The notes under the pieces: generated by a model
Databases searched by the model: none
What the model was told of the DNA's origin: nothing
Seen by the model: only the letters and a program-made list of their open reading frames with translations
From: Candidatus Woesearchaeota archaeon
GTDB taxonomy: Archaea > Nanobdellota > Nanobdellia > Pacearchaeales > GW2011-AR1
Direction of reading: 5' to 3'
Length of the DNA: 33,481 bases
Assembly: GCA_964509925.1 (NCBI GenBank)
Contig: CAZDZI010000005.1
Coordinates: 1-33,481 of the forward strand
Program-made: the position numbers and the translations under genes
In this document: positions 1 to 33,481 of the stretch, piece after piece
How the letters are laid out: every line of letters begins with the position of its first letter
How positions within the stretch are numbered: position 1 is the stretch's first letter

Positions 1-290
1 CGTCGCGAGACAGTTTGTATGATATCTACTAGGTGTGTTATTGTCTGAGTGGAACGAGTTTCTAGTACGAGAGGAACGGGGCTTGGGTGCCTCTGGTGAG
101 CAGTTGTCATTTGGCAGGCTGCATAGCTACGCACTGTATGGATAAGAGCTGAATGCATCTAAGCTCGAAGCCATCCGCAAAACGAGACAATTAAAGCCGT
201 CAAAGAAGATGACGTTGATAGAGTTCTTGTGTAAGATTCAAGCTTCGGCGAGAATTTCAGCATAGAACTACTAAAAGCTTTATTGTAATT
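1..290 (+). rRNA. rrl: 23S (LSU) rRNA, 3'-terminal fragment (domain VI); 5' part lies outside the window
   Basis: Sarcin-ricin loop motif AGTACGAGAGGAAC at 64-77. Downstream GCTGAATGCATCTAAGC and GACGTTGATAG blocks are collinear with the known 23S 3' end. The region is GC-richer than its flanks. The 3' boundary (about 275-300) is approximate. Confidence 0.9.
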
Positions 291-426
291 TATTTAATGA
301 CACTTATTCTTCTAGTGCTTATTGATTTGTTTCTTAAAAAAAATTATTTTTAATTTTCAAATACCAATATTCACATATAAATTATTTCTTAGAAAACTTC
401 TTAAATTGATTAATATTAACTAAAAT

Positions 427-909
427 ATGAAAAAGAAGGGATTAAAAAATCATAGTTTTATTAAGGCATTTACAACATTCCTAATATTATCTATAATAGT
501 TGTAACAGTAAGCATGTATTTTGTTTTTGATAATCAACTAATTGGTCCAGCGTTTCTTGGGTTAGGAATTATTAGTTTAATTTTCTTAAAAATTGTAAAG
601 ATAAAAATATCCTCTGTTTATCCAGATATTGTTTTTGGGTTTATTGATAATGGAGTTTTAGTTTTTGCTGCTGTTCTTGGAGGAGCCTATGCTGGAGTTG
701 CTGGAGCAATAATTGGGGGAGCTGCAGGAAATACAATTACTGACGGTATTGGAGGATTATTTGAAGGTTATGTTGCACAACACCAGAGAAAGTTTGATAT
801 TGATAATCTAAGAACAACTATGTCGAGTATGTTGGGAAAAATGTCAGGTTGTTTATTTGGTGCTGGAGCAGGATTAATTCTAGTGTGGATGATTACTTCT
901 TTAATCTAA
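427..909 (+). CDS. Glycine/alanine-rich integral membrane protein, unknown function
   Basis: 160-aa ORF with several hydrophobic segments and a glycine-zipper-like stretch GGAYAGVAGAIIGGAAGNTITDGIGG. No recognisable family. Confidence 0.55.
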   Translation: MKKKGLKNHSFIKAFTTFLILSIIVVTVSMYFVFDNQLIGPAFLGLGIISLIFLKIVKIKISSVYPDIVFGFIDNGVLVFAAVLGGAYAGVAGAIIGGAAGNTITDGIGGLFEGYVAQHQRKFDIDNLRTTMSSMLGKMSGCLFGAGAGLILVWMITSLI

Positions 910-3505
910 TATATTTTCCAATCTCAAATATTATTAGACCTGAAAGTGAGAAAGGCAATACAAATAACCAATCCTTTAATGTTAAACTAACAACTCCGAA
1001 TAATGCTCCTAAAGGAGTATATAAGAGAGTTAAATGAAACCCTAAGGAAATAAGAACTGCTAAGTTTAACCATTTATTTGAGAACATTCCCTTTCTTAAT
1101 AATGGTCTATTACTTCTGCAAGTATAGATAAAAAATAGTTCAAATAAAATTGCTGTAGTTAAAACCATTGTTCTTACTTCTTCTATTGGAAGAGAATTAC
1201 TATATGAAAAAAAGAAAACAATAAATTCTGCTAGTAATGCTAATACTCCTCCAATTAAAATAAAGCCCCAAATTCCACTTAATATACTTTTTTCACGTCG
1301 TGGCTTAGTTTTCATTACATTCTCTTCTTTTTCAAAAACAAGTGATAATGCAGGAAGGGAATCTGTCATAAGATTAATCCATAATATTTGTAAAGGTAAT
1401 AATGGAAGAGGAAATCTCATTGTTAATGCTAATAAAATTAAAAATATTTCAGAAAAGTTAACTGCTAAAAGATATTTTGTGAATTTCTTTATGTTATCAT
1501 AAGTTTTTCTTCCTTCTTTTACTCCTTCAACTATTGATGCAAAGTTATCATCAAGAAGAATTATATCTGAAACATCTCTTGCAACATCTGTTCCTCTAAT
1601 TCCCATTGCAATTCCAATGTCTGCTGACTTTAGAGCTAAGACATCATTAACACCGTCGCCTGTTATCGCAACAGTCTCTCCTTTTTTTTGAAGAACTGTT
1701 GTTATTTTTAATTTTTGTTCAGGAGTTGTTCTTGCAAATATTGCAATATCTCCTATTTGTTTTTCTAATTGTTCTTCAGACATCTTTTCTAGCTCACTTC
1801 CAACAATAATCTTTCCAAAGATTCCTATTTTATTTGCAATTGCCGAAGCTGTTAAGGCAGAATCTCCAGTGATAATTTTTACTTTTATTCCTGCATCTTT
1901 ACATTGTTGAATTGCATTTTTTACTTCTGGACGAGGAGGATCAAGCATTCCCATTAAACCTAAGAAAATTAGCCCATTTTCTTGAACCTTTTCTCTTTTA
2001 GAAAAATTCTTATATGCAAATCCTAAAACTCTTAATGCTTTTTTCTCTAATTCATAAGATTGTTTTAATAATTGTTTTTTTCTTGTTTCACTTAATCTTT
2101 TTATTTCTCCTTTAACTAATTCAAATGCGCATAAAGAAATAATTTTTTCAGAAGCTCCCTTAGAATAAAGTGTATTATTTCTTCCTGAATCTCTAAGAAT
2201 AGACATCATTTTTCTTTCAGAATTAAATTCAAATTCTTTTATTCTTGGTTCTTTTTCTGTAATCTTTTTCTTACTAATATCTAAATCTAAAGCTAATCTA
2301 ATAAAAGATTCTTCTGTTGGATCTCCAATAAAAGAATAATTTAGGCCTTCTTCTTCAAATCTAGCATTATTGCATAAAAGACTTGCTTTAATTAATTGGG
2401 CTAGCTCTAAATTATTTTTTACATCTACACTTTTCTCATTTAATAAAATATTTTTTCCTTTTTTAATATAAGAAATATTATTTGAGAAAATTTCTTGAAC
2501 ATGCATTTTCTCCTCGGTAAGTGTTCCGGTTTTATCTGAACAGATTACGGTTACGCTTCCAAGACTCTCAACTGCTGGAAGTTTTCTTACAACTACATTT
2601 TTCTTTGACATAAACATAGAAGAAATTGCAAATGCTATTGCAAGAACTGCTGGAAGCCCTTCAGGTATGGCGCTTACTGCCAATGCGACTGCTGTAAGAA
2701 AAGTGTCTATCTTATCTGCTGCAGTAAAAAATCCAACAATAACAATTATCAAAACTAATGCAAGAATAATAAATCCTAATTGTTTAGAAAAAAGATCTAA
2801 TCTCTTTTGAATTGGAGTTTTTTGTATTTTTATTTCTTGAAGCTTCTCTGCAATTTTTCCAAATTCAGTTTCCATTGCAGTTGCAACAACGATAGCTGTA
2901 CCACTTCCCCTAACAACTTGTGTTCCTGTGTAAAGCATATTTATTCTTTCTGCAAGAATTGCTTTTTCTCTGATAGTTTTATCTTGTTTTCCTATTGGAG
3001 TACTTTCTCCTGTTAATACTGCTTCATTTGTTTGTAAATTATTTGATTCAAGAATTCTACAATCAGCATTAATCTTATCTCCTGCTTCAAAAATTATAAT
3101 ATCTCCTGGAACAAGATCTTTTGAAGATATTTTAATGTGTTTTCCATCTCTAATTACTGTAGATGTTGGAACTAATAGCTTTCTTAAGCTAATTATTGCT
3201 TTTTCTGCCTTATATTGTTGAAAGAATCCTATTGAAGCATTAACAACTACAATAACAAGAATAACAATTGCATCTGTTAAATGCCCTATAATAAAAGAAA
3301 TTATAGATGCTATAATTAAAATATAAATTAAAAAGGATTGGAACTGGCTTAAGAGTATTTTTAATGGTTCTAAATTATAAACTTTCTTTAATTGGTTTTT
3401 TCCATATTTTTGAATACGGTTTTCTGCTTCTCTTTGGGTTAATCCTTTTTCAGAAGAAGCAAGTTCTTGAAAAATGTCCTCTTTTAATGTTGCATGAAAC
3501 TGCAT
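893..3505 (-). CDS. P-type cation-transporting ATPase, P2A (SERCA-like, probable Ca2+) type
   Basis: 870 aa with TGES, the PEGLP M4 motif, the phosphorylation site CSDKTGTLT and the hinge TGDGVNDVLALK. The N-terminal cation-ATPase domain and C-terminal TM bundle are present. Confidence 0.93.
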   Translation of the reverse strand: MQFHATLKEDIFQELASSEKGLTQREAENRIQKYGKNQLKKVYNLEPLKILLSQFQSFLIYILIIASIISFIIGHLTDAIVILVIVVVNASIGFFQQYKAEKAIISLRKLLVPTSTVIRDGKHIKISSKDLVPGDIIIFEAGDKINADCRILESNNLQTNEAVLTGESTPIGKQDKTIREKAILAERINMLYTGTQVVRGSGTAIVVATAMETEFGKIAEKLQEIKIQKTPIQKRLDLFSKQLGFIILALVLIIVIVGFFTAADKIDTFLTAVALAVSAIPEGLPAVLAIAFAISSMFMSKKNVVVRKLPAVESLGSVTVICSDKTGTLTEEKMHVQEIFSNNISYIKKGKNILLNEKSVDVKNNLELAQLIKASLLCNNARFEEEGLNYSFIGDPTEESFIRLALDLDISKKKITEKEPRIKEFEFNSERKMMSILRDSGRNNTLYSKGASEKIISLCAFELVKGEIKRLSETRKKQLLKQSYELEKKALRVLGFAYKNFSKREKVQENGLIFLGLMGMLDPPRPEVKNAIQQCKDAGIKVKIITGDSALTASAIANKIGIFGKIIVGSELEKMSEEQLEKQIGDIAIFARTTPEQKLKITTVLQKKGETVAITGDGVNDVLALKSADIGIAMGIRGTDVARDVSDIILLDDNFASIVEGVKEGRKTYDNIKKFTKYLLAVNFSEIFLILLALTMRFPLPLLPLQILWINLMTDSLPALSLVFEKEENVMKTKPRREKSILSGIWGFILIGGVLALLAEFIVFFFSYSNSLPIEEVRTMVLTTAILFELFFIYTCRSNRPLLRKGMFSNKWLNLAVLISLGFHLTLLYTPLGALFGVVSLTLKDWLFVLPFSLSGLIIFEIGKYIRLKK

Positions 3506-3527
3506 AAAAATATACAGATAGTAAAGC

Positions 3528-3535
3528 TTAAAAAT
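3528..3535. promoter_or_regulatory. Candidate shared (bidirectional) TATA element between the ATPase gene (-) and RNase P RNA (+)
   Basis: TTAAAAAT lies 23 nt from the ATPase ATG (3505) and 21 nt from the predicted RNase P RNA 5' end (3556). It is the only TATA-like element in the 50-nt spacer. Confidence 0.35.
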
Positions 3536-3555
3536 GCTATCTTGCTTGAATTTTT

Positions 3556-3872
3556 GTAAGTTGGGTAGTTAACTACGGGATTCAGTTTTTAATTAATCAA
3601 ATATCGTGAATAAATCGATATTGAATTCTGAGGAAGGTCCGCCCACCATAATAAAGTCATCAGGGAAATCCTGACTGCTGTGAAGTAGAGCTCTGTTACA
3701 GAAACGGCACAGTCGCTTTTGAGCTAGGAAACATGCGTTGAGCTTTGAAGAAGCGGATTTGATGAAACGAATATCTTGACTGGTGCAAGGCTTAAAGCCG
3801 CTTAGTCGAATGTTAACAAGTTCGGTCTGCATTGAACAGCGAACTACAGAAGGTGGCCTATTCCCAACTTAC
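3556..3872 (+). ncRNA. rnpB: RNase P RNA (archaeal type A-like)
   Basis: Terminal P1 helix GTAAGTTGGG (3556-3565) pairs with CCCAACTTAC (3863-3872). CR-I-like GAGGAAGGTCCGCCC, internal ACAGAAAC and CR-V-like ACAGAAGGTGGCCTA are present, and CCACC/GGTGG can form P4. The segment is a GC-rich island in AT-rich DNA and is followed by a T6 run. Confidence 0.85.
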
Positions 3873-3874
3873 AT

Positions 3875-4246
3875 TTATTTTTTAGAAGAAGTTTTTCTAG
3901 AAATCCTTTTCTTATGTTCAAATTTATCTAATTCTGCTATCTTTACTAGTGTTTCTAACCCTTCTTTTGAACCAGTATCAATAACTAATGATGGATCTTC
4001 TTCATACATAACTGATTGCTCAGTAACACAATTTTCTCCAAACTGATATATTGTGCTAAATGGAAGTTTAACTCTTCTTACACCCAACATTGTCTTTTGT
4101 TCTTCAGTAAGAGAATTCTTTAATCCTTTAAAATATTCAGATATTTTTACAACAGCATTTGCAACAGCTGCTGAAGGAATTATTTTCCAAGTAGCTGGAT
4201 GATTATTTCCTCTTACAATCGTGTATGTTCTTTGATATCTTTCCAT
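3875..4246 (-). CDS. Hypothetical protein (123 aa)
   Basis: Clean ORF with an ATG start and a lysine-rich C-terminus. No motif recognised. Confidence 0.5.
   Translation of the reverse strand: MERYQRTYTIVRGNNHPATWKIIPSAAVANAVVKISEYFKGLKNSLTEEQKTMLGVRRVKLPFSTIYQFGENCVTEQSVMYEEDPSLVIDTGSKEGLETLVKIAELDKFEHKKRISRKTSSKK
3878..3883 (+). terminator. Oligo-T termination signal after RNase P RNA
   Basis: TTTTTT lies immediately 3' of the P1 closing helix. Archaeal RNAP terminates at T-runs. Confidence 0.4.
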
Positions 4247-4299
4247 ATAAATCTTATCTTCAATTACTTTTTAAAGATTTATATTCAGATAGCAACACA

Positions 4300-4307
4300 T
4301 TTAAAAG
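4300..4307 (+). promoter_or_regulatory. TATA-like box for tRNA-Phe
   Basis: TTTAAAAG lies 25 nt upstream of tRNA position 1. Confidence 0.35.
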
Positions 4308-4331
4308 CAAAAGATTAATTATTTCTTGTAT

Positions 4332-4403
4332 GGGATGGTAGCTCAGCGGGAGAGCACATGACTGAAGATCATGGTGTCCGGGGTTCGACTCCCCGTCGTC
4401 CCA
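4332..4403 (+). tRNA. tRNA-Phe (anticodon GAA), CCA not encoded
   Basis: Cloverleaf: acceptor GGGATGG/TCGTCCC, D arm GCTC-AGCGGGA-GAGC, anticodon arm CATGA-CTGAAGA-TCATG and T arm CGGGG-TTCGACT-CCCCG, with discriminator A. Confidence 0.93.
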
Positions 4404-4411
4404 TTTTTTTT
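4404..4411 (+). terminator. Oligo-T terminator after tRNA-Phe
   Basis: T8 run directly after the discriminator base. Confidence 0.45.
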
Positions 4412-4418
4412 CAAAAGG

Positions 4419-4426
4419 TTTATAAA
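4419..4426 (+). promoter_or_regulatory. TATA box (AAGGTTTATAAA context) for leaderless ORF 4448
   Basis: TTTATAAA ends 22 nt before the ATG. The same octamer and spacing recur at other genes. Confidence 0.4.
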
Positions 4427-4447
4427 ACAAACTAAATTATATTAAAC

Positions 4448-4693
4448 ATGGCAGAAGAAAAAGGGGTAGCATATATTTTAGGTATTGTTAGTCTGGTGTT
4501 AGCTTTCTTTCAACCACTTCCAGCAATAATTATTGGTATTATTGGTTTAGTGCAAAATAAAAAAGAGAAAAACAAAACAGCTAAAAGATTAAACATTCTT
4601 GCTATTATTATTGGAGTAATTATGTTTGCTATTATAATTGCTATTAGTATTTATAGCATATTAAATGCTGGTATAAATTTTCCTACTTATTAA
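4448..4693 (+). CDS. Small two-TM membrane protein
   Basis: 81 aa with two hydrophobic helices separated by the basic loop NKKEKNKTAKR. Confidence 0.55.
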   Translation: MAEEKGVAYILGIVSLVLAFFQPLPAIIIGIIGLVQNKKEKNKTAKRLNILAIIIGVIMFAIIIAISIYSILNAGINFPTY

Positions 4694-4695
4694 AA

Positions 4696-5250
4696 ATGAA
4701 AAAGAAAGGGGCAATGGAATTAACTATGGGTACAATGGTAACTATAGTTCTACTTGTAATGGTTTTAATTCTTGGGGGATATTTTGTTAATAAAATATTC
4801 TTTAGTGCTTCAGGAAGTATTGATCAAATAGATACTGCAGTTAAAAATGAGATTAACAAATTATTTGCAGAAGATGAATCTCGAAAAATAGTATTTTACC
4901 CTTCATCTAGAGGTATTGAATTAGAAAAAGGTGTTCAAGGAAGAGGGTTTGGTTTTTCTATAAGAAATATTGGATTAGAAGCAGATACTTTTACATATGA
5001 TATTCAAGCACAAGAAACAAGTTGTCCTAATTCATTGAGTATAACTCAAGCAGAAAGTTTTATTTCATTAGGAAAAGCAGGAACAATACAAATTCCTGCT
5101 GGAAGCATTATGGAAAATCCAAGATTAGTTACATTTAATATTCCTGAAACAGCTCCTCCTTGTGAAGTGAAATATGTGCTTACTATGCAAAAAGGTGGAC
5201 AGCTATATGGAGCATCATTAGACTTTGATGTTGTAATAAAGTCAGGGTAG
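4696..5250 (+). CDS. Archaeal type IV pilin-like protein (class III signal peptide)
   Basis: The N-terminus MKKKG/AMELTMGTMVTIVLLVMVLILGG has a basic stretch, Gly, a small residue with a conserved Glu, then a hydrophobic helix. This is typical of prepilin-peptidase substrates. The remainder looks like a beta-rich soluble domain. Confidence 0.55.
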   Translation: MKKKGAMELTMGTMVTIVLLVMVLILGGYFVNKIFFSASGSIDQIDTAVKNEINKLFAEDESRKIVFYPSSRGIELEKGVQGRGFGFSIRNIGLEADTFTYDIQAQETSCPNSLSITQAESFISLGKAGTIQIPAGSIMENPRLVTFNIPETAPPCEVKYVLTMQKGGQLYGASLDFDVVIKSG

Positions 5251-5281
5251 AATTTAAAAGATAATCTTTCTTTAGAATACT

Positions 5282-6625
5282 ATGTCATTAAAACTATATA
5301 ATACACTAGGAAGAAAAAAAGAGGTATTTAAACCAATAAAAAAAGCCCAAGTTGGAATGTATGTTTGTGGACCTACTATTTACAATTATGTTCATATTGG
5401 AAATTTAAGAGCATATATTTTTGGAGATATTCTTAGAAGATATCTTAAGTTTTCTGGATATAAAGTTAAAGAAGTTATGAACTTAACTGATGTTGAAGAT
5501 AAAACAATTAGAGATAGTCAAAAAGCAGGCAAAAAATTAAAAGACTTTACAAAAGTTTATGAAAAAGCATTTTTAGAAGATATTTCTGCATTAAATATTG
5601 AAACTCCTGAAGTTATTCCTAAAGCAACAGAACATATTAAGGAAATGGTTGCAATTATTAAGAAATTACTAGACAAAAAGATTGCATATAAGGCAGATGA
5701 TGGAATTTATTTTTCAATTAATAAGTTTAAAGATTATGGTAAGTTATCTGGAATAAATCTTGAAGAATTAAAAGAAGGTGCGAGTAAAAGAGTTGCTAAG
5801 GATGAATATGATAAAGATAGTGCTCATGACTTTGCCTTATGGAAGTTTTATGATAAAAGTGATGGAGATGTTTTCTGGGATACAGAACTTGGAAAAGGAA
5901 GACCAGGATGGCATATTGAATGTTCAGCAATGTCTTCTAAATACTTAGGACAGACTTTTGATATTCATACAGGAGGAATTGATTTAGTGTTTCCTCATCA
6001 TGAAAATGAAATTGCTCAAAGTGAAGCTGCAAATGATAAACCTTTTGTTAAATATTGGATGCATAATGAATGGGTTTTAGTAGATGGAAAGAAAATGTCT
6101 AAGTCTTTGAATAATTTCTATAGGCTAAGTGATGTAAGTACTAAAGGATTTAGCCCATTAGATTTAAGATATTTTTATTTAACAAAAATCTATAGACAAC
6201 AACTTAATTTTACTTGGAAGGGATTAGAAGCATCTAAAACAGCCTTACAAAGATTAAGAAATATACTTTCTGAAACTAAGAATGATAAAAAAACAAATAA
6301 AAAATATTTAGATGAATTCAAAAAAGCCATGGATGATGATTTGAATACTCCAAATGCATTACAAGTTCTTTGGAAACTAATCAGAGATGAAAAAGCTCAA
6401 GGAAAAATTAATACAATAAAAGAAATGGATAAGGTTTTTGGATTAAAACTTTTAGAAAAAGAAAAAGTTTCTGTTTCTGCTGATGTTAAAGCACTTGTTA
6501 AGGAAAGAGATGAAGCAAGAAAGAATAAAGAATGGGATAAATCAGATTCTCTAAGAGATAAAATAAAAAAACTTGGTTATCAAGTAAATGACACTCCTGA
6601 TGGAAGTGTTGTGAGGAAAATATGA
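5282..6625 (+). CDS. cysS: Cysteinyl-tRNA synthetase
   Basis: Class I motifs HIGN (VHIGNLR) and KMSKS, the Zn-binding CGPT.Y, and WHIECS. Length is 447 aa. Confidence 0.95.
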   Translation: MSLKLYNTLGRKKEVFKPIKKAQVGMYVCGPTIYNYVHIGNLRAYIFGDILRRYLKFSGYKVKEVMNLTDVEDKTIRDSQKAGKKLKDFTKVYEKAFLEDISALNIETPEVIPKATEHIKEMVAIIKKLLDKKIAYKADDGIYFSINKFKDYGKLSGINLEELKEGASKRVAKDEYDKDSAHDFALWKFYDKSDGDVFWDTELGKGRPGWHIECSAMSSKYLGQTFDIHTGGIDLVFPHHENEIAQSEAANDKPFVKYWMHNEWVLVDGKKMSKSLNNFYRLSDVSTKGFSPLDLRYFYLTKIYRQQLNFTWKGLEASKTALQRLRNILSETKNDKKTNKKYLDEFKKAMDDDLNTPNALQVLWKLIRDEKAQGKINTIKEMDKVFGLKLLEKEKVSVSADVKALVKERDEARKNKEWDKSDSLRDKIKKLGYQVNDTPDGSVVRKI

Positions 6626-6744
6626 GTGAAGAAATAAACAAAGATTGTCCTTGCACATGGCCTGGATGTCCTAGACATGGAAAATGTAAGGAATGTCAAG
6701 AGTATCATCATGCTAATGGTGAAACAACTTCTTGTGGAAAGTAA
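6622..6744 (+). CDS. Unannotated 40-aa Cys/His-rich small protein (putative metal-binding), coupled to cysS
   Basis: Its ATG overlaps the cysS stop (ATGA). It translates to MSEEINKDCPCTWPGCPRHGKCKECQEYHHANGETTSCGK, with 7 Cys and 3 His. It falls below the ORF-track length cutoff. The C.CT.PGCPR.G.C.EC..YH pattern resembles a small uncharacterised Cys-rich family, recalled from memory and unverified. Confidence 0.5.
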   Translation: MSEEINKDCPCTWPGCPRHGKCKECQEYHHANGETTSCGK

Positions 6745-6781
6745 TTTAAATCATTAAATATTAATAATAAAAAGGGGAAAA

Positions 6782-8071
6782 ATGAAGAAATCTAAATCAT
6801 ACAAATACAAAAGTTTTCTAAACTTAAAGTATAAACCAAAAAATACTGATTTAATTATGCAGTATTATATTGATCCTGCTAAAGGTTTTAAGTTTGAAGA
6901 AGCTGCTTCTATGGTTGCTGGTGAAAGTTCAGTAGGAACATGGACAGAAGTTAAAACAATGAAGCCTAGAATTGGGAAGATGCTTACTCCTCAAGTATTT
7001 TATGTTAATAAAAAAGATAAAAGGGCTAGAATTGCATATCCCATAGAATTATTTGAATTAGGGAATCTTCCAGAAATTCTTTCAAGTATTGGAGGAAATA
7101 TTTATGGTATGAAATCTGTTAAGGGATTATTTTGGGAAGATGTTGAACTTCCTAAGAAAATGTTAGATAGTTTTAAAGGACCGAAATTTGGAATTGATGG
7201 ATTAAGAAAGAAATTCAAAGTTCATGGAAGACCTTTTATTGGAACAATTGTAAAACCAAAAGTTGGCTTAGAACCTGGAGAACATTCTAGGGTTGCTTAT
7301 GATTCTTGGGTTGGTGGATGTGATATTGTTAAAGACGACGAAAATTTAACATCACAGAAGTTTAATCCATTTAAGACTAGATTTTTGAAAACAATTAAGA
7401 TGTTAAAGAAAGCTGAAAAAGAAACAGGAGATAAAAAAGCCTACTTAGTTAATTGTACTGCAGAAACTGATGAGATGTTAAAAAGAATAAAGTTTGTTGA
7501 AAAAAACGGAGGGAACTATATTATGTTAGATATCCTTACTGTGGGTTGGGCAGCATTACAAACTGCAAGAAACCATACTAAGCTTCCGATTCATGCTCAT
7601 AGGGCAGGACATGCTATGTTAGATAGAGATAAGCAAAGCTTTGGAATGTCTATGGAAGTTATTGCTCAATTAGCTAGAATGGTTGGAGTAGATACATTAC
7701 ATATTGGAACTGCATATGGAAAAATGTCTGGTGGAAAAAAAGAAGTATTGCATATTGAAGAAGAAATTGAAAATCAAATCACAAAACAAACTAAGGAATA
7801 TCTAAAACAAAAATGGTATAAAGTTAAGCCAGTTTTAGGGGTTGCTTCTGGAGGAGTCTATCCTGGAATTGTTGATAAGATTATGAAATTTATGGGGAAT
7901 GATGTTGTTATGCAAGCAGGTGGAGGAATTCATGGACATCCACATGGAACTAGGGAAGGAGCAATTGCAATGAGACAAGCAGTTGATGCTACACTTGAAG
8001 GTATTTCTTTAAAAGAATATGCAAAAACTCATGAAGAACTTTTAGTTGCCTTACAGAAATGGGGAAATTAA
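6782..8071 (+). CDS. rbcL: Ribulose-1,5-bisphosphate carboxylase/oxygenase large subunit, form III (archaeal type)
   Basis: 429 aa with catalytic motifs retained: GGNIYGMK, KPKVGL, GGCDIVKDDENL (carbamylated Lys plus Asp/Glu), HAHRAGHA, LHIGT and GGGIHGHP. No small-subunit gene is present. Confidence 0.93.
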   Translation: MKKSKSYKYKSFLNLKYKPKNTDLIMQYYIDPAKGFKFEEAASMVAGESSVGTWTEVKTMKPRIGKMLTPQVFYVNKKDKRARIAYPIELFELGNLPEILSSIGGNIYGMKSVKGLFWEDVELPKKMLDSFKGPKFGIDGLRKKFKVHGRPFIGTIVKPKVGLEPGEHSRVAYDSWVGGCDIVKDDENLTSQKFNPFKTRFLKTIKMLKKAEKETGDKKAYLVNCTAETDEMLKRIKFVEKNGGNYIMLDILTVGWAALQTARNHTKLPIHAHRAGHAMLDRDKQSFGMSMEVIAQLARMVGVDTLHIGTAYGKMSGGKKEVLHIEEEIENQITKQTKEYLKQKWYKVKPVLGVASGGVYPGIVDKIMKFMGNDVVMQAGGGIHGHPHGTREGAIAMRQAVDATLEGISLKEYAKTHEELLVALQKWGN

Positions 8072-8072
8072 A

Positions 8073-8522
8073 ATGAAATATAGAAAAGCTGTATTTATTG
8101 TAACATATTCTAAGACAAATAAAGACGTTGAATATCTTATTCTTAAGAGAAAGCTTCATTGGAAAGGTTGGGAGTTTCCAAAAGGCGGATTACAAGGTAT
8201 TAAAGAAAAAGTTTTTACAAAAGGTGCTGCAAAAAGGGAAGTTATTGAAGAAACAGGATTAATTCCATTAAAGCTTAAGAAATTTAATATTAAAGGTAAA
8301 TACAAATACAAAAAACCCCTAAAAGATAGGCCAGGAATTCTTGGACAAGAATATCAACTTTATTCTGCGGAAGTGAAAAAGAAAAAAGTGAATATTAAAA
8401 AAAATAAAGATTTGGAACATAGTGATTATAAGTGGGTTGATTATTCAACTGCTTTAAAGAAATTGACTTGGCCAAATCAAAAGAAATGTTTAAAGCTTGT
8501 AAATTCTTATTTAATAAAATGA
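8073..8522 (+). CDS. NUDIX hydrolase
   Basis: Nudix box GWEFPKGG...AAKREVIEETGL. The ATG at 8073 lies 1 nt after the rbcL stop. The track's upstream TTG start was rejected. Confidence 0.85.
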   Translation: MKYRKAVFIVTYSKTNKDVEYLILKRKLHWKGWEFPKGGLQGIKEKVFTKGAAKREVIEETGLIPLKLKKFNIKGKYKYKKPLKDRPGILGQEYQLYSAEVKKKKVNIKKNKDLEHSDYKWVDYSTALKKLTWPNQKKCLKLVNSYLIK

Positions 8523-8884
8523 AATTCAGAGAAAAAATACTTGAATCAGGAAAAAAATTAATTTTAGGGAAAAATGAAAAGAATAATGATGAATTAATGA
8601 AGTTGTATGAAGGCAAGAGAAACATTATATTTCATACTGCTAAACCAGGTAGTCCTTTTTGTGTTAGTGAAAAAATTTTAAGTGCAAAAGAAATAAAAGA
8701 AGCTGCAGCAATTTGTGCTTCAAAAAGTCAGGATTGGAGAGATAATAAAAAAGATATTGTAGTTCATCGGTTTAGTGGAAGAGATGTTAAAAAACCTAGA
8801 GGAATGAAACCTGGAACATGGAATGTGAAAAATGCTAAAATAATTAAAGTAAAGAAACAAGATATAGAGAACATAAAATGGTAA
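8519..8884 (+). CDS. NFACT RNA-binding (DUF814) domain protein
   Basis: ILGKNEKNNDEL...HTAKPGSPFCV...EAAAICASKS...VKKPRGMKPGTWNV matches the NFACT-R/DUF814 pattern. Its ATG overlaps the NUDIX stop (ATGA). Confidence 0.75.
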   Translation: MKFREKILESGKKLILGKNEKNNDELMKLYEGKRNIIFHTAKPGSPFCVSEKILSAKEIKEAAAICASKSQDWRDNKKDIVVHRFSGRDVKKPRGMKPGTWNVKNAKIIKVKKQDIENIKW

Positions 8885-9132
8885 TTGGAAATATTCAAAT
8901 AGGAAAACAAGGAATTACAGATAATTTTATTGCTAGTTTGGAAAATCAGTTTAAGAATAAAGAGTGTATTAAAATAAGTGTTTTAAAAAGTGCCAGGCCA
9001 GAAGGAAAGGGGGGCAAGGCAAAGGTAAAAGAATACTCTGAAACATTATTGAAAAAACTTGGTCCAAAATATACTTCTAAAACAATTGGATTTGTTATTG
9101 CCTTAAAAAAATGGCGAAAAAATAAAAGATAA
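8878..9132 (+). CDS. CRM-domain RNA-binding protein (YhbY/CRS1 family)
   Basis: IGKQGITDNFIASLENQFKNKECIKISVLKS matches the YhbY core. The 84-aa length fits archaeal members. It overlaps the upstream stop by 7 nt. Confidence 0.75.
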   Translation: MVIGNIQIGKQGITDNFIASLENQFKNKECIKISVLKSARPEGKGGKAKVKEYSETLLKKLGPKYTSKTIGFVIALKKWRKNKR

Positions 9133-9162
9133 AAAAATAAAAAAATAAAAAATTGGGACTAA

Positions 9163-9471
9163 CTAGAATCTTCTATTTGAGTCTCTACCACCGCCACCGC
9201 CAAATCTTCTTTGGGGTCTTGGTCTATCTGGGTCCATAGGTTTTGCTTCGTTAACTTTTAACTCTCTTCCTTCAACTTCTTTGCCGTTCATTGCTTCCAT
9301 TGCTTTTTTAGCAACTTCGTCATCTGCAATTGTTACAAAACCGAAACCTTTTGATCTACCAGAAAACTTGTCTTTGATAAGCGCTGCTTCTTCAGGATTA
9401 AATTCTGAAAAAAGATTTTTAAAAGCTTCTTCATCAACACTAAAAGGTAAATTTCCTACATATAACTTCAT
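9163..9471 (-). CDS. RRM-domain RNA-binding protein with Arg/Gly-rich tail
   Basis: RNP-2 LYVGNL, RNP-1 KGFGFVTI and the C-terminal tail RPRPQRRFGGGGGRDSNRRF. Confidence 0.9.
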   Translation of the reverse strand: MKLYVGNLPFSVDEEAFKNLFSEFNPEEAALIKDKFSGRSKGFGFVTIADDEVAKKAMEAMNGKEVEGRELKVNEAKPMDPDRPRPQRRFGGGGGRDSNRRF

Positions 9472-9674
9472 TTTACATTTTCCTCCCTTCTACTTATCTA
9501 AATTTGATAGAAATATCCAACTTAAATCCCTTACATTTATCCATTATCTTTCTTGATAAAAAGGGTATTTAAACGTTTTGATGTGTTTGGGAAGGTTTAT
9601 AAATCATAATTCTCCTATAAAAGTAGGTTAACACGCAGGTGTCTAAATCCGTAAGGATTGCCTAAAAAATCAAA

Positions 9675-10100
9675 ATGAATTCAATATATGAATTAAATGC
9701 CCAAGAATACAATTTAAAATTAGCTGAAGCTTTGAAACAAGTTGAAGAGATTCAAGAACCTGAATGGGCTACCTTTGTTAAATCAGGTCCAAGTAAAGAA
9801 AGGCCAATAGAAGATCCAGATTTTTGGAATAAAAGAACTGCTAGTATTTTAAGACAAATTTACAAAAAAGGTATTTTAGGTGTTAATAAGTTAAGAACTA
9901 AGTATGGAAGCAAACAAAATAGAGGGTATGCTCCAGAGAGATTTAAAAAATCTTCTGGAAAAATTATAAGAGTTATTCTTCAACAAACAGATGCAGCTGG
10001 TTTAACTGAACTTGCTAAAGAAATTAAAGGTGTTAGAGGGAAAAAACCTGGAAGACAACTTACTGCTAAAGGGAAATCTTTTATGGAGGAAATCAAATAA
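9675..10100 (+). CDS. rps19e: 30S ribosomal protein S19e (eS19)
   Basis: 141 aa. The pattern VKSGPSKERP...DPDFWNKRTASILRQIY...GVNKLRTKYG is typical of eS19. Confidence 0.92.
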   Translation: MNSIYELNAQEYNLKLAEALKQVEEIQEPEWATFVKSGPSKERPIEDPDFWNKRTASILRQIYKKGILGVNKLRTKYGSKQNRGYAPERFKKSSGKIIRVILQQTDAAGLTELAKEIKGVRGKKPGRQLTAKGKSFMEEIK

Positions 10101-10101
10101 A

Positions 10102-10305
10102 ATGCCAATTAAAAATTCAGAGAAAAAATCTAAACTAGCAAAAAAAGCAAGACAAACTAAGTGGGCTCCTTTTTGGGCTGTTTTAAAGAAATTTGGCACA
10201 GGGAAAAAAATTCATGCTTCTGCTATAACTAAACATAGAAGAAGTTGGAAAAGAACAAAATTACATATTAAACCAAGAAAAATAAGAAAATCACACTTTG
10301 GATAA
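10102..10305 (+). CDS. rpl39e: 50S ribosomal protein L39e (eL39)
   Basis: KKSKLAKKARQTKWAPFWAVLK...HRRSWKRTKL matches eL39. The ATG lies 1 nt after the S19e stop. Confidence 0.85.
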   Translation: MPIKNSEKKSKLAKKARQTKWAPFWAVLKKFGTGKKIHASAITKHRRSWKRTKLHIKPRKIRKSHFG

Positions 10306-10306
10306 A

Positions 10307-10888
10307 ATGGCTGAAACAAAAACTACAAAAACTCCTGTAAAGGAAGAAAAAAAGGAAAAAGAATATATTATTCCACTTAGAGAGAAATGTCGGGTTGTTC
10401 CTAGATATAAAAAGACTAACAAGGCTGTTAAAAGTGTTAAAGAATTTTTAGCTAGACATATGAAGGTAAGGGATAGAGATTTAGATAAAATTAGATTAGA
10501 TAGTTATCTTAATGAATTTTTATGGGCAAGAGGAATAAAAAATCCTCCACATAAAGTTAAAGTTAAAGTATACAAAGAAGGAGAACTTATAAGAGTAGAA
10601 CTTGCTGAGCTTCCGAAAAAACTTGCAGATAAAAAAGCAAGAAAAGATAAAATTGAAAATGCAGCTCTAGAAATTGTAAAGAAAAAGAAAGCAGAGGCAA
10701 AGAAAGCTGAAAAACCTGCTGAAGAAGCCCCTAAAAGTGAAGATAAAAAGGAAGAGGAAAAAGAAAAGAAATCAGCAGTTGTTGAAGCTGGGGCAGAAAT
10801 GGAAAAGGCAGCTGCAAAAAAAATGAAACATACTGCTAAAGGAAGTGTAAAAGCTCCTGCAGTTCAGAGAAAAGCTTTATCTAGATAA
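10307..10888 (+). CDS. rpl31e: 50S ribosomal protein L31e (eL31) with a long Lys/Glu/Ala-rich C-terminal extension
   Basis: YIIPLRE...PRYKKTNKAVKSVKEFLARHMKV...RLDSYLNEFLWARGIKNPPHKVKVKV is the eL31 core. About 100 extra low-complexity residues follow it. Confidence 0.88.
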   Translation: MAETKTTKTPVKEEKKEKEYIIPLREKCRVVPRYKKTNKAVKSVKEFLARHMKVRDRDLDKIRLDSYLNEFLWARGIKNPPHKVKVKVYKEGELIRVELAELPKKLADKKARKDKIENAALEIVKKKKAEAKKAEKPAEEAPKSEDKKEEEKEKKSAVVEAGAEMEKAAAKKMKHTAKGSVKAPAVQRKALSR

Positions 10889-10904
10889 TAATTCTTAAAT
10901 TTAT

Positions 10905-11615
10905 ATGCCCCACAAATTAATCAAAGAGTTAAAAGGATTAAGTAATTCTAAACAATCAGAAATTCTTCAAGGATTTTTTAAGACAGGTAAAGGACAATAT
11001 GGGGAAGGAGATATATTTCTAGGAATTAAAGTTCCTATTCAAAGACAAGCTTGTAAAAAGTACAATTTAAGTTTAGAAGCTATTCAAAAACTTTTGAATT
11101 CTAAAATACATGAACATAGACTTTGTGCTTTGTTTACATTAGTTGCTAAGTATAAAAAAGTTAAAAATAAAAAAGAAAAAGGTAAAATATTCAAATTTTA
11201 TATTAAGAATGCTAAGAAAATAAATAACTGGGATTTAGTTGATTTATCTGCTCCAAACATTGTTGGAGATTATTTATTAGAAAATCCTCAGATTAAAAAG
11301 ATTCTTGAAAAACTAGCTAACTCAAAAAATTTATGGGAAAAAAGAATTGCCATTGTTTCTACACTTACTTTTATTAAAAATGAAAAATACCTAGAAGATG
11401 TATTAAAAATATCTTTAATACTCTTAAAAGATAAACATGATTTAATCCATAAAGCAGTAGGATGGATGTTAAGAGAACTTGGAAAAAGAGACTTATTAGC
11501 ACTAGAATGTTTTATTCAAACATATTATAAAAACATACCAAGAACTACTTTAAGATATGCCATTGAAAAGTTTCCAGAAAAGAAACGAAAAGAATATTTG
11601 AGGGGGAAATTTTAA
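10905..11615 (+). CDS. DNA alkylation repair protein (AlkD/AlkC-like HEAT-repeat glycosylase family)
   Basis: FFKTGKGQYGEGDIFLGIKVP, NNWDLVDLSAPNIVG, WEKRIAIVSTL and HKAVGWMLRE match the family pattern. Confidence 0.8.
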   Translation: MPHKLIKELKGLSNSKQSEILQGFFKTGKGQYGEGDIFLGIKVPIQRQACKKYNLSLEAIQKLLNSKIHEHRLCALFTLVAKYKKVKNKKEKGKIFKFYIKNAKKINNWDLVDLSAPNIVGDYLLENPQIKKILEKLANSKNLWEKRIAIVSTLTFIKNEKYLEDVLKISLILLKDKHDLIHKAVGWMLRELGKRDLLALECFIQTYYKNIPRTTLRYAIEKFPEKKRKEYLRGKF

Positions 11616-12496
11616 TAATCAAATCTTGCTCCAACTCTGAATCCATGAGAGAGATCTTCTAATTCAATTCCTGCTTCATCGATATCTCCTCCCCACCTAG
11701 TTCTTTTGATATTATATCCTACATTTGCTGAAAATCTTCCCCATCTTTTTCCTAATTCAATTCCAGCTTTAATTCTAGTCATAATACCATTATATTCTAA
11801 TTCTAAATTTGAATTAATTGTTTCTTCCCTTGATTCATTAAAAATAATCTTCTTCTGTTTATTAGAAATATTATTTTGTCCTGCCCCAAATTCTGCAAAA
11901 AAAGATAAAATATAATCTTTTTTTAATTTTATATCTTTTTCATAACCTAATCTTAGAAGTAAAGCATTCATCTCAACTTCTGATTTGACATCATAAATAT
12001 AATTTGTTGCTGGAATAAGTCCATGAATTGGATGAACAACAAAACCTGTTGATTCTTGTTCATAATTTCCATCCATAGAAACATCTTTCCTTAAATTGCT
12101 TAGTCCAATATACCAATTTTTATTTAAGAAAACATCTGCTTCCAAATCCAGTCTATCTGTTTTAAAACCATTTACTAAAAAATTTGTTTTTAAATCTGAC
12201 TTTCCTTTGTTGTAACTTAACCCCGCCTTTGTACTAAAAGTAGGGAATGCTATTTCTAAACCATAACCAACTCCATCTAAACTTCTTGAAGAGGATATTC
12301 CTCCCACATCATGCATATTTATAGATTCTGGATAAATTTTACTATTATCTTGATTATCTTTCATAGAAGTAGTTTTTTCTATTGATACTCTTGCTCTTGG
12401 TCTTTTTTCTCCATCTTCTGCAGGTTTACATCCTCCAAGAAATGAGCCCACTAATGCTAATCCTGTAATTCCTAATTTTTTTAATAAAGTCGCCAT
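11612..12496 (-). CDS. Lipobox-containing protein with beta-barrel (OMP-like) sequence character
   Basis: N-terminus MATLLKKLGITGLALVGSFLGGC (signal plus lipobox-like LGGC). Alternating hydrophobic beta-strand patterns run throughout. The C-terminal nonamer F-R-V-G-A-R-F-D-Y has hydrophobic residues at positions 1, 3, 5, 7 and 9 from the end. Confidence 0.6.
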   Translation of the reverse strand: MATLLKKLGITGLALVGSFLGGCKPAEDGEKRPRARVSIEKTTSMKDNQDNSKIYPESINMHDVGGISSSRSLDGVGYGLEIAFPTFSTKAGLSYNKGKSDLKTNFLVNGFKTDRLDLEADVFLNKNWYIGLSNLRKDVSMDGNYEQESTGFVVHPIHGLIPATNYIYDVKSEVEMNALLLRLGYEKDIKLKKDYILSFFAEFGAGQNNISNKQKKIIFNESREETINSNLELEYNGIMTRIKAGIELGKRWGRFSANVGYNIKRTRWGGDIDEAGIELEDLSHGFRVGARFDY

Positions 12497-12599
12497 TTTA
12501 TGTAATTTATTTAAATGTTACCCCTTTATAAACGTAGCTAAAAACCCTGCTCCTTAGTTTTTACTTAGCCTTTATAATGAATTTATCTAAAAGAAAATT

Positions 12600-13079
12600 T
12601 TAATTTCCAAGTCTAACTGTGGCATATAATAACTTTTCCCTAGGATCATAGGCAAAACCAATTCCTAATGAATTATTTTTATATAAATTCCAACTATGTA
12701 ATGGGGAGGATCTCCATAAACTAATTATTGTTCGCAATGCTGATTCGTCCCCTTCTCTTACTGAAGATGCTGCTGTAACCTCTGCTGTTTCTGATGAATA
12801 AAGAGGAATAAAATGTCCTACTTTCTGTATGTGAAGCATCTTAATGCTATTTTGAGTTGCTTTAGAAGCTAATTCAAAATCATACATAAATTCTTTCCTA
12901 AATCCAACTTGAAGAAGATGATGTAATCTAGGACATAAACTATTCATCCATTCAAGTACCATTAAAATAAAGAGCAATAAAGTTATAAAAGGTTTATTGT
13001 GATTAAAATATATGATAAACTTAGAAAAAATTAAGGAAAATAAATCCATTAAAGAACTATTAGAGTTTGGGATAATCAA
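12600..13079 (-). CDS. CAP/SCP (PR-1-like) domain protein; start codon uncertain
   Basis: The C-terminal half has the CAP signature ...ALRTIISLWRSSPLHSWNLYKNNSLGIGFAY.... The longest ORF overlaps the cbf5 start on the opposite strand, so an internal start (M11 at 13049 or M40 at 12962) is more likely. Confidence 0.5.
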   Translation of the reverse strand: MIIPNSNSSLMDLFSLIFSKFIIYFNHNKPFITLLLFILMVLEWMNSLCPRLHHLLQVGFRKEFMYDFELASKATQNSIKMLHIQKVGHFIPLYSSETAEVTAASSVREGDESALRTIISLWRSSPLHSWNLYKNNSLGIGFAYDPREKLLYATVRLGN

Positions 13080-13884
13080 CCTAGATAAATGTTCAGGTCC
13101 GACTAGTTTTAGTGTTTCTGAATTTGTTAAAAAAACTTTAGATCTTCGTAAGACTTCTCATTTTGGAACCTTGGATCCAAAAGTTACTGGAGTTCTTCCC
13201 GTAGCATTAAACAGGGGTTGTAAACTTACTGGGTTTTTTCTTGGAGAAGATAAGGAATATATTGGGATTATGAGGATACATAAAGATATTGCTATAGACA
13301 AAATAGAAAAAGCAATCAAAGAAAAATTCCTTGGAAAAATCATTCAACTTCCTCCTGTTAAATCTAGGGTTAAGAGACAAGAAAGAGAAAGAGAAGTAAA
13401 AGCTTTTGATTTATTAGAAAAAGATGGAAAAGATATTTTATTTAGAGCAGAAGTTCAAGGGGGGACTTACATAAGGAAGCTTATTTCAGATTTAGGAGAT
13501 TATCTTAAAATAGGTGCTCATATGCTTGAGTTGAGAAGGGTTCGTGCTGGAATATTCAGAGAGAATACAATTGTAAGTTTATATGATTTTGAAAAAGCAG
13601 TTAAAGAATATAAAGAAGGAAATGAAAAATTATTAAGGGATATGATTATTCCTGGGGAAATTGTTTCTGAAGTTTATCAAGAAGTTCAAATAAAAAAAAG
13701 TGTTGTTGGTAGAATTCTACATGGTAGCCCGATTAATGAAAAAGATTTAGAAAAATCTGTTGAAATAGAAAAAGATAAAATAATTAGTGTTTTTTCTGGA
13801 GAAAGGTTTATGGGAATGTTTAAAGTAATAAAAGGAAGGAACATCTTTGCTAAATCAGAGTTTGTTTTTCAAGAGATAAAATGA
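13012..13884 (+). CDS. cbf5: tRNA/rRNA pseudouridine synthase Cbf5 (TruB family with PUA domain; H/ACA RNP catalytic subunit)
   Basis: GIINLDKCSGPTSF, the catalytic GTLDPKVTGVLP, YIRKLISDLG and a C-terminal PUA-like region. Confidence 0.92.
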   Translation: MINLEKIKENKSIKELLEFGIINLDKCSGPTSFSVSEFVKKTLDLRKTSHFGTLDPKVTGVLPVALNRGCKLTGFFLGEDKEYIGIMRIHKDIAIDKIEKAIKEKFLGKIIQLPPVKSRVKRQEREREVKAFDLLEKDGKDILFRAEVQGGTYIRKLISDLGDYLKIGAHMLELRRVRAGIFRENTIVSLYDFEKAVKEYKEGNEKLLRDMIIPGEIVSEVYQEVQIKKSVVGRILHGSPINEKDLEKSVEIEKDKIISVFSGERFMGMFKVIKGRNIFAKSEFVFQEIK

Positions 13885-14495
13885 GGGAATTTTTATATAT
13901 TTCAAAAAATGCAAGAACTTCAGGTAATTTTGATGTAAATAATTTAATGAAAGCTGGGCGAATGGATATTGTATGCCAAATTATAATTATGTCTTTTTTT
14001 GTTTCTCACCATACTAGAGAAAATGTTAAATTGCATTTGATATTTGAGGGAGGACCAGATCCCACAAAGCATTTAGAGATGTGTCCTGGGAAGAATTTTA
14101 TGGAAGATGATGAACACAGAATTGATATTAGTAAAAAAGACGTTGCTGGATTAATCAAAAGAATGCTTTACAAATATAAAAAAGGAGAAAAAAGGAATAT
14201 TTCTCCAGGTTATTCTGTTGAAAAAAAGAACTTTATCAAAGTTGTTGAAGAATTAATAGATGAGGGCAAGGAAATATACATCCTAGATAAAAAAGGTGAA
14301 GATATTAGAGATATAAAAAGTAAAGAACTGGATAATGCTGTATTTATTTTAGGTGACCAAGATGGAATTCCTAAACATCATCTAAAGATTCTAAAGAAAA
14401 TGAAAGTAAAAAAAATAAGTGTTGGAAACCAAATGTATTTTGCTTCTCAAACAATGACTATTATCCAAAATGAGTTAGATAGGCGAGGCATATAA
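13881..14495 (+). CDS. trmY: tRNA (pseudouridine54-N1)-methyltransferase TrmY (SPOUT, DUF358)
   Basis: It is collinear with the remembered M. jannaschii TrmY pattern: MREF...GRMDIVCQ...FFVSHHTR...VFILGDQDGI...ISVG...ASQTMTIIQNELD. Its ATG overlaps the cbf5 stop (ATGA). Confidence 0.82.
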   Translation: MREFLYISKNARTSGNFDVNNLMKAGRMDIVCQIIIMSFFVSHHTRENVKLHLIFEGGPDPTKHLEMCPGKNFMEDDEHRIDISKKDVAGLIKRMLYKYKKGEKRNISPGYSVEKKNFIKVVEELIDEGKEIYILDKKGEDIRDIKSKELDNAVFILGDQDGIPKHHLKILKKMKVKKISVGNQMYFASQTMTIIQNELDRRGI

Positions 14496-14527
14496 AACTT
14501 AATAAACTAAATCTGCTTTTATTACAT

Positions 14528-14803
14528 ATGAAAAAGTCTGTGAGATTATATATTACTGGAACTGTACAGGGGGTATTTTTTAGAGTATTTATAAAAAGTA
14601 ATTGTGAGAAATATAATGTTAAGGGTTTCACAAGAAATTTAGAAGATGGAAGAATTGAAGTATTTTTAGAAGGAGATGCTAATGATGTAAATAAGATGAT
14701 TGAATTATGTAAACAAGGACCAAAACATTCTCAAATAAAAAAAGTTGAAATTAAACCAGAAAGATTTCAAGAATTTAATACTTTCAAAATTCTTCATATT
14801 TAA
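14528..14803 (+). CDS. acyP: Acylphosphatase
   Basis: 91 aa with the signature ITGTVQGVFFR...GFTRNLEDGRIEV. Confidence 0.9.
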   Translation: MKKSVRLYITGTVQGVFFRVFIKSNCEKYNVKGFTRNLEDGRIEVFLEGDANDVNKMIELCKQGPKHSQIKKVEIKPERFQEFNTFKILHI

Positions 14804-14805
14804 TA

Positions 14806-15240
14806 ATGATTTACACCAATTCTGACGGAGGAGCTAGAGGCAATCCAGGGCCAGGAGCAATAGGAATTATAATTAGAAGAGAGGGCGAAATTCTTACGAA
14901 GCATAGTGAATTTCTTGGAGAAAGAGTTACAAATAATTATGCTGAATATATGGGATTAATTAAAGCCTTGGAATTTGCTTCTCGTTTTACAAAAGACTCT
15001 GTTACATGTATCTTAGATTCTGAATTAGTTGTAAAACAATTATTAGGAGAATATAAAGTTAAGAGCCCAGAATTGTTAAAGTTATTTGTTAAAGTTCAAC
15101 AACTTCAAGATAATTTTAAGAAAATAAAGTATTTACATACTAGAAGAGAAGATAAATTTCAACAACTAGCAGATGAATTAGTTAATCAAGAACTAGATAA
15201 TAAAGGATATCGTAAATATAAATATCGGAAGAGAAGATAA
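14806..15240 (+). CDS. rnhA: Ribonuclease HI (type 1 RNase H, short archaeal form)
   Basis: DGGARGNPGPGAIG, NNYAEYMGLIKAL, DSELVVKQL and ADELVNQ supply the DEDD catalytic residues. Confidence 0.88.
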   Translation: MIYTNSDGGARGNPGPGAIGIIIRREGEILTKHSEFLGERVTNNYAEYMGLIKALEFASRFTKDSVTCILDSELVVKQLLGEYKVKSPELLKLFVKVQQLQDNFKKIKYLHTRREDKFQQLADELVNQELDNKGYRKYKYRKRR

Positions 15241-15270
15241 ATATATAAAACTGTTTTTGTATTTTTAATT

Positions 15271-16767
15271 ATGGACAAAGAGAAATTTTTTTGGGCAGAC
15301 CAAATAGCTGACAATCTAATAAAAAAGATAGGTGAAAAAAAAGAATATGTTTGTGCTTCAGGTATAACTCCTTCTGGAGAAATTCATATTGGAAACTTTA
15401 GAGAAGTTATAACTACAGATATGGTTATAAGGGCCCTGAGAGATAAAGGAGAAAAGGCAAGGTTTCTTTATTCATGGGATGATTATGATAGATTTAGGAA
15501 AGTTCCTACTAATGTGGATAAGAAATTTGAAAAATATCTTGGTATGTCAATAAGTGATATTCCTTCTCCAGATAGCTCTGAAAAATTCAGTTATGCTGAA
15601 CATTTTGAAAAGAAGTTTGAAAAAGCACTGGAAAAAGTAGGAATAAAACCAGATTTTGTCAGACAGAGCATGATGAACAAAAAATGTGCTTATGCTGAAC
15701 TAATCAAAAAAGCAATTGATAAGAGAGACACTATTATGAATATCTTAAATAAATATAGAAAAGAACCTCTTAAGAAAGATTGGTATCCTGTGATTGTTTA
15801 TTGTGAAAAATGTATGAAGGACTTTACAAAGATTATTAGTATTAAAGGATATGAAATAGAATATGAATGTAAGTGCGGGCATAAAGACAAGATAGACTTT
15901 AGAAAAAAAGGTCTTGTAAAAGCTCCTTGGAGAGTTGATTGGCCATTGCGTTGGAAGCATGAAGGAGTTATTTTTGAGCCAGGAGGAGCAGACCATAGTG
16001 CTGCGGGGGGTTCATTTGACACAGGTAAAAAGATATGTAAGGAAGTCTTTGGGTTTGATGCTCCAATGTATCAGATGTATGAATGGATTGGTGTTAAAGG
16101 AGGAGGAGCATTTTCTAGTTCAACTGGAAATGTAATCACACTTAATGAAGTTGAAGAAGTGTATGAGCCAGAAGTATTAAGGTACTTATTTGTTGGAACT
16201 CGTCCAAGCAGAGCTTTTGATATTAGTTTTGATCTAGATGTTATAAAGATATACGAGGATTATGATAAATTAGAAGAAAAATATTATTCTGGAGAAGCAA
16301 ATCCAATGGAAAAAAGACAATATGAAGTATGTCAATTAAAATTAAATGAAAAACAGCCAGAAAGAACAGGATTTAGACATCTTGTCACATTAGTTCAAGT
16401 AAATCAGGCAAATAAATTAAATAGTTTTGGAAAAGAAAGAGCAATCAGAGTAAAGAACTGGATTGATAAGCATGCCCCAGAAGAGATGAGATTTAAACTT
16501 CAAAACAAAGTCATTGCTAATTTAAATAAAAAAGAGAAAGAAGCCATGAATGAACTAAAAGAAGTACTAAAAGAAAAAGATTATACTGAAAAAGAATTAT
16601 TTGATAAGTTTTACAAAATATGTGAAAAAGTTGGAATAAAGAATACAGAATTTTTTGATGCAGCATATAGTGTGATAATTAATAAGAAAAAAGGTCCTAG
16701 ATTGGCTGCCCTTATACTTGCTGTTGGTAAAAAAGAAATAATTAAATTATTAAACCAAATAAAATAA
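15271..16767 (+). CDS. lysK: Lysyl-tRNA synthetase, class I
   Basis: ASGITPSGEIHIGNFREV (the HIGH region of class I LysRS), a Zn-knuckle-like CEKC...CKCGH and the KMSKS-equivalent FSSSTGN. Length is 498 aa. Confidence 0.93.
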   Translation: MDKEKFFWADQIADNLIKKIGEKKEYVCASGITPSGEIHIGNFREVITTDMVIRALRDKGEKARFLYSWDDYDRFRKVPTNVDKKFEKYLGMSISDIPSPDSSEKFSYAEHFEKKFEKALEKVGIKPDFVRQSMMNKKCAYAELIKKAIDKRDTIMNILNKYRKEPLKKDWYPVIVYCEKCMKDFTKIISIKGYEIEYECKCGHKDKIDFRKKGLVKAPWRVDWPLRWKHEGVIFEPGGADHSAAGGSFDTGKKICKEVFGFDAPMYQMYEWIGVKGGGAFSSSTGNVITLNEVEEVYEPEVLRYLFVGTRPSRAFDISFDLDVIKIYEDYDKLEEKYYSGEANPMEKRQYEVCQLKLNEKQPERTGFRHLVTLVQVNQANKLNSFGKERAIRVKNWIDKHAPEEMRFKLQNKVIANLNKKEKEAMNELKEVLKEKDYTEKELFDKFYKICEKVGIKNTEFFDAAYSVIINKKKGPRLAALILAVGKKEIIKLLNQIK

Positions 16768-16768
16768 A

Positions 16769-16954
16769 ATGGGACTAATTGTAAAAAGCAATATCAAAAA
16801 AGTCGTGAAAGAGCTAGACAAAGAGAATGCTGTTTCAAGTGTTGCTGAAGAAGTTGGAATGGCTATGGAAAGAAAAGTTGAAGATATGCTAACAGAAGCT
16901 ATCAAAAGGGCCAAAGCTAATGGACGGCGAACACTACAAGCTCGTGATTTATAA
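16769..16954 (+). CDS. Small histone-fold-like protein (DUF1931-like)
   Basis: 61 aa. The sequence VKSNIKKVVKE...SVAEEVGMAMERKVEDMLTEAIKRAKANGRRTLQARDL resembles the remembered DUF1931 histone-fold family pattern. Confidence 0.55.
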   Translation: MGLIVKSNIKKVVKELDKENAVSSVAEEVGMAMERKVEDMLTEAIKRAKANGRRTLQARDL

Positions 16955-16955
16955 A

Positions 16956-17561
16956 ATGAAAATAGAAAAAAAATTTTGGAAAGTGATAGTATTTACTATT
17001 CTATATGTTCTAGCTTTTGCTATTTATTATCTTAGTATTCAAAATTATGAATTTTTATGGTATATTGCTGTGTTGGTTTTTTTCTTTTGTTTAATTTTAT
17101 TTACACTTAATAAAACAAAATTTGATTTGGTTATTTTATGGGGATTATCAATCTGGGGATTCTTGCATATGTGTGGTGGTGGAATTATTATTAATGGTGA
17201 TGTTATGTATAACTTGGTATTGATTAAGATTCTTGAGATTGGAGGAAATGTTCTTTTAAAATTTGACCAATTAGTTCATGCTTATGGTTTTGGGGTTACA
17301 ACATTAGTTGCATATCATTTATTAAAACCTCACTTAAACAAAACAGTTAGTTGGAAAATAGTTTATCCATTACTTGTTTTGGTGAGTATGGGACTTGGAG
17401 CATTAAATGAGGTTGTAGAATTTGTTGCTGTATTAGGAATTCCAAACACAAATGTTGGAGGATATGTTAATACTGCTCTTGATCTAGTGTTTAACACAAT
17501 TGGGGCAATCATTAGTGTTGTTATTATTCACATTAGAAGAAAATATTCTAAAACATATTAA
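16956..17561 (+). CDS. Multi-pass membrane protein, unknown function
   Basis: About 6 hydrophobic helices. The ATG at 16956 directly follows the upstream stop, so it is preferred over the track's 16920 start. Confidence 0.6.
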   Translation: MKIEKKFWKVIVFTILYVLAFAIYYLSIQNYEFLWYIAVLVFFFCLILFTLNKTKFDLVILWGLSIWGFLHMCGGGIIINGDVMYNLVLIKILEIGGNVLLKFDQLVHAYGFGVTTLVAYHLLKPHLNKTVSWKIVYPLLVLVSMGLGALNEVVEFVAVLGIPNTNVGGYVNTALDLVFNTIGAIISVVIIHIRRKYSKTY

Positions 17562-17564
17562 AAT

Positions 17565-17996
17565 ATGGAAAAGAAAAAAATAAATTATTCTAGTCAAGGT
17601 AAACGTAATCGTGCTGCTGGAAGCAGATTTGAATTAAAAGTTCGAAAAGAATTAGAAGATAATGGAAAAATTGTTGATAAATGGACTAATAATGTTAATT
17701 TAGATGAAAGAAAATTAGTCAAGGTAAAAAATCTCTTTCGAGGGAAAAATATACCCATGATGTTGGGTGCTGGTTTCCCAGATTTTATTGTCATTAAACA
17801 AATTCGTGAAGCATCTTATGATATAATCGGTGTAGAGGTTAAAATTAATGGTCTTCTTTCAAAAATAGAAAAAGAAAAATGTAGATTTTATCTAAAACAA
17901 AAAATTTTCTCAAAAATACTTATTGCAAAGGCCATAAGAGAGGGAAGAAAAATTAATATAAAATACATTGACTTTGAAAAGAAGTATGGAAAGTAA
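17565..17996 (+). CDS. PD-(D/E)xK nuclease, Holliday-junction resolvase (Hjc)-like
   Basis: N-terminal GSRFELKVRKELEDNG, then FPDFIV and GVEVK, giving an E...PD...ExK arrangement as in Hjc. It carries a longer insertion than canonical Hjc. Confidence 0.5.
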   Translation: MEKKKINYSSQGKRNRAAGSRFELKVRKELEDNGKIVDKWTNNVNLDERKLVKVKNLFRGKNIPMMLGAGFPDFIVIKQIREASYDIIGVEVKINGLLSKIEKEKCRFYLKQKIFSKILIAKAIREGRKINIKYIDFEKKYGK

Positions 17997-18519
17997 AAAA
18001 TTACTTTTATTATTAGTAATTCTTATTTCAATTAATCTTATTTCTGCTGGTTGTTCAGATGGACAAATAAATATTAATAGTGCATCATTAACTGATTTAG
18101 ATCAACTTTATGGAATTGGTCTTGCTAAGGCTCAATCAATTATAGATGCTAGGCCATTTGAAACTCTAGATGATTTAATTAATGTGCTGGGAATTGGGGA
18201 AATTACATTAAATAAGATTAAAGAACAAAATCTTGCTTGTGTTGAAAAGGAAGAAAGCAAAACTACTGAAGAACCAAATGAAAAAATCCCTGAAGAAAAA
18301 CCAGATGTGATTAAAATTATTGGAAATAAAACTCCTAAAGAGAAAAAGATAGTAAAACAAGTTATAAAAATAAATCCAAAAGTTATAAATACTGAAAATT
18401 CTACTTCAGAATTAATCAAGGAAGAATATGCATTGATTGGATTGGGCTTTTTTTCAATGTTGATAATTTTCTTGCTTGTATTAAAATTAAAACCAAAAGA
18501 CAAAAATGAATTTGACTGA
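17986..18519 (+). CDS. ComEA-like helix-hairpin-helix DNA-binding protein, exported with a C-terminal TM anchor
   Basis: Signal plus lipobox-like LISAGC. HhH repeats ININSASLTDLDQLYGIGLAKAQSIIDARPF and LINVLGIGEITLNKI. Charged linker, and C-terminal hydrophobic anchor followed by KLKPKDK. Confidence 0.75.
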   Translation: MESKKLLLLLVILISINLISAGCSDGQININSASLTDLDQLYGIGLAKAQSIIDARPFETLDDLINVLGIGEITLNKIKEQNLACVEKEESKTTEEPNEKIPEEKPDVIKIIGNKTPKEKKIVKQVIKINPKVINTENSTSELIKEEYALIGLGFFSMLIIFLLVLKLKPKDKNEFD

Positions 18520-18997
18520 AAATAGTTTAAGGGTTGTAATGATTATAGAAGTTCTAGGTAAGCCTCCAGAACATCTAAAAGAAACTTTAGAAACTATGGC
18601 CTCAAATATTGGAAAAGAAAAAGGTGTGGAAATTAAAGAAAAGAAAATTAATGAGCCTGTAGAGATGGAAAAACAAAAGGGATTTTATACTAGTTTTATG
18701 GAAATAGAACTTGAGATTGAAAACATCATGCAACTTAGCAAATTATTATTCAAATATATGCCTGCTCATCTTGAAATTCTTTCTCCTGAAAACCTTAAGA
18801 TGAGTAATAACTCTATTGGAGAATTATTTAATGAACTTGCAAGAAGACTTCATGGATATGATGAAATTGCAAGAGTGATTCAAATGGAAAAAAATATTCT
18901 TGAAAACAAATTAAAAGGGCTACTAGAAAACAAAGAATCAAAAATTGATAAAACTTCTGAATCCAAGGAATCAGAGCCTAAAGAAGATGAACATTGA
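18506..18997 (+). CDS. Hypothetical protein with an acidic C-terminal tail
   Basis: 163-aa ORF that overlaps the upstream stop. No motif recognised. Confidence 0.5.
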   Translation: MNLTENSLRVVMIIEVLGKPPEHLKETLETMASNIGKEKGVEIKEKKINEPVEMEKQKGFYTSFMEIELEIENIMQLSKLLFKYMPAHLEILSPENLKMSNNSIGELFNELARRLHGYDEIARVIQMEKNILENKLKGLLENKESKIDKTSESKESEPKEDEH

Positions 18998-19244
18998 AGA
19001 AGTCGCAAAAAATATTAAAAGAATGTTATTACTTCATCCTGAAAAAAGAAGGAAAATTCTTGAAAGAGCAGAAAAAGAACTTCCAGAAAAAATTCTAAGA
19101 AACATTCCAGAAATTGCATTAAAGCTTTCTTATGACAGGTTAGTATATCCTATTGCTGGGTTAAAATATTCTAAAGGTCCTCCAAAAGAAGAACCCGGAG
19201 TATTCACAACTGCTGTTGCTGATTATTTCTTAAGAAATAGATAA
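18987..19244 (+). CDS. Hypothetical small protein (85 aa)
   Basis: The ATG at 18987 overlaps the upstream gene's end. No motif recognised. Confidence 0.4.
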   Translation: MNIEEVAKNIKRMLLLHPEKRRKILERAEKELPEKILRNIPEIALKLSYDRLVYPIAGLKYSKGPPKEEPGVFTTAVADYFLRNR

Positions 19245-19245
19245 A

Positions 19246-20532
19246 TTATTTCTTTTTTCTAACAAACTTAAATAAATCTACTGGCTTTTTTAGACCCTTA
19301 TATTTTTTGAAATAAAACCAAACTCCTACAAGGATTAATGCTACTAATACTATCCATCCAAGAACCTTCCAAGTAGTTCCTGTTGGTTGTTTCTTGCAAC
19401 TTCCAATACAACATAAACCATTTTTAGAATAAATCTCTTCACCATTACACTCTTCATCTGTTAAACAAATTACCCCTCCAATTGAAGAAGATTCACAATT
19501 CTCTTCTGTTGTTAATTCAGGGCCTGTTTCTTCTGGAGAAAGCTCATAACCTTCTTTAAATCTAATAGACACCCTTATTTCATTATATAATCCTTCATCA
19601 GTTATTACTTCTAATTTTCCTCCAATTGAATTTGTTCCTCCTGAAACAATCTTCATATCTAAATTAGCATTAGAGTTTGGAAGGATTTCTCCAAATCTAT
19701 CTTCAGATAATGTAACATAAGGTTTAAGGGAATCTGAAATCTTTAATTGAACATCATTTAATGTTCCTGTTCCAGTATTATAAATATAAATTAATTTTGT
19801 TAAATTATTATAAGTAGGGATTGTTATTTCTAATTCACTAGGTTGAATTTCTACTGCAAATGTTTGGCTTTGCTGAGATTGTTCATCAACATAAAGAGAT
19901 ATTGGTATTTCATAAGTTAAATTTCCATAACTAAATGACATTATCTTTGATGTTGGTCCTGGAAGATAATCTAATCCAAAACTTATATCTTCTTTTCCTG
20001 GCTTAATTGAAAACTCATGATTTACATCTTCTGAATAAGTTGCTATTCCTCCTTTATCCCCATTAAGTGTTGTTATAACCATGTTAACATTAATTGATTG
20101 GTCTAAAAGATTTTCAAGACTTATTTTAAAAGCATCTTTTGTTACAATAAACCCTGGATTTGGAAGAAAACTAACATACTCTTCTGTTATAGTAAAATTT
20201 TTAGTTAAATCTTCTGTAATTTTTTGGCTTCCTTTCATATATGCTATTTCTTCTATTACTAAACTGTAATTTTTTGGATCTTTTCCTGCAAGAGGAGCAT
20301 AAATATAATAATCATCGTCTATTTTACTTACTTGAGCATCAACAGCTGTTCTTACATGTCCCCTATAAAGAAAAATATTTTCTCTTAAAGGAGGTTGAAC
20401 AAATTGCCCTGAAAGTTTAGCAAACAATACTCCTTCTCTTCCAAAAGAATCTGACATATTAAATTCAATTGCAGATAATAAAGGCATTACTAATAAGAAA
20501 ATAAAAACAAACGTGACAATACTCTTTTTCAT
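19246..20532 (-). CDS. Secreted surface protein: beta-sandwich (CARDB/S-layer-domain-like) region, Cys-rich stalk, C-terminal TM anchor
   Basis: Signal peptide MKKSIVTFVFIFLLVMPLLSA. IYIYNTGTGTLNDVQLKI resembles the remembered CARDB/COG1361 motif. The Cys-rich module is CESSSIGGVICLTDEECNGEEIYSKNGLCCIGSC, followed by a TM helix and a basic tail. Confidence 0.7.
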   Translation of the reverse strand: MKKSIVTFVFIFLLVMPLLSAIEFNMSDSFGREGVLFAKLSGQFVQPPLRENIFLYRGHVRTAVDAQVSKIDDDYYIYAPLAGKDPKNYSLVIEEIAYMKGSQKITEDLTKNFTITEEYVSFLPNPGFIVTKDAFKISLENLLDQSINVNMVITTLNGDKGGIATYSEDVNHEFSIKPGKEDISFGLDYLPGPTSKIMSFSYGNLTYEIPISLYVDEQSQQSQTFAVEIQPSELEITIPTYNNLTKLIYIYNTGTGTLNDVQLKISDSLKPYVTLSEDRFGEILPNSNANLDMKIVSGGTNSIGGKLEVITDEGLYNEIRVSIRFKEGYELSPEETGPELTTEENCESSSIGGVICLTDEECNGEEIYSKNGLCCIGSCKKQPTGTTWKVLGWIVLVALILVGVWFYFKKYKGLKKPVDLFKFVRKKK

Positions 20533-20562
20533 AGAATCTAAAGAAAAAAGGACTTAATAAAT

Positions 20563-22338
20563 TTATTTGCTCATTTCTTTTAATCTTTTAAGAACATCTC
20601 CGAGCTCTCCTGATTTTTTTTCAACTGGTTTTGGACGAGGAGCTCTTTGAGTTGGGGGGAGAATTCTTCTTGGAGTATATCGTCTCATTGGCATTCCTGG
20701 ACGAGTTGAAGGAGGCCCTCTTGGTCCTTTTGCTGATGCTCCTGATCCTCCACCTTTTCTTTTAAATTTAGAACGTATTTTATAATAATATTCTCTTACT
20801 TTTTTCTTGAAAACAATTCCAAGAACAACTAAAATAATTAAAATTAATAACATCCAAATCCACCAATAACTTTTTTCTCCTGAAGTTTTAGACATACAAC
20901 AAGAATCTCCAAAATCACATTCATAAGCTACTTCCTCTTCTCCTGCTTCACAACCAAAAGGAGCACATCTTCCACCATATGAAACACATTCAGATTCTAA
21001 AGCCACTACTTCACAAGTTCCTCCTACACAACACCTCTCTCCAGAAGTAGTATCTGAGGCATCAACTCCTAACCCTCCAACACACTTTTGATTAGAATTA
21101 CAAATTTCTCCATTTTGTTCTGAACAAGATTGTATTAATTTTGCTGTATCACAACATTTCATTACTCCTGGACACCTATAATCTCCAAGGATATTTCCTT
21201 CACAACTTACTTCTGACATACAATAATGTCCAGAAGATTCACAATCTGAAAGTGTTGTTTCAATTATCTTAGGCCAAACAGATGCTAAAATAAAAGCAGT
21301 GTCTCTAATATTTCCTTGCCAACATCCTTCTGAATCTTGAACTTCTAAAAGCCACTCTTTTGCTCTTATTTTTTCTGCTGGTTCATCGCTTATTGAATAA
21401 AGTGCAACAGCAGTATCATAAAATTTTCCTCCATCTTCATTCCAAAATTTGCTACTTTTTTGTTTTAATAATAAATCATTTCTATAATCGTCTTGAGCAG
21501 TTAATAAATATAAAAAAGATTCAGGAAGATATTCTAAATTCTCTTCAGAAGTTGTTGTTAAATATGGCATATAAGCACTCATATCATAACCATTACTATT
21601 TAGAACTAATGCTGCCCATAAGCTTCCTTCATAATTGCATTCTCCTCCTTGCATAAAACAAGCTGATTTTATTTTTTCAGTAGTTGTTCCTAATGCAGAA
21701 GCAGAGTGAGTTATATCTGGCACGTGAATTATTGAAGAAGTTTTTCTTTTGAATAATAAATTAGTTTGGAATTCTTCGTCACATGAAACTTCAAATTCTC
21801 TATCATAACATCCTGGGGAAACTTTAAGCCACCAATCTCCATTAGACAAAGAAAGACAAGGTTTTGCTCCAGTTGTTAGTGTTTTATCTTCTTTAATAAT
21901 AACAATGTGTGGTGAGCCATCATAAGTAATAGTACATCTTGTTTCTTCATCACTTTCAATTTGTAAATACCATTCTACATCAGAAGGAGAAGTATTTTGA
22001 GACATTAACCATTCTTCTGCATTAGTAGTATCTGCTGTTGTTTGACTTAATGCTAAAATTGCTTGAGCTGTTTGTTTTATGTTACATCCTGAATTTGGCC
22101 AACACTCTCCACTTGAAGAAGCAGCAATTAATTCATCCTTACATTGACCATTTGCTAATAAAGTGAATATTTTTTCTTCAAGAGCTATAGTGCCACACTT
22201 TCCACTTACTTTTGAATCAAGGCAATCATAAGCCTGATCAATTTTTGTTTGAGCATCAGTTATATTTTCTTCTGCAAGAACAAAAGATAAACTAAGTAAT
22301 AAACTAAACACTAATAATACTACCACACACTTTTTCAT
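20563..22338 (-). CDS. Secreted surface protein: alpha/alpha-toroid (prenyltransferase/terpene-cyclase-like repeat) domain, triple Cys-rich stalk, TM anchor, Pro/Arg-rich cytoplasmic tail
   Basis: Signal peptide present. Repeats such as AQAILALSQ, GSLWAALVLNSNGY, YDTAVALYSISDEP and EGCWQGNIRDTAFILASVW. About 120 aa contain repeated C...CC.G.C modules. A TM helix follows, then the tail KGPRGPPSTRPGMPMRRYTPRRILPPTQRAPRPKP. Confidence 0.65.
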   Translation of the reverse strand: MKKCVVVLLVFSLLLSLSFVLAEENITDAQTKIDQAYDCLDSKVSGKCGTIALEEKIFTLLANGQCKDELIAASSSGECWPNSGCNIKQTAQAILALSQTTADTTNAEEWLMSQNTSPSDVEWYLQIESDEETRCTITYDGSPHIVIIKEDKTLTTGAKPCLSLSNGDWWLKVSPGCYDREFEVSCDEEFQTNLLFKRKTSSIIHVPDITHSASALGTTTEKIKSACFMQGGECNYEGSLWAALVLNSNGYDMSAYMPYLTTTSEENLEYLPESFLYLLTAQDDYRNDLLLKQKSSKFWNEDGGKFYDTAVALYSISDEPAEKIRAKEWLLEVQDSEGCWQGNIRDTAFILASVWPKIIETTLSDCESSGHYCMSEVSCEGNILGDYRCPGVMKCCDTAKLIQSCSEQNGEICNSNQKCVGGLGVDASDTTSGERCCVGGTCEVVALESECVSYGGRCAPFGCEAGEEEVAYECDFGDSCCMSKTSGEKSYWWIWMLLILIILVVLGIVFKKKVREYYYKIRSKFKRKGGGSGASAKGPRGPPSTRPGMPMRRYTPRRILPPTQRAPRPKPVEKKSGELGDVLKRLKEMSK

Positions 22339-22349
22339 AATATAAATAG

Positions 22350-23894
22350 CTATTTCTTCTTTTTAAATTTAGTGGATTTTTTAGATTTATTTTTAGAGAG
22401 ATTTTTCTTAACTACATAATTAACTGGATTTTTTATCATCCTGCAAAAGTTATCTGGAACACAAACTCCAATGCCTTGATAAAATTCTTTACAATTTTGA
22501 GGCATTATTGGTTTTCTCTTATAACTCCAAATTAACTGACTTTTAATATACCCTTCTTTTAAAGGAACTTCATTTTTCTTATTCCAATCATAAATCTTTT
22601 TTTCAAGTTCTTCTTTATCCATTCCAATTGAGCGAAATAAATTAAGTAAAATAAATACCGATCTTTTTCTCCCATCACTAACTCCCTTAAGAATATTTTT
22701 TACACAAGGAGGGAATTGTTCTTCTGTGATTTTCTTTAATTGAATTGGTTTAAAATCTGCATATTTACCCTGAATTTTTTCATTTGAAACTCCTGCTTTT
22801 ATTTCATTATTTTTTGCCCAATCTAAAGCTTCTCTAATTAATTCTCTTGCTTCATTTTCTTTTGAATCAGGAAGAAAATTTTTTATTTTTACTTTTAGTG
22901 CATTTGCGTCAATCATTTCAAACTCTCTTATTTTTTCTGCATCAATTACTGCGCTTGATAAAGCAGTTTTTTCATGTAATGAATATGGCATCCTAAACAA
23001 ATGTCTTGGAGAAACTAAAATTAAATCTAATCCCAGAACTTCAAATAAATCTATTTCAATACTTTGTGAAAAATTATTTGGTTTTGTTTTAGAAGAAACA
23101 TTACACTTTTTACATTCATAGATTTTATTTGAGTTTTTAACTTCAAATGGAACTCTGCATTCAGGACATTTATATTTCTTTTTATCTTCTGGGAAAATCC
23201 TTCTTAATTCTTGTCTATGACATTTTGGACAAAAATGAGTAACAACCTCATATTCTTCTGCAACTTCACGACAATTATTGCACTTTATTCCTTTTTTTAT
23301 TTTAACATTTTTAAATTGTTCATAAAAATCTTCTGGAAGAAGTTTTATCATTTCTTGTTCAGCCTTAAATCTAATATAGGCAATCATTTTTCTTGGAAGT
23401 TCTGGAAATAAATTTTTTGCAAGTTGTCCCCCTATTTCCTTAGGAATTGCTTTCCAGGGAAGAATAATATGAAACCCTTTACTTCCACTATATTTAATCC
23501 CAATATTTTTTATCCCATGCTCCTTGAAAACATTAATAACTGCTTCTGCAGCTTTTTTACTATAATCAAACCACTTACAATCAATATCAATTAACAAATC
23601 CCATCCAATTCTTAATTCATTTAATTGTTTTACATTCATTCCAGTTTGAATATTTAAAGGGTCTTCCCATAATTCTTCAGAACAATGAAAAGATGTTGCT
23701 CCTCTTTTTACAAGTTCAAAGATATCCCCTTGATATTGAAAACTATCTGGACGTTTTCCAAAACCCTCAAAATATCTTGGAGAAATCTCTCTGTTTTTAG
23801 AAAATTCAAACATTGCTTTTTGAACCTCTGAATTAGAATAATACAATTTTGTTATATTTCTTATTCTTTTTTCCTTAAAGCTTATTTCAGACAT
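22350..23894 (-). CDS. priS: DNA primase, archaeo-eukaryotic type: PriS catalytic domain fused to a PriL-CTD-like Fe-S domain
   Basis: AEP motifs LLIDIDC (DxD), SGSKGFHI and RMPYSLHEKT. Two Zn-ribbon inserts (CNNC...CPKCH; CPECR...CKKC). The C-terminal region FPPCVKNILKG...RSVFILLNLF...NCKEF...CVPDNFC resembles PriL-CTD. The ATG at 23894 is preferred over the upstream TTG. Confidence 0.88.
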   Translation of the reverse strand: MSEISFKEKRIRNITKLYYSNSEVQKAMFEFSKNREISPRYFEGFGKRPDSFQYQGDIFELVKRGATSFHCSEELWEDPLNIQTGMNVKQLNELRIGWDLLIDIDCKWFDYSKKAAEAVINVFKEHGIKNIGIKYSGSKGFHIILPWKAIPKEIGGQLAKNLFPELPRKMIAYIRFKAEQEMIKLLPEDFYEQFKNVKIKKGIKCNNCREVAEEYEVVTHFCPKCHRQELRRIFPEDKKKYKCPECRVPFEVKNSNKIYECKKCNVSSKTKPNNFSQSIEIDLFEVLGLDLILVSPRHLFRMPYSLHEKTALSSAVIDAEKIREFEMIDANALKVKIKNFLPDSKENEARELIREALDWAKNNEIKAGVSNEKIQGKYADFKPIQLKKITEEQFPPCVKNILKGVSDGRKRSVFILLNLFRSIGMDKEELEKKIYDWNKKNEVPLKEGYIKSQLIWSYKRKPIMPQNCKEFYQGIGVCVPDNFCRMIKNPVNYVVKKNLSKNKSKKSTKFKKKK

Positions 23895-23979
23895 TAGATT
23901 AAGGAGTATGGGAAGTTTAAAAAAATACCCTATACTTGACAATAGTAATGCTTAAAAGTTAGAGTAAATTTTGATAACT

Positions 23980-24705
23980 ATGCTAATTAAACTAGATACT
24001 CCACAGATATTATCAAAGGTAATTGACATTATTTCTGAATTAGTTTTAGATGTTAGAATTAAGGTTAATGAATTTGGAATGAGTATTGTGGCTATTGATC
24101 CTGCAAATGTTGCAATGATTGAATTTAAACTTCCAAGAAGTGCTTTTTCTCAGTTTGAATCAGGAGAAGAAACACTAGGAGTTAATCTAGATGGTCTTAA
24201 AAAAATTCTAAAGAGAGCTGGAGCAAAAGGTTCTGTAATTCTGGAAAAAAGAGACAATATGTTGGATATTCACATTCAAGATAGAATTAAAAGAAATTTT
24301 AGTTTAAATCTTATTAATCTAGAAGGAGAAGAAAAAGAAATCCCTTCATTAGAATTTGTTGCTAAAGTAGAAATGGCTTCTGTTGATTTTACTGATTCAA
24401 TTGATGATTGTGCTGTTGTTGCAGATGCTTGTTCATTTATTGCAGATGAAAGAGGATTTGTTATTGAAGCTAAAGGTATGAATTCTGCTCGTTCAGAATT
24501 TTCAGGGGATGAAGCTAAGATAGAAGCAGAAAATTGTAAATCTCGTTATAGTCTTGAATATCTTAAAAAGTTTACTAAAGGAGCTAAACTTTCAGATAAA
24601 ACAATCATTAAGTTTTCTGGAGACCACCCATTAAAACTTGAATTTAAAGGCGAGCATCTTGAACTTAATTTTATTCTTGCTCCTCGAGTTGAAACTGATG
24701 ATTAA
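23980..24705 (+). CDS. pcn: DNA polymerase sliding clamp PCNA
   Basis: About 241 aa in two-domain PCNA layout: VIDIISELVLDVRIKVNEFGMSIVAIDPANVAMIEF...LGVNLDGLKKILKR...F..KV.M.S..F. A TATA-like CTTAAAAG ends 22 nt before the ATG at 23980. Confidence 0.92.
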   Translation: MLIKLDTPQILSKVIDIISELVLDVRIKVNEFGMSIVAIDPANVAMIEFKLPRSAFSQFESGEETLGVNLDGLKKILKRAGAKGSVILEKRDNMLDIHIQDRIKRNFSLNLINLEGEEKEIPSLEFVAKVEMASVDFTDSIDDCAVVADACSFIADERGFVIEAKGMNSARSEFSGDEAKIEAENCKSRYSLEYLKKFTKGAKLSDKTIIKFSGDHPLKLEFKGEHLELNFILAPRVETDD

Positions 24706-24800
24706 GCAGTCTATTTTTATTATTTAGTAAGGTTTATATATTGTTTTTTGATAGTAATATTAAGTAAAATTTAATATATTAAGTCTTACAAAGTAATACT

Positions 24801-24926
24801 ATGAAAAAGAGGATATCTGCAACTGTTGATGACGAGATTATAAAAAAAATAAAAAAACTTCTCAAAAGAAGAAAATATCGAAATAAATCCCATGTTATTG
24901 AGGAGGCAATTTATCAATTAAAATGA
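24801..24926 (+). CDS. Small ribbon-helix-helix (CopG/Arc-like) protein, unannotated in the ORF track
   Basis: 41 aa: MKKRISATVDDEIIKKIKKLLKRRKYRNKSHVIEEAIYQLK. A beta-strand (ISATVD) is followed by two helices, the typical RHH layout. Its stop overlaps the next ATG (ATGA). Confidence 0.55.
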   Translation: MKKRISATVDDEIIKKIKKLLKRRKYRNKSHVIEEAIYQLK

Positions 24927-25675
24927 AAAAACAAGGACAAATAACTATTTTCATTATCCTAGCTATTTTAGTGGTTGTAGCATTTATTTTATTTTTTATG
25001 TTTAAAGATTCTTTAGGAATAACGGGAGGAAGCGCAACTGAAACAAATCCTCAAAGATACATTGAACTTTGTGTCGAGGAAGATATGAGAACTGCTATTA
25101 ATACTTCACTTGCGCAAGGAGGATTTTTAGAGCCTAAAGATTACAAATTACATAATGATATTCCTGCAACTTATTTATGTAAAAATATTGGATTTTACAA
25201 TCCTTGCATTAATCAGCATCCAATGTTGCTTAATGAAATAAAATTAGACTTAAAAAATAAAATTAAACCTGTTGTAGAAGATTGTTTTATTGAACTAAAA
25301 GAAAATTTTGAAAAAAGAGGATATAATGTTGTTCTTGGAGAGGACAAAGGAATAAATGTGACTCTTGCTCCAGAAATAGTTTATTTAGAAATTGACAGAA
25401 GTGTTTCAATTAGTAAAGCTGAAGAAAAAGTTAGTTTCAATGAAATGAAAATTCCTTACAAAAGTTCATTATATAATTTAATAAAAATTGCAGTAGATAT
25501 TGTTAGAAACGAAGCAAAGTTTTGTTATTTTGAATATTTAGGATACATGAATCTTTATCCTCGTTATCTCCTTCATATAAAAGTATTTTCAGATTCAAGC
25601 AAGGTATATAGTATTAAAGATAAAAATACTCAAGAAGAAATGAATATTGCTGTTAGGGGGTGTGCCTTAGGATGA
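24923..25675 (+). CDS. Class III signal (pilin-like N-terminus) protein, cassette copy 1 (A1)
   Basis: N-terminus MKKQGQ/ITIFIILAILVVVAFILFF. Paralogous to 31086-31841, sharing QGG.LEP, YLC, the EC/DCF.EL segment and RGY.V. Conserved Cys residues are present. Confidence 0.7.
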   Translation: MKKQGQITIFIILAILVVVAFILFFMFKDSLGITGGSATETNPQRYIELCVEEDMRTAINTSLAQGGFLEPKDYKLHNDIPATYLCKNIGFYNPCINQHPMLLNEIKLDLKNKIKPVVEDCFIELKENFEKRGYNVVLGEDKGINVTLAPEIVYLEIDRSVSISKAEEKVSFNEMKIPYKSSLYNLIKIAVDIVRNEAKFCYFEYLGYMNLYPRYLLHIKVFSDSSKVYSIKDKNTQEEMNIAVRGCALG

Positions 25676-28600
25676 TGTTTTGGAAAAAACCATATGCCAG
25701 AGTAATGATTCAGATTTTTTTAGTTGTAAGTATGAGCATTGCATTTTCATTTATTGTTAATGAAGGAGAGAAAAATTTAGTTTCTGCTGCAGAAGTTGGA
25801 GATTTTATAAGTACCTGCATTGAATCTAATGAGGGAACAATTTGTCAAGAATTTTTAAAAGAGGATTGTAATTCTAATTGTAAAGAAAGTTGTATTGAAA
25901 ATTCAAGAGATAATGTCCCAGAATGTGAATTAGGAACTTGTTATAATCCTGTAGAAGGAGATTGTTTACCTAATTCTCCTAAAAAATCCTGTGAAGATTT
26001 TGGGGGAGAATGGAATGAAGATGTGGTGGGAAATCTTCCTGAATGTGAATTAGGTTGTTGTCTTACAGGAGAACAAGCTAGCTTTATTACTGAACAAGGA
26101 TGTAGAAGGATAAGAGAAACTACTGGAATCCTTACTCAATTTAAACCAGAAATAAATGATGAATTAAGTTGCTGGCAAGAAGCAAGAGCTCAGAAAAAAG
26201 GGGCATGTATCTTAAGGGAAGGGGAAGGAGTGTGTAGACTTCTTACCCAAAGAAGATGCTCTCAATTAAATGGAGATTTTTTTGAAGACTTTTTATGTTC
26301 TCATCCAGATTTAGAAACTGATTGTGAAAAACAAATTTCTACAAATTGTATTGAAGGAGAAGATGAAATTTATTGGATAGATAGTTGTGGTAATAGAGAA
26401 AATATTTATGAAGGAAGTAGTTCAAGTCAAAAAGATCATAGTTGGAATGAAGGAAAAATCTTATTAAAATCAGATGCATGTTTTTTGACAGATTCTAATT
26501 CTGATGTTTGCGGAAATTGTAATTTACTGGGAGGTTCAACTATTTGTGGGGATAAAACATTTTCAGAAAGATTAAAAGATGGTGAACAAGATGTTGTTTG
26601 TAAAGAAGCTTCTTGTATTGATGAAGAAGGGAATATAAGAGAACACGGAGAGTCTTGGTGTTTTTACCAAGGAGCTGCAAATCCTGATGAAGGAGATAGA
26701 GGATATTTAAGATCTGTTTCAACTCCTGGAAGTAAAAATTTTAAATTATGGTGTTATGAAGGAGAAATATCTAATGTTTCTTGTGGAGAAAGAAGAGATA
26801 AAATCTGTGAAGAATCTCAAGTAGAAAAAGCAGACGGGGGCACAATAAGTACTGCTATGTGTAGAAGTAATCTTGCAGACCAATGTATTGGATATAACTT
26901 TGAAGATGATGGGATGGAACTATGTAATGAAAATCCAGATTGTTATGCAAAAAAAGTTGATGTTTCTCAGTCAAAATTTAAATTTAATTTCTGTGTTCCA
27001 AAATATCCTAAAGGATTTAATATGGAAAGCTCTTCACAAGTAGCAGAAGATACTTGCGGGATTGCTTCAATGACTTGTAATGTTGCAAAAATAAAAAAAG
27101 TTGGAAAAGATAAATGGATAAATAAAGGGTGTTTAAGGGAAGGCTTTACAAAACAGATGAATGATTTTTGTATGTCTTTAGGAGATTGTGGTGCGAGTGT
27201 TAATTATATTGGAGAATTTTCAGATTCTGGTTATAGGATTAAAAAGGCTCCAAAATTAGGGAATAGCTACATCCAAAAACTAAAAACTTATTCTATTCCA
27301 AATCCTCTTGACTTCATTAAAAGTGCTTCAATACTTTCATTTGTTGGAAGTTTAGGGCTAGGAAATAAAGGAGAAATTCCTAGTGATTGGGAGGATGAAG
27401 GAGATATTACTAAAGAAGAAGGGTTTGAAAGCTTTTTACAAGGCGCAGGTTTTGGGGGGATGGCATTAAAATCTCTTGCACCAAGTACTGGTGCATTCGC
27501 TCCTTTTGTAACAGCAATTGCAGGTGCAGCAATTGGAGCTGCTATTGCAGGGTATGCTATTGAAAAAACAGGCATTAGTGCAGGAATAAGTCCTGCATTA
27601 GCTTATGCTTTAATTGGAACTGCAGCAGTTGGAGGAGCAATGGTAGCTCTTGCACCTACTGGACCAGTAGGATGGATAATCATAGCAGTGGTGTTAATTG
27701 TTATTGGTGTTTTAAAATTAGTAGGAATAGGAGATGTAAAAATATACAAAGTTACATTTACCTGTAAAGCTTGGCAACCTCCAACAGGTGGAGAAGATTG
27801 TAGTAAATGTTATGATGATGACTTAGGTTGTTCAAAATATTCTTGTGAAAATTTGGGAGCTGGATGTAAATTTGTAAATGAAGGCAGTATCTTTGAAGAA
27901 TGTAAATATGTTCCATCAGATGCAAGTCCCCCACAAATTAATCCAAATTATGAGGTATTAACAGAAGGGTTTAGTTATGAAAATATTTCTAATAAAGGAT
28001 TTAAAGTTGCTGCCCCCACAGAAGGAGGTTGTATTCCTGCATTTACTCCAGTAACTATTGGATTAACACTTAATGAACCAGGAAGATGTACTTTTTCAGT
28101 TGAAAATGTTGCATTTGATGAAGGAGAGATTCTTGGTTTTTTAGATGAAGGAGAATATAATCCAGAAGACTTTGGCCTTGGAGATGAATTTTTAGGATTA
28201 ATAGGGGAAGACGATTCATTGCAAGATTATGATGAAGATGAAGATTTTCAAATAGACCCTGGAATGGATGAATTTTATTTTGGAGGAAATAATTTATTTT
28301 TAGAAAATCACACTCATCCAATATATCTTCCTAGTCTTGGAAGTTTAGGAGTTGGAGGATTTAGCCCAGATAGAAGAGTTGATTTTGAATTAAAAATAAG
28401 GTGCGAAGACACAGATGGAAATAAAAATCCAGTAGATTATGTCATAAAAACTTGCTTAATGCCTGAAAAAGATATTTTTCCTCCAATAGTTATGACTTAT
28501 GACCCTTTAGATAATTTAACAAACCATAATTCATCAGAACAAAAGATTTCCATTTATACTAATGAACCAGCTGAATGTAAATGGAGTTCAATGGATAAAG

Positions 28601-29364
28601 ATTATAATAATATGGAAAATTATATGGAATGTGAAAATGAACCAGAAGATGTAAAACCAAGAGGATTTGAATGTTCTACAAATCTTGCTGTGAATTCTGA
28701 AAATATTACTTATTATGCTCGTTGTTTAGACCAACCATGGCTTAAGGGAACAGAAAATGAAAGTGAAAGACATGCTATGGAAAAGAGCCATGTTATTAGC
28801 TTGAAAAGAAGTGAGCCATTAGAGATTATCTCTCTGTCTCCAAAAGATAATGAAGTTTTAACATTTGGTACTGAACCTGCTTCATTAAAAGTTGAGATTA
28901 AAACTTCTGGTGGAGGATATAATGGAAATGCGGAATGTTCATATTTATTTGAAGAAAATTGGATTACTCTTGCAGACACTTTTGATGATGAGCATGAACA
29001 AATATTTAATCAGTTTAGTTCAGGTAAAAAAGAATTAAATATTAAATGCGAAGATATTATTGGTAATGTGGCTTATGAAACTTCTAATTTTAAAATTGAT
29101 ATAGATAATACAGCTCCAGAAGTTGTAAGAGCATATTATGAATTAAACAACTTAAAGATTATAACTAATGAACCAGCTGTTTGTTACTATGATTATTATG
29201 GTTGTAATTTTGACGTAGATAATGCTAGTTCAATGACTTTTGGGCTTTCTACAACTCACTCTACTGACTGGGAAGTTGGAAAAACCTATTATATTAAATG
29301 TATAGATACTTGGAGAAATTGGAAATCTGGTTGTTCTAAGATTATAAAACCTGGAGAGTTTTAA
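25672..29364 (+). CDS. Giant cysteine-rich membrane/surface protein, cassette copy 1 (B1, about 1230 aa)
   Basis: Its ATG overlaps the A1 stop (ATGA). Layout: Sec-type signal, a Cys-rich ectodomain of about 540 aa (PECELG.C twice, EHGESWC, CVPKYPKGFN), a Gly/Ala-rich TM cluster (about 27427-27730), an acidic linker, and three modules bearing NEP[AG].C. Confidence 0.8.
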   Translation: MMFWKKPYARVMIQIFLVVSMSIAFSFIVNEGEKNLVSAAEVGDFISTCIESNEGTICQEFLKEDCNSNCKESCIENSRDNVPECELGTCYNPVEGDCLPNSPKKSCEDFGGEWNEDVVGNLPECELGCCLTGEQASFITEQGCRRIRETTGILTQFKPEINDELSCWQEARAQKKGACILREGEGVCRLLTQRRCSQLNGDFFEDFLCSHPDLETDCEKQISTNCIEGEDEIYWIDSCGNRENIYEGSSSSQKDHSWNEGKILLKSDACFLTDSNSDVCGNCNLLGGSTICGDKTFSERLKDGEQDVVCKEASCIDEEGNIREHGESWCFYQGAANPDEGDRGYLRSVSTPGSKNFKLWCYEGEISNVSCGERRDKICEESQVEKADGGTISTAMCRSNLADQCIGYNFEDDGMELCNENPDCYAKKVDVSQSKFKFNFCVPKYPKGFNMESSSQVAEDTCGIASMTCNVAKIKKVGKDKWINKGCLREGFTKQMNDFCMSLGDCGASVNYIGEFSDSGYRIKKAPKLGNSYIQKLKTYSIPNPLDFIKSASILSFVGSLGLGNKGEIPSDWEDEGDITKEEGFESFLQGAGFGGMALKSLAPSTGAFAPFVTAIAGAAIGAAIAGYAIEKTGISAGISPALAYALIGTAAVGGAMVALAPTGPVGWIIIAVVLIVIGVLKLVGIGDVKIYKVTFTCKAWQPPTGGEDCSKCYDDDLGCSKYSCENLGAGCKFVNEGSIFEECKYVPSDASPPQINPNYEVLTEGFSYENISNKGFKVAAPTEGGCIPAFTPVTIGLTLNEPGRCTFSVENVAFDEGEILGFLDEGEYNPEDFGLGDEFLGLIGEDDSLQDYDEDEDFQIDPGMDEFYFGGNNLFLENHTHPIYLPSLGSLGVGGFSPDRRVDFELKIRCEDTDGNKNPVDYVIKTCLMPEKDIFPPIVMTYDPLDNLTNHNSSEQKISIYTNEPAECKWSSMDKDYNNMENYMECENEPEDVKPRGFECSTNLAVNSENITYYARCLDQPWLKGTENESERHAMEKSHVISLKRSEPLEIISLSPKDNEVLTFGTEPASLKVEIKTSGGGYNGNAECSYLFEENWITLADTFDDEHEQIFNQFSSGKKELNIKCEDIIGNVAYETSNFKIDIDNTAPEVVRAYYELNNLKIITNEPAVCYYDYYGCNFDVDNASSMTFGLSTTHSTDWEVGKTYYIKCIDTWRNWKSGCSKIIKPGEF

Positions 29365-29390
29365 TTCTTCAATAGTAACAAATAATAAGA

Positions 29391-29398
29391 TTTAAATA
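29391..29398 (+). promoter_or_regulatory. TATA-like box for the leaderless lipobox gene at 29420
   Basis: TTTAAATA ends 22 nt before the ATG. Confidence 0.35.
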
Positions 29399-29419
29399 GT
29401 TTAAATTGCTGGAAAAAAT

Positions 29420-29454
29420 ATGAAAAAAACACTTACTAAATTAGCACTTTTAGG
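29420..29454 (+). repeat. 35-nt exact direct repeat, copy 1 (5' end of L1)
   Basis: ATGAAAAAAACACTTACTAAATTAGCACTTTTAGG is identical to 29934-29968. The sequences diverge immediately afterwards. Confidence 0.9.
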
Positions 29455-29932
29455 AACAGGCTTAGCACTTGGAGGTTTAGCTAGTTCTGGCTGTGTAGGA
29501 GAACAACTTGCAGGAGAAATTGGGCTTGGTTTAGCAGTTGGTGCTGCTGAACAGAAAATTGCTCATGAAGTTAATTCAAAACAAACAAATGTTAATGTTT
29601 ACAATCAAGGAAATGGTCAAGAAATTCCCCTTACAATGGTAAGGGAATATTATATTGATGAAAATTTTTTAGATGGTACTGAAAAAGATAAAAAAGAAGC
29701 TAGATCTATCTATAAGGCTCTTGTATTAGAAACCCTATACCTTAAAATGAAAACTCGAAAAGAATTTTATGACAAACTAAAAACCATTGATTTAAGTTAT
29801 TGCTCAGAAGGATTTAAGGAAAGTTTTGAAAAATATATTGAAGAATGTAAAAAAAGCACTCCAAATGTTGTAAAGAGTTGGGGGAAAGTGATGCAAGAAG
29901 CAATAAAAGAAGGGGTTAGACCAAAAAAATAA
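29420..29932 (+). CDS. Lipobox protein L1 (170 aa), unknown function
   Basis: MKKTLTKLALLGTGLALGGLASSGC is a signal with a lipobox-like SSGC. The remainder is hydrophilic and helical. Confidence 0.7.
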   Translation: MKKTLTKLALLGTGLALGGLASSGCVGEQLAGEIGLGLAVGAAEQKIAHEVNSKQTNVNVYNQGNGQEIPLTMVREYYIDENFLDGTEKDKKEARSIYKALVLETLYLKMKTRKEFYDKLKTIDLSYCSEGFKESFEKYIEECKKSTPNVVKSWGKVMQEAIKEGVRPKK

Positions 29933-29933
29933 T

Positions 29934-29968
29934 ATGAAAAAAACACTTACTAAATTAGCACTTTTAGG
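29934..29968 (+). repeat. 35-nt exact direct repeat, copy 2 (5' end of L2)
   Basis: Identical to 29420-29454. Confidence 0.9.
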
Positions 29969-31031
29969 GGCAGGAGTATTGGCTACTTCTGGTTGTATTG
30001 ATCAATGGACTCCTCAAGGACATGCTCTTGTAAATAATATATTACATACTGCAATAAAACACGGAGTTACAAGAGCTGTGAATCCTCAACAACCAGCTCA
30101 AACAAATGTTTATGTTCAAGGGAATCAACAAGTTCAAGAGGGAGGTTGGCAAGTTCAAGGAGATTGGCAAGTGCAAGTGCCTGCTCAACCAGAAAGAAGA
30201 AAAACAGATATTCCTGAAGGAATTCATTCCTATACTTCTCTGAAAGATAAAGATGGCGATGGAAAAATAGATACTTTTGAATTAGAAAAATATGATAAAA
30301 CAAAATTTGATGTTCAAGACCCAGGAGAAATTATGTTTTTATTTAATAAGGGAGATTATGAAGGGGAAATAAAATGGTATATTCAAGAAGGTTGGGAATC
30401 TAAATTACCTAAATATCCTTCTCAAACTCAAAAAGGGAAAAAAGGAGAAATTCAAACGATAATTATGAATAAAGAGGTATTGAAGAGGAATAATAAGTAT
30501 AAAATTACTACAGTTACTGATGATGGAAAAGAATATGCGATGAAGATTGAAATTGATGGAATAAAATTTTGGAATGAAAATACTCCTCAAGGAATTTTTG
30601 TGTATAATAAATGGGAAGATAAAGATAAAGATAGAATTAAAGAAAAAGATGAATTAAAAGGTTTAGGAAAAAGGGTATTTGATTTAAGTAAAGAAAATAT
30701 GTTTGTACTCTTTCACTATCCTAATCAAAAAGGAAATGTAAGATTTAGATTATATGATGAAAAAGGCAAATTAATTAGAGAAACAACTGACTATAATTCT
30801 GGGGAATTTGTAAAAGGTAGATTTACTGGTCCAAAATCCCCTTTAAATCCTAAAGGAGATTTTATGGATTATTTAAAAGATTCTGGTCCTGGAAAATATA
30901 GAATAACAGCAAATGCAGAAGGGGTTACTAATGAATATGCTATTAATGTTGAAGTAATTGGGAATGAAAAATCACCTAAAGTTAAAACTCCAGAAAAAGT
31001 TGAACCTAAAGCTGAATCTTCTAAAGAATAA
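29934..31031 (+). CDS. Lipobox protein L2 (365 aa) with an EF-hand-like Ca-binding loop
   Basis: MKKTLTKLALLGAGVLATSGC. A canonical EF-hand loop DKDGDGKIDTFE lies at 30246-30281. A second, degenerate loop is DKDKDRIKEKDE. A WQVQ mini-repeat is also present. Confidence 0.7.
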   Translation: MKKTLTKLALLGAGVLATSGCIDQWTPQGHALVNNILHTAIKHGVTRAVNPQQPAQTNVYVQGNQQVQEGGWQVQGDWQVQVPAQPERRKTDIPEGIHSYTSLKDKDGDGKIDTFELEKYDKTKFDVQDPGEIMFLFNKGDYEGEIKWYIQEGWESKLPKYPSQTQKGKKGEIQTIIMNKEVLKRNNKYKITTVTDDGKEYAMKIEIDGIKFWNENTPQGIFVYNKWEDKDKDRIKEKDELKGLGKRVFDLSKENMFVLFHYPNQKGNVRFRLYDEKGKLIRETTDYNSGEFVKGRFTGPKSPLNPKGDFMDYLKDSGPGKYRITANAEGVTNEYAINVEVIGNEKSPKVKTPEKVEPKAESSKE

Positions 31032-31057
31032 ACTATTTTTTATTTATAGTAAAAAGT

Positions 31058-31065
31058 TTATAAAT
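31058..31065 (+). promoter_or_regulatory. TATA box (AAAGTTTATAAA context) for the second cassette copy
   Basis: TTTATAAA ends 21 nt before the ATG at 31086. Confidence 0.4.
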
Positions 31066-31085
31066 CACAAAATCATATTATTTTA

Positions 31086-31841
31086 ATGAAAAAGAGAGGT
31101 CAAGTCACTATATTTATTATATTAGCAATTGTAATTGTTGCTATGGGAATTCTTATTTATATGTTCTATCCACAAATTAAAAGTGCCTTAGGGTTTGAAC
31201 AACAAAATCCCAATGCATTTATTCAAAGTTGCTTGCAAGATAAAATTAAAGAAACCGTGAGTATTTTAAGTCCACAGGGAGGGGTTTTAGAACCAGAATT
31301 TTACTATACATATCAAGATGATAAAATAAAATATCTTTGTTACACTAATCAAGATTATGAAACCTGCACAGTTCAGGAACCTATGTTAAAACAAACTACT
31401 GAATCTGAAATTAAAAAAGATATTAATGAGGAGGTTAAAGAGTGTTTTGATGAACTTGAAAGCGCATTTAGGGGAAGAGGTTATCAAGTTGATTTAAAGA
31501 GAAAAGAATTTGCAGTTGAATTACTTCCAAAAAGAATTGTTACAAGATTTAACTATACTCTATCATTAAAAAAAGGTGATGAAACTGAAAGCTATAATGA
31601 ATTTATGATAGTTTTAAACAATAATCTTTATGAATTGATTTCTATTGCTAATAGTATTGTAAGTTATGAATCCACCCTGGGAGATATTGAGACTACAACC
31701 TATATGGATTATTATCATGATTTAAAAGTTGAAAAGAAAAAACAAACAGATGGAACCACAATCTATATACTTACAGACTTAAATACTGAAGACAAATTCC
31801 AATTTGCTTCAAGAAGTGTTGTATTCCCTCCAGGGTATTAA
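31086..31841 (+). CDS. Class III signal (pilin-like N-terminus) protein, cassette copy 2 (A2)
   Basis: MKKRGQ/VTIFIILAIVIVAMGILIYMF. Paralog of 24923-25675. Confidence 0.7.
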   Translation: MKKRGQVTIFIILAIVIVAMGILIYMFYPQIKSALGFEQQNPNAFIQSCLQDKIKETVSILSPQGGVLEPEFYYTYQDDKIKYLCYTNQDYETCTVQEPMLKQTTESEIKKDINEEVKECFDELESAFRGRGYQVDLKRKEFAVELLPKRIVTRFNYTLSLKKGDETESYNEFMIVLNNNLYELISIANSIVSYESTLGDIETTTYMDYYHDLKVEKKKQTDGTTIYILTDLNTEDKFQFASRSVVFPPGY

Positions 31842-31842
31842 A

Positions 31843-33381
31843 ATGAAAAAAAATAATTTAATTAAAATCAGTATTTTTTTCTTAGTTGGAATTTTTTTAA
31901 TTTCAATGGTTTCTGCTGAAATTTCTTATTGTTGTGAAAAAACAACTTATGGTGCTTGGTGCCAGAATGAAGAACAAGAAAAATGTGACAGTGATTTTAC
32001 AATTGCTCCAACTTCTTGTGAAGCTAGTAGTTTTTGTAGACAAGGATGTTGTTATAATAGTCAAGAAGGAGAATGTATGGAAAATACTCCTCAAAAAGTT
32101 TGTTTAGAAAAAAATGGTGTTTGGAGTGATAACCCTAATTGTGAAATTCCTCAATGTGAATTAGGTTGTTGTTTAATTGGAGACCAGGCAGCATTTGTTA
32201 CTCAAACTCGTTGTAAAAGATTATCAAATTTATATGGATTAGAAAATAATTTTAGAACTGACATTGAGGGAGAAACTCAATGTATTTTAAGTGCTACCTC
32301 AGATGTTGAAGGTGCTTGTATATTTGTTAAAGAATTTGAAACAACTTGTAAAAGAACAACTAAACAAGAATGTAGTGAACTTAAAGCAACTAGCGAAGAT
32401 GACGTTGATTTTTATGAAGGAAAGCTATGTTCTAGTGAAGAACTTGGAACTAATTGTGCTCCTACTGATAAAACAACTTGTGTAGAAGGTGAAGATGCTG
32501 TTTTCTTTTTAGATAGTTGTGGCAATTTAGCTAATGTTTATGATTCTACTAAAAGAGATAGTAAAAATTATTGGGCAGAAATAAAAGATGTTTCTGAAAG
32601 CTGTGGTTATGGAACAAATGGAAATCCTAGTTCAAGAACATGTGGTAATTGTGATTATTTTCTTGGAACAACTTGTAAAGAATATGAAAGAGGTACAGAT
32701 GCTGGAGCCCCAAATTATGGAGATAATATTTGTAGAGATTTAGGGTGTTCTTATGAAGGTGATAGATATGAACACGGAGAGTCATGGTGTGCTATTGTTT
32801 CTGATGGAGAAATAATTATTGGTAAAGATGATACTTTTAATGAAAAAAATTTACAAGAAAAAAATAGCCCTGGAAGCAGATACTTTAGATTACTTTGTTA
32901 TAATGGAGAAGTTCTTAATGAGCCTTGTGCGGATTTTAGAACAGAGGTTTGTATTCAAAGCAATATTGGAGAGTATAGAGTTGCAGCTTGTAGAGCAAAT
33001 AGATGGCAAGATTGTGCTTCTCAAGGAGATACAAAAGATTGTGAAAATGAAGCTAAAAGAGATTGCCAATGGATAGAGATAGAAGACATTATGTCTGGTT
33101 GTGTTCCAAAATATTCTCCAGGATATAATTTCTGGGAGGAAAGTGAAACTGCTTGTGAAGCAGCAAATGTACAATGCAGTATTTCTTACGAACAAAGACT
33201 TTTACAAAAAGAATGGGATTGTGAAGAAAATTGTAATTGTGAAAAAGATTCTTGGGCAGAAAAAGCAAATAAACTTTGCGGGTATATGGGAGATTGTGGG
33301 ATTAAAGATAACTTCTTAGGGTATGAAGGATTTTTCGAGATTAAAGATTTACATAAAGTAGGAAAATTAAAGAAAGAATAA
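31843..33381 (+). CDS. Cysteine-rich secreted protein, cassette copy 2 (B2); homologous to the N-terminal ~540 aa of B1 only
   Basis: The ATG at 31843 lies 1 nt after the A2 stop. Signal peptide ...LISMVSA/E. Blocks shared with B1: PQCELGCCL.G.QA.F.T, C.EGED..F.LDSCGN, EHGESWC, PGS..F.L.CY.GE and CVPKYSPGYN. Confidence 0.8.
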   Translation: MKKNNLIKISIFFLVGIFLISMVSAEISYCCEKTTYGAWCQNEEQEKCDSDFTIAPTSCEASSFCRQGCCYNSQEGECMENTPQKVCLEKNGVWSDNPNCEIPQCELGCCLIGDQAAFVTQTRCKRLSNLYGLENNFRTDIEGETQCILSATSDVEGACIFVKEFETTCKRTTKQECSELKATSEDDVDFYEGKLCSSEELGTNCAPTDKTTCVEGEDAVFFLDSCGNLANVYDSTKRDSKNYWAEIKDVSESCGYGTNGNPSSRTCGNCDYFLGTTCKEYERGTDAGAPNYGDNICRDLGCSYEGDRYEHGESWCAIVSDGEIIIGKDDTFNEKNLQEKNSPGSRYFRLLCYNGEVLNEPCADFRTEVCIQSNIGEYRVAACRANRWQDCASQGDTKDCENEAKRDCQWIEIEDIMSGCVPKYSPGYNFWEESETACEAANVQCSISYEQRLLQKEWDCEENCNCEKDSWAEKANKLCGYMGDCGIKDNFLGYEGFFEIKDLHKVGKLKKE

Positions 33382-33383
33382 AA

Positions 33384-33481
33384 ATGAATAAATATGGAAA
33401 AATAGCAATACTGCAAATAATGATTTTATTAGTTGGTGTAGTAGCTTTTGCTTATATGATTGGGATTGCTAATATTGGGTT
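33384..33481 (+). CDS. Membrane protein, 5' fragment (C2); probable counterpart of the TM-plus-C-terminal part of B1
   Basis: The ATG lies 2 nt after the B2 stop. MNKYGKIAILQIMILLVGVVAFAYMIGIANIG... is hydrophobic. The ORF runs off the window edge. Confidence 0.45.
   Translation, partial: MNKYGKIAILQIMILLVGVVAFAYMIGIANIG

Follow-up and report, generated by a model that had tools for sequence, protein, structure and literature searches.

A native archaeal gene for a predicted outer-membrane-type β-barrel protein with a lipobox in a phylum without detectable Omp85

Transmembrane β-barrels with a C-terminal β-signal are regarded as a hallmark of the outer membranes of bacteria, mitochondria, and plastids, and are Omp85-dependent. 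Among these outer-membrane proteins (OMPs), the omptins are characterized by catalytic residues (Asp-Asp / Asp-His) in their extracellular loops. The combination of an anchor, a spacer, and a barrel is found in the Lpp/OprI tethers, the OmpM/SLH-porins of Negativicutes and Thermus, and engineered Lpp-OmpA display fusions, and bacterial tethers of the Lpp or OmpM type bridge the inner and outer membranes. A second (outer) membrane has been reported for the archaea ARMAN, Altiarchaeum, and Ignicoccus. Imaging has shown two membranes in certain archaea, DPANN-type ARMAN cells included (PMC4243693), and a study of the porin-like PopA superfamily in Bdellovibrio brings up, in one sentence on Altiarchaeales, an OMP-type relative among DPANN (PMC12228718). 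Bacteria have been suggested as hosts of Pacearchaeota/Woesearchaeota-type archaea, but such hosts have never been demonstrated (PMC8204110, PMC9723730).

The protein described herein, P0001, combines three features of the OMP class, namely a signal peptide, a predicted antiparallel meander with an even strand number, and an aromatic β-signal. As the product of a native archaeal gene for such a predicted barrel in an Omp85-less phylum, it raises the question of which membrane the product enters and by what route.

Locus, gene, and protein

The window, a stretch of 33,481 nucleotides from a Candidatus Woesearchaeota archaeon of salt-marsh origin, belongs to a genome of 0.62 Mb with 30% GC that is 86% complete, so that absences resting on this genome by itself are soft. 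The features discussed below are the following (positions are those of the window).

11612-12496, minus strand: complete P0001 gene, ATG start, 294 aa, stop codon at 11612-11614
12431-12496, minus strand: signal peptide, residues 1-22 (MATLLKKLGITGLALVGSFLGG), with a hydrophobic core behind a basic n-region
12428-12439, minus strand: lipobox LGGC, residues 20-23, PS51257-type pattern [LVI][ASTVIG][GAS]C
12293-12427, minus strand: polar linker, residues 24-68, with low confidence/disorder at 24-33 and 49-68
11615-12397, minus strand: predicted OMP-type β domain, residues 34-294, from AlphaFold2 (AF2), Foldseek, and dyad density
11999-12076, minus strand: motif of residues 141-166 (MDGNYEQESTGFVVHPIHGLIPATNY), the strongest conservation within the family
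11684-11695, minus strand: WGGD, residues 268-271, in the last long loop, with GGD invariant among the family
11615-11644, minus strand: β-signal-like C-terminal strand GFRVGARFDY, residues 285-294
12525-12532, minus strand: TATA-box-like archaeal element TTTATAAA, read by eye, centred ~32 nt upstream of the ATG
11612-13011: strain-specific DNA of ~1.4 kb from AlkD to Cbf5, holding the P0001 gene and a CAP-like gene

Each of the strings quoted in the original prediction is found in the translation of the open reading frame, namely LSFFAEFGAG, LELEYNGIMTRIKAGIELG, and RFSANVGYNIKR, as well as GFRVGARFDY at its end. Its reading of the N-terminus as a signal with a lipobox also stands, as MATLLKKLGITGLALVGSFLGGC matches the PROSITE PS51257-type pattern; residues 2-19 form a helix in the AF2 model. 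P0001 has a single cysteine, Cys23, at which lipidation is predicted and probable. Model confidence is low (pLDDT <50) at residues 16-29 and 49-68; because AF2 places a first strand at 34-48, the flexible tether could measure anywhere from 10 to ~45 residues. Counted from the C-terminal end, Y, F, A, V, and F occupy positions 1, 3, 5, 7, and 9, the alternation that had been described. The motif at residues 141-166, with invariant G143, N144, E146, E148, F152, V153, P156, and A163, falls in a low-confidence loop of the model; it may form a functional site or a plug. The gene DNA contains an 18-nt near-identical repeat; an internal hairpin duplication was considered and dropped, because the protein sequence shows no significant signal of it (z=0.4). 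Lying in AT-rich DNA, the TATA-like element hints weakly at a short-leader or leaderless mRNA. The gene was found in no metatranscriptome.

As originally noted, the neighbours are archaeal (S19e, L31e, Cbf5, and a PF04013 RNA methyltransferase), and the stop codon of P0001 overlaps that of the convergent AlkD gene (10905-11615, plus strand). The composition of the gene is that of its genome, with a GC content of 0.298 versus 0.299, a typical GC3, a codon-usage percentile of 79, and a tetranucleotide correlation of r=0.95. Coverage at the locus is low (about 5x), and a stretch of 30 nt (12594-12623) is missing from the Logan contigs; an independent Logan contig of 1250 bp joins the 3' end of AlkD to the whole gene at similar depth. 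In the congeners G007 and G002 the junction is uninterrupted, AlkD directly abutting Cbf5, and in the congener G009 it holds other cargo together with the CAP-like gene. None of 60 relatives, 9 of them congeners, carries the P0001 gene, and the borders of the insertion revealed neither direct or inverted flanking repeats nor the signature of a mobile element. The gene is thus native to a DPANN-type archaeon, as a strain-specific accessory.

Within the genome, the signature is rare. A C-terminal β-signal pattern occurs in 5 and a lipobox in 8 of the 595 open reading frames of at least 100 aa; two proteins carry both, a co-occurrence beyond chance (Fisher p=0.0016). The pervasive alternating strands pointed out from the sequence are borne out by the density of alternating hydrophobic/polar 9-mers (β-dyads), for which P0001 ranks first among 454 proteins of the genome, on a scale where genuine OMPs used as controls score at the 93rd-100th percentile and the homolog P0002 reaches only the 74th. 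The protein at rank 2 (C17:4467-5276) was rejected as an OMP, being a Cys-rich repeat protein.

Predicted fold and a three-member family

The AF2 model, built from three sequences and hence to be read with moderate confidence, is an all-β meander of long hairpins with a pLDDT of 65 and a pTM of 0.64; the mean pLDDT is similar (60-65) in four of the five models. Its 11 DSSP elements resolve into about 14 strands, antiparallel and 12-16 residues long, with short turns on one end and low-confidence loops on the other. A Foldseek search against the PDB gave 164 matches at E<=0.001, the best 50 of which are bacterial outer-membrane barrels without exception. Among the matches listed, OmpT/Pla, OpcA, a Legionella porin, FadL, and autotransporters are represented, with E-values down to 1e-8 and a probability of 1.0; TM-scores of the model to single solved barrels are modest (0.3-0.5) and the rmsd is high. 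In BFVD, 23 matches at E<=0.001 are mainly phage-encoded OMP barrels, the best at E 2e-11, and the target-normalised TM reaches 0.59. The mature part of P0001 is accordingly predicted to be an antiparallel OMP-type barrel of roughly 12-14 strands, which would close on itself.

Two distant homologs (P0002 and P0003) were found among 1.8 billion representatives, which makes this a sequence-orphan family of three known members; no bacterial homolog was found among those representatives. Both homologs have signal peptides, and they end in ...WTMLF and ...FTWLF, so that a C-terminal aromatic is present in all three family members (Tyr in P0001, Phe in both homologs). P0002 has LSGC where P0001 has its lipobox, and lipidation is not constant in the family because P0003 carries no Cys at this position. 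The one homolog with a readable context lies on a contig carrying archaeal ribosomal proteins. Word-indexed searches for further members returned just P0001 itself and P0003, a metagenome scan yielded these two once more and nothing else, and a scan of the genome contigs with the motif 141-166 as a pattern gave no match. A profile search across 400 genomes of the phylum produced a single weak match, P0004 in G064, which was set aside as an analog given an hhalign relationship probability of 36%.

Searches of Pfam, NCBIfam, and PDB sequences with P0001 or the three-sequence profile gave nothing significant, and P0001 has no sequence match to the Pfam omptin family or the PDB at E<=10. The weak profile matches of family members fall solely on OMP families (FomA porin, AcfA, OMP_b-brl, and DUF2490), and no curated OMP family reaches its cut-off with the family. 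The C-terminal strands of P0003 match the FomA porin NF049910 at 21.8 bits (E 9e-5, cut-off 125) and AcfA NF033908 at 11.7 bits (E 0.12, cut-off 100), and P0003 matches OMP_b-brl PF13505 at 12.3 bits (E 0.19, gathering cut-off 28.7). P0001 and P0002 did not match NF049910, nor did P0001 match PF13505.

The central claim of the original prediction, a bacterial-style outer-membrane-barrel signature in an archaeal context, is supported by the all-β model, the OMP neighbours in both the PDB and BFVD, and the aromatic end of all three members. Its suggestion of horizontal acquisition from bacteria finds no direct support, given the lack of a bacterial homolog among the 1.8 billion representatives, the native composition, and the homolog on an archaeal contig.

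Recurrence, machinery, and competing explanations

The second protein of the genome with both a lipobox and a β-signal is P0005 on contig C2. It shows a weak Lpp-like match across its lipobox and coiled coil, and its family has a terminal Phe in all three members and is likewise absent from the 9 congeners and 60 relatives; the predicted fold of that family (pLDDT 42) was too poor for a fold search. No homology was found between the P0001 and P0005 families, the alignment being limited to the signal peptides, or between the P0001 family and the archaeal OMP_b-brl set (hhalign probability 22%), where signal peptides alone align. PF13505 matches occur in 20 of the 400 genomes of the phylum (~5%) and in 4 of the 9 congeners. 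Some of them stem from bacterial contaminant contigs (G232:C24 and G387:C17), while several of the proteins (the DPANN set comes from G022, G237, G447, G382, G009, and G003) lie in verified archaeal context and show a lipobox, a linker, a barrel, and a terminal F. The architecture of lipobox, flexible or helical linker, OMP-like barrel, and terminal Phe/Tyr thus recurs in the genus.

Omp85/BamA (PF01103) is absent from the source genome and from all 400 genomes of the phylum, in a search that was positive in seven diderm bacteria used as controls. Lgt (PF01790) and LspA (PF01252) are absent from the source genome as well, in searches whose positive controls worked. AliA-type archaeal lipoprotein lipidation has been reported in DPANN (PMC12462473). 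The genome also lacks a murein lytic transglycosylase (SLT), whose presence would have been a hint of a bacterial partner.

The explanation we hold to be the best, and on balance a probable one, is that P0001 is a native DPANN accessory protein: a Sec-exported, probably lipid-anchored OMP-type barrel that acts at the cell surface or at the interface with a partner cell. Sec would export the protein and a lipid at Cys23 would anchor it, keeping the barrel outside the cytoplasmic membrane on a lipid leash. Unaided or via the machinery of a partner, the barrel could then enter a lipid layer, either on the surface of the cell or at its contact with another one, and the inserted barrel may act as a pore or an adhesin. 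Because the genes are strain-specific and Omp85/BamA is absent from the genome and the 400 genomes of the phylum, the barrel is probably not core to a conserved native outer membrane; a variable surface device is more likely than a core outer-membrane part.

A different reading, already raised as a mimic in the original prediction, is a soluble or surface-attached β-rich lipoprotein (an adhesin, a binding protein, or an S-layer-associated protein) that resembles an OMP and is never inserted into a membrane. It is disfavoured, and we regard it as unlikely. Soluble barrels and sandwiches also show alternating hydrophobic/polar strands, but about 14 strands of 12-16 residues without helices would surround a lumen too big for a hydrophobic core. 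The moderate model confidence and the TM-scores of 0.3-0.5 to real OMPs leave some room for it, yet none of the 50 PDB matches listed has a soluble fold, and in BFVD it is OMP barrels that are matched with confidence. The lack of an insertase in the 400 genomes of the phylum is in its favour, as is the lipobox anchoring of soluble surface proteins common in archaea (PMC12462473), whereas the exact C-terminal aromatic in three of three members of both the P0001 and the second family, together with weak profile matches exclusively to membrane barrels, speaks for a membrane protein. Nor are the homologs widespread soluble archaeal proteins, the counter-argument named at the outset, since they are extremely rare.

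The archaeon might alternatively possess an outer membrane of its own, with P0001 as a resident pore protein assembled without BAM. The double membranes imaged in some archaea and the recurrence of OMP-like barrels in the phylum and genus agree with this, and a lipid anchor with a linker could span from the inner to an outer membrane. A structural component would, however, be expected to be conserved in the genus, while both families are absent from the 9 congeners and 60 relatives, PF13505-type matches are confined to ~5% of the phylum genomes, and Omp85 was not found in any of the 400; this makes a resident pore protein improbable. Still far less credible is an artefact, be it contaminating bacterial DNA, a chimera of the assembly, or a Gram-negative gene transferred very recently and left unmodified. 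The contaminant contigs found in other bins, the shallow coverage, and the Logan gap would fit such an origin, but the gene sits inside a 33-kb contig between archaeal genes on both sides, its GC, GC3, codon usage, and tetranucleotides are genome-typical, and bacterial homologs number zero among the 1.8 billion representatives. Contamination and chimerism were rejected on the independent linkage to the conserved AlkD at matching depth and on the native composition.

Returning to the accessory, lipid-anchored barrel, the third option of the original prediction, an unusual envelope or a diderm partner, is sharpened by the lack of Omp85 in 400 genomes and by the strain-specific accessory distribution. 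In a bolder form, which we offer as a speculative and rather doubtful extension, the genus would keep fast-turnover, lipid-leashed OMP-type barrels whose lipid sits in its own membrane. The bacterial-style β-signal would guide the barrel into a diderm partner's outer membrane, perhaps through the BAM of that partner, or into an outer lipid layer that the archaeon itself has and that has escaped recognition, and the barrel would serve as a physical tether and nutrient conduit from cell to cell. If true, OMP-type barrels would be a tool of archaeal episymbiosis, and bacterial or double-membraned hosts would be indicated for Pacearchaeota-type archaea. The locus bears on the questions of a second membrane in some DPANN, of the hosts of Pacearchaeota/Woesearchaeota, and of BAM-free assembly in ether-lipid or foreign membranes. 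P0001 is small (~270 aa mature) and easily expressed, so that its capacity to form a barrel and a pore is open to direct experiment.

Comparison with known barrels

The best structural matches among those listed are OmpT/Pla (1i78, 2x55, 7xw0), OpcA (2vdf), the Legionella Dot/Icm-associated porin I (9nh1), and OmpG (2x9k), with Foldseek E-values of 1e-8 to 5e-7 and a probability of 1.0. Omptin/OpcA/OmpG-type barrels and P0001 have in common a signal peptide, a long-strand antiparallel meander (predicted for P0001), a size of 225-300 aa, and an aromatic β-signal. They differ in that no sequence similarity is detectable and the TM-scores are 0.3-0.5, that P0001 adds a lipobox and a tether, and that its host is an archaeon without Omp85, Lgt, and Lsp. 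P0001 is not a member of the omptin family of OmpT/Pla, to which the likeness is at the level of the fold alone. FomA (NF049910) and AcfA (NF033908) are matched weakly by P0003, far under their cut-offs, and by P0001 itself not at all.

In its overall design, P0001 is like the tethered bacterial barrels (Lpp, OprI, OmpM), with no homology; these belong to bacteria with an outer membrane of their own and are BAM-inserted, whereas the archaeon of P0001 has no known outer membrane or BAM. PopA belongs to a different family, and the archaea mentioned with it to a different group. No other text was found to bring up a DPANN relative of OMP type. The DPANN PF13505 proteins resemble P0001 in their archaeal context, signal peptide/lipobox, linker, β domain, terminal Phe (Tyr in P0001), and patchy accessory distribution. 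Compared with their 175-position domain, the predicted barrel of P0001 is larger, with ~260 aa and ~14 strands.

Sequence pattern of the lipobox protein

The reading frame lies exactly where the original prediction had placed it, and every peptide string quoted from it is found in the protein. The loci of this genome (G000; C-numbers denote contigs) that are discussed here are the following.

Window 10905-11615 (+): convergent AlkD-type gene (PF08713, E 1e-59), whose stop overlaps that of the target
Window 11612..12496 (minus strand): target, 294 aa, ATG start
Window 12600-13079 (-): small CAP-like gene, weak CAP/SCP match (PF00188, E 0.007)
C2:11505-12899, equal to locus L024:5506-6900 (-): second lipobox protein (C2 protein), 464 aa, LSGC
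C17:4467-5276 (-): 269-aa secreted Cys-rich protein, motif L-S-x-E/T-T-N-A-H repeated thrice
C17:2944-4437: 497-aa lipobox protein adjoining the preceding one

As had been claimed, the N-terminus of the target (MATLLKKLGITGLALVGSFLGGC) agrees with a PROSITE-type lipobox pattern, and its GFRVGARFDY end carries the beta-signal pattern, with Y, F, A, V and F at positions 1, 3, 5, 7 and 9 from the end. Cys23 is the sole cysteine, glycine makes up 10.5% of residues, and strongly hydrophobic stretches are confined to the signal peptide. An 18-nt direct repeat within the gene (window 11659-11676 and 11752-11769, 17/18 identical) encodes AGIEL twice, 31 residues apart; internal duplication at the protein level is not significant (z 0.4). 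The ATG is preceded at 32 nt by a TTTATAAA element that would suit an archaeal promoter, though such a match counts for little in AT-rich DNA. RNA data were searched for and none were found.

Among 595 non-overlapping ORFs of at least 100 aa in the genome, an aromatic end with hydrophobic residues at -3, -5, -7 and -9 occurs in five, two of which are plain helical membrane proteins, and a lipobox in eight. Both features coincide only in the target and the C2 protein (Fisher p=0.0016). By a simple purpose-written score, the density of alternating hydrophobic/polar 9-mers, these two rank first and third of 454 proteins, five genuine controls of outer-membrane protein (OMP) type falling at the 93rd-100th percentile. 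The Cys-rich C17 protein ranks second.

Relatives and predicted fold

The target sequence gave zero matches in Pfam, NCBIfam and PDB, and an exhaustive phmmer comparison with 1.84 billion representative proteins returned only two relatives: P0002 (297 aa, E 5e-12, 28% identity) and P0003 (307 aa, E 7e-5, 24% identity). Each carries an N-terminal signal peptide, with an LSGC lipobox in P0002 and an AKA-type cleavage site without Cys in P0003, and both end in Phe after alternating hydrophobic residues (...FFLSWTMLF and ...LTAGFTWLF). They score at the 74th and 93rd percentile, respectively, in the 9-mer measure. P0002 adjoins a tRNA-Pro gene on a 1.1-kb contig of 43% GC; the 12-kb contig of P0003 (~40% GC) carries archaeal-type S12 and S7 genes and a KaiC-like ATPase. 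The same contig encodes a 356-aa protein (L004:5214-6284, minus strand), a Planctomycetes-style pseudopilin in archaeal context; its N-methyl prepilin motif (GFTLIETMIV), of bacterial type, and its DUF1559/SBP_bac_10 domain (E 6e-10) come after a 140-aa N-terminal extension.

AlphaFold2 prediction from the three-sequence alignment gave a mean pLDDT of 65 and a pTM of 0.64, mean pLDDT being alike (60-65) in four of the five models. In the best model a signal-peptide helix leads into nothing but long beta elements, which parse to a predicted ~14 antiparallel strands of 12-16 residues; the turns at one end are tight, and the loops at the opposite end have low confidence. Predicted loops contain the strongest motif of the family, GN-x-E-x-E...FV-x-x-P, as well as an invariant GGD. 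Foldseek found 164 PDB matches at E<=0.001, of which the best 50 are all bacterial outer-membrane barrels; those listed include OmpT/Pla, OpcA, a Legionella porin, FadL/TodX, autotransporter beta-domains and OmpG, with probability 1.0 yet TM-scores of only 0.3-0.5. Predicted viral structures gave 23 matches at E<=0.001, mostly phage-encoded OMP barrels (best E 2e-11; target-normalised TM <=0.59). Sub-threshold profile matches of family members were exclusively to OMP families (FomA porin, E 9e-5; AcfA; OMP_b-brl; DUF2490). The all-beta strands of the model and the OMP-barrel neighbours among the matches listed support the barrel reading of the original prediction, while closure of the barrel and a hydrophobic belt are putative.

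Genomic setting and distribution

The window, 33.5 kb long, makes up one complete contig of the genome, which totals 0.62 Mb in 69 contigs (86% complete). The neighbours are archaeal, as originally stated: ribosomal S19e and L31e, Cbf5 and a PF04013 RNA methyltransferase. GC content of the target gene is 0.298 versus a gene mean of 0.299, codon usage places it at the 79th percentile of genes, and its tetranucleotide profile correlates with the genome at r = 0.95 (85th percentile of 1-kb windows). The stretch is also present in a salt-marsh metagenome run, whose separate Logan assembly yielded a 1250-bp contig equal to window 11344-12593, spanning 272 nt of the conserved AlkD gene and the whole target at a depth of 4.8 versus 5.6-6.2 in the flanks. 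A JGI contig, likewise of 1250 bp, has an identical target gene. Given the native composition and the independent assembly joining target to AlkD, contamination or chimerism is very unlikely.

The family is absent from 60 relatives, including nine congeners, and in 400 high-quality genomes of the phylum its profile gave a single weak match, probably an analog; homologs are therefore not widespread soluble archaeal proteins. AlkD directly abuts Cbf5 in congeners G007 (Cbf5 80% identical) and G002, the junction holds a radical-SAM gene, a transporter and a CAP-like gene in G009, and G008 is without AlkD there. The target, alongside the CAP-like gene, thus sits in a variable junction and was gained within this lineage; neither repeats at the borders nor genes of mobile elements were observed. 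The CAP-like gene is kept upstream of Cbf5 in G009 (125 aa), and, judging from that copy, translation probably begins at the ATG at 12959 (MVLEWMNSLCPRL...) rather than at the TTG listed at 13079, which overlaps Cbf5. The weak profile match P0004, a 407-aa protein of G064 (L023:3879-5102, minus strand; closed 0.77-Mb genome of the same class), shows a beta-rich domain along with a signal peptide and a linker rich in Lys and Pro; the string ...ATINFSHIF stands ~35 residues short of its C-terminus, and its matches to OMP_b-brl (E 0.0016) and ShlB (E 0.0026) are sub-threshold.

The C2 protein, flanked by archaeal methionine aminopeptidase and Cdc48, combines its lipobox with a coiled coil (weak Lpp-like match), a beta-rich domain and an FFVELNYKF end. 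It has two metagenomic homologs, each ending in Phe, and its family is absent from 60 relatives; AlphaFold2 confidence was too low to classify the fold (pLDDT 42). Pfam OMP_b-brl at E<=1e-3 matched in 20/400 genomes of the phylum, six of them above the cut-off, and in 9/61 relatives, including 4/9 congeners; in control genomes it matched diderm bacteria only. Two matches, on G232:C24 (L039) and G387:C17 (L040), were rejected as contaminants; one of these contigs is proteobacterial, of high GC and with an OmpW-like gene, the other a Bacteroidota-like one of 3.6 kb. Both are bacterial contigs in archaeal bins; OMP censuses of DPANN bins require a contamination filter. The other matches inspected have genuine archaeal surroundings.

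G022: flanked by SRP54 and Bud32
G447: adjoins RpoD, S11 and S4 on a 222-kb contig
G237: close to Sm protein and EndoIII
G382: archaeal context
G009 and G003 (congeners): archaeal context

Several share a design of lipobox or signal peptide, polar or helical linker, barrel domain and terminal Phe (in G003, IVGC...KAGVKF and GVGC...QGGLTF). No sequence homology of the target family to the C2 family or to this set was found. Tandem genes of this design with F ends (L048, G003:C7, 2563-4719; L047, G009:C1, 3590-6470) adjoin, in both genomes, a surface protein with a Cys-rich ...C-x-x-IC-x(4-5)-C-x-x-YCD tail. G009 also encodes a protein of 688 aa that has a TM helix and a long linker and carries an OMP_b-brl domain at its C-terminal end. 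Next to the RpoD, S11 and S4 genes of G447, a two-contig genome, genes are clustered for exported proteins whose signal peptides are Bacteroidota-like (L037, G447:C2:80500-89500; ORFs 444-1133, 1137-1817, 3724-4653 and 5748-6314); two of these proteins have OMP-like ends (...LKVNF or ...LKVNFD).

Possible role and alternatives

Omp85/BamA (PF01103), Lgt (PF01790) and LspA (PF01252) are absent from the 86% complete genome, positive controls having worked for each search, and Omp85 occurs in 0/400 genomes of the phylum. Lipidation of the target without Lgt is nevertheless plausible, because in Haloferax it is AliA/AliB that lipidate archaeal lipobox proteins, and DPANN archaea are reported to have AliA homologs (PMC12462473). 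The target would be exported by Sec and lipidated at Cys23, and a polar tether would keep an OMP-type barrel outside the cytoplasmic membrane. We favour, with some reserve, a real, native, lipid-tethered barrel of accessory surface role. Such a variable device, pore or adhesin, might enter a lipid layer, either at the cell surface or where two cells are in contact, unaided or by means of a partner's machinery, and the conserved Glu/Asn/Asp-rich loop motifs may form a binding or selectivity site. That it enters the outer membrane of a diderm partner, or an unrecognised outer layer of the archaeon, is a tentative extension to which we give a small chance. Bacterial partners of Woese- and Pacearchaeota have been argued for in the literature from an SLT-type murein transglycosylase (PMC8204110, PMC9723730), which this genome lacks.

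A soluble beta-rich lipoprotein mimicking the OMP pattern would fit the low TM-scores and the missing Omp85; the neighbours among the best structural matches and the profile matches all point to barrels, and we regard this mimicry as rather improbable. A native archaeal outer membrane with the target as a resident protein would fit the recurrence of OMP-like barrels in the phylum and the genus, but a core role in a conserved membrane of this kind is unlikely, because the genes are strain-specific and the phylum lacks BAM; we consider this explanation quite doubtful. Contamination, a chimera or very recent transfer is made scarcely credible by the native composition and the independent assembly.

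Returning to the tethered barrel, the only related statement in the literature searched is one sentence on a possible PopA relative in Altiarchaeales (PMC12228718). The fold class itself is already known; a sequence-orphan, lipobox-tethered barrel native to an archaeon of an Omp85-less phylum is a new variant of it.

What the first reader, a model, noticed from the sequence alone, without database searches (positions are those of the whole stretch)
24733..33481. Duplicated, domain-less cell-surface cassette: RHH, pilin-like protein, giant Cys-rich membrane protein, two lipobox proteins, then pilin-like and Cys-rich proteins again
From a TATA-like box at 24733 to the window edge, every product is predicted to be exported or membrane-bound, and none matches a family I recognise. 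The gene order is: RHH (24801), A1 (24923), B1 (25672, about 1230 aa), L1 (29420), L2 (29934), A2 (31086), B2 (31843), C2 (33384, partial). A1/A2 and B1/B2 are clear paralog pairs with long collinear conserved blocks. Examples are QGG.LEP and YLC in the A pair, and PECELGCCL, LDSCGN, EHGESWC and CVPKY in the B pair. Junctions are translationally coupled: ATGA overlaps at RHH/A1 and A1/B1, and 1-2 nt gaps at A2/B2 and B2/C2. A pilin-type N-terminus paired in strict order with a very large disulfide-capable ectodomain, duplicated in tandem and led by its own regulator, looks like a dedicated surface apparatus. In a host-dependent DPANN-type cell that could serve attachment or cell-cell interaction. 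It does not look like a set of random hypothetical genes. The function is unknown and the system extends beyond the window.
Basis: partly seen in the sequence, partly recalled or inferred. Interest (0 to 1): 0.85.

Follow-up and report, generated by a model that had tools for sequence, protein, structure and literature searches.

The report
Conserved orphan surface-protein cluster in DPANN archaea
This is a real operon, fixed in hundreds of Pacearchaeota/Woesearchaeota-type (DPANN) archaeal species, that encodes pilin-like membrane proteins paired with giant cysteine-rich membrane proteins; none resembles any known family or solved or predicted structure I could search, so it most likely builds a still-undescribed cell-envelope machine.

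Summary
The genes RHH, A1, B1, L1, L2, A2, B2 and C2 are present, tightly coupled, and paralogous (A1/A2 E=6e-45; B1 N-half/B2 E=4e-68).

**Corrections**
- B2 matches only the N-terminal half of B1. C2 is the other half, so copy 1 is fused and copy 2 is split.
- RHH is a cytoplasmic CopG-type protein and is not exported.

**Not a recent duplication.** The order PCNA-[RHH]-A-B-A'-B'N-[lipoprotein]-B'C, followed by four more pilin-like genes and a wHTH, recurs in 84 loci from different species. At least 574 GTDB species carry a B relative, and the best 80 are all Pacearchaeota, Woesearchaeota or Nanoarchaeota.

**Conservation.** A and B evolve about as slowly as the primase. The lipoproteins are the fast-evolving part.

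**Similarity searches.** Confident AlphaFold models of A1 (pLDDT 93.5) and the B1 N-half (89.4) match nothing in PDB; the B1 N-half model was also searched against BFVD and matched nothing. There is no fusexin, S-layer, pilin or protease match. Pfam, NCBIfam and PHROGs give only weak Ig-like hits in B's C-half.

**Best reading (confidence 0.4).** A multi-subunit envelope complex of class-III-signal (pilin-like) subunits plus B scaffolds, each with two ectodomains around a Gly-rich four-segment hydrophobic (TM) region. It is possibly related to type IV filaments.

Function is untested.

The parts
24727..24800 (+). Putative promoter and leader of the operon. It contains a TATA-like TTTATATA at 24733-24740 inside a conserved TAAGGTTTATATA, plus repeated AGTAA(T/A/G)N motifs (AGTAATA at 24752 and 24791) that could be an RHH operator.
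   Evidence: The block is invariant in the window, L001 and L003. The octamer alone is not above chance in the window. Promoter and operator roles are inferred.
24801..24926 (+). RHH: a 41-aa ribbon-helix-helix (CopG/Arc-type) DNA-binding protein. It is cytoplasmic and is the presumed regulator. Its stop overlaps the A1 start (ATGA).
   Evidence: Pfam RHH_1 E=1.9e-7, 31.2 bits against a cut-off of 20.5. An RHH lies directly before A in 33 loci. The junction was read.
24923..25675 (+). A1: a 250-aa bitopic membrane protein. It has an N-terminal class-III-signal-like motif (MKKQG|Q) and a TM helix at aa 3-30. A variable disordered linker (aa 31-42) follows. The alpha/beta ectodomain has 6 conserved Cys and conserved NQHP and CYFEYxGY motifs.
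   Evidence: AF2 model pLDDT 93.5. Family alignment of 86 sequences. The motif is present in 129/156 family ORFs. No Foldseek PDB hit. No PDB sequence hit.
25672..29364 (+). B1: a 1230-aa fused giant protein.
- Signal peptide or anchor: aa 8-31, with a conserved VSA at aa 37-39.
- Cys-rich N ectodomain: aa 40-560 (nt 25789-27351; 41 Cys). It begins with four roughly 40-aa beta-beta-alpha modules.
- Gly/Ala-rich four-segment hydrophobic region: aa 588-686 (nt 27433-27729).
- C ectodomain: aa 690-1230 (nt 27739-29361). It has a juxtamembrane Cys knot and about four Ig-like domains carrying NEPAxC motifs.
   Evidence: 62 Cys. AF2 model of aa 1-560, pLDDT 89.4. Invariant Cys and Gly columns. Four hydropathy peaks averaged over 38 homologues. 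Weak Big_13 hits in 11/38 members and DUF4625 in 4/38.
29420..29932 (+). L1: a 170-aa predicted lipoprotein (signal peptide, Cys25 after ...LASSG).
   Evidence: Homologues are detectable only in the closest relatives.
29934..31031 (+). L2: a 365-aa predicted lipoprotein (Cys21 after ...LATSG). It shares only its first ~65 aa with L1. It has two DxDxDG-type (EF-hand/dockerin-like) loops. This is the fast-evolving component of the cluster.
   Evidence: EF-hand_5 E=0.047, below threshold. Only one homologue at E<=1e-3 in 5.8e9 proteins.
31086..31841 (+). A2 (A'): a 251-aa ancient paralogue of A1 with the motif MKKRG|Q.
   Evidence: The A and A' classes are separate: 40% identity within a class against 29% between classes.
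31843..33381 (+). B2 (B'N): 512 aa, with a Sec signal peptide (..VSA|E) followed by the Cys-rich N-domain only. It has no membrane anchor, so it is predicted to be secreted and held by partner proteins.
   Evidence: The B-N family has 1477 representatives in two length classes.
33384..33481 (+). C2 (B'C): the first 32 aa (signal peptide/TM) of the split C-half paralogue. In relatives this protein is about 690-940 aa and consists of a signal peptide, a Gly-rich TM region, a Cys knot and Ig-like domains.
   Evidence: The L001 orthologue (18416-20662) aligns to B1 aa 587-1227 with E=1e-75. N-termini are compared.

Best explanation
**What it is.** The region is the 5' two-thirds of a roughly 14-kb operon that is fixed in Pacearchaeota/Woesearchaeota-type DPANN archaea. 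It encodes a multi-subunit cell-envelope complex.

**Shown**
- Two anciently diverged, non-redundant A-B sets are present.
- A and A' are bitopic proteins with a class-III-signal-type N-terminus and a disulfide-bonded alpha/beta ectodomain.
- B has two large disulfide-rich ectodomains flanking a conserved glycine-rich region of four hydrophobic segments. The N domain is an orphan fold. The C domain is a Cys knot plus Ig-like domains.
- In set 2 the same protein is split into a secreted N part (B'N) and a membrane-embedded C part (B'C).
- In relatives the operon continues with four more proteins carrying class-III-type N-termini and ends at a divergent wHTH gene. A large gene follows; in three of the four loci read that far it carries an S_layer_C domain.

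**Inferred**
- A pairs 1:1 with B. The basis is strict adjacency, start/stop overlap and parallel duplication.
- The six class-III-signal proteins are processed by a prepilin-type peptidase encoded elsewhere.
- Together they form a short type-IV-filament-like stalk or pseudopilus, or a bindosome-like membrane array. This carries or docks the B/B' scaffolds on the cell surface.
- The variable lipoproteins act as exchangeable accessory or specificity factors.
- The RHH autoregulates the operon.
- Slow evolution and universal presence argue for a core envelope function (contact, anchoring or exchange structure). They argue against a strain-specific adhesin.
For: - **Genes, coupling and paralogy:**
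- **Conserved synteny:** 84 loci, with A->B in 83/84; B->A'->B'N in 64; the full core in 38 (the rest are truncated); PCNA directly upstream in 37/37.
- **Distribution:** 445 B homologues and 91 A homologues, all from DPANN where named. At least 574 GTDB species loci. 1477 representatives of the B-N domain.
- **Ancient paralogy:**
- **Class-III-type motif:** [KR][GA]Q in 129/156 A-family ORFs, and KRG[QF] / K[KR]GF / KAQ in the four downstream families. hhalign similarity between these families is confined to the N-termini, as is typical of pilins.
- **Extracellular location:**
  - about 50 invariant Cys in B and 6 conserved Cys in A;
  - Ig-like hits in the C half;
  - an even number (4) of hydrophobic segments, with invariant Gly593, Gly596 and Gly687.
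- **Purifying selection comparable to primase:** median identity is B-N 37%, B2 44% and A 35-40%, against primase 41.5% and PCNA 54%.
- **Fast-evolving lipoproteins:**
- **Class III signals elsewhere in this genome:** a separate candidate pilin at 4696-5250 (MKKKG|AMELTMGTMVTIVLL) suggests this organism uses them.
- **Literature:** archaeal TFF loci commonly combine pilins with large adhesin-like proteins (bioRxiv 10.64898/2026.04.22.720090).
Against: - No TFF ATPase, platform protein or prepilin peptidase lies within +/-10 kb in the six annotated loci, or among the window ORFs large enough to encode an ATPase or platform protein.
- No Pfam archaeal-pilin N-terminal model hits any of the proteins.
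- The A1 model is not a pilin fold. Its TM helix is separated from the globular domain by a variable disordered linker, and Foldseek finds no pilin or pseudopilin.
- B is predicted to be membrane-embedded, which does not fit a filament-tip adhesin.
- No A-B interaction, processing, localisation or expression was tested.
- The C half of B and the four downstream proteins were not modelled.
Confidence: 0.4

Rival explanations
1. A filament-independent membrane complex. The [KR][GA]Q N-termini are simply signal anchors. A/B and A'/B' assemble, probably as a hetero-oligomer, into a channel-like or scaffold structure through B's glycine-zipper-type four-segment hydrophobic (TM) region. This structure anchors or organises the S-layer, or imports material such as lipids and nutrients that these reduced archaea cannot make.
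For: - The TM region is conserved beyond what an anchor needs, with invariant Gly593, Gly596 and Gly687 and four segments.
- Both paralogue sets are universally retained.
- Conservation is at housekeeping level.
- A large S_layer_C protein gene follows the cluster in L003, L004 and L087.
- No TFF machinery lies nearby.
- A1 is not a pilin fold.
- The only sequence similarities of the TM region are very weak: the T3SS translocator AopB (E=1.4) and phage tape-measure TM segments (E=0.007).
Against: - It does not explain why six different proteins keep a conserved G/A-Q motif exactly at the start of the hydrophobic helix.
- No channel or transporter homology was found.
- The AopB and tape-measure similarities are not significant.
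- S-layer adjacency was seen in only three loci.
Confidence: 0.3
2. A host-attachment or cell-cell fusion/bridge apparatus. B is an adhesin or fusogen-like protein that contacts, or inserts into, the host cell membrane, and A is its partner.
For: - DPANN lineages are largely episymbiotic, and pili or surface proteins mediate contact (PMC9938205, PMC6142677).
- B has very large exposed ectodomains and Gly/Ala-rich amphiphilic segments reminiscent of fusion or translocator peptides.
- B'N is secreted without an anchor.
- The variable lipoproteins could supply host specificity.
Against: - The confident B-N model shows no structural similarity to fusexins, HAP2, class II fusogens or any adhesin in PDB or BFVD (best E 0.44 and 0.05).
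- A and B evolve as slowly as primase across hundreds of species from many habitats. That is atypical for host-recognition proteins.
- No relatives occur on viral contigs or mobile elements.
- It is not established that these particular archaea are host-attached.
Confidence: 0.15
3. A chance run of unrelated hypothetical genes, or a mobile or viral insertion.
For: - No functional annotation exists for the A, B or L proteins; RHH matches Pfam RHH_1.
- The genome is AT-rich, so long spurious ORFs and TATA-like strings are common.
Against: - Hundreds of full-length homologues have invariant residues.
- The gene order is identical next to PCNA and primase in dozens of species.
- AF2 models are confident.
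- There are no IMG/VR relatives and no significant PHROG hits.
Confidence: 0.01

Closest known systems
Bacterial minor-pilin plus large tip-adhesin operons (T4aP fimU-pilVWXY1E; T2SS pseudopilins GspH-I-J-K)
   Same: - A set of several small proteins sharing only a prepilin-type N-terminus. The sizes in relatives are 168, 312, 188 and 174 aa, plus A and A'.
- These are encoded together with a protein of more than 1000 aa that carries a Sec signal.
- The assembly ATPase and platform are encoded elsewhere.
   Different: - No sequence or fold similarity was found. No Pfam family, including PilY1/PilC or pilin models, scored at the thresholds used, and Foldseek gave nothing.
- B is membrane-embedded, with two ectodomains around a four-segment hydrophobic (TM) region.
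- The A-B pairing and the fused/split duplication have no counterpart.
- The A1 ectodomain is tethered by a flexible linker instead of packing on alpha1-C.
Archaeal type IV filament (TFF) loci with accessory adhesin-like proteins (systems 2 and 4A of bioRxiv 10.64898/2026.04.22.720090; Makarova et al. 2016, PMC4858521)
   Same: - Archaeal class-III-signal proteins are clustered with large predicted surface proteins.
- Pilin sequences are too divergent for family models.
   Different: - Those loci are defined by the ATPase and platform genes, which are absent here within +/-10 kb.
- The A and B families are not among the described accessory proteins in the texts I searched.
Sulfolobus bindosome (class-III-signal sugar-binding proteins assembled by the Bas system)
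   Same: Class-III-signal proteins that are not filament subunits but stay at the membrane as functional ectodomains. This is a precedent for A acting as a tethered, processed surface protein (from my own knowledge and PMC6098224).
   Different: - There is no substrate-binding-protein fold or ABC transporter here.
- No Bas-like ATPase or membrane genes are nearby.
Archaeal fusexins (Fsx1) / HAP2 / class II fusogens
   Same: Large, disulfide-rich, beta-rich ectodomains followed by TM segments in an archaeal surface protein.
   Different: - Foldseek of the pLDDT 89 B-N model against PDB and BFVD gave no hit.
- The cluster is not on a mobile element.
- The cluster is universally conserved and syntenic with housekeeping genes.
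Predicted archaeal secretion/S-layer complex around arCOG01314, arCOG02884 and MoxR-vWA (Makarova et al. 2015, PMC5898192)
   Same: A conserved neighbourhood of membrane proteins with 2-4 TMs and extracellular Ig-like domains, next to S-layer-type genes.
   Different: No DUF4350, DUF1616 (pfam07760), vWA or MoxR ATPase matches were found in or near the cluster.

Membership tests
Archaeal type IV pilins / class III signal peptide proteins | Short positively charged N-terminus, [KR]-[GA] cleavage motif, then an uninterrupted hydrophobic helix | tested here: met
   - A family consensus: NK[KR][GA]Q + about 22 hydrophobic residues in 129/156 ORFs. The Q is conserved in at least 90% of sequences.
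- A1 is KKQG|Q and A2 is KKRG|Q.
- Similar motifs occur in p168, p312, p188 and p174 of relatives.
Archaeal type IV pilins / class III signal peptide proteins | Match to curated pilin N-terminal models (Pfam Class_IIIsignal, Pilin_N or similar) | tested here: not met
   No such Pfam or NCBIfam hit at E<=1 for A1 or A2, for the p-proteins, or at E<=0.5 for 15 p312 members.
Archaeal type IV pilins / class III signal peptide proteins | Pilin fold: a long N-terminal helix whose C-terminal half packs on a beta-sheet | tested here: not met
   - In the A1 model, helix 3-30 is followed by a disordered, non-conserved linker (31-42) and a separate alpha/beta domain.
- The best Foldseek PDB hit has E=0.017 and TM 0.12, with no pilins among the hits.
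- The p-proteins were not modelled.
Archaeal type IV pilins / class III signal peptide proteins | Cleavage by a prepilin peptidase (PibD/FlaK/EppA) and assembly by a TFF ATPase and platform | not testable with these tools
   - None of these genes lies within +/-10 kb in six annotated loci, or among the window ORFs large enough to encode an ATPase or platform protein.
- Whole genomes could not be read.
Fusexin / HAP2 / class II fusion proteins | Three-domain beta-rich ectodomain fold detectable by structure comparison | tested here: not met
   B1 aa 1-560 model (pLDDT 89.4) against PDB and BFVD gave nothing with E<0.05 and no fusogen among the hits.
S-layer proteins | Match to S-layer domain families (S_layer_N/C, SLH and others) or to solved S-layer folds | tested here: not met
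   - No Pfam or NCBIfam hit, no PDB sequence hit and no Foldseek hit.
- A separate S_layer_C gene lies downstream of the cluster in relatives.
Ribbon-helix-helix (CopG/Arc/MetJ) regulators | RHH_1 domain above the Pfam gathering threshold | tested here: met
   RHH 24801-24926: E=1.9e-7, 31.2 bits against a cut-off of 20.5. DNA binding and autoregulation were not tested.
Lipobox lipoproteins | [LVI][ASTVI][GAS]C at the end of a signal peptide | tested here: inconclusive
   - L1 ...LASSG-C25 and L2 ...LATSG-C21 have S/T instead of L/V/I at position -3.
- Homologues mostly show [LIVMF]-x-G-C.
- Lipoproteins are prevalent in DPANN (PMC12462473).
- No dedicated predictor was available.
Bacterial Ig-like domains (Big_13 and similar) | Domain match above the gathering threshold | tested here: inconclusive
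   - Big_13 hits 11/38 B-family members (best E=9e-4) and DUF4625 hits 4/38, all sub-threshold. The window's B1 is not among them.
- The repeated NEPAxC motifs are consistent with Ig-like repeats.
- The C half was not modelled.
PilY1/PilC-type pilus tip adhesins | C-terminal beta-propeller (Pfam Neisseria_PilC) and/or vWA domain | tested here: not met
   No such hit in B1, B2 or 38 family members.

The most novel reading that the evidence does not exclude
A/B, A'/B'N/B'C and the four downstream class-III-signal proteins build a previously unrecognised, lineage-defining envelope nanomachine of Pacearchaeota/Woesearchaeota. B oligomerises through its glycine-zipper hydrophobic region into a membrane conduit crowned by two orphan-fold, disulfide-locked ectodomains. 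The pilin-like subunits form its stalk. The machine mediates physical exchange with partner cells, for example uptake of lipids or metabolites that these reduced archaea cannot synthesise. On this reading it is a new class of archaeal cell-cell contact or transport system, not a variant of type IV pili.
Probability: 0.15. Interest if true: 0.9.

Novelty: categorically new. Interest (0 to 1): 0.65.

Why it matters
Pacearchaeota and Woesearchaeota are among the most widespread uncultivated archaea. How they build their envelope and obtain what their reduced genomes cannot make is unknown.

This cluster has four properties that make it a useful target:
- It is present in at least 574 GTDB species-representative genomes and was found in all 84 non-redundant loci examined.
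- It is as conserved as replication genes.
- It is entirely extracytoplasmic apart from its regulator.
- Its two modelled core proteins (A and the B N-domain) give confident predicted folds with no known relatives.

It is therefore a concrete, sequence-defined candidate for the core surface machine of the lineage. It could be pursued by cryo-ET, metaproteomics and heterologous expression, and it could serve as a phylogenetic marker.

The conserved fused (B) and split (B'N + B'C) versions of one protein in the same operon provide a natural experiment on subunit architecture.

If the link to type IV filaments is real, the cluster extends that superfamily to a new accessory module. If it is not, this is a new kind of archaeal envelope system.

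Tried and rejected
- **Family libraries.** Pfam, NCBIfam and PHROGs scans of all cassette proteins gave only RHH_1. A Pfam scan of 38 B-family members gave only sub-threshold Ig-like hits. A Pfam scan of the downstream and upstream neighbours and of 15 p312 members gave nothing.
- **Profiles against PDB sequences.** Profile HMMs of the A, B, p312 and p168 families found nothing. The only near-hits were AopB at E=1.4 on the TM region and PilE1 at E=0.33 on the p168 N-terminus.
- **Structure searches.** Foldseek of A1 against PDB, and of B-N against PDB and BFVD, gave no hit with E<=0.001. The fusexin, S-layer, adhesin, protease and pilin assignments are rejected on this basis.
- **Viral or mobile origin.** There are no relatives in IMG/VR.
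- **Relation between A and the downstream pilin-like families.** hhalign similarity is confined to the N-terminal 30-55 residues.
- **The MoxR/vWA/arCOG01314 predicted secretion system (PMC5898192).** It was considered and rejected because none of its signature domains is present.
- **Literature.** Five full-text searches and seven papers gave no description of this cluster.
- **L2 homologue search.** Only one relative was found, so it gave no functional lead.
- **TATA-box statistics.** The octamer is not enriched in the window. It was kept only because it is conserved in relatives.
  - a structure model of the B C-half, the p-proteins, L1 and L2;
  - any multimer prediction;
  - a search for remote homologues beyond the orthologue-saturated hit lists.

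Full report

Yes. ORF listing reproduces every gene at the stated coordinates.
- RHH 24801-24926, A1 24923-25675 (250 aa), B1 25672-29364 (1230 aa).
- L1 29420-29932, L2 29934-31031.
- A2 31086-31841, B2 31843-33381 (512 aa).
- C2 starts at 33384 and is cut by the end of the sequence. The window is the entire contig.

The junctions read as claimed. There are ATGA overlaps at RHH/A1 and A1/B1, a 1-nt spacer at A2/B2 and a 2-nt spacer at B2/C2.

The paralogy is overwhelming. A1/A2 share 34% identity over their full length (E=6e-45). B1 residues 11-530 align with B2 at 31% identity (E=4e-68).

Three corrections apply.
- B2 covers only the N half of B1. The C half of B1 (aa 587-1227) aligns with the C2-type protein of a close relative at E=1e-75. 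Set 1 is therefore a fused protein and set 2 is the same protein split in two.
- RHH is a bona fide Pfam RHH_1 protein (E=1.9e-7) and is cytoplasmic.
- The TATA-like octamer is not above chance in this 30% GC window. Even so, TAAGGTTTATATA and flanking AGTAATA repeats are invariant in two relatives whose B orthologues are 62-64% identical.

**2. Anatomy**

*A1 and A2.*
- Each begins with K-K-(Q/R)-G-Q followed by about 22 hydrophobic residues.
- An AlphaFold2 model built on 86 family members has mean pLDDT 93.5.
- It shows a TM helix (aa 3-30), then a disordered linker (31-42) that is not conserved.
- A compact alpha/beta ectodomain follows. It carries six conserved Cys and conserved NQHP and CYFEYxGY motifs.

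*B1.*
- It has a signal sequence with a conserved VSA.
- The 520-aa N ectodomain contains 41 Cys, nearly all invariant across 59 homologues. It was modelled at pLDDT 89.4.
- That model starts with four roughly 40-residue beta-beta-alpha modules followed by beta-rich domains.
- Residues 588-686 form four hydrophobic segments in the family-averaged hydropathy profile, with invariant Gly593, Gly596 and Gly687.
- An even number of segments places the C half outside the cell. The C half has 21 Cys and repeated NEPAxC motifs. Related members give sub-threshold Ig-like Pfam hits: Big_13 in 11/38 and DUF4625 in 4/38.

*B2, C2, L1 and L2.*
- B2 has a normal Sec signal peptide and no anchor, so it must be held by partners.
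- C2-type proteins carry a signal peptide resembling B's own (..FAFSF..VSA).
- L1 and L2 share only a signal peptide, a lipobox-like Cys and a short linker.
- Their -3 position is atypical, but homologues show [LIVMF]-x-G-C.

**3. Surroundings and relatives**

The rest of the window is archaeal housekeeping:
- PCNA;
- a fused PriS-PriL primase;
- class I LysRS and CysRS;
- a RuBisCO large subunit (form III by my inference from the DPANN context);
- ribosomal proteins S19e and L31e;
- about 30% GC overall.

Distribution of the families:
- B1 has 445 homologues at E<=1e-3. The best 120 are almost all full-length (about 1200-1360 aa). All are unannotated, and where a source names them they are Pacearchaeota or Nanoarchaeota.
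- A1 has 91 homologues from the same lineages. NCBI locus tags show A and B as neighbours.
- A scan of one genome per GTDB species found at least 574 loci encoding a B relative. The best 80 all come from Pacearchaeota, Woesearchaeota or Nanoarchaeota MAGs.
- An exhaustive phmmer search with B2 found 1477 representative proteins (678 at E<=1e-30). They fall into two length classes, roughly 500-650 aa and 1200-1500 aa.

Using my own HMMs on 84 non-redundant loci, the gene order is essentially invariant:
- (two secreted anchored proteins, primase) <- | -> PCNA, [RHH], A, B(fused), A', B'N, [0-3 lipoproteins], B'C;
- then four proteins of about 168, 312, 188 and 174 aa;
- then a divergent HVO_A0114-type wHTH;
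- and, in three of the four loci read that far, a large S_layer_C protein.

Counts from those loci:
- A->B holds in 83/84.
- B->A'->B'N holds in 64, and the full core in 38. The remainder are truncated by contig ends.
- PCNA is directly upstream in 37/37.

A and A' are ancient paralogues. Identity is 40% within a class across genomes against 29% between classes. The best foreign hit is of the same class in 120/121 cases.

All four downstream proteins, like A and A', start with [KR][GA][QF] followed by a hydrophobic helix. Profile-profile similarity among these families is limited to the N-terminus.

Relative rates are informative. Against the window, median identities are PCNA 54%, primase 41.5%, B2 44%, A2 40%, B1-N 37%, A1 35% and B1-C 34%. 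L2, by contrast, has a single detectable homologue in 5.8 billion proteins.

**4. What it is not**
- Pfam, NCBIfam and PHROGs find nothing for A, B or L.
- Profiles of A, B, p312 and p168 find nothing among PDB sequences.
- Foldseek with the two confident models finds nothing in PDB (best E=0.017 for A1 and 0.44 for B-N). It also finds nothing in BFVD for B-N (best E=0.05).
- Fusexin/HAP2/class II fusogen, S-layer, protease, PilY1 and canonical pilin assignments are therefore not supported.
- There are no relatives on viral contigs.
- No type IV filament ATPase, platform protein or prepilin peptidase lies within 10 kb in six annotated loci.
- The window ORFs long enough to encode a TFF ATPase or platform protein were all scanned, and none is one.

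**5. How it most likely works**

*Shown.* This is a co-inherited, translationally coupled set of extracytoplasmic proteins. It comprises two non-redundant A-B sets under strong purifying selection, plus variable lipoproteins, led by an RHH gene.

*Inferred.*
- A pairs with B. B'N is retained on the cell by A' and/or B'C.
- The six class-III-signal proteins are processed by a prepilin-type peptidase.
- They form a short filament-like stalk or a bindosome-like array that carries or docks the B scaffolds.
- The window contains a separate, more typical pilin candidate at 4696-5250. This suggests the organism uses class III signals.
- Archaeal TFF loci often combine pilins with large adhesin-like proteins.

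I give this reading 0.4.

*Main rival (0.3).* A filament-independent membrane complex, either channel-like or S-layer-anchoring.
- It is favoured by the conserved glycine-rich TM region, the non-pilin A fold, the missing TFF genes and the adjacent S-layer gene.
- It is weakened by the conserved G/A-Q motif in six different proteins.

- It fits poorly with primase-like conservation across hundreds of species.
- Surface proteins of Nanoarchaeota are reported to be the fast-evolving class (PMC6142677).
- The absence of any fusogen or adhesin fold also counts against it.

**6. Comparison with known systems and novelty**

Functionally, the nearest analogies are:
- bacterial minor-pilin/PilY1 or pseudopilin operons;
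- archaeal TFF loci with adhesins;
- the Sulfolobus bindosome.

Membership in the pilin family is met only for the N-terminal motif. It fails for family models, for fold (A1) and for neighbourhood, so I do not file the cluster there.

No paper in the searchable library describes this cluster. I therefore rate it categorically new as a gene system: orphan families, orphan folds and a unique fused/split paired architecture.

One caveat applies. If processing and filament assembly are demonstrated, it would become a new accessory module of type IV filaments.

Interest is 0.65. This is a lineage-wide, well-defined, experimentally addressable candidate for the core surface machine of a major uncultivated archaeal group, but no function has been demonstrated.

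Noticed in passing
window 4696-5250 (+): A 184-aa ORF with a textbook archaeal class III signal (MKKKG|AMELTMGTMVTIVLLVMVLILGG) and no Pfam hit. It is a candidate genuine type IV pilin outside the cluster. Its upstream neighbour at 4448-4693 (81 aa) is also hydrophobic at its N-terminus.
   Followed up: partly
window 19246-22338 (-): Two conserved secreted proteins with C-terminal TM anchors and no Pfam family. One is 428 aa. The other is 591 aa, has 31 Cys and carries three Cys-rich modules before the anchor. They are syntenic with primase, PCNA and the cluster in about 25-35 species, so they may belong to the same surface gene island.
   Followed up: partly
window 24727-24800: Three to four copies of AGTAA(T/A/G)N lie between the conserved TATA-like box and the RHH start codon, including AGTAATA at 24752 and 24791. 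They are conserved in L001 and L003 and could be the RHH operator.
   Followed up: partly
window 22350-23942 (-): The DNA primase is a single 530-aa fusion with a small-subunit (PriS) domain followed by a large-subunit (PriL) domain. Related loci encode similar 510-560-aa proteins.
   Followed up: no
window 6782-8071 (+): A RuBisCO large subunit (both Pfam domains, probably form III) sits in a genome fragment that is otherwise housekeeping. This fits RuBisCO-bearing Pacearchaeales.
   Followed up: no
window 28099-28280 (B1 aa ~810-870): A roughly 60-residue strongly acidic, low-complexity insert (..DEGEYNPEDFGLGDEFLGLIGEDDSLQDYDEDEDFQIDPGMDEF..) lies in the first Ig-like domain of B1. The B'C paralogue lacks it.
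   Followed up: no
L001 20697-23177; L003, L004, L086, L087 equivalents: Beyond the window edge the operon continues with B'C and four class-III-signal proteins (about 168, 312, 188 and 174 aa, each with conserved Cys). A divergent HVO_A0114-type wHTH follows, and then a large gene; in L003, L004 and L087 its product hits S_layer_C.
   Followed up: yes
L033; L087 9561-10004: Two variants of the cluster were seen. L033 carries three A-B sets (A B A B A' B'N B'C). L087 has a GNAT acetyltransferase gene inserted between A and B.
   Followed up: no
window 25672-25790 and 33384-33481; B'C N-termini in relatives: The signal peptide of fused B (..FAFSF..VSA) resembles that of B'C, not that of B'N. 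The fused form therefore looks like an N-domain placed behind a B'C-type signal peptide. The direction of the fusion or split event is unresolved.
   Followed up: partly
window 29934-31031 (L2): L2 contains two DxDxDG-type loops (DKDGDGKID, DKDKDRIKEKDE), which suggests Ca2+ binding. It has only one detectable homologue, so the lipoproteins are hypervariable inserts in an otherwise very conserved operon.
   Followed up: partly
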